64,000 nucleotides of DNA, from positions 1,754,581-1,818,580 of the forward strand of contig JBJCIZ010000239.1 of the NCBI GenBank assembly GCA_051294375.1, given 5' to 3'. The number at the start of each line of letters is the position of its first letter. Position 1 is the first letter of the stretch. The translations under genes and the position numbers were made by a program. The stretch is from Paraspadella gotoi (taxonomy: Eukaryota > Animalia > Chaetognatha). The notes beneath the pieces are model-generated. The model made no database searches, had not been told where the DNA came from, and saw nothing but the letters and a program-made list of their open reading frames with translations. Of the stretch, positions 1 through 64,000 are shown piece after piece.

Positions 1-926
<926 letters not shown>

Positions 927-1370
927 TCACTGACTTACTGCGCGATTCGATTTGAGGAGGCAACGGAAGCTTTTCACTGCGAAAATAAATAGGGAAAACT
1001 TGGTGATTGGGGGGGAAAACAAGTAGACTAACTAATGCCACCAAAATGTATAATAATAACATAAAACGAGGAAAGCTTGAGTAACAAAAAAAAACCAACA
1101 AAAAATACCCAATAGGCAAAATTATGTAGAGCGAGTGGAATATGAGAGTCGAGTTTTTGGACAAATACAAAAAATAGGTATTAAAAAATTATAAACATAA
1201 TTTGAGCAACGGAAATAATAAAATCACAAGGTTTGATGGAATTTGATATGCACTTTATCGGTAATCACAGTTTTTTCCGCACGGGAAAAAAAATTGATAA
1301 TGACTAGCGGTTTTTAGGTTTCGAGCTTATATTAATATAAAACTCTTAAAATGTTTAGGCCTCTGGCAAT

Positions 1371-4300
1371 CTACATCGACGTCAAGGCTACGACTTCGGG
1401 TTCCTCGAATTCCGAGCGAGTCTTCAAACATCCCAGCGTCGCGCCGACGACGCCGACGAGAAAGATCAAGGACGCCCCAACGACGGTGCCGAAAAGAAGG
1501 CTATGAGCGCCGGGGCTGAGCATCCCGAGAGGGCGCTCCATCGCCGCGAAGGCGTCGACGCGATTCGTGGTCACGGACTCCGTCAGCCCCTGGCACCAGA
1601 GCAGCGAGAACATCCAAGGGGCGTTGGGGACCCAGACGTTGGAGGTGACGTTGTGACGAGCGAATTGGGACATGAGGGTCGACGGGAAGGCGCGTCCGAA
1701 GTGGATGTTGCGGTGAGTGAGGTTGCGGCGTAGGAAGTAGGAGAGATCGTCCACCAAGTCGTCGTTCTGCGGTGGTGGTCGTGGTGGTTTTTCCAATCAG
1801 AAATTTAACCACGGATAATTTTTAATTGATTTTAATTTTAATTCATATAAGGAAGGAACTTTTGACGCAACCAAGCATATTGTCGTATTGACATTGACTT
1901 ATCATAAATTTTGTTCTTGTGTCATTACATGTTCTCTTATTCAACAAATAAGTTAATTGGTATGTTAATTAGGAATACTAATAGAGCAAAGTAAGTATAC
2001 TGTTATTTTAGGACCATTTAGCTCTCTTACATTAAATAAATTTAATAGCTATTTCGTCTGATTCAGAGCCAAAACCTTTTCGAAAACGGTCCACCGAAAA
2101 TTCGACCGGACGTTGGAAAAATTTCCCGATCCAAAGGGAAACCAGGATTCTTCGGCGTTGAGCCAAACGTGTCGCGGGTCGACGCCCACTTCCGCGATGA
2201 CGTCCAACACTTTTTGAAGGAACTGGGATTTCGAGCGGAGACTTTTTATATTATTACGTTTATATTATAACGTTTTATCGTCGATTTATTTTATTATTTT
2301 CATTCATTACTGCATCGTCCGAGTCCGGGTGTTTGAAATCCCACAAGACGTCTTGATCCTTTTCTTTGGCGAGAAGAAGAAATTGGCGAAAAGTGAGGAT
2401 CGTTTGATTTTGCATCTCGGCGATCGAATACGGGGAGACCGAACCGGAGGACAAGGTCGAGGAAGGGTCGCGATCGACGAACCTTTCGAATGGGATGGGA
2501 ATGCGAATCGCGAAGGTCATGTTAAAATTTTTTTTTTTCTAATGTTTTTTTTTTTAAATTCGTCAGTCGTTGAGATTGCTTCATTTTAAAATCGACGATA
2601 ATTGTTCTTTCAATATTAATAATATCAATAATAATTATTATAATAATAATACTAATTATAATAATAATAATAACCGTCGAAAAAAATGAAGCCGGCCATC
2701 GATAATTTCGATCGAGTAAAAATTCGAACTGTGGCTGCCGTCGAAGAGGATCAAATACTTGAAGGACGAACGATCATCGACAATTTTAAAATTGTAAAAC
2801 CGATGTTAGCTTATTAAAACTATATATTGTTTAGGTCGATTTTATCTTTAAAAGATACATCGTTTAGAAAATTCTTTTTAAAAGCTACATAAAGTTAAAG
2901 TCGATCAAAATCACTTTTTTCAGCGTCGATCAAGACGAAAAGCGATAACGCTTTAATAACGACGACGACGACGACGACGACGACCACTATGCGCAACGGG
3001 GATCACGACGACCTTGAATTAAGCCTTAATTTAAGGCAACCATTAAACCATCCCCACTCCCCAGAGTATTATAAAAATGGAAATAAATGAATGGATAAGC
3101 AAAATAGAGACGTTTGGAGTCAATCTAATTTACATAAATATAAACTGTATATTTTACAGGATTATCATAAAAATAAAAATCATAAAATAATAAATATCAT
3201 AAAAATATAGTCCTGACTCTTACAATTTTTTTCTGGTGAAACGACAAATTCCTTTTAGTTTAAACCAATTATATTCTAAATGAATCAACACAGTTTACAA
3301 GTTTTCTTGCAGTTTTTCAACATCCAAGTAGGATTAATTTCGCATTCGTCGGCTTTGGCCCACGATTCGCAAGACTCAGCTCCGGGTTCCTGGTTAAAAA
3401 ACAAACAAATTTAAATCGATATGGATTTCATTTTAGCGCCTTACTTTCCATCCTCGATCGAGCGCACTCTTCTCGCTCGAGCGCTCTGTTGGACATGAAC
3501 TGTTTACCGCTTTGTAGACGTCTTCGCAAGGTCCGTCGCACAGACCGCAAGATCTGGTGCAAGCGGCCAGCATGTAGTTGGGATTCTTTTCGCACTCGCC
3601 CCAACCCGTCCATTCAACGCACCTTGGACCGATCAAAGTTCCTTAAAGTCTGTCTCTAATTACAGTCAAAATTCCTAATCCACACCGAATTCAATAAATG
3701 GCACAAGTACTTGTCGTTGTAATCGTTGCATCTCTCCTTCGGCTGCTCTTTGTCTATCTGCCCGAGTAGCTGGTCGCAGATTCCGCATGATTCCGGACAA
3801 TTGCCCAGCATGTAACCGGGGTTGCGATCGCACTCTCCCATTTTAGCCCACCTGGAAAAATGAGGCCAATACAATCCAAGCCCCCGATCATTTCCCTTCT
3901 CCAACCCCCTTCCCCTCACTTGGGGCAGGTCGGGTGCTCGTCTTCGCATTTAGATCTCCTATCCGCGCATTTATTGTCCGGGCATCGACACTCGCACTGA
4001 CGGTTGACGAAGCAGGGGGCGTGGCATCGCGCCTTTACCTTCTCGTCTTTACATTCCTCCTCGCATTTGTACATCACGTTCACGATCTTCTCGTCGGAAA
4101 AGGTGAGGTGCATGGACTTACCTTTATTTTTAAATGAAAGAGAATACAGTAACTAGTAACCACAAAGGTTTTTTGAAAGTCGTGTGTCATTTAACCCATG
4201 GTAAAAATGTAGCTGACGTCCTTGGGCATGATGGTGAACCCCGTCCCCATCCCAAAGGCCCAAGCTCCGTAATGCATGATGGAGCAGTAATCGTAAGAGA

Positions 4301-7300
4301 TGCTGTAGTTGGACGTGTCCAGCATCCGGCCAAAGTTGAACTTTTGATGGGGCCAGACGTTCCACCACCGGATGTTGAGGTATTTGTCGCGGTCGAGTCG
4401 GCATTGCTCGTGGTGGAGGCCGATGGCGTGGCCCAGCTCGTGGAGGGAGACCTGGACCGTTGGTTGAATGATAGTACCGGATATGCGCGACCCATTTCGA
4501 CACTTTTTTGGTCTGTTTGTATGCGTTAGTCTGTTTAACGTTGTATCCTTTCAACAAATCACGTTTAAATGGTTGATTGAATGAGGGAGAGCGTTTTGAG
4601 TAAGGAAAGATAAGTAAATCAGCAGAAATAAAAACCACACCGAAACGACAACAAACTGCTTCAAAAACTTCTTTAACCTGATGGTACATGCAGCTGGGTA
4701 TCGCCAGGGACACCCACTGCGCCCCATTGCCCTGCATGCCGACCATCGAGTAGCAACCGTTGTCGCTGTGGAACTCGATGAAGTTTCGGTGTCCGAGTTT
4801 TTCGGCGATGGAATCGTCGAAAGGCTCGAAGCGGAGGCAAGTCTTCTCCATCCATTCCTTTGAAATAGAGATGAGATGAGATGAGATGAGATGAGATGAG
4901 ATGAGATGATAGAGACAGACAGACTAACCTTCATCGAACTATAAACCATCGAGACGTCTACGCCGTCGTAATCAGACGAGAATTTAAAAGGAATCACTTT
5001 TTTCGACCACCTTTGGCAAACGAAAAAGAACTTTCAATAATAATATTATTTATTTGTTATTATTCATTTACTCCTTTCCACCGACCGCCATTTCTCGTCA
5101 AAGACTCCGGCGCCTGACCAATGACGAGTAGACTTGATGTCGAGCTCGTCCACGCCCGCGTCCGCCTTCGACGCCGCGGAATCCAAGATGGCGTCGATGG
5201 GACGATGACTCGTCTCTTGCAGCGGAAGTTTAAAACCGGAGAGGATCTCGTCGGACGTCAACTCGCGGGAAGAGTTGACGCCCACGACTGGGATTTTCAT
5301 AGAATAACATGTTTAAGAAAATCCATTAATACATGAAATTGATACAACCAATATAAAAATGTAGGGCTCTCGTTTTTTCAAGAATAACAATTAACCAGGA
5401 GTGTGAATGTACAATTTGTACATGTTTCACGCGACAATAAGGTGAAAAAGTCATTGGAAAGACATACGCCAAAAATTTTTTCCTTCATTATAAAAATAAA
5501 TCGATATCTTTTATAATAATATAAATATAGCAAAGGATTTAGGATAAATAACTTTAGATTCGAGAGATTCACTTCCGAAACATTCTACGTCGGAAACGAT
5601 AGCAAGATGTAAATGTAGCAGATTAATTTGTGAATTGTCTGAAATGAGATTAAGTTCCTCAATCTCATTTGCATATTGTCGTATTCTGATTAAGAGATAT
5701 CCCTCTGTTAGATAAATGAGATAAAACTTAAACTAAAGAACTTTAGTTCAAGTGGGAGTAGTTTAACACATCTCAAAGACTTACCGGCGACAAACGCGAC
5801 GGCGAAAAAAATTAGCGACTTCATCGCAGAAGAAAAAAAAACGACAAAAGAAAGAAAAAGCGAAAAATATAAAAATGGATCCGACGCGGGAAAAAAGCAG
5901 CTGCGGACGCGACGGCGATTTCATATTTTTTTTCTATCGATATCGCTTTGATTAATTAATCCGTGCGTCATCATTGTGGATTCGTATTTTATATATCTCT
6001 TTCATTTTATAACATATCGTTATCATTCATTAAAACTCAATCTCAACGACGGACGTGGAATGTAAGTTGTTTTAATATTTTTTTTAAAAAAGACGTCAGA
6101 CTTTGTCTGTCTCACCATTTCCCGGCGTTGAGTTGCCGAATCTGCGAGGAATTGAAAAAGGAAAAAGTTTCTTCTTTGAATCGAGGGAAGACTCGGGCGA
6201 CGTCCGTCGTTCGTTTTAAATTGTCGTCGTGGAACATGAAAAGTTCGCCGTCCTGGAAAAGGGGGAAATGTCTATTTCAACAATTATTTAAGGCAGTGAA
6301 ATACGTCGATGAATCATTGTTTTTACAATTTATACATTCAACGGGTATTAATTAAAAGACGGCACACTATTTCAAATAATAAATCCTGAAATAATATAAT
6401 TCCGAAAATCAAAAAAATCACCCTCATTCTACTTTGGATATCTGCAGATCGGACTCGAACCCCGAGCTCCCTCTCTCGGCGGCGATTCGAAAAGAGAGCC
6501 TCGTGTTCTCCGGCGCGAGGGTCGGCGATCCTCTGTGTCCGTTGAGCTTGGGCTTCGCGGGCGCCGCCGCCGTCACGCAGGGCAGCCAGCTGGGATTTCC
6601 CGCGAGAGCGAAGGGGAGGACGTCGACGCAGATGAGAGAGACGGAAAGGAGAGCTATGAGAAATATTATTAGATGTTAAATTAAGTATTAAGTACTTATT
6701 AGTCAATTAAATAAAATTAAATTATGTTTTTAATTTTACTTTCATTGAAAGTACGATAATGGAACTTTATTTACAAACAATATAAAATTCCATTTTAAAT
6801 TCCATTCTTTTTTCCACGCTTTTCTTAAATGAGATTGAAATGAACCACAAATTATTCTGCTACAAACGAATCGAATGGAGAGAAGAATCACAGTGCTGTG
6901 ACTTTCATAGATTAAATATTAAACAACTTTCATTCCTTCCTTTCATCTTTAAACTACGTAGAGAGAGACCAACCCCTCCCACCAAACCTTTCAACTAACC
7001 AGTTTCCACGTACAACCAAGCGGAAACTCTTCTCGAGTCTTTCTCGTAAATCCTAATGACGAGAATCTGCAAAGTCAATCCCAGGGCGAGAGTGAAACCC
7101 ACGATGAGCGTAATGTGAAGAAGGATCGCCGAGGAGATTAATTTCAGTTTCAAAGTGGCCCACCCTTTGAAGTAGACGGAGGAAACGAATCCCATCACCG
7201 AGAGAGAAAAGAAAAGGCAAACCACGGCGACGGCGAAGTGACAAGCCGCCACGAAGACCACGCCCACTCTGTCTCGCTTCGTTCGTCGCAGATGAACGAC

Positions 7301-7618
7301 GCCGACGACGGCGGCGACGACGACGGCGACGTAGACGAAGGCGGCGAGGGAGAGGCCGAAGCAGACGTCGAGGATCCACTGGAGCCAATGGCCGGAGACG
7401 CCGAAGGCGAATTCGAGCAGGTTGAGCCGGTCGTTCTCGGCGAAGGCTCTCCACCACACGACCCAGACGAGGAGGAGCGCGGCGGCGAGGACGAGAGCGA
7501 TCGACTTGATCGTGGAGTCGACGAGGCGCTTGGTCGAGAAGCCGCGTTTGAGAGGGGAGATGCGGCAGGCGACGACGGATTCGCAGCAGAGCAGCGTTTT
7601 GTCTCTCGCCGAAATCAT
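1371..7618 (-). CDS. Multi-pass membrane glycerophosphodiester phosphodiesterase (GDE2/GDE3/GDE6 = GDPD5/2/4 family), paralogue A; about 6 exons, with a 3.6-kb intron (2483-6115) hosting the astacin gene
   Basis: N-terminal TM exon 7000-7618; GHRGSPTLAPENT...GFESDLQIS (6434-6640); DGELFMFHDDNLKRTTDV...LNAGKW (6116-6255); FVDRDP...FLLLAKE (2310-2482); NVWVPNAPWMFSLLWCQG...VTTN plus C-terminal TM (1371-1770). Exon structure parallels paralogue B. Confidence 0.85.
3285..5824 (-). CDS. Secreted astacin (M12A) metalloprotease with three C-terminal ShKT domains, nested in the GDPD-A intron
   Basis: Signal peptide exon MKSLIFFAVAFVA (ATG 5824); WMEKTCLRF...GCYSMVG; zinc motif HELGHAIGLHHEQCRLDRD; Met-turn YDYCSIMHY; ShK motifs WAKMGECDRNPGYMLGNCPESCGIC, WTGWGECEKNPNYMLAACTRSCGLC and WAKADECEINPTWMLKNCKKTCKLC-stop. 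Confidence 0.93.
4868..4909. repeat. (GAGAT)n microsatellite in an astacin intron
   Basis: About 8 tandem GAGAT units. Confidence 0.9.
5614..5694 (+). repeat. Dispersed ~80-bp hairpin repeat, copy 1
   Basis: tgtagcagattaatttgtg...aaatgagattaagttcctcaatctcatttgcatattgtcgtattctgattaag; near-identical to 13711-13791. Confidence 0.85.
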
Positions 7619-8082
7619 TTTTCTTTGTTTTTCTTTTTGTTTTTTTTTTTTTTTTGAGATCTTTACGAAATGGAAATCGATCCGAAGCTTCTTGAAAATA
7701 ACTGGAACAAAAAGAAAAGTGAAATGTCCAAATATTGTGCATCAACATCATTATAAGCGCCAAAAGGCAGGTTAAAACCGTAACATATCGTAAAATATTA
7801 ATGGAATGTTGTGAAACATTGCGAATACTATTTTCTAGTAGATACGAACGTGAGAGATGAAATCTTTTTTCCATCAAACTGGCACAAAAAAATTTGATAA
7901 ATGGACGGGGAATTAAAACAGCAAAATTGGTTAAATTTGAATGGTAAGGCAAACATATCAAGTTCATTATTGTTTTGCGCTCTTAACTTGTTTATTCAAT
8001 GAATTTCCTGTTGAAGTTTCGGTAATAATAATTCATGTTAGTCGTCACAAATACGCCATCTAATCCTAGGCCGCAACTCTCT

Positions 8083-11000
8083 TTAAAATCTCGTTATCGC
8101 CTCCAAAGAACTCTCAGCGGTCAATCGGTCCCTTGGCCGGCACTTGACGGTTACAACAACGACAACTACGAGAATAACGATCGAGATAACTATCATCCCC
8201 GCGCATGCGCCGCGGAACGTCGCCGGACTCATGAACCCTTGCGGACGCGTCATGGCTGCTAATTCGCGTACGGAGTCGGTGGTGACCGAGGCCACCGCCC
8301 CCGTGCACCAGAGCAGAGAGTAGAGCCACTCGGCGTTGGCCACCCAAACGTTGGTGGTGACGTTGGCTTCAGCGAAGCGAAGAGACGTCGAGGGTGGAAA
8401 TGCGCGGGAAAAATGGACGTTGCGGTTCCTGATGTTTTTGGCGAGGTAATAATCTAGGTTGTCCACTTCGTCGTGCTGAGAAAACGAGGAAAGAGTTAAG
8501 ATGGTTGGGGTGGGAGAATCGTTTTTCGTTTCAAGTGGGCAAAATAAGTAAGAGTTAAATTTTTAGAATATTACTGAATGAGACCGAGTTCATCAATTCC
8601 ATTTGCATATAGTAGTAAATTATTTTAGGTTCCACTGGTTTATGTTTAGTTTTAACATTAGGCCTATTTTGGGGTTTTATGATGCTTTTTTATATTGTTT
8701 AAATGTTTCCTAGATAATTCTATGATATTTTTTTATTTCGATAATTTGTAATCAATTAATTACAAATTTGAAATTAATTTAATTAATTTAATTTGAAATT
8801 TTGTTTTTCTGATATTTTTTATTAAATCTATTTAATGAGTATAAAATGTTAATGTTTTCAGTTAAAAAAAACCGTTTTGCCTACATTTGCATATTAAATT
8901 ATAATTTTTTACATTTTTACATCATAAAATAAAATATCGAAATCATTCAAAAACGAGGCATAACAATCAAACGCCAAACAATCAATGATAAGAAGGTAAT
9001 GTCGATTAAGGTCACTAGCCTGACCTCGGGTTTTTAATAAGTTGATTATGGTCAAAGTCGTTCTCGCTGTTGTTGTAGTTGTCGCCACACTTTTATACTC
9101 GTTGCAATGCCCAACTACTTTACATAATAATAATTAATGATGGCGTTCAAAGAAAATAAAATATCAAGCCTCCTTACTCACATAGTTACTAATGGTCCAG
9201 CGAAAGGCGTCACTGTTATTTTTATAATAACGACTCGCGCCAGGAGGAAACCAGGAGAGAGAAGCGTCGAGCCACACGAGGGAGGGATCGATTCCCACTT
9301 CGGCGATGATAGTCAATACTCGTTGCAAATTCTGGGGGGGGGATGAGACGGACGGACAAATATCATTGATCGACCGAGAGACTTATTTACAAATTTATAA
9401 ATTCGTTTATAGAATTTACGGACAGCACGATAAAGGGATTTATAGAAGAGGCAGATAATGAAAAGGTGGAAACGCGGATAGGTTTATTCCCAAATTTTGG
9501 ATGTTCTCACTCTTCCATAGAGGCTGACGTATTTGAAGTCCCAGACGACGCTCTGATTTTCTTCCTTCGCGATGAACAAAAAATCTCGGAAAGAAGGGAT
9601 GGACTGATTGCGGACGGAGGAGGAGGAGGAGGGGATGAGACCGGAAGAGAAGGAATTGGAAGGATCGCGATCCAGAAACCTGGGAATCGGGGAATGAATG
9701 AATGAATGAATGAATGAATGAATGAATGAATGAATGAATGAACAATTCAAACAAAGGAAAGGAAAGAAAAAAAGGAAAGAGGAAAGGAAATAAAAAGAAA
9801 GAAAAGAGGATAGGAAAGAGGATAGGAAAGAGGAAAGGAAAGAGGAAAGGAAAGAGGAAAGGAAAGAGGAAAGGAAAGAGGAAAGGAAAAAGGAAAGGAA
9901 AGAGGAAAGAAAAAAGGAAAGGAAATAGAAAAAAAAGAAAGAAAAACAAAAGAAAAATAAAAACAAATACAGACATAATAAAAATCACAAACAAATTATA
10001 AACATCCTTCAACCCTCAAAACTCCTACTCCTTCTCACCATTGTCCCGCATTGAGAGATCGAATTTGCTCAGAGGTTAAAGAGGAAAGAGTTAAATCCGT
10101 GGGATTCGTGAAGACTTGTTCAATGTTAGTCGTCCGCGTCAAGAATTTGTCGTGAAACATGAAGGGTTCGTCGTCCTGACGAATGAGAGGTTTATTTATT
10201 TATTTATTCATGTGTTTCCTCAATATTTTCCTTCTCTCTCACCCACGACATCTGAAGGTCAGACTCAAATCCGTGGCTTCCCTCGCGGACCGCGGTGATA
10301 AAGGAGAGAGGCGTGTTTTCCGGCGCGAGCTTCAACGCCCCCTTGTGGCCCATGAGTTTTGGCTTTGGCGGGAGCGAGTCTCTAACGCAGGGCATCCAGG
10401 TCGGGTGGCCGACGAAGATGAAGGGGAGGATGTAGGATATCAAAAGGAGAAGAGAGACGAAGGCTGAAGAGGTGTTGGAACAAATCAACGAACTAAAAGA
10501 ATTAAAAAAACTAATAAACAAATTAACGAAAGAAGTGAAAAAAATTATAAAGGAATGAACAAATAAAACAAAATAATTTAAAAAAAACTAACAAAAGGGA
10601 TCTTTTTTTCCCCGTTACCAGTTTCCAAGTAGAGATAACGACATCGCCGGCTCTTGGCTCCGTAGTAGCCCAACTCCCGCAGCGCGACCAACTGCAACAG
10701 GCATCCCTCAACTACGGTCAGCAAGGCGATGGCTCCCAAGTGCAGACCCACGGAGGAAAAGACGATCGCGAGCCGCAGCGTGTCCCATCCTTCCGAGTAG
10801 AGTTTGTCGAAGAGAAAAACTGCGGCCAAACTTCCGGCGATGCCGAGTAGAGAGACGACGAAGTGAACCGGATGAACGTCGAATTGGCAACAGTTTCCGC
10901 CCCGCAATCTCTTCCGGTGGAGGACGACGACGACGGCGACGACGGTCAAGAGGGAATAGAGAAGAGTGACGAGGGAGAGACCGAAGAGAAGGCGGATCCA

Positions 11001-11235
11001 GTCGAACCAGGAACCGAGATTCTCGTAAAAGTAATTGAGGAGATTGAGACGATCGTTGTCTCGGAAGGCGCGCCACCATCCGACCCAGAGGAGGAGGAGG
11101 GAGGAGGAAAGGAGGAGGAGGAGGAGAGAGACGGAGGCGCAGAGGGATCGTTTGATCGAGGGATCGCAGGGGAGGAGGGGGGAGGCGGCAGGCGGGGAGG
11201 CACTCGATGGCGGAGAAGAGTTTATCGAGGGACAT
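8083..11235 (-). CDS. GDE2/GDPD5-family glycerophosphodiester phosphodiesterase, paralogue B (tandem duplicate); probable indel error in exon 1
   Basis: TM exon 10620-11235; PKLMGHKGALKLAPENTPLSF...GFESDLQ; FMFHDKFLTRTTN...LNAGQW; FLDRDP; NVWVANAEWLYSLLWCTG...VTTDS plus C-terminal TM. Confidence 0.85.
9692..9920. repeat. (GAAT)n microsatellite followed by a 12-bp (GGAAAGAGGAAA)n minisatellite, intronic
   Basis: Direct inspection; explains the low-complexity ORFs at 9440-10012. Confidence 0.9.
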
Positions 11236-11705
11236 TTGGGGAGGGGGGGAGAGGCGCTGAAACGAAGCGTAAATAAAAAAAAAATTGTGGAGAGAAATAA
11301 TTTACACGAAATGTTGATTTACATAGAAAAGGTTTGGAGGGCGTGGCTCTCGCTAATGAGAATCGATAAGACGATTGTTAATAGAAAATGATTCTGGAAT
11401 TTAGACTCCGACAAAAAAAAAAAAAAAAAAAAAAAAAAACCGAAGCGGACTTTGAACTTTTCACTTCCGTTTCGAAAGCGAAAAACACTTCTGGTTTATA
11501 CAGAGGGAAATGGAGGTGAGATAGAAACAAAATGTGTTTGCGACATTTTGTTTTGTGTTTGTTTTGCGAAAAATAAACATACAGATATAAATACAGTACT
11601 GTCGACCGATAGACGCGACATTTCCAAGAAATCGACGGTTTGGGAATGAATGACAACTCGAGTAAGGTCGGTCCCGAAATGACTAGAAAGTTTTACGAAT
11701 TTTGA

Positions 11706-12831
11706 TCAGTTTTCGTGCAAGACTCTGTTGAAGGCGTTGAAGGAAGACTCCAGGTCGAATATGAGTTGCCGCACTTGGGATTCGTCCAACTCGTCCGATG
11801 CCTGAGAAAAAGGGAGAATATCACGAATTAATTAATATGCAATATTTTATATTCTCAACGAATATAAATTGAACCTGCATCTCGTCCAAAGTCTTGAGCC
11901 ACGAATTAACTTTGTGCTTCCCTTCGAAATCCGGCGGGATCATGGACAACCGATTCATGGTTTCCAAGAGTTCCCTGAAGATAAAGAAAAGATCGACGAT
12001 GAAGGTAAGTCAGGGAAGTCGAAATCCTGTACCTCACCTCAAATCTGGTTGAATCTCGTCGTTGGCTTTGATTTCCAATTTGAGTTTATCCATGACGGTG
12101 ATGAAAAGGGAGACGATGTCGGCGATACACTTGCTAGTGTTTCCTAATTAAAATATTGATAGTTAATATAGTTAAAGTTATAAAAATCAAAAAATGTAAA
12201 TGAAACTTTATTTTTTTTAAACAGTATGCACTATGCAGTAGTGAACACTTTAGTAAACAATATGTTGGAGGCGGATTTATATTATTTGCCAGCGGGCGAA
12301 GGTGGAGCGGGAACGCGTCGCATCGCATCCGGCTCCAACAAATACAAAAGCATTTTGCCGAAAGAATTGACAAGTCACAACAACAACAAATCCTCACCCT
12401 TGTCGTCCTTGATCGTAATGGGCCTCTCCTCCCTGATTCTCTCCAACGCGGCGGGGCAATCGAGTCGAAACTTTTTGACGAACGACTCGACTGTCGGGAA
12501 CTCGTCCGACTGAACCATCTTGAAGGCGGCCTTGTATTGGACCAAGAGTTTGGAGCAGGCGGCCGTATATTCCTTCGGCGTCACCGCGTCCTTAATGTAG
12601 GCCTTCTCCAGCTGCTGTATCGTGTTGATGACCGAGTAGAGGTCGGCCATCGTGTCGTACTTTTCTCGTTCGCGGGCGGATCTATGAATGTACAAAAAGC
12701 ATTTGACCGAAAGGTAGGCTTAAGCCCGTCTGGCGAGATAAAAAGATCTTCCGTAGTCCGTACCTGTACAATTTAACCTCTTCCATCAGCTCCTGACGCA
12801 TTGGGGCGTTCGAACTCGAGTAGGCCGCCAT
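11706..12831 (-). CDS. VPS28: ESCRT-I subunit VPS28
   Basis: [40 protein letters not shown]...[24 protein letters not shown]; [16 protein letters not shown]; [28 protein letters not shown]. Confidence 0.95.
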
Positions 12832-13100
12832 ATTTAGTACTCTATTGATAGAGCGTTAGTTTTTGCCTTTCTTTTTTTTTTATTTTTGGGCTTTCTAACA
12901 ACTCTGCATCACAGAAATACATAAATAATTGAGTGTCACTATGCGATTTAAGACAAAAAAATAGACAAATCATGCGATGGGTTATGGCCGACTTTTATCT
13001 ATAATTGCCCAATCGTCGTCCTAATAAAAATAATAAAAATTCCGAGAAACAGTTTAAGTTTCTTGAATTAACAAAACGACGAGGCAAGTTATTTTTTTTT

Positions 13101-14314
13101 TTAATCCAGGGTCCACAGTAATTTAACCGCGGTGGTGATTCCGACGTCGGTAACGTTGAAATGAATGAGACCTTGGAAAAATAAATATAAGGAATACATA
13201 CGATAATTGATTAATTTTATACTTTAATTTTACATATATTTACCGACGAGGGTGATAATTGTAAAAAAGTAAAGGATGGCGATGCATAACTTTCCGAATC
13301 TCGGGTCCACTGGTTTGTTCATGATCAACTTTCGACACAAGTAATCTTTGAAAACGCCCTGAACGAAAAGAGCGGGATAAAAAAGTCAAACGATGATAAA
13401 ACTGAACAAAATAAAGCGATATATTGAATTATGAACAGAGTTGACCTACCTCGAGACCCCAGTGAAAATGCAGTACGACGATGAAACACAAGACGCAGTC
13501 GAGGAACCAATTCTGAGCCAAAAAAGCCACCGGGATTGCGATGACGGAGAGAACCGCGAAGACCCTTTCCACGGTCCAGTGCAACGACGGCAACATCCCA
13601 GCTTTGCCAATTCCCTCGAGTCTTGAGTCGGAGAAACGCAAAGAGAGAAAACGTTGGGTCACTCGAATTCCTTCAACAATCAACATCTTCCTCCAAGAGT
13701 CGACATCATTTGTAGCAGATTAATTTGTGGATTATCTCAATTGAGATTGAGTTCCTCAATCTCATTTGCATATTGTCGTATTTTGATTAAGCTTTGATAA
13801 ATATTTGTTCTATTGCCTTAAAGGTTTAATATTAATATTTTACATTAGTAACTGATCATGTGTTTTGTGGTTCAATTAATAGCTAAATAATTAATGATTT
13901 AATTATCATAATTGCTAGTTTACTACTTTAATCTTGGTTCCAGACTCACCTTGCTGTGGTGGAGAGAACTTTACGCAATTCCTCCGGGGGTTTAAATGTG
14001 ACGACGGGTTGGGATATGGTGGGTTGCTTCATCAGAGTGCACTAAAGAAAAATGGGGCCGGGTGGTGAAATGGATATGAAGCGGGAAATTAAGACTGGTG
14101 GGTAACGTTTCGTTCTTGAGGGAATATAATTTTTTTTATACTTGACGAGATAGAGAGATTAAGCAAACCGAAATTAAAAATAAATTATAATATAACGCCC
14201 GATTTCCCCACAAATTTCACTGAGCGTCACAGATCAATTCTCATGACTCACCGACAACGCCCCGCCGAGACGGCAAAACCTCGTGGGCGCCATCAACAAT
14301 CGCGATAAAGCCAT
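13101..14314 (-). CDS. SDHD: Succinate dehydrogenase cytochrome b small subunit
   Basis: Mitochondrial-type presequence MALSRLLMAPTRFCRL; SLHWTVERVFAV...LHFHWGLE..DY; GLIHFNVTDVGITTAVKLLW. Confidence 0.85.
13711..13791 (+). repeat. Dispersed ~80-bp hairpin repeat, copy 2 (SDHD intron)
   Basis: Contains a perfect 10-bp stem tgagattgag-ttc-ctcaatctca followed by atttgcat. Confidence 0.85.
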
Positions 14315-14843
14315 CACGAAAGTGTTTTGTCTTCCTTTTTAATTTTACTAAAAGTAATCATTATAAGGGGTCATAATTAGCAAAGAAAATGGTAATTAGT
14401 AAAGTCAAATCGTCAATTTGATGAATTTAAATTGTGAACTTCTTAATAAAAAATGAAAAAAATACAGAAATAGATCGAAATTCACTATCGGCAATGAAAA
14501 AAAAAACATAAAAACGAACTATTGAATCCAGAAAATTAGGGAACCGCGTTGTACAAAATATACAAATTTAAATCTTCACTAAAAAGGGGAATCTACTAAC
14601 TGCGAACCGATTAAACCATTCTTATCCGTTAAAAAAAGGTGTTTTTTTTATTTCGTTCGTCCATCGTCTCCAGTCAAGTGAAAACGAAAAGCGCAAGACT
14701 AGCATCGAACAAGAATCGACAAACTGCAACGCATCGTCAAATCTGGAATGTATTCATCCCCCACTTTAATCTTCCCGCCCAACGAAGGGCAACCCGCCGC
14801 GTTCGGAGGCGGAGTCGGAGGCGGGTTGGATCGAAAGCCGAGT

Positions 14844-15638
14844 TTAAACAGTTCGCTTCTTGTACTCGATTCGCTCGACTCTGACGTCGCCGGCGATGAG
14901 TTGGTAGATGTAGGTGACCACCGTCGAAGACTGAATGTCCAACAGGACGAAAGACGGCGTCGTTTCGCTGGATAAGTTTCAATGTTTGAAGGGTGAATTA
15001 AAAGAGGTAAGTAAAGAAAATAGATGGAACCAAAAGGGCGGCCTCACCTATCCAGCGCGTTCCAGGCGCCGGTGGCGGATCCAGGGTTGATGAAAAACTT
15101 GGTCTCGTGTTCGTAGGCTTCGAATTTGTGGGTGTGGCCGCTGATGAGGATGTCCACGTCAAGTTGGCGGCAGACGAGGGCGAGGGACTCGAGATCGCCC
15201 CAAGGGACCACCTGAGAGGGACGGAGATGTAAAATGAAAAAACACATCGACGTCACTAACATGTCAATAACGTATTATAGTAATCTTATATCCTCACTTG
15301 GTGTCCGTGACAGATTCCTATCCTGAACTGTCCTACCGTGACGACCTTTTGTTCTGGCCACGACAAGTTCTTTTTGAGAGAGAAAGGCAAAAAAAAATGC
15401 GTCAATACCGAATCATTTTAGAAATTTTTAACCTTATTTTTACCTCGTCAAAATCCCCTCTCACGACATGGACGTCGCTGGCCAACGTTTTCAGGTAATC
15501 GAATGTCTCTTTAGTGCACAAGTTTCCTGTGCACAAGATGTGCTGAATTTTTCCAGGGACCAAGAGTTTTTTAAACTTGGCGTGCATCGCGTTGCACCGA
15601 TGGGGGATGTGAAAGTCGCCGAGAACGAGGACCAACAT
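14844..15638 (-). CDS. VPS29: Retromer subunit VPS29
   Basis: [15 protein letters not shown]...[19 protein letters not shown]...VRGDFDE; QVVPWGD...[30 protein letters not shown]; [20 protein letters not shown]. Confidence 0.97.
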
Positions 15639-15914
15639 TTTCGGGGTTTTTTTTTGTGTGTGTTTTGTTTTGTTTGCTAATTTCGCTGTAAATAACAAGA
15701 GTGTATAAAAAACATGTATCTACGTACGTAAAACCTGGTAAGTATATAATTTATACTGCAATAACCAAGAGAAATCAAAAACTATGACAAACGGCAAAAA
15801 ATAAATAATAAAAGCAACCGTTTCAAAACACCATTAAGAGAGACGATGTTATAAAAGCATAAGGCACAATTTCGGTAAGTAATTTCGTCCATCGTCGTAA
15901 GTCATTGTCATTTA

Positions 15915-19690
<3,776 letters not shown>

Positions 19691-19816
19691 CGTTTCAAGG
19701 GGTTCATTATAATTAGCGACTATCGCGTCGAGACATAATTGTTAATACTAAGGCATTTATAATTAACTGTAAAAATAACTTAATTTAAAAACAACAAAGA
19801 ATATATATCACGCTAT

Positions 19817-22625
19817 TCAATCTCTTTTTGGCGAATCGACAGTCGGTTCGTTTTTTTCATTGAGCAAAATGTCATTTCGATAAGACTTGATGATGAATCT
19901 GATGATGTAACAGTTGGTGAGAAAAAAAGCGATGCTGGCCAACAGAATGTAAACAAAGGTCGATTTGCCGCGGAATTCGAGCAAGTAGGCGGACAACAAC
20001 CATGCGCATTGATTGCCTAGGGTTAACTATATTTGTTAAAGGCCCTGATTACGAATATTAATTTAACACAAAAACTCACCTGACCAAAGAAAAGTGAGCA
20101 AAGTGGCTTTGGATCGTTTGAGATTCAAGTAAGGAATCAAAAGCGGTAGGAGACTTAAATACCAGATGAAATACTGTAATAATTGGCATAAAGGGAGGAA
20201 AAAGATAATATTGTAAGGAAAAATTATAAGTTATAATCAAAAATATAAGTTACATATTGCAGTACTATAGACTTCCGTGTCAAGCGAGTTTCAGATAATT
20301 TATTTCTCCCGTCAAAAAAATATTAATCCCTCTTCTTAATAAGCATGAGAATTTACTCAGAGGGTATCTTTTCTTAAAATTATCATTTATCATCAGATAA
20401 ATAAGACCATCTTTAATTTCCCCGGATTACAAATTACAATTCTAGGAAAAAAGTATATCACATTTTAGTCATAAGGTCATTGTCTTTTATGTCACTTTAT
20501 GTCGTTATATGTAACCTGTGTTTTTATTATTTTTGAAATAAAAAAAATTTAAAAAAAATCACATTTTTAGTAGAGGATATCTACCTGAAAACTTATTTGA
20601 TTTTAAAAGAATCAGAATGTTTTCGAATCTACATTGAATTTCCTTTCAGTAGCTTCCTTCCATTTTTTTGTAGGTCAGATCGTTTAGAAGTTACAGGCAA
20701 AAAAAGATCGCTACTTCAAATGAAAAATGACGAAAAAAATTATCTTTAATTTTCTACCATTTTTGGTATTTAGTTATTTGTTTTTATTTCAAATAGAGTC
20801 AATAATTGTTATATATTTTTTTAATTTAGCAATGCTATAGGCATTGCACCATTTTTTGTTAAAAAAAGTACCATTATAGCTCTCAGAAAAGAGGGAAAAA
20901 CGCGCAACATCAATATTGTGGCTGAAAAGAATTGCATTAAAGATGTAGAAAAACATTTCAATGAGAGCATGCTCAGACGAATACAGGCAGTAATCGATAC
21001 TGAAGGAGGACATATCAAATATTGAGAATATTTTACCCATGTTTTGTATATTTTTTATTGAATAAATAAACTTTTCAACAATAACGTGATACTTTTTTCC
21101 TAGATAGCATTTTATTTTTAAATAAAAGCTTTCGGCGTGATCGATTTGATTCTAATCGTTTTTCTTTTCCTTCGGGTTTTTTTGTTTTTTTTTAAGAAAA
21201 AAAAAAGCTTGCTTACTTGAGAAGTCACGACCTTGTTGAACGTGACAAAGACGGCCGTGTTAACGAAGAACACGAGTTCCAAGTGTCGATGATAATCCAG
21301 CGAGATCTTCAACAACAGGAGACATTGAGGAAGAAACGCCAACAAAGACAACGCGCCGGAAAGAGCGTTCTCGTCGGTGAGATAAATCATGAGGTAGTAG
21401 AGACTGAAGTTGTGCCGGATATCTTTGCGACTAACGTAATGAAGTCGCGTTATATAATCCACGTATATATTGTATAATCTTATCCCCTCGTTTCCTTACC
21501 CGACGTGATACAAATACGTTTGCGACAAAAACTCGTGCCCGTACAAAACGTAACAAGTCCCCGTCGCGACGAGGAAAACCGACGCCGAGACGACGACGAA
21601 CGCGAGTTGCGATTTGTTCGGCGCGAAAATCGTTCGCCAGATTTTGTTCTCTTCGTTCCGTTTCCCGATTCGATCGAGGCCCAGATTGATGTAGAGCGGG
21701 AGGGCGTAAATTATCGGGTAGATTTTCGAATGAACGGCCAACCCGTAGAAAACGGCGGAGAGGAATACTCGGTCTAGGGAATGGACCAAAACGAGAAAAC
21801 GAAGCAGGAACTTCGTTTCTAAAATCTTATGTAGTTTCTCTCTGTTTTTTTCCCCTTTGTTTTCCCCTCAACGAACCTTTCTTTCTAAAATAGAGAACGG
21901 CGAGTACGAGGGAGGCTAGGATGGCTTCGGCGTTGCCCCTCGTAGACACGGTGAAGCAGACCGGATTGAAGAGCCACAGAATCGCGCTCAGCAACGACGA
22001 GGATTCCGACGCGCCGTTAGTACGAGAGATGCGGTAGAGTAGATACCCTAATTAACGGTGGATACTCCAAGATATACCGACGAAGTTCTAAGCGTTCAAC
22101 TACCAACGCTACTCCATACATAAGACGATGGGTAATTGGCTATTGGCTCATCCCCCAAATGAATACGACCCCAAGACCTTTTCCTCTACCTGTGACAACG
22201 TCGAAAACGCTAAACACTATCTTGCCCCAAATGGGCGACAGAAAGATGTTGGGCAGTAAAACGAAAGCCAAAAGGGGCGTGTATCTGTAGGTGGGGCTTT
22301 GGTAGGGCGATTTTCCCTCGGACATGAAGGTCGCCGCTTCGGTGAAGACTTGATAATCGATATCTGGATTTCATTATGATAATCTTTATAGTTTATTTCA
22401 CAAAGTTTCGATTAAGTTTTCACAACTGTCTACCTTTGCCATAAATTATGCTTTCTGACTAATCTCCTACGTAGTTATCGCATTCAAAGTAAAGTAAAGG
22501 TTACAGACTCACGCAGACTCACCAGTGTATTTGACTGCATGACGAGCATCGTGATAACAGCCGTAACCAATCATCAACGCGCGCAATAAGATCGACAAAA
22601 TTGACAATTTAACGACGCGATGCAT
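19817..22625 (-). CDS. PIGM: GPI mannosyltransferase I
   Basis: VKYTDIDYQVFTEAA...SPYQSPTYRYTPLLAF...WGKIVF; WLFNPVCFTVSTRGNAEA; YGLAVHSKIYPIIY; RKDIRHNFSLYY; FVTFNKVVTSQYFIWY; AYLLEFRG. Confidence 0.95.
20437..21107 (+). mobile_element. Non-autonomous Tc1/mariner derivative (copy 1) in a PIGM intron
   Basis: Imperfect TIRs ctaggaaaaaagtatatcac...gtgatacttttttcctagatag; retains the Tc1 transposase C-terminus SMLRRIQAVIDTEGGHIKY-stop (~20967-21025); homologous to 57674-58146. Confidence 0.85.
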
Positions 22626-22859
22626 TGTTTAAGTTTTTAAATCGTCTTATTTAAATCCTTCGGACAAAAAAAATGAAGAGAGAGACTAGTACAGAAAAAC
22701 GAAAAAAGGCGACAGAAACCGTGTACGATAAGCGCAAAAATATTATTACGCAAGAAATAAATAAGCAAAAATAGTTTGTTTTTTTGTCAAGTTTTTTTTT
22801 CACAGATTTTTGTCTTCCGTTGTTGATTAGCTTTCACAATTCACATCTTTCGTTATTCA

Positions 22860-24579
22860 TTAATGAGGTTCGGTAAATATGATCTCGGGGATTTGTCCGT
22901 GTTCCACGTTCGTCCCGTTGGATCCGTCCATTGAATTGAGGAAAGTAAAGGTGACGGTGTCCGCTTCGCATCGATCCTTACCGTCCATTCCTTTGAAGAG
23001 AGGGAAAGGGAAGAGATAAAAATAAATTGAATTCTTGTTAGTAAATACAATGAAATATATAAATATTGTTGAGGAAACTAAATCATTATTAAACATTACT
23101 AATCAAAAGCCGAACCAAAAGATATGAAAAATAATTTAAACTCTACAATATGCAAATGAGATTGAAAAACTATCTCATTAGAAATAGACAAGGAAAACTC
23201 AACGTTCGATTCTTAAAAAGTTTTTATGCCTCATATATGTCTTATATAATATATATGCCTTATCCATCACTTCCAGGCTTTTCGGTCGAAATCAAAGAGT
23301 AGATCATCCACTATTCAATGATCAATCGTTACCTTTACGAAAATAAAAACCTTTTTTAAAAAAAAGTCATCTTTATTCATCGACTCATCCTTCATCTTTA
23401 GTTTCCCTTCTCCAACATCTTCGGTTTCCCTGCTTCCGGAGTGAGAGAAAGTAATTCCCAATTCACAAAAATCATTCATCCATTCCTTCTCACGACTAGG
23501 AGCGACACGAGACTTTTTCAGTGTCTTCACGACCCGGATTCTTCCTTCACAATTCACATGAGGTCATTCCATCCATTCGAGTCGCACATCTCACGGAAGG
23601 GAAGCTTCACCGATCCGCCCATTCACCGTAATAAGACTGAGCGCCGTTGAGAATGACGCAGGCCGAGTAGAGGACGTCGGCGTTGATCTCGACGGGATTG
23701 TCGAACTTGACTCGGTAGGTGGGTTCGTCCTCGGGGCAGTGGGCCGTGATGCGTTGGTGAGTCTCGGCGATCACGTTGCCCTGGTACATGAGCTGGGCGG
23801 TGACGACGTGACAGGCGCAGCCTTGGGCCCAGCCGTAGAGGCCAAAGCCGACGATGGCCACTTTGCGAGAGGCCTTGAAGGCGATGGAGTGGAGGCCTGG
23901 GGAGAGGTAAAAAAGGGGAAGTGGTGGAGTGGGTTGAGAGAGAGAAGGTGAGTATTCGATTTTGTCCCCGGGGATGTTTCGGGATTCCTCACAGGATCCG
24001 AGAAACCGTAAAAAGATCGATCGAATTTTAACTCCGTAAAAAGTTTAAAAACTAAAAAAAAATCTGTAAAAATTTTTATTTCTCTCTCACTCTCTCTCTC
24101 TCTCTCAGAACCAGAGGCTCCTCTCCCCCCCTCAATAACAATAAAAATGACTTCGCATTTCGCACTCGGGGAAAAAGTCAGTGAAACATGACACTGTATT
24201 TTTGTTTTGCCAGGCTCCAGCAGCATTTTGAAAAATAATAAAAAAAAGCAATAAAGCAATTACATCTACTGTCGGGGTTTGGGACCTCGACTGTATTTTT
24301 CAACGGCGACGACGGGAAATTGGATTCTCGCGGAGATTAGATTAAACCCTTCGCGTTGTTCCATTTCGTCGTCGTTGTCAAATAAACAACAGTCAGCGAG
24401 CCGTTGCTGCTGCTTCCCCCTTTTTTTCGTCTATCATGTGGTATTAGGTCACGGGGCACTTCGGGATTCAGCTCGACCCTCTCGATCTCAAGATGTGAGA
24501 GATCGAAGTCATGACTTTCCATTTCCTCGACTCATGTTTTTTTCGAGGATCCTGCGCGGAAAAAAAAACACACGTAACA

Positions 24580-24620
<41 letters not shown>

Positions 24621-27600
24621 CGGCGAAAAAGGTCGGAACGGCTTCTCCGGCAAAGTCGGAGACCTCCTCAAATTCTCGATCGAAAAACATCAAAAAAGTT
24701 TCTCCTCCCGACGAGTCCAACCCACATGAATGAGCGGAAAAAAATCGTTCCTCTCTCTCTCTCTCTCTCGTTCTCTAACTCAGTCTCTAACTCTCTCTCG
24801 CGAGTATTTGTTCCTATTTCGACGTCATAAAAGAAAAATACTAAAATTCTATAAGGCGCAATAAATTAAAGCGATATTTACCGATCTTTGGGTCTGCAAG
24901 AAACGAAAACAATCTCGGGGATTCGATCGCGATTTTCCATTTTCCATTTTCGATCTTTTTTCTTTCTTAAATTCTACAGTTTCTTTGTTCTCACTACTTT
25001 TTTTTTTCATCGCATGACGAAGGGGGAACCGAGACGGGCGGCGTGGGTTTTCTTCCGTCGGGGTTAAACGCAACTCTTTGGTCGGTTGGTCGGTCGGCTT
25101 TTTTTTTAATATTATTTTATTTAAAAAAAAAATGAAATGTTTTAAAACAATTTTAAAATTGATAAAAAAGTTGAAATTAATATTATAATAAAGTGTCCAA
25201 GCATTAAACTAGAACTATAGCTACAACATTAAATTATTATTACCACTCCATCTGTTACCCAAAGAACCGCGACCAAAGGACATATCCTGTTTTTTTAAGA
25301 GGAGCAGCGTGGCCTTTGAAAAAAAAAAAAAAATTCAGCTCGGCTCCGCTCACACGATCCTCTAAGAGGAATCATCAGAGATTTTAACTAAAGAAAAACC
25401 CCGAGGATGATAACTCAAGTTTTGCTCATCGTCTCAACGCTGTTTTCGGCGGGGATCAATGCAAGTAAGTTAAGCGCATCCACGTCCTGGGATTAGGATT
25501 GCTCCGTTTGTTTAAAATAATGGTTTTGGTAGAAGAATCCATTCGACTGAGAACCAAGAAGAGTAAGAGCACTGGATGGAACAATAATCGCATTTTCGAT
25601 TTCCACATTGCACTATATTTCCCAATCCAAAACGTTTCATTAGTTATAACAGTCCTCTTGAAAAAGCAAACTCATTATTTAACATTTGTTATGCATAATC
25701 AAATAGATTCTCATCCGCAAAACGCGGAGGCCGGTATTACGTCACCTCGAAATGAAGACACACCTTAACTTACTTCCTTACTTCACTTCCCCAATACCAG
25801 AAATTTTCGACCTGGAACTCAAGACTTGCGACAAGAGCGGCTCCGGTTCAAACGCCTACGTCGACGTTCGCCTCACGGGAACGCTCGCCGACTGCGAACG
25901 CAAGAAGATCAACCAGCTCTCCCTCTACAGGAATAAAAAATCTTCATACGCGATTTCCTGCGCCGATGACGTGGGATTCGTGACCGCGTTGCAACTGCGC
26001 ATCGACAGAAGCGACCAACCTTGCTTCGTCCGCGTCCGATTATTGGATCCCGTCGACAAAGACGTTTGCTTCTTCAGCACAACGTTCGAGAAGGATTTTT
26101 GGATCAAGCAAAAGAATAAGTGGACGGAGAAGATTTCTCAAAGTAAAAGGAGGGAATTTCGAGTGGAACCGTTTTGAGGTCGTTGCTAAGGTTTTCGTTT
26201 TGGACCCGCAGGTTGGGAAGACAGCGAAGAGTCGGTCAAGTTCGGAGGTCCAGTCGGTCATTTCTCAACGACGCACGACTTTAGACGTTGCAAGGTAAAT
26301 ACCCTTAACTAAGGGTACATGCCCTCTACCTATTTTAATAACGCTATACTGACGACTATTGAAAGACACTATATTATTTGTATAAAACCAACAACACGAG
26401 AAATACTAAATATTTACACAGTACGACGCCGTATCTTTTCCTCCCAGATACAATGCGCGTCGACGGCGCCGTCGAAGGGTTGGCGATGGAACCGGATGAA
26501 CGGAAAATGCGAATGCCTCAATCGCATCGAGACTCGTTTCTACGAATCCGTGGACAACTTCATTTCCGGCGCCATCGACAGATGCGCCGACGCCACCTTT
26601 CCGCGTTTTCTCAATTCCTTGAGCCCAGTTTGCGACGGTGAGAGGGATAAGTGGGGGGAGGGTTTGGGGTGATTCATTTTAAATAATTTATTCTTTATTG
26701 TATTACTTTAACTGCCCAAAACATAACGAAAAGAAAGCTGATAGGAAACGGCAGTTTTAACGCAATCCATCTCTTCCACAGAAAACCGATCGAAAAAATT
26801 TAATGCATTTTGTAGTCACCCATTTTGAGTCAAATTAAAATATGTATACTTCAAGAACCCTCTCACCAAAGAAAACTTCGACCGAACTCCTGAGAGATAG
26901 TACAGTGAAATAAATCCTCTCCCTCCCTCAGCCATGAAAAGCGCCGAACGAACCTACGAAAACGGGACGACCTGCCGCATCAAGTGCGTTCGGTTTGAGG
27001 AGAACGACCCCGAGGGCGTCGTCGTCTGCCGCTCCACGGCCGTATGGCGATCCGAGCCAAACTGGGACGTCTTGGCGCCGCCAAACTGCGGACTTCCGGT
27101 CAGTTGGATCGCCGGGCTAACCGTCGGCTCCGCGGTAGGCGTGGGCCTCGTCTGTTTCGTCGTTTATCTAACGTGGAAACGATACGAGTTTAAGAAGCAG
27201 CAGCCGCCGCACACGAAGGGAGGCGGCGGCGACGCGGGAGGAAAGAAAAAGATTCTCAAACACCGAACCAGCTACGTGTTGGCGCTAAAGGACAAGCGCG
27301 ACGACTACGTCGACTTCGGCGTCGTACCAAAAGTCAGTTTCTCCAGAGCGATCTACGAAGCGTCCAACTCCGACTCGGACAGCATCGAGTCGGGTCTGCA
27401 GTTTCGTCTGCAACAGCAGCAGCCGGGGCCTTCTCGCAAGATATCCTTCGGTAGACCAAGGGGAGATCTCAGACGCGGCGGGGACGGAGGAGAAGACGCC
27501 GAGAGATTCCTACCGCCGCTGGGAAACGACGGAGAATCCGTGGGAAGCAAACGGAGGAAACTGTCGACGATCTTCATTTCGCCGCATGCCTTTCAGCAAA

Positions 27601-30600
27601 CGCAGCCAAAAGACTTGCTCCGGCGACTGAGTCGAGAGCTTCCATCTACTCTAGTCTTCACGGACGACGGCGCCGTCGCGAGATCGCCGCCGCAAAGAAC
27701 GCCGCGAGAACGGCGATTGACGCCGGCTCAGGGTTCGCTCGTGGATTCTACCGACATCTTCGAAGCCAACCAGCGCACTTTCGCCGCCAAACCGGCCGCC
27801 TTTATCAAAAGCGAGCAGACGTTCGAGAGGGGTCAAAACGCCTTCAAGAAAGGCCCCAGCACCTTTGAGAGAGGGCAGAACGCCTTCAAAGTCGGGCCCG
27901 ACACTTTCGAGCAAAACCAAAAGACATTTCTCGACGGTCAAAACATGTTTCAAGAAGGGAGGGAAGTGTTCAAGACGAGCAACGACGCGTTCCAAGCTGG
28001 ACAGCGGCGTTTCGATCGCGGCAAGGAAGCCTTCGAGCAGGGACAGACCCGGTTTCAACGGACGCGCGGGTCGACGGATGCTTTGGGAGACAGCGACATC
28101 GGACTCAATGTCGGAGGGACGGCGAAGGCTAAAAAGAAGATTTCGGACGCGTCCTTCGCGAGCGTCAAAACTGTTGCTTGAATTTAAAAGTCTTTTTTAT
28201 AGCACATTTGGTTGTTACGTGTTGCATGACATTTTTTTGTAAAGAATGTAAAAATTGCCATATTACAAAATTTTTAACCTTCTCGCACGACTTCGTTGTG
28301 GATGAGACAGTGCAGAAAAAACAAAGTGAAAAAACTTTCTATTATTTAATAATGTCGCCGCTTAGCCGTTGCAAGTAAGATTTATGGGCCCTTCCATAAT
28401 TAAGCGTTTTAACTGAACTAGTTAAAAATGTGAAAAAAGCCTACAACGAAATACAGTATGACAAAAAGGTTTAGAATTTGATAAAAAATACGTTTAATAA
28501 TTACATTTATAAATAAGTAAGCCGTTTTGCCGTTGCTAGTAGGATTTAACGAATGTTCTGTGGTGGTATTTTCACACCACCTCACGTCCACGATCATTCA
28601 GCCAATACCATTGGCTCAGAGGGGGAACACACCATCCCAGGCGTTGTGTTCCATCCACAGTCCTAACGACTTCCGTCTGCGTTGGCAAAGCGAGACCGTC
28701 CTAGGGTAACAGCGCCAGTGACTGGATGCGTCACTGAGGGTCGGAAGCCCCCAAAGCCAGCAGTGAGATGCCCCATCCCAATGGGCATCACAGGCAACCC
28801 GGCGGTTGCCATAAGTGGTGGACGTGAGGTGGTGTGAATATATCACCCCCGTTCCATAATTAAGCCTCAATCGTCAAAAATGTAAAAAATTCAAAAATGC
28901 AACACGATACATACAATGCAATAAAGTAGAAAAACTTAGGATTTAATAATAGTAAGAAAAATAGGAGATTTCGGTCTCACCCTCAAACCACAACTCACCG
29001 TAAAACGTGCTGGAGACGTGAAGAAAGTAAGGAAATCTCCGGCAGCGACGCTCGGTGCCGACCTTGCGGCGCGGCTCGCAGATAAACTCGAGATTTCCCG
29101 GTTTGTCGTCGGCGGTGAAGTACTGGAACATCTTGACGCACTCCTCGGCCGTGAGAAGGCCCGACTTGGAGACCCGGTTGGAGAAGTCGGCCAAAGAGAT
29201 GGTCGGCACGCGGATCATGTGAAGGACGGGGCCCAGCATTTTCCGCTTCTGATCCGGGGTCGGTTCGAGGCCGCGGCGGAGGCATTCGGCGGCGGCCCAG
29301 CGGACGGACGCCTTTTTTTTGGAAGGGGGTGTTTGACGGTATTGACGAACGTTGTCATTAACATCGTCATTATTCCTCGTTACCTCGAATAACTTAATCT
29401 CTGGAATGGAAAGGGCGTCTCGTGACACGAGCGACTGGAGGGTGAGATGGTCGACCTCGAGGAAGCCTTCAGAGTTGAGGACCTCTTCCGTGTGGAGGTC
29501 GATGTCCCTCAGGCATTTCTCCGCCAGTTCCTCTTCGTCGTAGAGTTTGGACTAAAAATCGACATTTAAAATTAACAATCAGTAGATCAAAATTAACCAC
29601 ACAACTAAATATCAATCAGTTTTAAAGAAAGGCAAGGATTCCGAAGAAATTAAACGACGAAAAAGTCTATTTTAGAATATTGAATGAAGTTTTCAAAACT
29701 GCCATACCACGAAAATTATAAGCATTCTATTCAATCACAATGAAAGACAAGCACTTAAATGTCATTCAGTATTCACGTCTCTTCACCTGCATCAGAATGA
29801 CGCAGACGTTTTCCGGTTTGAGATTCTTCTCCAAATAATTGATGCACTCGTTGGCCAATGGGTTAACCATGTACTTTTTGGCGGCGTACAACGTCGGCAA
29901 AACGGATTCCGGCTCAAGATTGATTTCCTGTCGAAGTAACAAATAGAAACGAGATGTCGATCTTATTTTTCGTCGTGGATAGCTATTTTCAATGGGTCCG
30001 TCTGTTGTTTTAATTTTTACCATACTCCCAGAATAGGTTAACAAAATAAATGCAAACGAAATTTACTTTCGGATTATAATCCGAGATATTCGATTCACTG
30101 TGGAAATTTACTTATCTTAACCGCATCACAAAATCATTAATGGCGTAATTACTAATTAGGCTTACTATTTTACCTCGCTGTAAATGTAGCGAAGCATCGC
30201 CATAAAAGCCTCGGGATCCACGTCGGGCACCATGATTTCGTCGCCGTCTGGAGAAAGTGAGAAATAGTAGGAGACGATTTCAAACCAATTAAAATTTTCC
30301 AAAATTTTTTTTTTTTCATAAAAAGTTGATATAAAAATATTTCATTAAGTTGTCAAAAATCGGAAAAAACCTATATTTTAAGCTGAAAATTTATTTTGTC
30401 CATTCAATATAGTTTTTTAAATTTTTAACCCTACTTAATGAAAAAAAATTTAAAAATGATTTATATTTTTTTATAGACTTTTGACGAAAAATTCAAATTA
30501 AAATTTAAAAAATCCCATTTTGAAATTTTAGAAATATAGGGTTCTGCGAAAATTAAAAAACATAAAATTAATTTATTTAATATATTATGTTCACTGGTGG

Positions 30601-32031
30601 TACGTTGATCAATGATCATAAGTGGCTATTAGAATTTCGATACGTGACTTTCACTACGCTCCAATTGCTACACCAACACATTTTTTTTCTTTCTATGAAA
30701 TGGCAATACGAACAGAGAACATTTTCCATATCACATTAAAATTATATAAATAGTCAAATATCAAAGTGCACACCTCTTAACAACCAAAGACAAAAGAGTT
30801 ACTTTTGCTTACAATCGTGAACGAACAAGTCTAATAATACATAACTCGCGTAACAATCATTGCAAAAACAAAACTTTATATTATAACAGATTTTAAAAAA
30901 ATTTTGCTTAATAATTTAGTTTTAACTATTGATTTATTTATTACTCCAACTACTGCAATATGCAAATGAGAATAATCCAACCTTTGCTTCTCGACGCGAG
31001 TCCTCCGCAGAACATAGCGTAAAACACGGAGCTGGCGGTGACGAGGACGCACTTGTGCGCCGGGATCGTTCGCATGCCAGCAATGGGTGGCGCCGCGACG
31101 CCACCAGCAGCGACGGCTCCCTCCGGCGTTCCAACCACAAAGTGAACGTCGGCTAGGATCTCGTTGGCGCAGAGCGACGCCATGCGGTCCTTGAGCACGT
31201 GACCCACACCAACCTCCAGCTCGTTGTGAAGGTCGAACGGATTCACTCGCGCCGCGGCGGCGCCGGCGGCGTCCTGGTTCTCGCCGCGAGCGCCGGCGCC
31301 ATGCTGTTGGTGATGATGAAGCGAAAGATGAAGCGCTTGTTGATTTTGCGGAGGTAATTGCTGCGGCTGCTGAGCGTTGGAAACGAGTTGATTTTGTGAG
31401 GGTTGCTGTTGATTCTGAGCCTGGGGTTGGTCAGCGACGGCCACTGCGGCCGCGGCGGGAGGCTGCGACGGTATCGCCGGGCCTGACCGTGAGGATGAAT
31501 TATTGGCGGCCTCCGCAAAGGCTGGCAACTGCGCCGAAGAGTTTCGCGGCGTCGCGGAGTCGGATAAATCGTTTGGAGGAAAAGAGTTGGAAGCCGGGTT
31601 GACGAACTGTTGTTGCGGAGCAATGGAGGGCGCGGCGCGGTTGCTCCACTGAGAAGAACGCGATACGCCGGCGCTCAGCGGGTTAAGACGATCGCTTGCG
31701 GGCTGTTGAGGTTGCGGCGCTCGAACTTTGGCTTTGACGTCGCCGCTTCCGCCCATGGCGCCGCTTCCACCGACTGCTCCCCCAATGGCACCGCTGGCGC
31801 TGGCAGTTCCACCAACGGCGCCGCGAAGGGTGAACTTAGGAGGGAATCTCTCCAAACCGGAAGTAGAGAGAGAAGGCGCCGACGGAGCCGAAGTCGGGCT
31901 CAAAGGATGAACGTTAAATCCTGGTGGAAGGGGACCCGGTCCGGGAAGCTGGGCGGGAAACCAAGGATGGAAATTAAAGAGATCGGTGGTAAGGAAGAAA
32001 AGAGTAACGGGGTGACCGTCTAACTCACCAT
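22860..32031 (-). CDS. BTB-BACK-PHR protein (BTBD3/BTBD6 family) with a Q/P/S-rich N-terminus; 5-kb intron 23897-28980
   Basis: LKDRMASLCANEILADVHFVVG...IPAHKCVLVTASSVFYAMF; VPDVDPEAFMAMLRYIYS; TLYAAKKYMV; VRWAAAECLR...LHMIRVPT; PHR domain VGFGLYG...FDNPVEI...SNGTNVEHGQIPEIIF. Confidence 0.9.
25407..28181 (+). CDS. Nested antisense gene: type I membrane protein (signal peptide, PLAT/LH2-like domain, Cys-rich PAN-like and sushi-like modules, TM, long cytoplasmic tail)
   Basis: MITQVLLIVSTLFSAGINA followed by gtaagt; FDLELKTCDKSGSGSNAYVDVRLTG...DDVGFVTALQLRID (PLAT-like); YENGTTCRIKC...VVCRSTAVW (CCP-like); TM WIAGLTVGSAVGVGLVCFVVYLTWKR; 415-aa last-exon ORF. Domain names are by motif resemblance only. 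Confidence 0.75.
28406..28851 (+). mobile_element. Putative ribozyme-containing non-autonomous retroelement-like insertion with a 14-bp target-site duplication
   Basis: TTCCATAATTAAGC at 28392-28405 and 28852-28865; inverted repeat 28562-28591/28818-28847 (21 bp perfect); several internal hairpins. Confidence 0.65.
28677..28763 (+). ncRNA. Twister ribozyme, type P5 permutation
   Basis: P5 GUUGGC/GCCAGC; GA-CCG (T1) pairs with CGG in loop 4 (U-CGG-AAGC); U^AA at 28707/28708; GC (T2); P3 CAGUGAC/GUCACUG; P4 GGG/CCC. P2 (CAGC/GCGA) has two mismatches. Confidence 0.7.
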
Positions 32032-32859
32032 GGGTCCGGGAAGTATGTTGACCAAAGGCTGTATGTCCGGAGCTGAAGTTGGAAGCGAAAATCTGGGAAG
32101 AAAGTTGATAAATTTCAACCTCGTTTAGAATTTCTGATATATACTTATTACTTATATTTTTCGATTTGATACTCACAAGACTTGTCAAGAGAGACTTTGA
32201 ACGAGTAAGAGAGTAATTATCTCAAAAACAGCAAGAGCAGCGACAAGATATTGCAAAGAAAAAAATACAATAAAGAAGAATCAGTAGGACAAATCTAAAA
32301 TGAGGACGAATGATTGAAAAAAAAAAACAAAAAAACTTACAGAACACCAACTTATTTTTTACGAGTTAACATGAAAACTACAACAATATTGAAATCAGAT
32401 TAAAGTAAAATTAAAAATTCCTTTAACATTCCGACCCCATTCGCGCCCACCTGTGCAAGTGTTCTACATGATGAACTCCTCCCGAGGGACTCCTCCCTTC
32501 CGCGGGAGACAGCCCCTCGACTCCGGCGACTCTCCGACCCGGCGGTTCCGCCCCGAGCGCTTCGTCAACACCCTCATCCCCGCACTCGACGCGCAGCTCG
32601 TTGATAGCGTTCTGCAGATCCTCCTCCAACTCGGGATTCTCTTCCCGTCGCTCTTGGTCCGCGTTTCCTCTCTCAGAGTCTTTACTTCGATTAGGTCTCA
32701 TACGAACCATAGTTAAAAATTAGTCAATTAAATAGTATAGTACTTTCTGTATATGGAAAAAAAAAAAAGGTTGTCTATGACATTATGATTAACGAACACG
32801 GATCGACGAATGATTAGGCAAATCGTTTACAAAAAAGACATCATTATCATCGATATCAT

Positions 32860-35800
32860 TTTCGACAAAAGCTGCAGACGTTGAAGCCGCCGTTCAAAAC
32901 GTAGCCGACGAAGGCTTTGTACTGCAAACCGAGGCATTTGCTCATCGCTTCGAATTTGGCGAAAAACGAAGGATTCTCTTGCGACGTCTTAAGCCCGAAC
33001 GTCGTTCTCGCCTTCACGAGCTGAGAGAAGCGGATCTCTCATTTGTTTAATTTTTTTTTTAATCTAATTTTTTTAATTAATTGTGCAACCGACCAAGAAA
33101 ATATCCAACCAACCGACCAACCAAATGACCGACCTTTCTAAACGGCCTCTCGCTAAAATCGTTGTCTTCGATGTCGCCCATCATGACGAAGAGCATCTCG
33201 ACAATCTCTTTGCTGAAGCAAAAGACAATGGCCAACGATAACAACCGGTACAACGACAACAACAACAACGGGGCGACCTGAGATCCACTCCCGCAACTTG
33301 CTTGGCCACGTGATGGAAGACGTCCTGAGTGATTTTAACGCCGGCCATGTGGTAACTCTTGAAGGCGATCTTCATGAGGATGGGATAACTAAAGAAGACG
33401 TTGAGCTGGAGGAAGTCGTCGCGAGTGACTCCTTTGGCAAAAGCGAGGGGGGGTAAAGGGGGGGGGAGGTCGGCGAGGGGGGGAAGGGGGGCGAGGTCGG
33501 CGAGTGGGGTGAGGAGATGTGCGAGAAAGAATTCGAGAGTTACGTCAGATCTGACGCGAGTATAACAGGGGGTTATATTTAGAATAGACAATATACAAAT
33601 GACATTGAGGAACTCGATCTAATTTGAGATAATCCACGGATTAATCTGCTACACAAAGATCCCTACCAAAAAGATGTTTGGTTAGTCATTTGCCATAGCG
33701 AAGGAAAGATTTGAAAGGATACGGATGAAGCGTGAAAACGATTCGTACGGGAATATGTTTTCGAGGTCGACGAGTTCTTGTTGTAAAAATTTTTCATATT
33801 TCTCTTCATCTTCTTGATTCGGTTTAACGCGGAGGCGGAGCCGTGGTGGAACTTCGTCATGCTGCGACGAAAGAAAATAATTTGGTTTTTTTTATGGAGA
33901 AAGAAAAAGGAAAAGAATTGCGAAGACCTATCGAGAAAATCGAAACCCGGGATCGAGTCGTATTCGTCGGGCCTGACAAACAAAAAAAACACAATACGTT
34001 TTCAAAACACGCTATTGTTCGGGCAATGTCGAAAACCTCACATGTACGAGTCAAATTCCAAAGAATTGACTTCTGCTTTGAGCCGTCTCTGAAAAGTGAT
34101 GAAATCTTCCACCGCCATGCTTTGATCCAAATTGGGTCCGAAAAAAAACTTGGCCACGCGAGTTTTGGGGGCGTTCTGTCGGAAGACAACAAATAAATAG
34201 CTGCCCACCCGATTCTGATTAGACGTGAATGTAACCGAGTGAATGTTGAGAATGCTGCTGCCGTGATCCCGATGCTTCTTCCACATTTCCGTCTGACCCA
34301 ACATCACGCTTTCGATCAAGTGAAATTTGCGGGCGTCGATCAACCCGTTGCCGTCGTCGTCGAAAAGACTGGAGGCGAAAACAACAACGACTCTCTCTTG
34401 GGACAGCGAGCAAGAGACCTCGTTATATAGGACCTTCACAATCTCGTTATAACCGATTTCTCACTTGAACGCCATTCGAAAGTGACGAACGGGATGCGTG
34501 AGAACCATCACCAGGAAAATGTAATCGGCGTAGTTGATGAGGCCGTCGGGACTGATCATGAAAAACGTTGAATCCGGCATCAAGTCGCAGACAATCTGTT
34601 CAGGTTTAGATAAATGTTAATAATAAGAATAATAAAACTAAGGGAGTTAATGGGGGCTCTAATAACGAGTACATTGAAGACTCGAAGTTGAAAGTCGATG
34701 AGAAAGAGACAATACAGACGACCAAACTTGTTTCAAATAAAACAAACATACTACCAAAGGACCCAACCGTGTCTGATTCAGCATCGAAAGTTCGGAAACT
34801 GTCCAGCCCCAGCCCGTCCGGCTGGATGCTGTTGGGAGAGATGGATCTGACAAAATCCTCCGGATTCATGAAGGTTCGAGTTTTGACGCCCGAGTGATGA
34901 CGGATGTCGTGATGCGAGTGATGTCCGTGATGGCCGGACTGAGGGTTTGTGTGTGTGGGATGGTCGTAGGTGTGGGGGGTAGATAGAGATGATTATAAGC
35001 TTTAGTGAAGATGATTAAACGAAAAAGAAAAGGAAAATTTTTTTAGAAAAGTCAACGGTATTTACAAAAGACCTTGTGATGCTTGTCGTCCTCCACTGTC
35101 TGAAGCGTCGCAAAATAACGGAAGATCTGTTACCCATGAGGGGGGGGGGTGAAGTCGCAGGAAAAATCATGTTGGAATCAGTTATCGTGACTCCTTCACT
35201 AACACAACCTTGTCCGGCGTCGAAAACATCCGCAACCGATTTTCATAGGCGACGATGTGTCTCTCTCGAAATCCTTTTCGCGCTCTCAGGATGTGCAGTG
35301 AGAGTTCGTCCGGCGTGGCGTAGGGATCGTCGGAACCGGTGAAAATCTTAAAGAGTTATAGTTAACGAGAATTCGTCGAACGATCGATTGTGATCCGTTA
35401 ATCGCAAACCTTTCGATAATTGTGATTCTTCAGGTTATCGTCCGTGACGCATCGTTCCTCAGAATGGCTCACGTACTCTCCGTCGTCCTTTATTCTCACG
35501 GTGCAATGCATGCCTCCTGAGAGATCGATCACCCCCCAACCGTTCGTCAACTCTCCCTTCAAATCTGAGATTTCTTAGAAAACCCGACCCTTTCTGGTGA
35601 GGATGGCGCATTTGGCCGAATGCCTGACGATCGGCGGGAAATCGCCGGGCGGTTCGTCGGCGTCCTTTCCACCGCCGAAGGGCGTCGATTCTTCGTCGGC
35701 GTCGGACACTTGGGCGTCGTCCTTATGAGCGGCGTCGTGGCCGCGGACGCCGTAGTGGTCGCCGCAGATCGTCCTCAGCATGACGATGAGGGCTCTGACG

Positions 35801-35960
35801 AAGAAGGCGACGATGCCGTCGCTTCGATCGGGATCAGAGTCGCCGGAATCGCCGGAATCGCCGGAGACGATCTTGTCCTCGATCTCTTCGTCTTTCCGGT
35901 CCTCGATGGACAGGGCAATTCTTTTGCGTTTCCGGTCCAAGAGCTAACATCGGCGAATGG
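32860..35960 (-). CDS. MICU1: MICU1-like mitochondrial calcium uptake protein (exon 2 onward; exon 1 is at 47474-47713); 3' end uncertain and may include 32423-32700
   Basis: [76 protein letters not shown]...FITFQRRL; SYHMAGVKI...VAKQVAGVDL. Confidence 0.85.
33578..33653 (-). repeat. Dispersed ~80-bp hairpin repeat, copy 3 (MICU1 intron; duplicated at ~40139-40215)
   Basis: Reverse complement reads tgtagcagattaatccgtggattatctcaaattagatcgagttcctcaatgtcatttgtatattgtc. Confidence 0.8.
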
Positions 35961-36121
35961 GAGATGGAGATACGGTGGAGTTGAGGTAAAGTGAGAGGAG
36001 GCAGGAAAAGAGCGAATGAAGATCGGAAGGCAGAGCGAGAAGAGTTTAATAATAAAAGAAAAAGAGCGGAGTGGAAAACAGAGACCGATTGGGCGGCGGA
36101 AAGAAATGTTTTTAAGAAGAC

Positions 36122-36463
36122 AGCGAACCGAAAATCGAGCGAGAGAAGCGAACGAAAATGTGGGAGCGAGAGAACAACGAAGAAAATCGAGGGAGAAACG
36201 AACGAAAATCGAGGGAGAAACGAACGAAAATACGAGCGAGAAGCGAACGAAAATTCGAGCGAGAGCGAAGCGAAAATCGATGGAGAAACGAACGAAAATC
36301 GAGCGAGAAGCGAACGAAAATCGAGCGAGAAGCGAATGAAAATCGCAGGAGCAGACGACACGAAAATCGAGCGAGAAGCGAACGAAAATCGGGCGAGAAG
36401 CGAACGAAAACCGAGCGAGAAGTGAACGAAAATCGAGGGAGAAACGAACGAAAATCGAGGGAG
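36122..36463. repeat. 22-bp minisatellite (R-CGAACGAAAATCGAG-S-GAGAA)n in MICU1 intron 1, ending at a 25-N gap
   Basis: Tandem units with no spacers; also at ~37368-37674 (inverted) and ~47126-47420. Confidence 0.9.
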
Positions 36464-36488
36464 NNNNNNNNNNNNNNNNNNNNNNNNN

Positions 36489-39400
36489 TATTCTCCAAGG
36501 TAAAGAACGACTCACTCGGAGTCGCTGACGATTCCGACTCTGACGAAGCCGTGGACGAGGAAGAGGAAGAGGAGCACAAGGAGAATCTGGCCTGGGCTCT
36601 GCAAATGATGGAACTGAAAGACGCGGAGTTGTACAACGAGGACGAAGACGTCGGCCCTCCCTGCGGCCTCGATAGAAAGGGCCGGCCTAAAAAGGCTGGG
36701 CCCGTTGTCAAGCCTCTCATGGAATTGTAGCCCGGTCGAGAATCAGCACGGGGTATGAGATATTGTTCGCGCCTTTCCCCTTTCCCCTTCTCATTTTTCA
36801 AAACATCGATTGACGGTGGAAACTCTTATTTTTCGATGTTTTGAGATAAAAAAAAAACAAAACAAAACGAAACTTCAATGTAAAAAATCCTTTAAAAAAA
36901 AAGGTGTCGATTTTAATCTCAGTTTTTCTTTTAATTTGTATGAACGCAGTTTTATTTTCCCCCAGTTTCAAAAAAAACGATAATTTTTTATTTTTGATCT
37001 TCTTAACTTTTTAACCCCGAATCCTCTCCTTTCCTTCAGATCGTTGAATTTCCTTAAAATAAAGACAGACTATGAACTCTCCCAACACCCCCCGCCACCT
37101 TCTCCGATGGCGCCGTCGTTTCGGCGCCGCTTTGACGCCGGCGCTGGTCGGCACCGGCGTCGCATTGGTCCGCGGCGCCCGTGTTCGCGCCGACGACTCA
37201 TCGGACCCCGATAGAGAGGAGGATCGATCGAGGGCTTTGGTTTTGGCCGGCGTCGCGGCGTCGCGAGAGGCCTTTCGCTTTTTGATGGCCGACCACGGGG
37301 ATAAAAAGGGCGTGAGTGTCCCAGTTTATCTCGTCTTCTTATTACGCTTCTCCGCAGATTTCCTGTTCGCTTCTCCTCGATTTTCGTTCGTTTCTCCCTC
37401 GATTTTCGTTCACTTCTCGCTCGGTTTTCGTTCGCTTCTCGCCCGATTTTCGTTCGCTTCTCGCTCGATTTTCGTTCGTTTCTCCCTCGATTTTCATTCG
37501 CTTCTCGCTCGATTTTCGTTCGCTTCTCGCTCGATTTTCGTTCGTTTCTCCATCGATTTTCGTTCGCTTCTCGCTCGATTTTCGTTCGCTTCTCGCTCTA
37601 TTTTCGTTCGTTTCTCCTCGTTTTCGTTCGTTTCTCCCTCGATTTTCGTTCGTTCTCCCTCGATTTTCGTTCGCGTCTTAAAAACATTTCTTTCCGCCGC
37701 CCAATCGGTCTCTGTTTTCCACTCCGCTCTTTTTCTTTTATTATTAAACTCTTCTCGCTCTGCCTTCCGATCTTCATTCGCTCTTTTCCTGCCTCCTCTC
37801 ACTTTACCTCAACTCCACCGTATCTCCATCTCCCATTCGCCGATGTTAGCTCTTGGACCGGAAACGCAAAAAGAATTGCCCTGTCCATCGAGGACCGGAA
37901 AGACGAAGAGATCGAGGACAAGATCGTCTCCGGCGATTCCGGCGATTCCGGCGACTCTGATCCCGATCGAAGCGACGGCATCGTCGCCTTCTTCGTCAGA
38001 GCCCTCATCGTCATGCTGAGGACGATCTGCGGCGACCACTACGGCGTCCGCGGCCACGACGCCGCTCATAAGGACGACGCCCAAGTGTCCGACGCCGACG
38101 AAGAATCGACGCCCTTCGGCGGTGGAAAGGACGCCGACGAACCGCCCGGCGATTTCCCGCCGATCGTCAGGCATTCGGCCAAATGCGCCATCCTCACCAG
38201 AAAGGGTCGGGTTTTCTAAGAAATCTCAGATTTGAAGGGAGAGTTGACGAACGGTTGGGGGGTGATCGATCTCTCAGGAGGCATGCATTGCACCGTGAGA
38301 ATAAAGGACGACGGAGAGTACGTGAGCCATTCTGAGGAACGATGCGTCACGGACGATAACCTGAAGAATCACAATTATCGAAAGGTTGCGATTAACGGAT
38401 CACAATCGATCGTTCGACGAATTCTCGTTAACTATAACTCTTTAAGATTTTCACCGGGTTCCGACGATCCCTACGCCACGCCGGACGAACTCTCACTGCA
38501 CATCCTGAGAGCGCGAAAAGGATTTCGAGAGAGACACATCGTCGCCTATGAAAATCGGTTGCGGATGTTTTCGACGCCGGACAAGGTTGTGTTAGTGAAG
38601 AGTCACGATAACTGATTCCAACATGATTTTTCCTGCGACTTCACCCCCCCCCTCATGGGTAACAGATCTTCCGTTATTTTGCGACGCTTCAGACAGTGGA
38701 GGACGACAAGCATCACAAGGTCTTTTGTAAATACCGTTGACTTTTCTAAAAAAATTTTCCTTTTCTTTTTCGTTTAATCATCTTCACTAAAGCTTATAAT
38801 CATCTCTATCTACCCCCCACACCTACGACCATCCCACACACACAAACCCTCAGTCCGGCCATCACGGACATCACTCGCATCACGACATCCGTCATCACTC
38901 GGGCGTCAAAACTCGAACCTTCATGAATCCGGAGGATTTTGTCAGATCCATCTCTCCCAACAGCATCCAGCCGGACGGGCTGGGGCTGGACAGTTTCCGA
39001 ACTTTCGATGCTGAATCAGACACGGTTGGGTCCTTTGGTAGTATGTTTGTTTTATTTGAAACAAGTTTGGTCGTCTGTATTGTCTCTTTCTCATCGACTT
39101 TCAACTTCGAGTCTTCAATGTACTCGTTATTAGAGCCCCCATTAACTCCTTAGTTTTATTATTCTTATTATTAACATTTATCTAAACCTGAACAGATTGT
39201 CTGCGACTTGATGCCGGATTCAACGTTTTTCATGATCAGTCCGACGGCCTCATCAACTACGCCGATTACATTTTCCTGGTGATGGTTCTCACGCATCCCG
39301 TTCGTCACTTTCGAATGGCGTTCAAGTGAGAAATCGGTTATAACGAGATTGTGAAGGTCCTATATAACGAGGTCTCTTGCTCGCTGTCCCAAGAGAGAGT

Positions 39401-42400
39401 CGTTGTTGTTTTCGCCTCCAGTCCTTTTCGACGACGACGGCAACGGGTTGATCGACGCCCGCAAATTTCACTTGATCGAAAGCGTGATGTTGGGTCAGAC
39501 GGAAATGTGGAAGAAGCATCGGGATCACGGCAGCAGCATTCTCAACAATTCACTCGGTTACATTCACGTCTAATCAGAATCGGGTGGGCAGCTATTTATT
39601 TGTTGTCTTCCGACAGAACGCCCCCAAAACTCGCGTGGCCAAGTTTTTTTTCGGACCCAATTTGGAATCAAAGCATGGCGGTGGAAGATTTCATCACTTT
39701 TCAGAGACGGCTCAAAGCAGAAGTCAATTCTTTGGAATTTGACTCGTACATGTGAGGTTTTCGACATTGCCCGAACAATAGCGTGTTTTGAAAACGTATT
39801 GTGTTTTTTTTGTTTGTCAGGCCCGACGAATACGACTCGATCCCGGGTTTCGATTTTCTCGATAGGTCTTCGCAATTCTTTTCCTTTTTCTTTCTCCATA
39901 AAAAAAACCAAATTATTTTCTTTCGTCGCAGCATGACGAAGTTCCACCACGGCTCCGCCTCCGCGTTAAACCGAATCAAGAAGATGAAGAGAAATATGAA
40001 AAATTTTTACAACAAGAACTCGTCAGACCTCGAAAACATATTCCCGTACGAATCGTTTTCACGCTTCATCCGTATCCTTTCAAATCTTTCCTTCGCTATG
40101 GCAAATGACTAACCAAACATCTTTTGGTAGGGATCTTTGTGTAGCAGATTAATCCGTGGATTATCTCAAATTAGATCGAGTTCCTCAATGTCATTTGTAT
40201 ATTGTCTATTCTAAATATAACCCCCTGTTTATACTCGCGTCAGATCTGACGTAACTCTCGAATTCTTTCTCGCACATCTCCTCACCCCACTCGCCGACCT
40301 CGCCCCCCTTCCCCCCTCGCCGACCTCCCCCCCCTTTACCCCCCCTCGCTTTTGCCAAAGGAGTCACTCGCGACGACTTCCTCCAGCTCAACGTCTTCTT
40401 TAGTTATCCATCCTCATGAAGATCGCCTTCAAAGAGTTACCACATGGCCGGCGTTAAAATCACCTCAGGACGTCTCCATCACGTGGCCAAGCAAGTTGCG
40501 GGAGTGGATCTCAGGTCGCCCCGTTGTTGTTTGTTGTCGTTGTACCCGGTTGTTATCGTTGGCCATTGTCTTTTGCTTCAGCAAAGAGATTGTCGAGATG
40601 CTCTTCGTCATGATGGGCCGACATCGAAGACAACGAATTTTAGCGAGAGGCCGTTTAGAAAGGTCGGTCATTTGTTTGGTCGGTTGGTTGGATATTTTCT
40701 TGGTCGGTGGCACAATTAATTAAAAAATTAGATTAAAAAAAAAATTAAACAAATGAGAGATCCGCTTCTCTCAGCTCGTGAAGGCGAGAACGACGTTCGG
40801 GCTTAAGACGTCGCAAGAGAATCCTTCGTTTTTTCGCCAAATTCGAAGCGATGAGCAAATGCCTCGGTTTGCAGTACAAAGCCTTCGTCGGCTACGTTTT
40901 GAACGGCGGCTTCAACGTCTGCAGCTTTTGTCGAAAATGATATCGATGATAATGATGTCTTTTTTGTAAAACGATTTGCCTAATCATTCGTCGATCCGTG
41001 TTCGTTAATCATAATGTCATAGACAACCTTTTTTTTTTTTTCCATATACAGAAAGTACTATACTATTTAATTGACTAATTTTTAACTATGGTTCGTATGA
41101 GACCTATCGAAGTAAAGACTCTGAGAGAGGAAACGCGGACCAAGAGCGACGGGAAGAGAATCCCGAGTTGGAGGAGGATCTGCAGAACGCTATCAACGAG
41201 CTGCGCGTCGAGTGCGGGGATGAGGGTGTTGACGAAGCGCTCGGGGCGGAACCGCCGGGTCGGAGAGTCGCCGGAGTCGAGGGGCTGTCTCCCGCGGAAG
41301 GGAGGAGTCCCTCGGGAGGAGTTCATCATGTAGAACACTTGCACAGGTGGGCGCGAATGGGGTCGGAATGTTAAAGGAATTTTTAATTTTACTTTAATCT
41401 GATTTCAAATATTGTTGTAAGTTTTCATGTTAACTCGTAAAAAATAAGTTGGTGTTCTGTAAGTTTTTTTTTTTTTTCAATCATTCGTCCTCATTTTAGA
41501 TTTGTCCTACTGATTCTTCTTTATTGTATTTTTTTCTTTGCAATATCTTGTCGCTGCTCTTGCTGTTTTTGAGATAATTACTCTCTTACTCGTTCAAAGT
41601 CTCTCTTGACAAGTCTTGTGAGTATCAAATCGAAAAATATAAGTAATAAGTATATATCAGAAATTCTAACGAGGTTGAAATTTATCAACTTTCTTCCCAG
41701 ATTTTTCGCTTCCAACTTCAGCTCCGGACATACAGCCTTTGGTCAACATACTTCCCGGACCCATGGTGAGTTAGACGGTCACCCCGTTACTCTTTTCTTC
41801 CTTACCACCGATCTCTTTAATTTCCATCCTTGGTTTCCCGCCCAGCTTCCCGGACCGGGTCCCCTTCCACCAGGATTTAACGTTCATTCCTTTGAGCCCG
41901 ACTTCGGCTCCGTCGGCGCCTTCTCTCTCTACTTCCGGTTTGGAGAGATTCCCTCCTAAGTTCACCCTTCGCGGCGCCGTTGTGGAACTGCCAGCGCCAG
42001 CGGTGCCATTGGGGGAGCAGTCGGTGGAAGCGGCGCCATGGGCGGAAGCGGCGACGTCAAAGCCAAAGTTCGAGCGCCGCAACCTCAACAGCCCGCAAGC
42101 GATCGTCTTAACCCGCTGAGCGCCGGCGTATCGCGTTCTTCTCAGTGGAGCACCGCGCCGCGCCCTCCATTGCTCCGCAACAACAGTTCGTCAACCCGGC
42201 TTCCAACTCTTTTCCTCCAAACGATTTATCCGACTCCGCGACGCCGCGAAACTCTTCGGCGCAGTTGCCAGCCTTTGCGGAGGCCGCCAATAATTCATCC
42301 TCACGGTCAGGCCCGGCGATACCGTCGCAGCCTCCCGCCGCGGCCGCAGTGGCCGTCGCTGACCAACCCCAGGCTCAGAATCAACAGCAACCCTCACAAA

Positions 42401-43034
42401 ATCAACTCGTTTCCAACGCTCAGCAGCCGCAGCAATTACCTCCGCAAAATCAACAAGCGCTTCATCTTTCGCTTCATCATCACAACAGCATGGCGCCGGC
42501 GCTCGCGGCGGAGAACCAGGACGCCGCCGGCGCCGCCGCGGCGCGAGTGAATCCGTTCGACCTTCACAAACGAGCTGGAGGTTGGTGTGGGTCCACGTGC
42601 TCAAGGACCGCATGGCGTCGCTCTGCGCCAACGAGATCCTAGCCGACGTTCACTTTGTGGTCGGAACGCCGGAGGGAGCCGTCGCTGCTGGTGGCGTCGC
42701 GGCGCCACCCATTGCTGGCATGCGAACGATCCCGGCGCACGAAGTGCGTCCTCGTCACCGCCAGCTCCGTGTTTTACGCTATGTTCTGCGGAGGACTCGC
42801 GTCGAGAAGCAAAGGTTGGATTATTCTCATTTGCATATTGCAAGTAGTTGGAGTAATAAATAAATCAATAGTTAAAACTAAATTATTAAGCAAAATTTTT
42901 TTATAAATCTGTTATAATATAAAGTTTTGTTTTTGCAATGATTGTTACGCGAGTTATGTTATTATTAGACTTGTTCGTTCACGATTGTAAGCAAAAGTAA
43001 CTCTTTTGTCTTTGGTTGTTAAGAGGTGTGCACT
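36489..43034 (+). repeat. Inverted duplication (ERI1 last exon, complete MICU1-like gene from ATG 37072, BTBD 5' exons); likely artefact
   Basis: Reverse complement of 30765-36463 plus 47390-48296; differs mostly by single-base indels; starts at the 25-N gap. Confidence 0.9.
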
Positions 43035-44020
43035 AGACACATTTTAAATCCGATTCTTTTTAAGATAGAAATCTCAGGAAAACGGCATTCTTTTCCTTTT
43101 TTTCCGTTCTATCTGAATATATGACTTTTGTTAGACTTTTTAAAATTCTTGGCCCTCCCCAGGAGCGCCAAAGTGCCACGAGCATCAAAATTCACATATA
43201 TTCGTAGATTTCTTGAACAAGTTCTATTTAAATTTAATTTTCTAATATAATTAGTTCATTCCTGACTAGAATATTGCATTGCAAGTTAGTTAATATATTA
43301 AAAAAATAGTTTTAGGTGCTTATTATGTTTGAAAACTATTTTTACAAAACCGGAAGTTACCAAAAACAGCAAAAAATTAGTTCTAAAGATACAAACTAAT
43401 TTTATCAATTTGCTAGATATGTTTATATGTTCTTTTTTATTATTTATTTCAAAAGTATAATTTAAATATTTATTTAATTATTAGATATTGTTTAATTATG
43501 CAGACGCACAAGCCTTTTTACCTTAACTTTGACGTTTAAAATGGCTGATGAACTTTCATTGTATTTTATGTCAGATACCCAAATCAATAATACCAATATA
43601 TATTGTTATAATAGAGAAATATAGTGTAAAGACATTACAAAAAAAAATTAAATGTAATTGTTGTTGTAAAAGACTTCATCTTTATTTCAAACTCAATTTA
43701 AAAACCACAAAAAAAAAAAAATATGCAAGACAAACAACGAAAAAAAAGAGTGAATAAACAAAAAGTCAATCTCTTGAACCCTTGAACCTTCTCTAAATTG
43801 TGGTGGTGGATGATCCCGATCACCACGGTCGCACAATGACTCCCCCGTCTCTACTCGCCGAGCAGAGGGAGACCTCTGGAAAAGCAATAAGCAACCAATG
43901 CCCTCTAATCACCTGTAGCAACCAAATTTTAAAATCAGCACGGACAGGCCCTGGCCTACCTTATCTGAAAAGAGGGCAACTGGCAGGTATTTAAAGTCAA
44001 ATTGAGTCGCACTAGATCTG

Positions 44021-44669
44021 TATTTACAACACAGTTTATTGATTATATCATGAATTGAAACTAACATTCACTCACTTTTTGGATGATGACTTTTTGAAGC
44101 TTCTCATTGGCCGAGAGCGAGGCGCCGTCTTTGACGAGGCGCAAGGCGACGGTCGCGATGTTTTTGGCGTCGTCCAATCCGCTGTGAGGTTTCCCTTCGA
44201 AGTTGAGACCTTGGGCGGCGTCGAAAAAAGATAATTGTTAGATGAGCTTTGGTAATTATTAATTTTAGTCTGTCTTTCTTTCTCTGCTCACCCAAGTGGA
44301 ACAGCATCTCCGTAAGTCGTAACCGCCTGGTCCCGTAAAAGTTCCCAAAGACCTTTCTCACGTTGCACCATTTTCGAGCGAAGAAGGGGATTTTGATCCG
44401 CGAGAGTTTGCATTGCGACACCATGAAACGGCACATGTCCCAAGGACCGTCGGTCACCACTGTGCATCTAAAGTAGATCCGTTATAGGAGATTAAGTTTC
44501 TTAATCTTAATTACATTTATCAGTAGCTTCGTCAACAATTCTTCCATCAAGATGTTGTTTTTTACTAAAATTACTGTTAATTATTGCTGAATGTATTTAA
44601 TAATAAACTATGATTCTTGGTTCTTATTTGATAATTGCAAGTTGAGAAATAAATAAAATGAGATAAACA
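44021..44669 (-). repeat. Direct duplication of ERI1 3' exons (copy of 48297-48943)
   Basis: Near-identical sequence; joined to the MICU1 copy through ACA microhomology at 44667-44669. Confidence 0.9.
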
Positions 44670-47600
44670 AAGATCCTACCAAAAGATGTTTGGTTAGTCA
44701 TTTGCCATAGCGAAGGAAAGATTTGAAAGGATACGGATGAAGCGTGAAAACGATTCGTACGGGAATATGTTTTCGAGGTCGACGAGTTCTTGTTGTAAAA
44801 ATTTTTCATATTTCTCTTCATCTTCTTGATTCGGTTTAACGCGGAGGCGGAGCCGTGGTGGAACTTCGTCATGCTGCGACGAAAGAAAATAATTTGGTTT
44901 TTTTTATGGAGAAAGAAAAAGGAAAAGAATTGCGAAGACCTATCGAGAAAATCGAAACCCGGGATCGAGTCGTATTCGTCGGGCCTGACAAACAAAAAAA
45001 CACAATACGTTTTCAAAACACGCTATTGTTCGGGCAATGTCGAAAACCTCACATGTACGAGTCAAATTCCAAAGAATTGACTTCTGCTTTGAGCCGTCTC
45101 TGAAAAGTGATGAAATCTTCCACCGCCATGCTTTGATCCAAATTGGGTCCGAAAAAAAACTTGGCCACGCGAGTTTTGGGGGCGTTCTGTCGGAAGACAA
45201 CAAATAAATAGCTGCCCACCCGATTCTGATTAGACGTGAATGTAACCGAGTGAATGTTGAGAATGCTGCTGCCGTGATCCCGATGCTTCTTCCACATTTC
45301 CGTCTGACCCAACATCACGCTTTCGATCAAGTGAAATTTGCGGGCGTCGATCAACCCGTTGCCGTCGTCGTCGAAAAGACTGGAGGCGAAAACAAACAAC
45401 GACTCTCTCTTGGGACAGCGAGCAAGAGACCTCGTTATATAGGACCTTCACAATCTCGTTATAACCGATTTCTCACTTGAACGCCATTCGAAAGTGACGA
45501 ACGGGATGCGTGAGAACCATCACCAGGAAAATGTAATCGGCGTAGTTGATGAGGCCGTCGGGACTGATCATGAAAAACGTTGAATCCGGCATCAAGTCGC
45601 AGACAATCTGTTCAGGTTTAGATAAATGTTAATAATAAGAATAATAAAACTAAGGAGTTAATGGGGGCTCTAATAACGAGTACATTGAAGACTCGAAGTT
45701 GAAAGTCGATGAGAAAGAGACAATACAGACGACCAAACTTGTTTCAAATAAAACAAACATACTACCAAAGGACCCAACCGTGTCTGATTCAGCATCGAAA
45801 GTTCGGAAACTGTCCAGCCCAGCCCGTCCGGCTGGATGCTGTTGGGAGAGATGGATCTGACAAAATCCTCCGGATTCATGAAGGTTCGAGTTTTGACGCC
45901 CGAGTGATGACGGATGTCGTGATGCGAGTGATGTCCGTGATGGCCGGACTGAGGGTTTGTGTGTGTGGGATGGTCGTAGGTGTGGGGGGTAGATAGAGAT
46001 GATTATAAGCTTTAGTGAAGATGATTAAACGAAAAAGAAAAGGAAAATTTTTTTAGAAAAGTCAACGGTATTTACAAAAGACCTTGTGATGCTTGTCGTC
46101 CTCCACTGTCTGAAGCGTCGCAAAATAACGGAAGATCTGTTACCCATGAGGGGGGGGTGAAGTCGCAGGAAAAATCATGTTGGAATCAGTTATCGTGACT
46201 CCTTCACTAACACAACCTTGTCCGGCGTCGAAAACATCCGCAACCGATTTTCATAGGCGACGATGTGTCTCTCTCGAAATCCTTTTCGCGCTCTCAGGAT
46301 GTGCAGTGAGAGTTCGTCCGGCGTGGCGTAGGGATCGTCGGAACCGGTGAAAATCTTAAAGAGTTATAGTTAACGAGAATTCGTCGAACGATCGATTGTG
46401 ATCCGTTAATCGCAAACCTTTCGATAATTGTGATTCTTCAGGTTATCGTCCGTGACGCATCGTTCCTCAGAATGGCTCACGTACTCTCCGTCGTCCTTTA
46501 TTCTCACGGTGCAATGCATGCCTCCTGAGAGATCGATCACCCCCCAACCGTTCGTCAACTTCTCCTTCAAATCTGAGATTTCTTAGAAAACCCGACCTTT
46601 CTGGTGAGGATGGCGCATTTGGCGAATGCCTGACGATCGGCGGGAAATCGCCGGGCGGTTCGTCGGCGTCCTTTCCACCGCCGAAGGGCGTCGATTCTTC
46701 GTCGGCGTCGGACACTTGGGCGTCGTCCTTATGAGCGGCGTCGTGGCCGCGGACGCCGTAGTGGTCGCCGCAGATCGTCCTCAGCATGACGATGAGGGCT
46801 CTGACGAAGAAGGCGACGATGCCGTCGCTTCGATCGGGATCAGAGTCGCCGGAATCGCCGGAATCGCCGGAGACGATCTTGTCCTCGATCTCTTCGTCTT
46901 TCCGGTCCTCGATGGACAGGGCAATTCTTTTGCGTTTCCGGTCCAAGAGCTAACATCGGCGAATGGGAGATGGAGATACGGTGGAGTTGAGGTAAAGTGA
47001 GAGGAGGCAGGAAAAGAGCGAATGAAGATCGGAAGGCAGAGCGAGAAGAGTTTAATAATAAAAGAAAAAGAGCGGAGTGGAAAACAGAGACCGATTGGGC
47101 GGCGGAAAGAAATGTTTTTAAGACGCGAACGAAAATCGAGGGAGAAACGAACGAAAATCGAGGGAGAAACGAACGAAAATAGAGGCGAAGAAAGCGAAAC
47201 GAAAAATCGAGCGAGAAGCGAACGAAAATCGATGGAGAAACGAACGAAAATCGAGCGAGAAGCGAACGAAAATCGAGCGAGAAGCGAATGAAAATCGAGG
47301 GAGAAACGAACGAAAATCGAGCGAGAAGCGAACGAAAATCGGGCGAGAAGCGAACGAAAACCGAGCGAGAAGTGAACGAAAATCGAGGGAGAAACGAACG
47401 AAAATCGAGGAGAAGCGAACAGGAAATCTGCGGAGAAGCGTAATAAGAAGACGAGATAAACTGGGACACTCACGCCCTTTTTATCCCCGTGGTCGGCCAT
47501 CAAAAAGCGAAAGGCCTCTCGCGACGCCGCGACGCCGGCCAAAACCAAAGCCCTCGATCGATCCTCCTCTCTATCGGGGTCCGATGAGTCGTCGGCGCGA

Positions 47601-47713
47601 ACACGGGCGCCGCGGACCAATGCGACGCCGGTGCCGACCAGCGCCGGCGTCAAAGCGGCGCCGAAACGACGGCGCCATCGGAGAAGGTGGCGGGGGGTGT
47701 TGGGAGAGTTCAT
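44667..47713 (-). CDS. MICU1: MICU1-like 5' half including exon 1 (MNSPNTPRHLLRWRRRF..., presequence-like); redundant with 33653-36463
   Basis: Same exons as the 33-36 kb copy; exon 1 ends ...HGDKKG followed by gtgagt. Confidence 0.75.
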
Positions 47714-48054
47714 AGTCTGTCTTTATTTTAAGGAAATTCAACGATCTGAAGGAAAGGAGAGGATTCGGGGTTAAAAAGTTAAGAAGATCAAAAATAAAAA
47801 ATTATCGTTTTTTTTGAAACTGGGGGAAAATAAAACCTGCGTTCATACAAATTAAAAGAAAAACTGAGATTAAAATCGACACCTTTTTTTTTAAAGGATT
47901 TTTTACATTGAAGTTTCGTTTTGTTTTGTTTTTTTTTTATCTCAAAACATCGAAAAATAAGAGTTTCCACCGTCAATCGATGTTTTGAAAAATGAGAAGG
48001 GGAAAGGGAAAGGCGCGAACAATATCTCATACCCCGTGCTGATTCTCGACCGGG

Positions 48055-50755
48055 CTACAATTCCATGAGAGGCTTGACAACGGGCCCAGCCTTTTTAGGC
48101 CGGCCCTTTCTATCGAGGCCGCAGGGAGGGCCGACGTCTTCGTCCTCGTTGTACAACTCCGCGTCTTTCAGTTCCATCATTTGCAGAGCCCAGGCCAGAT
48201 TCTCCTTGTGCTCCTCTTCCTCTTCCTCGTCCACGGCTTCGTCAGAGTCGGAATCGTCAGCGACTCCGAGTGAGTCGTTCTTTACCTTGGAGAATATATT
48301 TACAACACAGTTTATTGATTATATCATGAATTGAAACTAACATTCACTCACTTTTTGGATTGATGACTTTTTGAAGCTTCTCATTGGCGAGAGCGAGGCG
48401 CCGTCTTTGACGAGGCGCAAGGCGACGGTCGCGATGTTTTTGGCGTCGTCCAATCCGCTGTGAGGTTTCCCTTCGAAGTTGAGACCTTGGGCGGCGTCGA
48501 AAAAAGATAATTGTTAGATGAGCTTTGGTAATTATTAATTTTAGTCTGTCTTTCTTTCTCTGCTCACCCAAGTGGAACAGCATCTCCGTAAGTCGTAACC
48601 GCCTGGTCCCGTAAAAGTTCCAAAGACCTTTCTCACGTTGCACCATTTTCGAGCGAAGAAGGGGATTTTGATCCGCGAGAGTTTGCATTGCGACACCATG
48701 AAACGGCACATGTCCCAAGGACCGTCGGTCACCACTGTGCATCTAAAGTAGATCCGTTATAGGAGATTAAGTTTCTTAATCTTAATTACATTTATCAGTA
48801 GCTTCGTCAACAATTCTTCCATCAAGATGTTGTTTTTTACTAAAATTACTGTTAATTATTGCTGAATGTATTTAATAATAAACTATGATTCTTGGTTCTT
48901 ATTTGATAATTGCAAGTTGAGAAATAAATAAAATGAGATAAACATTAAACATTAAACAATCTTCCGTCGCACCTGTACTTCTTGAAGTATTCCCTCTCCT
49001 CGAGCCAAACCAGGAAGGATTGAAGCACCTCCTCGAACGGAGGGGCGTTCTCGACCGTTTCTTGACGAATGCCGGTCAAAGTGGAGCAGAATTTGGTCAG
49101 GATGGGTTTCAACTTGGGACGAACGTACGAGTGAAAAGTGTCCACGNNNNNNNNNNNNNNNNNNNNNNNNNATCTGGAAAAAGAGGGGATTCGGACAATG
49201 TCACGATAAGCTGCGATGTTAATTTAAGCTTTAAAGTTATAAAACAATTTATAATAAACATTAAACAAACTAGCCTCCCCCCATTTAACCTCCATCGCCC
49301 TTGCGTCGACGACGACGGCGGGAAACTCAATGATCTCGTGCGGAAACTCTGGGTAGTTCTTCTCCTCGCAAGTCGCCTCGAAATCTATGACGACCAGGAA
49401 TTCCGCTTCCTGGTTCCGTTGACTCTGTGTCTTGGGTTGTGGAGGGATTCTGTGTAGAAGGGGTGTGGGTGTGGGGGAGGGGGTGGGGTGGAGAAGGGGT
49501 GTGAGGGAGAGCGTGTGGTGGATTAGGGTATAGAGATTAGAGATTCGGGTAATTATGGTGGTTAAAACTTAAATGGAAATGAAAGGGATAAATATGCCTT
49601 TAAATGGAGCTAATATTTAAAGTAAAATATCATTATCAGGGAAGATTTGGAAATGGATGATTTCCATTTGGGAAACTATGAGATAGCAATTAACCATCGG
49701 TTAATCGAATCCTCAATTCTCCCACCTCGCCGCCACCAAACTTTGCTTCTTGTAGAAAGTCTTCAATCGTTTCTTCAGGACATCTTTGAATCCGCGGTTG
49801 TCGATCCCCAGCTGAGTCAGTCTGCGCCCAAAAAAAGGATGTGCTGTTTGTTAGTCAATTTTTAATGATTTAGTTTTCAAATTCGTTACTTTTTGACCAA
49901 ACGAACCTCTCTTTCAGCTGAGAGTAACTCATCTTGTTAATCTCTCCGTTTATCCGCGACAACTTCTTGTAGACTGGATTGGAGAAGGGTCCGTCGTAGG
50001 TCTGCGCGGGCGGAGTCGTCGACCGAGGTTCCAAAGACGGAGGGAGGCTGAAAGGCCGAAAAATAATACTTTTTTATTTACGAAACATTGACCAGTTTAT
50101 CATTGAGATCACAATAATTATTATCCATTATCCATTCGCACCATTCGGACGATTCCGGTCGACTCATAAAATTCACTGTGTTGGAATAATCGGGTGAATT
50201 GGAAACTAACGTCGGCGGCGGGCCCGATGCCGCAACCGCCGCAGCCGCCACCGCTGCCGCTGTCGTCGACGGCAACTGATTGACTGCGGAAAATGTTTCT
50301 GTGGCTTGCAAGGCGCAAAGACGACAGCCGGACATGGTCACCTCCGGCAAGTATGACCCAGACGCATAGATAGGGCACACTCGAGGGTCGCAGCAATCAC
50401 AAGGGGTCAGCAAATGCGACGGGGGCACCGGGACGGGCCCGGCGGTCAAGCTGGGTGGAGGGACGGCGAAGGAAGGAGCGGGGAGAGATGGTTGGAGGGA
50501 TTCGGGGCATATCAACGCGACGGCGCCCGGAGGAAGAGCCGGGGATGCCGTGGCGGCGGCCGCGCCGGCGACCACCCCAGGGGAATCTTTGGAGAAAGAA
50601 GGAGGCGGCGCCAAATCGTTTGTAGGGAGGGACGAAGATTCGCCTTCACCGCCAGAGTTTGGCTTTGAGCAGGTGCAGTCGCAGTTGTAGGCACAGGTGC
50701 AGCCATCTCTACGAAGATGTCTCGGTATCGGGCGGGGACCGTCGGAGGCCAGCAT
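48055..50755 (-). CDS. ERI1: 3'-5' exoribonuclease ERI1 (SAP plus DEDDh) with a Cys-rich N-terminal extension and an acidic last exon; 25-N gap at 49147-49171
   Basis: FSNPVYKKLSRINGEINKM...RGFKDVLKKRLKTFYKKQ (SAP); VVIDFEATCEE...HEIIEFP; DTFHSYVRP...FCSTLTGIRQETV; VTDGPWDM; FEGKPHSGLDDAKNIA. Confidence 0.92.
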
Positions 50756-51117
50756 AGTCACGTGATCACAGTCAACTTTTTCAAAAGGGAAAATTCGATT
50801 GACTGAGAAAAATGTAAGAAATCAAAATAAAGATACTCGTTAAATGGATGATAAAAGATAAATAATGTCAAAAAAATCTAACTCATAGTGTCTCAGGGTA
50901 AGTCTTTGGGTAAGTTACGAAGGAGAAGCTAGAGATAAATATATAAGTTAAAGATAAAATATATAAACAATACAAATTTATTTTTGTAACATAATAAATC
51001 GTTAACAAATGTAAATATCTCAAAGTCAAACAAGATTTAACTCTTTGACTCTTTAACAAGCGTAAAACAAAACCTCGAAACGTCAACAACCTTTCTTCGT
51101 GACTAGTTTTTTTTTCC

Positions 51118-51260
51118 CATTAGTTACATAGCTATTAATTCTTTTTTGTGTATCAAGTTTAGATGGATCTCACGGTACCTCATCTCTCGCATTAGTTACA
51201 AAGCTATTAATTCTTTTTTGTGTGTCAAATTTAGGTGGATCTCCCGGTACCTCATATCTC
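51118..51260. repeat. 72-bp tandem duplication, intergenic
   Basis: cattagttaca.agctattaattcttttttgtgt...ggtacctcat x2. Confidence 0.85.
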
Positions 51261-51304
51261 CATCATCCCGAACCTTTCCCCCCCCATTTGTCGAATGACT
51301 AATC

Positions 51305-52777
51305 TCAACTTCCGATCGTTCCGCAATCAAGAACGAATCTCTTGACTGAATCGTTTTTGGCCGCGAGGTTCGAGTATACGGCGTCCAACTCTGACGCCGC
51401 CACGACTCGACAATCTGGAACGACGCCGCGCTCCGCGCAGAAATCGATGCATTCCTGCGTCGCCGCGACGCCGCCGATGATGTTGCCCGAAACCGACAGG
51501 CGCCGGAACATCAAGGACGCCTGGTGGATGGAATGAGGAGTGGAGACGATTCCCAATTGAAGAATCGTTCCACCAATTGCCAATAAAGGAAGATAAGTCG
51601 ACACCTGATGGACGAGATCAGTTCCGAATAAAAATTATCATTCAACTAAAACGAATCCATGTTTCTTTCCTGGTGATCGACGGACACCGTATTCAATATC
51701 AAATCGAGCTTGCCGACCCAGGACGACAAGCTGCTTTCCTCGGTGGACAAGAGGAAATCAGAGGCGCCCATTTTCAAAGCTTCTTCTCTTTTATTGGGCG
51801 AGGACGAGATGGCGACGACCTCGTTTCCCATCGACGCCGCGAGACGCAACCCCATCTGCCCGAGACCGCCAATTCCGACGACGCCCACGCGAAGGCCTCC
51901 GTTCAACGCCCCCCAGCGAACCAAAGGGGAATACATGGAAACGCCGGCGCAGAAAATGGGTCCAGCCGCTTCGAGAGGGTACTCGTCGGGAATTCTGTCG
52001 GGAGGGTTTAGTTTTTTTTTTGCTTTTTTTTTTGCTCGTGGAACGAAAAAAAATATTAAGAATAAAGTAAAACTTCGAGTATTAATGCCCCAAATAATAA
52101 GAACTACGTCAACTGAAGCATGTCCTACCAAGAGGCGACCGTCCTGAGCCTTTTGTTACATAATTGCGAATTCTTATCATTCCCGAAGAGAATGGAGGCG
52201 ATTGCGTGTAAATTGCGTGTAAATTCTTATCATTCCCGAAGCGATTGGAGGCGATTGCGTGTAAATTAAAAATCCCGAATTTATTATTCTTAATTATTTA
52301 TAAATCTTGGTTTTTTTATAACCTAACGACGAAACGACGATGTACGGTGATCGATCTCGAGTAACCGCCGTACGTGATTCCCGTGTCCGATTCGATCAGT
52401 CCGTGTTTGACTCGATCGTTGTACGTCCACGTCATCCCCCGTTCGCAATACTGCTCGTCTCCCATCGCGCAGGACTTGCACTGGAGACAGGACTCGACGA
52501 TGCAGCCGACGCCGACTCTGTCGCCGACGGAGAATACTTCTCCGGCCTCGTCTCCGCGCGCCGTCACGATTCCGGCGATCTCGTGACCGGGGACCAGCGG
52601 CCAAGTGGTCACGCCTAAGTCGTCGTTGGCGTAATGGACGTCGGCGTGACAAACGCCGCAGTAGCGGATCTCTATTTGGACGTCGTAGTTGCCGGGGGCG
52701 CCGCGCTTTACTGTCAGAGGACCGAAGGGGTCGTTGGGACTATTTTTACCGACGGCGCGGACCTCGCGAAAATCCAT
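51305..52777 (-). CDS. Zn-dependent NADP(H) alcohol dehydrogenase, cinnamyl-alcohol-dehydrogenase/YahK-AdhC family; 3 exons
   Basis: YCGVCHAD; PLVPGHEIAG; VGDRVGVGCIVESCLQCKSCAMGDEQYC; TYGGYS; AAGPIFCAGVSMYSPL; GIGGLGQMG; IGGVAATQECIDFC; RFVLD. Confidence 0.92.
52169..52267. repeat. Short tandem duplication in a CAD intron
   Basis: aattcttatcattcccgaag...tggaggcgattgcgtgtaaatt x2. Confidence 0.8.
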
Positions 52778-53482
52778 TTCGATGAAAAAATCAAAATGGG
52801 TATAACTAATATAACTATGATATTGAACATAATCCGATGTTTAAAACCAAGCAGTCAATACGCATTACTCAATTAAAAGCCAAATACACATTTTCATATT
52901 ACGGTTTTAGCTTCCGAAAAAAACTTTCGACTTTGTCAGAAATTATCGCTTCAGATTGGGCGGAGAGTAAGATCGCGAAACTACGGTGATTGACTTACGT
53001 TTCGGAAGTGGGCGCGCCCGTCGTTTTTGGTATTATTAAATACGAAACATATATTTATTAACAAGAAATGATAAGTACAAAACTTTAGTTCTTTCCTACA
53101 AATTTTTTCGAAGTCCTGACATCAGGCAAGCGCAGTCTCGAAACGTAATTTATTGGTCCTCAGTTTAAATTTACTGCTGAGACCGACACAGGATTTCAAG
53201 AAGGGCTCACAATTTCGTAGTGTAGTTATTTTGTGATGAATTACAATTTCCTTTTACAAATTTACTACCTCTTTTAACGATCTGCCATACCATGTTGGAC
53301 CAAAAAGATGGTAAGGACAAAAAGGGGTGATTGATAATAATCTGGAAAAAAAAAATACAAGTTGAAATATGAGAACAAAACAAAACACCGACGGCTAAAC
53401 GGTTTAGGTTGTAAAGAAAAAAAAAAAGAAGAAAAAAACCGGAAGATTCAACTCAAAACTAATGATATAAAAAAAGAAAGAA

Positions 53483-53803
53483 TCAAACGTCGAGTCGAGG
53501 TTTTTTAACAACAGAATCCGTTGATCCTTCGTCGGCCTCTTCATCATCATTATCATCATCATCATCTTCAACGTCGTCGTTTTCCTCAGTTCTATTTTCA
53601 GCGGGGGCGGCGCCGGCGCCGGCGCCTTTCTCTTTAAAAGCCTCGACCACGTCGGTCAACCTTCGGTTCATCTCCTTCCGACACTCGGCGACGGCGTCTC
53701 TCAATCCCTTCAATTCGAACGCCGCGGCGTCGACGGGGAAAGAAAAGTTTTGGGAAACGGGAGACCCGGTCTCCGTAGTCGTGATTAAAACTTTGACGGA
53801 CAT
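53483..53803 (-). CDS. Small acidic protein, candidate KEOPS subunit GON7/C14orf142-like
   Basis: About 106 aa: beta-hairpin-like N-terminus, helix LKGLRDAVAECRKEMNRRLTDVV, D/E tract, terminal NLS KKPRL. Similarity judged by pattern only. Confidence 0.55.
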   Translation of the reverse strand: MSVKVLITTTETGSPVSQNFSFPVDAAAFELKGLRDAVAECRKEMNRRLTDVVEAFKEKGAGAGAAPAENRTEENDDVEDDDDDNDDEEADEGSTDSVVKKPRLDV

Positions 53804-53866
53804 TTGGGTCGTCGTTCGAATCTTTAAAAATAAATTCAAGAGTAAAAAAAAAAATTAAACGATCAA

Positions 53867-53906
<40 letters not shown>

Positions 53907-54128
53907 TCACCCGATGAGCGGTAATTAATGATAATCAATTAAAATTAATTAAAGTATAAACCAATGTTTTATTAAACAAGTTACAAATAGACGTTGACAG
54001 TTTCAGTGATTCTTCAAGAATTTAAGTCCAACACACCGAACGGAAACGTAAACATTTTAATTCAGTCTTTGGGTTATCAAGTTAATCGGCGTAATGAGTC
54101 CAATTACTCTTCATTAAGAAATGGGGGT

Positions 54129-57100
54129 TCAATTCGGTAGATTCATGTCTTTGGCGACGAGTTGAGCCGTCGTCGAGTGAAAGGACGGACGATGTTTTTC
54201 AAAGGCCTCGATCGCGGCGGGTCGAGCTTCGGTCCAAGCGTGAAGATCTCTGTGGGGAGGGATTGAGGAGAAAAGTAACAAATATGAATGATATGATAGG
54301 ACAAACAAAGATAAACAGAGACACAACATAACATACATAACCAACAGAAAGTCGCCTCGTGCTATATCTCGAAATTTAAGAAGACTACACTAAATTCCTC
54401 AGTACTTATATCTCATTGGATAGTTCAATTATTCAATTAAATCACAAGATTTCTTGGCCAAGCATTTTTATTGCGTTCATCCCAACAAAAACAATCGAAA
54501 TTAAAACAACTACGAAACAAAAACGACTCGAACCAACAACAAAGAACCAAGACCGACCACCGACTCCCACCTGAAGAGCGGTCTCGTGAACTTCATCCTC
54601 CCTTGCTCGGTCGCCATGGCGATCGCCAACGGAATAGCCTCCGGCCAGCCCACCTTCAAACACAGTCTCAACCAACGAAACCGAATCTCTGAGTTCTTGA
54701 CCGAATTAAAAGCGTATAGATTTTCCATGGCCTTCAATTTTTCCACCGTCACCTCTCCCTCCGGCGCCAACAGCAACTGAGACAAAAACTCCACCGTCTG
54801 CTTGGAGGAGAGTTGACGGAATCCCTCATCGAGCCTTTCCTTCACTTCTCCCTCTACCGAATCCGTTTGAATCCATTCGCCGGCCAAATCGGCGCAGGCT
54901 TTTAGCTGCGACTCGTCGAAGGCCGGTTTGACGGGCGGCATTCCCGGCGCGTGAAGCCACGCCTTCCAATCGACGGCCTCCAACGCCGCCGTGGCATCCT
55001 TCCGATCGGCGAAATGCTCGAAGAGGAAATTCTTCCAATCTTCGGTGGCGATCGACTTGAACTTGAATCGCTCCACGTAGGCGCGGAGGAAAGGCTCGAA
55101 GACTTTCGGTCCTCCGAGGATCGATTCCAAATAATACAGGAGGGTGTGGCCCTTTTCGTAAGGCACGGAGCTGAAGGCGTCGTCCGGGTCGATCCCCTCG
55201 AGACGCGGGTTGAGCATCGTCAAGGGATTGTCGACGCCGAGCGTCTCCACGGCGTAGCGAAGGTCGTTCCAACCGGCCAGGGCCGGCAAATAAGTTTCGC
55301 GGAAAAGGTTCGCCGCCCGAAGAGGCGTCCCTGCGGATTTGTTGCGGTTGGAGAACACCGTGTGTCCTGGGGGGGGGAAGAAAGGTCGAGAATGAAGGTT
55401 GATATGGAATGATCGCAATGTCTCTCACAAGGTCGGTCGATATAAAGCTTACAGGTGATAACAGAATGAGTAAAGTGCATGCTGTTTCTATTTCATTCAA
55501 ATGACATCCAAACGAGGGAGAACTTTTCGTTTTCCCCATTTTCCAATCGCGAGACAACGAAAACCCAAAATCGTAACCTTACCCCACCCAACACCCCATC
55601 GGATCGGGGTCCCATCCTCACCTTTCGTTCAAGCCAAAAGGTTCGGGGTTGTTGTTGGTGACGGAGATTCCCCGTCCAAGAGTGGGAATCTCGTGAGCGA
55701 CGCACCGAGGCGAGGGATTTGTCGCGGCCAAAAGAGTCGGCGCCACGAAGGTGAGGCCAAGGGTTTCCATTCCGCCGTAAGGGAAGGAAGGCCGGCAGCA
55801 CGAGGGAGGTCTGGGTGGGTGAGGAAGCGATTTGTGCGAGGGAAATGAAATTCCGGTACGGGAGCTGAGAGAAACAAATCCACTACAGTTTCAAATTATA
55901 TAATATATAAAAAGATATATATACTTTAAAATGCAACCAATGTTATCGAAACTATTTTTAAGCTGAACTATCTAAGCTCGCCGATCGTAACTGACATTCT
56001 CTCACAACAACTCGACCTTCCCGTTCCTTCTCACCGTATCTGCCCCAAAGTAAGTCCCACGATGCTCTCCGCCGTCTGGATGAAGTCCTCGGTTTCCTCG
56101 AACTTCTGCGGCGGCGGCGTCGACGACGGGCGGTTCGCCCAGACGCGACTCCTGGGCCGATCTCGCGAGACTCGAGTTCGCCGACGACGATGGCCAAGAG
56201 GTAGGAAGGGATCGGGACGGACTGGACGAAGGTGGATTCCGTGGGCGTCGAGAGACTTAAAATTTGGGATTCGAGTGTAGGGGGCAACAAAAAACAGGTA
56301 TTTACAAAATCAAATACAGTATAAGTGTACAGAGATTAATCATCAAATATTCTGGGTTAACTCTTTCAACTTCATAAGTATAGCCCGCGATTCAAGACCT
56401 CGCCTCCAATCTTAAGACAACGACCAGACTTACTTTGAATCTTCGATCGACAAAAATAAAATCAAAATATCTTCCTAAATTGAAAAGAACAACATTCCAG
56501 CAATGTATTGCGTCAAGAGTTTAGTATAATTTAGTAAGTTACTTCAAACGAATGCTAAAATGAAAACACTACAAAATGTAAATGAATTTAAAAGATAAGT
56601 GAACTAAAAACAGAAACTACAAATATATTACCTCCTCCTTGATGGCGCTCATCAACACGGTCATCCCCTCCGGCGCCCTCACCCGAGCCGAGTAAGGAAA
56701 CTTGACGGCGGGTGAGTCTTGACACGGCACGAGGCTCCTCGCGTGGATGGCCTGACACTGCGAGAAGAGAAAGGGCTTTCGTCGAGCCGCCGTCTGCTGA
56801 GGCTTCAGCCACTGGAGGGCGCTGCACTCGGGTTTGGTCGAATAGTCGACGACCACGTTGAAGATCGAGGATCTATTCCCGTCCCGCGGGAGGTCGACCA
56901 CGAGCGGGGCGCCGAAAGCCGGATGGGAGGGTCCAAGACGAAAGGCCAACTCTTCGGTAGATCCCTCCAGACGCACGGCGGAGATGTTCAAGTCTCTCGT
57001 GTCGAGGATCAGCGGAGCGTCGCCGGCTGCGTTCTCGCGCGCCTCCACGCGAAGAGTCACGGAACCGGAGACGGTCTTGGCCTCGAAGTCGACGACCCAA

Positions 57101-57270
57101 TCGAGGTGGACGCGCTTGATCAAGAAGGCGTCGACGTTGGAGTACGAGCTGGGGTCGGCGGCGCTGATGGGGATCGACGACGACATTGTCGAGAGTTGGA
57201 GACTAAGAAAGAGTAAAGCGGCCGAGGAGAGGGCTAAGGGAACGAGAATGTGAAGGGACAACAAAGCCAT
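54129..57270 (-). CDS. LTA4H: Leukotriene A4 hydrolase (M1 aminopeptidase); middle exons frameshifted, probably by read errors. Conserved ATG 57186, upstream in-frame ATG 57270
   Basis: DPSSYSN; ALQWLKPQQT...PFLFSQCQAIHARSLVPCQDSPAVKF; PIPSYLLAIVVG; broken PYGGME(N) and AHEI(S)HSWTG; DPDDAFSSVPYEKG; NSEIRFRW; EQGRMKFTRPLFR. Confidence 0.93.
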
Positions 57271-57312
57271 GGGAAATAGAGGCTTCGAGAAGGAACAATC
57301 AAATGCGGCAAC

Positions 57313-57349
<37 letters not shown>

Positions 57350-57397
57350 AGGAGAGACAACAAAATTTAAAAAAAAAACAAAGATCTTTAAGGCTTT

Positions 57398-59848
57398 TTA
57401 AAGGTTCAACGAGAAAGAAGAGTATCCCCGAGAGACGCAAAGGTCGACTCGATCGCTGCTTCCGGCGACGGCGGTGACGGGGAATTCCGAGTCGCGTCGA
57501 TTCCATTCGACGCTATAGACGCTCGACGGGGTGACGGGCATTCTGAGGGAGAGGTGGCCGGAGAGATCCCAGTGGTTCACGTGGGGGGACGAGCCTGATA
57601 AAGAAAGGGGAGATTAAGGTTATTAATTAATCTTTTAAATATTATTATAAAAGAGGCGCTTATTTTTCATGTACTATTTAGGAAAAAAGTATATAACATT
57701 TTTAATAAAGGATATCTATTCGAAAACTTATTTGATTTAAAAAAAATCAGAATGTTTCTTGATCTACATTGAATTTTTTTTTAGTAGCTTCCTTCCATTT
57801 TTTTCTAGGTCAAATCGTTTAAAAATTTCAGGCCAAAAAATATTATAACTTTAAATGAAAATGGCGAAAAAAATCATATTTAATTTTCTTTCCATTTTTA
57901 ATATTGAATTATTTTTTTATTTCGAATAGAGTTAGTTATTTTTTTTTAAATTAGCAATGCTAAAGGCCTTGCACCTCTTTTTGGTTCAAAAAAATATTAT
58001 TATACATTTTAGAAAAGAGGGAAAGACGAATGCAAGCAATAATAAAAGCCGAGGAAAAGCATACCAAATATTGAGAATGTTTTACCTATATTTGTATATT
58101 TTTATTGAATAAATGAATTATGTTATATATTTTTTTTGCTAGATAGTATGTAAATGCTTTATGAAATTGGTAAAACCAATATAAAAATTACCCATTCATT
58201 TAATAAATAAGCTATCTTGCCCTGACTTGGGACAGGTTTTGCTGGTTTAAGGGCTAAAAATACAAGATAAAAACATAGCAGGACCCTCTCTGATAGTCGA
58301 GTTTATTCACTGTTTATATTCAATTAGTAATATAAATAGGGAATATTAATTTATATATATTAATTTTCCTTGAATTTAGCTACTTCTAAATCAATAACTG
58401 AAAAACATCTTTACCATTTACATACATACAGACTTACCAGTACCAGTACAATACCAGACAATATATTTGCAATTCGTAAATAATAACCCTTTTCCAGGGC
58501 TTTATTAACCATTAAGAAAATAAAAATAATAAAACCTTTATGCCCTAAATCTAACTTCTCAACAAAAAAAATCTTCTCATTCTCCAACCACCATCCTCAC
58601 CCGCGCTGACGAGTCCCTCCTCGCAAACCGGACGACGTTTTGAGCGAGCGGAGTCCGAGGATCGAAGACGACGAGCGGCTTCATGGCGGAGTGTTTGGAA
58701 AGACCGTTGAAGGCCGAGCTCATCTTGAGGTGGAAGAGAGAGAGGCGAGGTCCGCCGCCGCAGATCACGCGGTCTTCTTCGACGTCGAGGCAAGAGATCC
58801 ATTTGCCGACGGAAGGGCGGGCGCAGGAGGAATGTTCATTGGGTTCGTGGGGGGGGAGAATTGAAAAAGATAATGTGTAATAGTTACAAATAATGTAAAA
58901 AATTGTATTTTCGAGCTTTTTCTGAATATTAGGGCTACGATGCTTCGAGAGTCTTGCTGTGAAAAACCGCAAGTTACATTAGATCTCAGTACGATTCGAC
59001 AATCGACAATCAAATTTAATTCGAATTTAAACAGAGACGTTGTCTTTTTTGGGTGTTTTCTAGTTCTTAATTTATAATAATAATATAATTATTTATTATT
59101 ATTACCTATGAGAAAAACTGATCCGCCGGTCTTTTTCTCGAATCCCAAAATCTGAGGGTCCCGTCTTCGCTTCCCGATATCACAGTGTGATCGTCCTTGA
59201 TGGCCAGGCAGTGAACGTAGTCGGAATGACCCAAGAACTTGCGGAGTAAAGCACCTTTTTTAAAAAAATGGATTTTATTCATTGAATAAAATTATTTATA
59301 AATTTACAGTAAAAATTACAGAAACAACTCAAAAACGGATTCGAGTAAAATTAAAACAAAACAATTCTTTACCCACCCGTTTCGATCGACCAACAATAGA
59401 CGGTTCCGTCGCCGGCGGCGGCGAACAACTCGGAACCCCTTGCGACGAGGGCGTTGATCTCCGGCCGACCACCGACGGCTTTGTCGATAGGAGCGGTGAG
59501 AGACCAAGCGGGTCGGCGCTGTTCCACGACGCCCACCTCCTCGGCGACGCAATCTTCCCAGGACCACCCATCGATCCGACCCACGCCGCCCGCGCATAGG
59601 AAGGCGCCGGCGTTGGTCAGGGAGAAAACGGGGTCTTCGTCGTCGTCAGCGCTGAGTTTAAATGCGGACGAACGTTTTGAGGGATGCCCGAAGACGTCCC
59701 GAAGGCGGAAGACGGAGATTTCGCCGTAGTTGTTGCCGACGGCGAGAAACCGGCCGCAGGGGGAAAACTGTTGGGCGTAGGAGGTCATGTAGAGTTGGGA
59801 TATCTTGGTCGCGCCCGCCATTTGGGATATCTTGGTCGCGCCCACCAT
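57398..59848 (-). CDS. THOC6: THO complex subunit 6 (WD40)
   Basis: QQFSPCGRFLAVGNNYGEISVF; PEINAL...LFAAAGDG; GHSDYVHCL...SGSEDG; GKWISCL...ICGGGPRLSLFHL; PVTPSSVYSV. Confidence 0.88.
57674..58146 (+). mobile_element. Non-autonomous Tc1/mariner derivative (copy 2) in a THOC6 intron
   Basis: TA|ctatttaggaaaaaagtatataaca ... tgttatatattttttttgctagatag|TA; transposase tail RRMQAIIKAEEKHTKY-stop. Confidence 0.85.
59795..59848 (-). repeat. 27-bp tandem duplication of the THOC6 start (MVGATKISQ/MAGATKISQ)
   Basis: ttgggatatcttggtcgcgccc(g/a)ccat x2. Confidence 0.9.
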
Positions 59849-60209
59849 TTTTGGACGCGGAGATGAGTTAAGGGTTAAGTTACGAGTTAATATTGGGATC
59901 TGTTAAAAAAAAACGAAAATATATTAGCGAATGGACGGAATATTGCTGCTTTTTTTTTGGTCAAGATTATCAAAAATGATACAACAGTGCAGTTTTTAAA
60001 AGGTGATCACAGTGGCAACGGGTTTTAATGAAAAGAAATGCATTAAAAAATATTGCAAAATAGCAGGATTGAATTCATAGGTAAAAAAAAAATTCGGTAG
60101 GTAAAATTAAAAGGCAAGTGCTTCCGGAAAAAAAAGTTACAATAAATAAAATATGGTAATATATAAAAAGGACAGGCACGGATTGGGCTTACAATGAAAT
60201 GTGCGGAAG

Positions 60210-63200
60210 CTAAATTAGCCACGTATGAGGATAAGTGTTGGCGTTTGTAAAATCTAAATCTATAAGATCGTTTGTCCCTGGGGAATCGAAGTTGGGGGTC
60301 GGAGGAGAAGAATAAACGCTGCTGCAGGGAGAAACGACGGAAGCGTCCGTGACGGGCGGAACTTGAAGCCGTGACGCCTCTTGCGCCGTTACACAGTCGG
60401 CGCCAATTTCCGGTTTCGCTGTCGAAACCGCGGCATCCGGCGCCGCGCTGGCGATTCGACTCAAATCATCGAGCGGCGTCATGACGGACTCGTCGGATTT
60501 TCGATCGCGACGCTCCGCCGGTTTCGGGACCGAGTAAGCGAACCTCTTGGCCGTCTTGGTCGGCGACGAGGGCGCCGACGACATTTTGGTGGAACTCAGC
60601 TGAGGATTCCCGCGAAGACCGGACCAGATCTGCGCCCCGGGAAGAGAAGGGCGTGGCCGAAGACGGCGGGGGGAAGAGGAGAGCGGAGGGGAAGAGCTGG
60701 CTTCGTCGCTGCCTCCTCGACGAGAACCAACGCTGGATCTTTTGTCGGAGACGTAATCGGGCGATGAGACGAGACGATCTCGATCGTCGCTGTCGAAAGA
60801 GTCTCGCCGCTCGCGCGATTCTTCGTTGGATTCTTGAATGGTCTCCAACCCGGAAGCGACGGAGGAAGGGCGAAGCAGCGGCGTCAAAAAGTTGGACGGC
60901 ACCAAACCCTTGGCGCCGCGGAGCTCGCCGACGTAGAAGCCATCCTCGTCGACGTCGCCGTAGACGGTGACCACTTCGCCGCGTTTGAAGCTTAGCTCAA
61001 TCTCAGAGTCGACATTGGGCGAGGCTTCCGACGGGTTGTAGTCCCACTTGGCCACGAATTGGATCGTCGGTTTGACAGAGTCGATGAGGCTCTTGATTCC
61101 GGAATCGTCGGTGGATTTTTCGCTCGGCGAGGAGGTGGAGACGTCGGATGGAGGGAGAGAAGATTTGGCGCCGAAATTTGATTCGAGAGATTTCAAAATT
61201 TCTTCGGAAAGTTGGACTGGGTTGGAGTCATGACTCGTTTTAGCTCCGGAAATCGTTCTCACGGTGAGACGACAGGGAAGAATTACAGAATCGATATTCA
61301 CTTCCATCGAATCTACGAGAGAATCCTGACTTCGCAGAATTTCCCTCCCGTCGGCGTGGATCGAATACGCGGAGATTTGGAGAAAATTGTGGCGGCCGTC
61401 GGCGGTGAGGGAGAGAGGGAGCCAAGAGACTTTCACCGAGCCCTTGGACCCGCCCGGGCACAGCCTCACGTCCAGTGGGGGCTCCAAAGGGCCTGGGGGT
61501 TTCGTCGATATAGAGACGACGGCGAAAATATTACTGGGTTTGTCTTCGATGCGAGGAACAACTTTCACTTCGTAGGAAGTGTTGGGCGAGAGTCCGCTGA
61601 GGATGGAAGAGTAGACGCCAGGCTGCAGAGTTCCCACAATCTCGTCGTCCACGCAAATCTCGTGGGAGAGATTGGAATCGCCTGGCAACCACGTGACCGT
61701 CGCGCTGTCGCAAGTGACAAAGGATGCGACCACTTCGCTCGGACGAGGTTCGCTGCTTTGGCCCAACAACGCCGTGCAGGCGGCAGAAGGAGAACAACCA
61801 GATTCCGTCACCGATTTGACGGTGACGCGATTTCGAGCGTCAAAGTTGACGCCGTCGAGAATCGTACGGTAGATGGACAAGTTGTTGGCCGCGATCTCGA
61901 TGTAGATGGCGTCGTTTAAATAGACGAGATAACGCAAAATGGGCATTTCCGGACTGGGAGATTTCCAGGAGATTATCAACGTCCCGTCCGCTTGATTTTC
62001 GAAGACCAAGTTCGACGGAGCGGGGACGATGTCGCCGGAAAGATTGGCGAGGGTCGTGTCGGCGAAACAAAGGATCTTCCGGCTGGAATCGAGGGATGGA
62101 TTGGATTCGCCGGAACGGTCCAATTCGCCGCCGAGGGTCGCGTTGCCGACAGAGAGAGACACGTCGTGAAGATTGTTTCGTGAGAGTTGAGAGAACAACT
62201 TCTTGACGGTGGACATTTCGATGTAGTCGCCTTCCTGGACTCTCGCCACTCGACCGCGCGGGACGCTTCCCCGCGATCCGTCCAGCTTCTCAGCTTCGAA
62301 ACGTCCGTCGCCACCGTCGCCGTAAACGAAGACGTATTCACCCTTAGAGAGTCGGAAATCCTCGTCGAGACAAGCTGGCGGAGGGTCATAGTTGACGACG
62401 GCTTTGTACAGGACGAAGTTGAGATTAGATGGTTTGGTTTGAGACGAAAGAGACTTTGGTCTCTGGTTCTCAATTGACGCCGTCGTCTTCATCGGACTCG
62501 AAGTCGCGCTCGGTTCGCCCACGCTTCTCATCGTCGCCGCGCGCTTAGGCGACGCCGGCGCGGAGGTCGGCGGCGTGGTCGCTCGCTTCACCTTCGTCGA
62601 ACACTCGGAATCGGAGGCGGAATTGGCGCGGCTGGACACGCAAGATTCCGCGGCGTCGGACGCGGCGTTTGCGGAAGCCGTGGCGCCGATAGCGACTTGA
62701 AGCAGCGTCTTGCGTCGGTTCTCTTGCTGCTTCAACAGCTCCTTCTCCTTGGAATGAAGCTTCGTTATGTCTCTGATCGAATCGGAATACAGCAGTTTCC
62801 ACTTGTCGGCTTCCTCCTGCTTCAACTGCAGCTGCCCGACGACGGCGTTGTGTCGGCTCGATTGACGCTCAAACTTTTCGTTCATTCGCTTTAACTTTTC
62901 TTCTAAGGAATTCGCCGCCTCCCTGTTCTTCGTCACGATCTTCTCCAGCTCCATCTTGGAATCGTGCAGCGCCCTATCCTTTTCCTGCAACTCTTGCACC
63001 GCCTGCGAATGACTCAGCTTCAAATTCTCGAACTGAGCGGAGACGGCCTGCATGGCGATCATCATCGTCTGCAAATGACTCAGCCTCATTTCCATCGCGG
63101 AGACCTTCTCGTCCGACCTCGATCTAATCGTCTCGCTCTCGTTCAATTTCTCCCTCAAAGTTCGACAATCCGTCTCCGTCTTTTCCAACTCTGCGCATCT

Positions 63201-64000
63201 CCGCTTCACAGACTCGGAACTCTTCGTCAAATCCTCCGTCAATCGATTCGCCTCCGTCAAATTTTTTTCGACGAAGTTCAACTTTTTTCTCAAGTCGTTC
63301 AACTCCTGACGAAGCTCGGCGACTTCTCTCTCTTTATCCTCCGTTTCCCGCGAGAGAGCGAGCGCTTCTTTCAACTCTCTCTCCTTTTCCTCGGCCTCGA
63401 CTTCCAACTCTTTGCATTTTCCATGAATCTCGCTCAATTCTCTCTTCAAGATCTCGTTCTCCCGCGCGACTCGAGAGAGTTGCTCCACTTGAACCTTCAA
63501 CTCCCTTAAGTCGCTGCTCCTTTCTTCCTCGGGCGTCTTGGATCCTCGATCTTCGATCTTAAACTCGACCGTCGGTTCGGCGACGACGGTCCTTTGATTA
63601 GGGTTGGTCGCCCACGACGGCAATGAAGGTTCCTCCGCCTCCAGACCTCGACGCTCTCTCCCACTTGCAGACGCGAAGCCCCGCATCAACTGCGCCTCCA
63701 GAATCAACCTCTCCTTTGCCGCTTGAGCGATGACACGATGCAGTTCCGCCGCTTCTCCAAAGATGGCGCAATTGCCTTCTCTCGCGGAATTAAAGAGGAT
63801 CTGCGATTCCCCGATGGCCACGTTGTCGGCGAGACTTCTCACCGTCTCCTTCAAACCCTCGATCTCCTTCTCTTTGCCCATCACGATCTTGGCGTGCTCG
63901 GCCAAGTCCTTGGCCCTTTGTCGGGCGTAGATCTTCTTAAAGTGATCCTGCCCGACGCCGTCCTCGCCGCTCTCAAGCTCCGGCGTGGGAGAACCGGCGC
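60210..64000 (-). CDS. RIMBP2: RIMS-binding protein-like (coiled coil, SH3, 3xFN3, SH3); 5' end off the window; one uninterrupted >3.7-kb ORF
   Basis: YKAVVNYDP...GEYVFVYG; three FN3-like repeats (LIISWKSP, ATVTWLPGDSNLSH, VKVSWLPL); FVAKWDYNPSEASPNVDSEIELSFKRGEVVTVYGDVDEDGFYVGELRGAKGLVPSNFL. Confidence 0.88.
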   Translation of the reverse strand, partial: AGSPTPELESGEDGVGQDHFKKIYARQRAKDLAEHAKIVMGKEKEIEGLKETVRSLADNVAIGESQILFNSAREGNCAIFGEAAELHRVIAQAAKERLILEAQLMRGFASASGRERRGLEAEEPSLPSWATNPNQRTVVAEPTVEFKIEDRGSKTPEEERSSDLRELKVQVEQLSRVARENEILKRELSEIHGKCKELEVEAEEKERELKEALALSRETEDKEREVAELRQELNDLRKKLNFVEKNLTEANRLTEDLTKSSESVKRRCAELEKTETDCRTLREKLNESETIRSRSDEKVSAMEMRLSHLQTMMIAMQAVSAQFENLKLSHSQAVQELQEKDRALHDSKMELEKIVTKNREAANSLEEKLKRMNEKFERQSSRHNAVVGQLQLKQEEADKWKLLYSDSIRDITKLHSKEKELLKQQENRRKTLLQVAIGATASANAASDAAESCVSSRANSASDSECSTKVKRATTPPTSAPASPKRAATMRSVGEPSATSSPMKTTASIENQRPKSLSSQTKPSNLNFVLYKAVVNYDPPPACLDEDFRLSKGEYVFVYGDGGDGRFEAEKLDGSRGSVPRGRVARVQEGDYIEMSTVKKLFSQLSRNNLHDVSLSVGNATLGGELDRSGESNPSLDSSRKILCFADTTLANLSGDIVPAPSNLVFENQADGTLIISWKSPSPEMPILRYLVYLNDAIYIEIAANNLSIYRTILDGVNFDARNRVTVKSVTESGCSPSAACTALLGQSSEPRPSEVVASFVTCDSATVTWLPGDSNLSHEICVDDEIVGTLQPGVYSSILSGLSPNTSYEVKVVPRIEDKPSNIFAVVSISTKPPGPLEPPLDVRLCPGGSKGSVKVSWLPLSLTADGRHNFLQISAYSIHADGREILRSQDSLVDSMEVNIDSVILPCRLTVRTISGAKTSHDSNPVQLSEEILKSLESNFGAKSSLPPSDVSTSSPSEKSTDDSGIKSLIDSVKPTIQFVAKWDYNPSEASPNVDSEIELSFKRGEVVTVYGDVDEDGFYVGELRGAKGLVPSNFLTPLLRPSSVASGLETIQESNEESRERRDSFDSDDRDRLVSSPDYVSDKRSSVGSRRGGSDEASSSPPLSSSPRRLRPRPSLPGAQIWSGLRGNPQLSSTKMSSAPSSPTKTAKRFAYSVPKPAERRDRKSDESVMTPLDDLSRIASAAPDAAVSTAKPEIGADCVTAQEASRLQVPPVTDASVVSPCSSVYSSPPTPNFDSPGTNDLIDLDFTNANTYPHTWLI

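What the first reader, a model, noticed from the sequence alone, without database searches (positions are those of the whole stretch)
28677..28763. Type-P5 twister self-cleaving ribozyme with a palindromic P1
Seen on the + strand, in P5-permuted order: GUUGGC (28681-86, P5a), AAA, GCGA (P2b), GA, CCG (T1, 28696-98), U-CCUAGG-G, U^AA (28707-09), CAGC (P2a), GC (T2), P3 hairpin CAGUGAC/GUCACUG, A, GGG (P4), U-CGG-AAGC (L4), CCC, CAAA, GCCAGC (P5b, 28756-61). Established: U^AA, GC, U-NNN-AAGC and GA-NNN with a T1 pseudoknot form the twister core, and here T1 is correctly complementary (CGG/CCG). Two oddities: P1 is only 2-3 bp but is a self-complementary palindrome (CCUAGG), and P2 has C.A and A.G mismatches. 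Inference: two copies could form an intermolecular P1 and cleave as a dimer, as minimal hammerheads with palindromic loops do, while the P2 mismatches may mark an attenuated or decayed copy. An upstream CUUCCG (28670-75) can pair with L4 CGGAAG and could act as an off-switch.
Basis: partly seen in the sequence, partly recalled or inferred. Interest (0 to 1): 0.9.

Follow-up and report, generated by a model that had tools for sequence, protein, structure and literature searches.

The report
Twister ribozyme in high-copy animal repeat
This stretch has every core letter and pairing of a twister self-cutting RNA and sits inside a short non-coding repeat scattered in very many copies through an animal genome, which is likely spread by a Penelope-type retrotransposon enzyme; cutting, alone or as a pair, is predicted but untested.

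Summary
All listed parts are at the stated places. A P5-order twister descriptor hits once in the window and 0 times in 150 shuffles. Rfam misses it because P1 is tiny and a P3 hairpin is inserted. New here: the motif lies in a ~256-nt interspersed repeat (28559-28814) about 16,000-33,000 times deeper than its flanks in three DNA runs (rough). At three places the window copy differs from 98.6-100% of family depth. The family letter repairs the P2 A.G mismatch and the P5 wobble and breaks the last pair of the 'off-switch'. So the off-switch is not a family feature and the decay is this copy's own. The palindromic P1 and the C.A pair are family traits. A sharp 3' end, an optional A/C-rich extension, depth falling toward the 5' end and an inverted piece suggest a Penelope-dependent element with a twister in place of a hammerhead; no reverse transcriptase partner was seen. 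Dimer cleavage is plausible but not required by published data. The scan noted similar twisters in Naiad elements and repeats of other genomes before; I found none in print.

The parts
28559..28814 (+). One copy of a short, non-coding, very high-copy interspersed repeat that carries the twister
   Evidence: depth jumps from ~90 to ~1.4 million in X1; loose ends at 28559 (41/30/27 contigs in X1/X5/X7) and at 28813 and 28814 (82+94, 67+69, 58+68 contigs) with unrelated flanks
28681..28761 (+). Twister ribozyme fold in type-P5 order with a P3 hairpin and a minimal P1
   Evidence: compared with Rfam Twister-P5 consensus
28681..28686 (+). P5 5' strand (pairs with 28756-61)
   Evidence: 6 of 6 pairs; the family letter at 28760 turns the wobble into U-A
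28690..28693 (+). P2 strand (pairs with 28710-13)
   Evidence: 2 of 4 pairs in this copy, 3 of 4 with the family letter at 28711; A.C next to L1 is family-wide
28694..28698 (+). Conserved GA (G28694 is the predicted general base) and T1 strand CCG
   Evidence: Same place as GA-NNN in the Rfam P5 consensus; T1 3 of 3 with 28742-44; role of G from PMC11662667 section 32
28699..28706 (+). 8-nt self-complementary P1 segment: 2-bp hairpin as monomer, 8-bp duplex as dimer
   Evidence: self duplex -11.0 kcal/mol, 2-bp hairpin +2.7; the segment is 14-21 nt in 10 distinct phage P5-type twisters; no variant at 5% or more
28707..28709 (+). U^AA, predicted cleavage between 28707 and 28708
   Evidence: Sequence; position as in Rfam consensus and PMC8501958 section 17; not tested
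28714..28736 (+). T2 GC (28714-15) and P3 hairpin (28716-36)
   Evidence: T2 2 of 2, P3 7 of 7; the two family variants in this part (28723, 28727) fall in the loop
28738..28751 (+). P4 and L4 (U-CGG-AA-GC)
   Evidence: P4 3 of 3; L4 as in Rfam consensus
28767..28810 (+). Two 7-bp hairpins (28767-89, 28793-810) just before the family's 3' end
   Evidence: Predicted; no variant at 5% or more in 28762-28811
28816..28850 (-). Inverted copy of the repeat's first ~35 nt, joined to the 3' end of this copy; not seen as a common family end
   Evidence: 28562-91 / 28818-47, 93%; 30 of 36 letters; no loose-end pile at 28850 among the rows shown (811 rows not shown)
28555..28558 (.). Left copy of a 4-bp direct repeat (GTTC), candidate target-site duplication
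   Evidence: removing 28559-28854 gives the same 10-nt spacing between two anchors as the older tandem unit at 28379-28405
28851..28854 (.). Right copy of the 4-bp direct repeat
23897..28997 (-). Host intron (ends approximate by a base or two) of a BTB-BACK-PHR gene; the twister is antisense to this gene and in sense with a nested + strand gene that stops at 28181
   Evidence: Spliced contig in X9 continues at 23866-95; Pfam BTB, BACK, PHR, PLAT; splice signals

Best explanation
This is a twister ribozyme fold in type-P5 order inside a short, protein-less, very high-copy repeat, which is likely copied into new sites by the reverse transcriptase and endonuclease of a Penelope-like element, with the twister predicted to play the part that the hammerhead plays in other Penelope-type ends and retrozymes. 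Shown: the fold's letters and pairs, the repeat, its ends, and that this copy carries private changes. Inferred: (1) the + strand is the RNA; (2) reverse transcription starts at or just past 28813/28814, about 107 nt downstream of the predicted cut, with an optional A/C-rich extension as the Penelope 'tail'; (3) the template is uncut or re-ligated RNA, because DNA depth does not drop upstream of the cut site; (4) the ribozyme would cut slowly as a monomer and faster when two copies of a tandem or paired transcript join their palindromes, releasing unit-length RNA; (5) the inverted arm of this copy would come from a fold-back of the RNA or cDNA 3' end onto 28589-93 and copying to the 5' end, before insertion with a 4-bp duplication.
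For: Core complete and rare by chance. Family letters restore helices at 28711 and 28760. Leaving out the 3 sites private to this copy, 0 of 74 core positions against 10 of 138 other positions vary at 5% or more (Fisher p 0.016; sites are not independent, and the 3' hairpins are equally invariant). T1 is CCG/CGG, a combination absent from the 10 distinct phage P5-type twisters (GTG/CAC, GTA/TAC, GTC/GAC, CGG/CCG) yet complementary. Two adjacent 3' ends and an optional extension after 28820 (19 contigs in X1, 11 in X7) match the two start sites and tail reported for a Penelope-like element, where the start lies in an AC-rich stem-loop 111-118 nt into the ORF, the hammerhead cut at 26, targets are AT-rich and uncut RNA is the dominant template (PMC11167929, passages). 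Depth falls toward the 5' end (1.0 at 28667, 0.43 at 28606, 0.05 at 28592) and is not lower upstream of the cut than downstream (1.0 vs 0.86 and 0.72). Variants at 28640 and 28667 are 18% and 24% in X1 but 4-7% in X5 and X7, consistent with recent lineage-specific spread. [quoted passage not shown] Metazoan hammerheads with short palindromic helix III work as dimers (PMC4209133, passages).
Against: No cleavage data. No reverse transcriptase or GIY-YIG domain among the 13 and 35 ORFs scanned (only part of the window's ORFs), and no genome is held, so no partner element was seen. Rfam and my phage model give no significant score. No within-family covariation in T1, P2 or P5 could be shown; those columns are invariant at the 5% level. 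The fall of depth to the left may come from subfamilies with a different 5' sequence rather than truncation. AT-rich loose ends may only mirror the genome's non-coding DNA. The inverted arm copies the 5' end, whereas the typical Penelope inversion is a 5'-truncated copy next to the 5' end. No tandem junction appeared among the joints shown (42 not shown). Nested-only folding prefers other structures to P2, P4 and P1 (pair probabilities 0.00-0.13), though it cannot count the two pseudoknots.
Confidence: 0.55

Rival explanations
1. The repeat is the solo end (pseudo-LTR or 3' remnant) of an autonomous Naiad-type Penelope element rather than a separate non-autonomous family; most copies are 5'-truncated insertions of that element. 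The ribozyme works as in the best explanation.
For: Depth falls leftward; optional extension; frequent 5' truncation in Naiads; unchecked earlier notes of this scan place P5-like twisters in Naiad terminal repeats.
Against: A fixed 5' end at 28559 with unrelated flanks in 41, 30 and 27 contigs; no conserved upstream continuation among the loose ends shown; no ORF seen.
Confidence: 0.2
2. The repeat is a SINE-like or LINE/RTE-dependent element, or mainly a tandem satellite with dispersed monomers like schistosome hammerhead repeats, and the twister cuts as a monomer to trim transcripts.
For: [quoted passage not shown]
Against: The cut site is in the middle, not at the 5' end, and copies are not trimmed there; no B box; no poly(A) or simple-repeat tail in this copy; no tandem joint among those shown.
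Confidence: 0.13
3. The repeat moves as DNA (a MITE with ~35-bp terminal inverted repeats and a 4-bp duplication, or a Helitron-type element ending in a hairpin) and carries the twister as a passenger with no role in movement.
For: This locus has inverted ends and a 4-bp direct repeat; the family ends 3-4 nt after a GC-rich hairpin.
Against: Most copies end at 28813/28814 without the right arm; a passenger would not be expected to keep the core invariant while the P3 loop and 5' part vary.
Confidence: 0.08
4. The twister resemblance is chance and the stretch has no ribozyme activity or ancestry.
For: No significant covariance-model score; fold z -0.85.
Confidence: 0.04

Closest known systems
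Type-P5 twister ribozyme (Rfam RF02684, clan CL00120)
   Same: Order P2b-GA-T1-P1-UAA-P2a-GC-P4-L4; AAA before P2b; L4 U-NNN-AAGC; both pseudoknots paired.
   Different: P1 segment 8 nt and palindromic against 14-21 nt hairpins in 10 phage examples; a 21-nt P3 hairpin where the model has about 4 nt; A.C where the consensus has A-U at the base of P2; below the gathering score; in an animal repeat.
Hammerheads of Penelope-like elements and metazoan non-LTR retrozymes (PMC4209133, PMC7229834, bioRxiv 10.64898/2026.07.22.740005)
   Same: Small non-coding unit of retrozyme size (150-450 bp), ribozyme inside the unit, a short helix capped by a palindrome that could pair between copies, many solo copies.
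   Different: Ribozyme class is twister; tandem arrays, circular RNA and a partner element not shown here; GC content of this unit is higher than the under-45-50% given for retrozymes (62% over the core).
Naiad clade of Penelope-like elements (PMC8557442)
   Same: No hammerhead (none found by my scan of the window), very high copy number in an invertebrate-like genome, tail-like extension, inverted piece.
   Different: No ORF or EN-RT seen; target here is not a microsatellite; orientation of the inverted piece is not the typical one.
Twister variants of Schistosoma mansoni Perere-3 non-LTR elements (PMC8501958)
   Same: Twister with a weak P1 in an animal retroelement.
   Different: Those are type-P1 at the element's 5' end with P1 completed by target DNA; here the order is P5, the cut is internal and copies keep the upstream part.

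Membership tests
Twister ribozyme, type P5 (RF02684) | Conserved core letters: U^AA, GA, GC, L4 U-NNN-AAGC | tested here: met
   none varies at 5% or more in the family
Twister ribozyme, type P5 (RF02684) | Two pseudoknots T1 (3 bp) and T2 (2 bp) | tested here: met
   3 of 3 and 2 of 2 Watson-Crick
Twister ribozyme, type P5 (RF02684) | P5-permuted order with closing P5, P2 and P4 helices | tested here: met
   P5 6 of 6, P4 3 of 3; P2 2 of 4 in this copy, 3 of 4 in the family
Twister ribozyme, type P5 (RF02684) | Stable P1 hairpin as in the Rfam model (8 bp) | tested here: not met
   2 bp plus 4-nt loop, +2.7 kcal/mol; 14-21 nt segment in phage examples
Twister ribozyme, type P5 (RF02684) | Score at or above the Rfam gathering threshold | tested here: not met
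   No gathering hit; only twister-P1, 18 bits. So it works like a P5 twister but is not filed as a member of the Rfam family
Twister ribozyme, type P5 (RF02684) | Covariation among homologues | tested here: inconclusive
   Helix columns invariant at 5% within the family; rarer variants and other species not seen; T1 differs from phage forms yet pairs
Twister ribozyme, type P5 (RF02684) | Site-specific self-cleavage | not testable with these tools
   Only contigs were available; they cannot show RNA ends
Penelope-like element or its non-autonomous derivative | Partner with telomerase-like RT and GIY-YIG endonuclease sharing the end sequence | tested here: inconclusive
   None in the 13 + 35 ORFs scanned; genome not held
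Penelope-like element or its non-autonomous derivative | Optional 30-40 nt tail at a fixed 3' end | tested here: inconclusive
   Shared extension after 28820 in 19 and 11 contigs, median loose length 20 and 43, only 30 letters shown
Penelope-like element or its non-autonomous derivative | 5' truncation and tandem or inverted insertions | tested here: inconclusive
   Depth falls leftward; an inverted piece is present but copies the 5' end
Metazoan non-LTR retrozyme | Type I hammerhead in each unit | tested here: not met
   No minimal type I hammerhead in the window by a recalled descriptor; no Rfam hammerhead hit
Metazoan non-LTR retrozyme | Tandem arrays and circular monomer RNA | tested here: inconclusive
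   Single copy here; no end-to-start joint among the joints shown, 42 not shown; circles not testable
tRNA-derived SINE | Pol III A and B boxes near the 5' end | tested here: not met
   A-box-like at +53, no B box (consensus recalled)
MITE (TIR DNA transposon) | Terminal inverted repeats in most copies | tested here: not met
   Commonest right end is 28813/28814, before the inverted arm

The most novel reading that the evidence does not exclude
A twister-based retrozyme: a protein-less Penelope-dependent element, among the most abundant ribozyme repeats in its genome and still spreading, whose twister has traded its P1 hairpin for a palindrome and cuts only as a strand-swapped dimer. It would be the first natural dimer-dependent twister and would show that two unrelated ribozyme classes reached the same copy-sensing switch in Penelope-type elements, leaving lone RNAs intact for reverse transcription.
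Probability: 0.25. Interest if true: 0.85.

Novelty: new variant of a known kind. Interest (0 to 1): 0.58.

Why it matters
Twisters have no settled biological role in animals beyond the 5' ends of some non-LTR elements, and Naiad-type Penelope elements are reported to lack ribozymes. A P5-order twister that standard models miss, present in a repeat of very high copy number, means such ribozymes are under-counted. It also gives an 81-nt construct for a direct test of whether a twister can be gated by dimer formation and whether ribozyme cleavage matters for Penelope-type movement. The class is known, cleavage is untested and this scan has noted similar cases in other genomes, so the score is moderate.

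Tried and rejected
Whole genome: not held. Rare-variant table for the repeat and a test in two other organisms of the same study: not obtained, so within-family covariation and spread to relatives stay open. Run search: no RNA holder listed. Run X9 is only guessed to be RNA; it holds spliced host contigs and also low unspliced cover. Its depth relative to X5 rises from 0.06 upstream of the predicted cut to 0.10-0.16 downstream, but contigs cannot show level or ends, so I do not use this. Pattern for relatives of this exact element: 0 in viral contigs; 19 in metagenome contigs, of which 16 were re-found by my script and 0 of 16 had L4, so chance (3 not examined there, none passed the descriptor). 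L020 had no Rfam match and was dropped; 5 duplicate phage loci were dropped before alignment A1 (L141, L142, L143, L148, L149), and only 5 of the 10 sequences in A1 were checked against Rfam. Off-switch: rejected. Treating 28562-28847 as a normal TIR element or a 290-nt rod-like RNA (z -7.8): rejected as a family trait, the stem comes from this copy's inverted arm. Host taxon: one exon of the LTA4 hydrolase gene gave no close named relative (named hits 54% identity or less, mostly invertebrates), so I say only 'animal, invertebrate-like'. Bacterial promoter/terminator scan: 0 sites, not meaningful here. Literature: 'twister' + 'Naiad' 0 papers; 'twister-P5' + 'repeat' 1 unrelated; 'twister ribozyme' + 'dimer' + 'palindrom' 11, none on a natural dimeric twister by title or abstract start. 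Roth et al. 2014 was not fetched and Lunse et al. 2017 is not held. Supplements of PMC11662667 and PMC8557442 were not opened and could list similar sequences; bioRxiv supplements are closed.

Full report
Observation. Pair by pair: P5 6 of 6, P3 7 of 7, P4 3 of 3, T1 3 of 3, T2 2 of 2, P2 2 of 4, P1 2 pairs around a 4-nt loop. Rfam has no gathering hit in the window. Locally it gives a partial twister-P1 match of 18 bits (E 0.98 and 0.11), which does not appear at E<=1 over the whole window. A descriptor for P5 order found this site once, against 1 hit without and 0 hits with the P5 helix in 150 shuffles of the window; it was written after seeing the site. The same descriptor passed 5 of 140 pattern-selected loci, and all 5 are Rfam Twister-P5 above threshold. 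That call also shows why the model misses this site: it is 58 nt long, expects an 8-bp P1 and has no P3 hairpin. A model from 10 phage P5-type twisters puts this site first of 16 in the window with exact ends, but only at E 0.23.

Context. The window is animal DNA (RIM-binding protein, leukotriene A4 hydrolase, astacin, BTB-BACK-PHR) with no close named relative. Laying four runs on 28000-29500 showed that 28559-28814 is a very high-copy repeat: 8,743, 2,263, 2,128 and 375 contigs were laid, and summed depth over the core is about 16,000, 31,000 and 33,000 times the flanks in the three DNA runs. The tool warns that summed depth is not a copy number, so I claim only the order of magnitude. Loose ends pile up at 28813 and 28814 (82 and 94 contigs in X1) and at 28559 (41), with unrelated flanks, so copies are dispersed. 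This copy sits in a 5.1-kb intron of a minus-strand gene and 378 nt after the stop of a nested plus-strand gene.

What the family says about the oddities. At 28675, 28711 and 28760 the window letter is under 1.5% of depth in 4 of 4 runs. The family letter at 28711 turns the P2 A.G mismatch into a C-G pair, and that at 28760 turns the P5 wobble into a Watson-Crick pair. The letter at 28675 breaks the sixth pair of the proposed off-switch, whose pairing probability is 0.000 in both versions. The C.A pair beside L1, where the Rfam consensus has A-U, and the 8-nt palindrome show no variant at 5% or more, so they belong to the family. Leaving out those three private sites, 0 of 74 core positions vary against 10 of 138 others (p 0.016), with two of the ten in the P3 loop; the sites are linked by subfamily history and the 3' hairpins are just as invariant, so this is modest support. 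Covariation inside the family was not shown.

Monomer or dimer. The P1 segment is 8 nt against 14-21 nt in 10 distinct phage examples. As a hairpin it costs 2.7 kcal/mol; as a self duplex it gains 11.0; the strand-swapped dimer is 15.4 kcal/mol below two monomers counting nested helices only, though unconstrained cofolding finds other structures lower still. This parallels metazoan hammerheads with a 1-2 bp helix III and palindromic loop (PMC4209133, passages) and axolotl retrozymes, which cut far better as dimers (PMC7229834, passages). Against a need for it: in 1,948 scored type-P1 twisters, flaws in P1 and P2 did not lower cleavage (PMC11662667, sections 31, 32, 33, 35 read); cleavage without P1 is possible but inefficient (PMC8501958, section 17); and a centred 6-nt palindrome arises 1 time in 64 by chance. 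I put a real role for the dimer at about 0.3.

How it moves (inferred). Two adjacent 3' ends, an optional shared A/C-rich extension after 28820, and depth that falls toward the 5' end fit a Penelope-type reaction. In the anole element, reverse transcription starts at two sites in an AC-rich stem-loop about 85-92 nt past the hammerhead cut, makes the optional tail, prefers AT-rich DNA and uses uncut RNA (PMC11167929, passages). Here the end lies about 107 nt past the predicted cut, and depth upstream of the cut is not lower than downstream, so copies come from uncut or re-joined RNA. [quoted passage not shown] Solo retrozyme monomers are common and tied to Penelope-like elements (bioRxiv 10.64898/2026.07.22.740005, first fifth and passages). 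No partner ORF was seen and no genome is held, so this link is a best guess. I also read passages of PMC6765202, PMC7761336, PMC13725137 and PMC10085705; they place twisters only at the 5' end of RTE-type elements, in bacteria and in RNA viruses.

This insertion. The copy is followed by an inverted piece of its own first 35 nt. The whole, 28559-28850, is flanked by a 4-bp direct repeat, and removing it restores the spacing of an older tandem unit upstream. The right arm keeps the family letter at the mirror of 28592 where the left has changed. The five letters 28816-20 could be read both as the start of the shared extension and as the complement of the family's 28589-93, which suggests a fold-back and copy to the RNA's 5' end. 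That would make 28559 the transcript start. This orientation is not the typical Penelope inversion, and the arm is not a common family end, so the striking 290-nt rod fold (z -7.8) is special to this copy.

Prior notes and print. By sequence and by place the scan had nothing on this element or genome. By words it holds unchecked notes on P5-like twisters in Naiad terminal repeats, one with palindromes replacing the first helix, and in a high-copy repeat of other genomes. They sharpened my Penelope/Naiad reading and are not counted as evidence. Searches for twister with Naiad, with Penelope-like or pseudo-LTR, with SINE, and with dimer or palindrome showed no paper on a twister in Penelope-type elements or a natural dimeric twister, judged from listings and the passages named; subscription papers and unopened supplements may hold one.

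Verdict. A real twister-type fold (about 0.95) that fails the Rfam P5 family on P1 and score, in a very high-copy repeat. Penelope dependence in some form about 0.75 (non-autonomous 0.55, solo end of an autonomous element 0.2). New variant of a known kind; interest 0.58.

Noticed in passing
window 28225-28558 and 28851-28960: Older degenerate tandem units of about 165-180 bp surround the insertion; the upstream unit served as a proxy for the empty site.
   Followed up: partly
window 25707-28181 (+): A gene with a PLAT domain and a likely membrane-spanning segment is nested on the opposite strand inside the 5.1-kb intron of a BTB-BACK-PHR gene. The first AATAAA after its stop is at 28920, beyond the twister, so the twister could lie in its 3' UTR.
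   Followed up: partly
window 30765-36460 / 37375-43034 and 44021-48944: Large, 97-99% identical inverted duplications with 22-bp tandem arrays at their inner ends, next to short N gaps at 36464-88 and 49147-71; could be a foldback element or an assembly artefact.
   Followed up: no
window 20558-21070 / 57693-58117, and 17940-18008 / 58188-58255: A dispersed AT-rich repeat family, about 80-87% alike.
   Followed up: no
window 5614-5710, 13711-13791, 33563-33653, 40140-40212: An ~80-bp dispersed repeat with internal palindromic character, MITE-like.
   Followed up: no
window 28596, 28607, 28629, 28723 and 28640, 28667: Four variants share about 80-100 thousand depth in X1, suggesting a subfamily; two others are several times commoner in X1 than in X5/X7, suggesting a sample-specific expansion.
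   Followed up: partly
L056, L087, L099, L108, L125, L144-L147, L150: Ten distinct type-P5-order twisters in phage contigs, five confirmed by Rfam; L144 and L147 have a longer P3 segment.
   Followed up: partly

Follow-up and report, generated by a model that had tools for sequence, protein, structure and literature searches.

A high-copy, twister-bearing repeat in an intron of Paraspadella gotoi as a candidate LTR of a small animal retroelement

Positions 28559-28813 of the 64,000-nucleotide stretch of Paraspadella gotoi DNA analysed here (the window, meaning throughout the whole stretch) are a high-copy interspersed repeat. With a little more confidence than doubt, we read this unit as the LTR of an LTR retroelement, small and probably without coding capacity, that carries a predicted P5-type twister ribozyme and would work in the manner of the plant LTR retrozymes. 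To the more specific form of this reading we give slightly less than even weight: an animal LTR retrozyme based on a twister, non-coding and Gypsy-dependent, in which the twisters of two LTRs would cut out an RNA circle, which would be present in thousands of copies, and whose T1-swapped permuted twister would be missed by standard Rfam scans. An earlier reading of the letters alone (the sequence-only reading) had proposed a non-coding, ribozyme-bearing mobile repeat that most likely moved via RNA, and this much is supported.

Part of the stretch was present in 12 public sequencing runs from five studies, and the contigs of seven of the 12 were placed on the window. X1, X2, X5 and X8 are DNA runs of organism A, and X9 is a fifth organism-A run, taken as RNA from a spliced junction alone (the run records label none of the runs RNA). 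Depth is given as summed contig depth, which over-counts and is no copy number; contigs cannot show level, strand, ends or circles.

By the spliced junction in X9, the host locus is an intron of a BTB-BACK-PHR gene on the minus strand (23897-28998, with GT-AG ends), in agreement with the earlier description of a GC-rich core in an AT-rich intron. The ribozyme strand of the unit is antisense to the BTB-BACK-PHR pre-mRNA. The main features of the locus are:

23897-28998, minus strand: host intron of 5.1 kb (X9 spliced loose end, splice sites, Pfam)
26901-28181, plus strand: last exon of a nested plus-strand gene (open frame and X9 contig)
28559-28813, plus strand: fixed-ended repeat of high copy number and likely LTR, here as a solo-LTR-like copy, from the depth plateau and loose contig ends

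The X9 contig of the nested gene stops at 28451, 107 bases before the unit. The nested exon probably encodes a transmembrane segment, about every seventh residue of its C-terminal tail is Phe, and it gave no Pfam match; upstream of it, inside the same host intron, is a PLAT-domain exon (25707-26177). The gene content of the window is compact and intron-bearing, with an astacin-like frame (recognised by eye) and an LTA4H exon that has about 50% identity to vertebrate and other animal proteins, the protein search giving no close relative. Several blocks of 0.6-5.7 kb between 30765 and 48944, direct and inverted, near 10-N gaps and 97-99% identical, are probably due to uncollapsed haplotypes or to an artefact of the assembly, and may instead stem from a recent segmental duplication. 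Two other repeats were seen: a dispersed one of about 80 bp, 85-93% alike and in both orientations (5614-5694, 13711-13791, 33583-33653 and 40140-40210), and an AT-rich dispersed one of about 450 bp, some 80% alike (20558-21070 and 57693-58117), which is possibly another transposon remnant.

The contrast in depth between the unit and its surroundings is very large. In X1 and X2, summed contig depth reached about 1.0-1.5 million in the core against 30-95 in the flanks; X5 and X8 showed a like contrast, and depth over 28600-28810 was about 10^4 times that of the flanks in all four organism-A DNA runs (summed contig depth, not copy number). Loose contig ends were found before 28559 and behind 28813/28814 in each of these runs, and the 3' end was also found in X9. 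The counts were 41 contigs before 28559 and 82 plus 94 behind 28813/28814 in X2, and 26 plus 16 at the left end and 64 plus 87 at the right end in X1. The unit is thus 255 bp long, with its 3' end at either 28813 or 28814. As a direct lower bound on copies, at least 176 X2 contigs exit the unit at 28813/28814 into unrelated DNA. Neither a single-copy locus nor a housekeeping RNA describes the repeat; within the 64-kb window the unit is single copy. Depth is about tenfold lower at its 5' end, partly from the divergence of the window copy from the family.

The longest Met-started frame is 59 aa, so that the element holds no credible ORF, as the sequence-only reading had said. A scan for Pol III boxes gave no B box on either strand of the unit, and no tRNA gene was called in the window by ARAGORN. 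The termini read TG...TA and do not follow the canonical TG...CA, a point against an LTR; non-canonical LTR ends exist. The unit was found in the RNA assembly (X9), where depth was higher at its 3' end and the flanks of the window locus were uncovered, contigs being unable to show level or strand. In X9, part of the unit also occurs in two long records (3737 and 1998 bases), in one of them at its very start; these may be host transcripts into which a copy has inserted, or else a partner element.

A twister-like domain had been proposed at the centre of the repeat, and it holds up. Following the layout in Table 1 of PMC8501958, the parts are:

28681-28761, plus strand: P5-type (circularly permuted) twister layout
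28681-86/28756-61, plus strand: P5, 6/6 pairs in the window copy
28690-93/28710-13, plus strand: P2, 2/4 pairs in the window copy and 3/4 in most other copies
28694-95, plus strand: GA, with the general base
28696-98/28742-44, plus strand: T1 pseudoknot, 3/3 Watson-Crick pairs
28699-701/28704-06, plus strand: P1, 3/3 pairs, 2-base loop
28707-09, plus strand: UAA loop
28707/28708, plus strand: U^A step in the UAA loop, where the layout predicts self-cleavage
28714-16 with 28747-48 and 28736, plus strand: T2 pseudoknot, 3/3 Watson-Crick pairs
28717-22/28730-35, plus strand: P3
28737-40/28749-52, plus strand: P4, 3/4 pairs in the window copy
28741-48, plus strand: L4

The order in the window is P5, AAA, P2, GA, T1, the P1 hairpin, UAA, P2, GC, P3, P4 with L4, AAA and P5, i.e., the 3' half of a standard twister stands upstream. 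The core letters (UAA loop, GA, GC of T2 and U...AAGC of L4) are intact and both pseudoknots can pair. T1 reads CCG/CGG against the published GGG/CCC, swapped on both sides with the pairing kept. With the T1 letters left free, a permuted-twister descriptor found this site alone, and matched none of 150 block-shuffled windows. The Rfam twister-P1 model gave 18 bits at the site against a gathering score of 67.2 (E 0.81), a weak score that we attribute to the circular permutation and the different T1 letters. At the gathering threshold no Rfam family matched in the window, and the hammerhead families gave no match up to E 10 on either strand; the Rfam listing keeps the best clan match only and holds no row for twister-P5. 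The twister is not the minimum-energy fold of the unit, and even in the majority family form P2 has a C-A and P4 an A-C mismatch, and P1 is very short. In mutational studies T1 pairs were exchangeable and mismatches in P1, P2 and P4 were tolerated (PMC5113685; bioRxiv 10.1101/2024.07.11.603121). The unit holds a complete twister layout, from which self-cleavage is predicted.

The T1-swapped permuted pattern gave no viral, six metagenome and eight prokaryote-genome matches. Stem pairing of P1 2/2 with P4 3/3, as the window copy has it, was seen in none of these 14 and none aligned to the unit at E 0.01, so all were taken as chance. A 17-base window motif in a viral contig had no flanking similarity and was likewise put down to chance.

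Contig depth is flat across the predicted cleavage site and the unit begins 149 bases upstream of it. Sequence that runs through the cut in this way fits a ribozyme within an LTR and not one that makes the 5' end of a LINE, and a twister-headed RTE LINE was rejected on these two points.

Folding beyond the ribozyme involves two further domains:

28600-28679, plus strand: 5' hairpin domain, three hairpins and a closing helix (28617-23/28673-79)
28767-28810, plus strand: two 7-bp 3' hairpins (28767-73/28783-89 and 28793-99/28804-10)

The hairpins listed in the sequence-only reading are where it had placed them. Its description of the insertion as highly folded stands for the window copy with its inverted arm (z -7.5); much of that strength comes from the extra arm, and the unit alone gives z -3.1. 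The kissing loops it had suggested do not fit the family, in which the letter at 28727 of the GGAUG loop is a minority one, 68-95% of the depth differing from it across five organism-A runs. At three stem places (28675, 28711 and 28760) more than 98% of contig depth differs from the window copy, indicating that this copy carries private damage, two of the three places being in the twister.

Variation was concentrated in the loops, with the ribozyme stems conserved. The variants listed hit 5 of the 142 places that are paired or in the core and 15 of the 74 others (Fisher p 1e-4), in a test that leaves out the three window-private places, that treats related and so not independent copies, and for which two helices were trimmed after the variants were known; with untrimmed helices the values were 7/146 and 13/70 (p 0.002, in a run with an index slip in one 3' hairpin). 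Positions 28629 and 28647, partners of one pair in the 5' domain, both vary across the family. A 90-95% identical relative in X11, a biofilm metagenome, departs from the family at six listed places and lacks four bases of the P3 loop; one of these differences falls in a helix and keeps a G-U pair.

The extent of the insertion had been read differently before, as 446 bp bracketed by a 14-bp target site duplication, RNA-derived and with a 30-bp terminal stem as the family plan. The 14-bp direct repeat is there, and an exact repeat as long occurred in only one of 300 shuffles of the flanks. However, 28406-28558 (153 bases) is at flank depth and not at repeat depth, and aligns to the preceding 165 bases with a score of 81.5 that none of 500 shuffles reached. 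The 14-mer thus comes from an older, degenerate tandem duplication with units of about 165 bp:

28392-28405, plus strand: 14-bp repeat, end of unit A of the older tandem duplication
28852-28865, plus strand: 14-bp repeat, end of unit B, whose remainder (28406-28558) lies on the other side of the insertion
28555-28558: left copy of the likely 4-bp target site duplication GTTC
28851-28854: right copy of the likely 4-bp target site duplication GTTC

The duplicated region as a whole (28236-28950) is AT-rich, lies in the 3' region of the nested gene and has about three units, the second of them split. With the insertion and one GTTC taken out, the 14-mer is preceded by the same spacer of seven bases that the sister tandem unit has. 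Given the flank depth, the tandem duplication, the GTTC copies and the restored spacer, the insertion is likely 28559-28850 and the true target site duplication likely the 4-bp GTTC. With the family also stopping before the right arm of the stem, we give the 446-bp model next to no credence, both of its repeats being nevertheless present where it put them.

Family flanks suggest a 4-bp, ATAT-like target. The left-flank consensus ends in ATAT (or ATA plus C) and the right flank starts with A, C or G followed by TAT, these consensuses being unpaired per copy, from one species with an AT-rich genome, and with an agreement of 0.42-0.5 over 30 letters. Within the accessible text of two reports, a 4-bp ATAT target is given for several Drosophila Gypsy families (PMC3276498) and ATAT as the most common duplication of the ant PbTRIM (PMC3532108).

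Besides the loose ends at 28813/28814, a shared loose end lies behind 28820 in six of the seven runs (X1, X2, X5, X8, X10 and X11; no X9 row was among those listed):

28814-28820, plus strand: first seven bases of the longer form, a 2-base spacer and TGGTG, a PBS-like start (shared loose end)

The continuation was found in 19 contigs of X2, 14 of X1, 11 of X5 and seven of X8, with an agreement of 0.68-0.81. This longer form is itself multi-copy, with a depth of 21.7k in X1 (bin 28815-26), and X10 and X11, two runs of low depth, contain no other form. Scored against a published PBS list, the continuation from TGG onwards matches 11 of 13 letters of the tRNA-Trp PBS of Gypsy-32_NVi (supplement of PMC10886601), and none of the next five letters. 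The chance of at least eight matches in ten is 4e-4 per tRNA type, or a few percent over all types and offsets. Searched in the literature, the short PBS-like motif gave unrelated primer lists only. Thirty letters of the continuation are visible, and no two-LTR copy, polypurine tract or interior is readable from the contigs, which speaks against the LTR reading; the internal region has at least 85 bases, from the X10 contig. Fixed ends, a continuation led by TGG and a 4-bp target together are likely the anatomy of an LTR followed by its PBS.

Two of the contigs with the continuation deserve mention. In X10, labelled organism B, a single 276-base contig at depth 6 covers 28623-28820 and is 95-99% like the unit plus continuation; it may be due to contamination, co-sampling or a shared element. 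In X11, a 506-base contig (28608-28820) holds the diverged relative, 283 more bases upstream and the same continuation; a collapsed cycle of LTR plus interior, of about 476 bases, would give a contig of such a length.

The same anatomy would be expected of an autonomous, protein-coding LTR retrotransposon (Gypsy-like) with a twister in its LTRs, whose copies would be ordinary solo LTRs. The fixed ends, the 4-bp target and the PBS-like start fit it equally well, and the end of the interior is unread. We consider it unlikely on the argument made for circles in the available text of PMC4918200, by which cuts in both LTRs would delete the terminal redundancy needed for strand transfer; in addition, our searches of open-access PMC and bioRxiv gave no report of such an element.

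The right arm of the 30-bp stem sets the window copy apart:

28818-28850, minus strand: inverted copy of the first 33 bases of the unit (29/33 identical)

That stem had been taken as the closing helix of the element, with a long terminal inverted repeat around the twister. As a pair of sequences it is real (28562-28591/28818-28847, a 30-nt inverted repeat, 93% complementary), but it is not the architecture of the family, which ends at 28813/28814, before the arm. Among the contigs listed, passage from the unit into the arm occurs only in the contig of the window locus itself. Depth drops from about 10^6 to 1-2 x 10^3 at the arm, a remainder that 5'-end contigs laid in reverse can explain. A MITE-like non-autonomous DNA transposon with 4-bp duplications and a chance twister-like sequence would account for inverted termini of 33 bp flush with a 4-bp duplication, as the window copy has them, and fixed ends with a short palindromic target are common to TIR and LTR elements. 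Yet the family lacks the right arm, leaving an imperfect terminal match of five bases, the ribozyme stems are conserved relative to the loops and a PBS-like continuation stands behind the unit, so that we regard such a transposon as very unlikely.

The arm begins where the sequence shared with the longer form is left (28820/28821). In 64-95% of depth the letter at 28592 is one that makes 28589-28593 complementary to the TGGTG of 28816-20, and if DNA of LTR plus PBS folded back on its 5' end through this complementarity, the junction would be explained. The arm, however, ends in CCC, which is no mirror of the TGT at the left end and weakens an account by fold-back and integrase.

Inverted partial terminal copies are also a trait of Penelope elements. 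The corresponding alternative is a Penelope-like pseudo-LTR or SINE-like non-LTR retrozyme, with a twister in place of the hammerhead and inserted by target-primed reverse transcription; to it point the inverted copy just described, the tenfold lower depth at the 5' end and one single-copy joint in X1 that goes back from 28808 to 28599. Animal retrozymes, moreover, are units of 150-450 bp tied to Penelope pLTRs, according to the parts available of PMC7229834 and bioRxiv 10.64898/2026.07.22.740005. Against this, the 5' end is fixed at one place, its lower depth is partly divergence of the window copy, no high-depth head-to-tail joint is present among the 15 of 53 and 15 of 36 joints listed, the unit has no poly(A) tail and its flanks suggest a short palindromic target. 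The TGG-led continuation also sits badly with animal retrozymes, described in the same two partial sources as having no PBS. We judge this alternative decidedly unlikely, and on the lack of a hammerhead, the lack of a high-depth head-to-tail joint among those listed and the PBS-like continuation, a metazoan non-LTR retrozyme or Penelope pLTR of the known kind was set aside. Target-primed insertion, which the sequence-only reading had favoured, gives way to the indications of the fixed-ended 255-bp LTR-like unit, the 4-bp target duplication and the PBS-like neighbour. Helitron-like ends were considered by inspection, and the 4-bp duplication and the PBS-like neighbour argue against them.

Under the reading as an LTR with a twister, a full element of LTR, PBS, internal part and LTR would be transcribed, the twister in each LTR would cut at 28707/28708 and a host ligase would circularise the monomer. 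A tRNA, probably Trp, would prime a Gypsy-type reverse transcriptase given in trans, and integrase would insert the cDNA at ATAT-like sites with a 4-bp duplication. A circular intermediate is plausible. Most copies would be solo LTRs, arising via recombination or from short cDNAs. The window copy, likely solo-LTR-like and aberrant, would consist of the LTR, seven bases of PBS and the inverted first 33 LTR bases; a fold-back of plus-strand strong-stop DNA would have put the left LTR end at both termini, and the product would have been inserted with duplication of GTTC. Lying antisense in the host intron and with three private stem mismatches, this copy is probably a passenger.

Among the known systems, the closest to the unit are the plant LTR retrozymes, as far as the available text of PMC4918200 describes them: a ribozyme in an LTR-sized repeat, a PBS after the LTR, a 4-bp target site duplication, many solo LTRs, a non-coding LTR and a presumed Gypsy helper, a plan that the unit would share. 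That text places LTR retrozymes in plants, with a type III hammerhead, whereas the unit has an animal host and a twister, 255 bp instead of about 330-350 bp, a Trp-like instead of a Met PBS and a far higher apparent abundance, and is known from the LTR-like unit and a PBS-like start. It may work like an LTR retrozyme and is a candidate member of that group. The ant PbTRIM (PMC3532108) and the animal Helenus elements (PMC10886601) have short LTRs, a 4-bp duplication, a tRNA PBS after a short spacer, solo LTRs and an inferred Gypsy helper, all of which the unit would share, and differ in that the portions of these sources available describe no ribozyme in the LTRs; in the main Helenus text the word ribozyme occurs in a reference only. 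The absence of a B box from the unit and of a tRNA gene from the window are further differences. The metazoan non-LTR retrozymes (PMC7229834; bioRxiv 10.64898/2026.07.22.740005, both in part) are, like the unit, small, abundant, structured and non-coding ribozyme repeats of animals with a presence in RNA assemblies, but have type I hammerheads, tandem arrays, no PBS or PPT, longer duplications and an origin in Penelope pLTRs.

The twisters of Perere-3 and RTE LINEs, as given in the part available of Liu et al. (2021; PMC8501958), also place a twister core in an abundant animal retroelement. There the cut sets the 5' end of the element and the target site duplication supplies P1, with T1 as GGG/CCC; here the permuted twister (P5 type) lies centrally and wholly inside the unit, 149 bases of which precede the cut, and T1 is CCG/CGG. 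A search of open-access PMC and bioRxiv gave no paper with a twister in an LTR. The swapped T1 would define a class of natural twisters that lies below Rfam thresholds. If our reading is true, the LTR-retrozyme life cycle also evolved outside plants, on the basis of a different class of ribozyme, and animal genomes conceal families of this kind. Its confirmation would give the twister a second biological role, would suggest that the retrozyme cycle depends on self-cleavage and not on one ribozyme class, and would provide an abundant animal system in which to ask whether solo LTRs come from circular templates.
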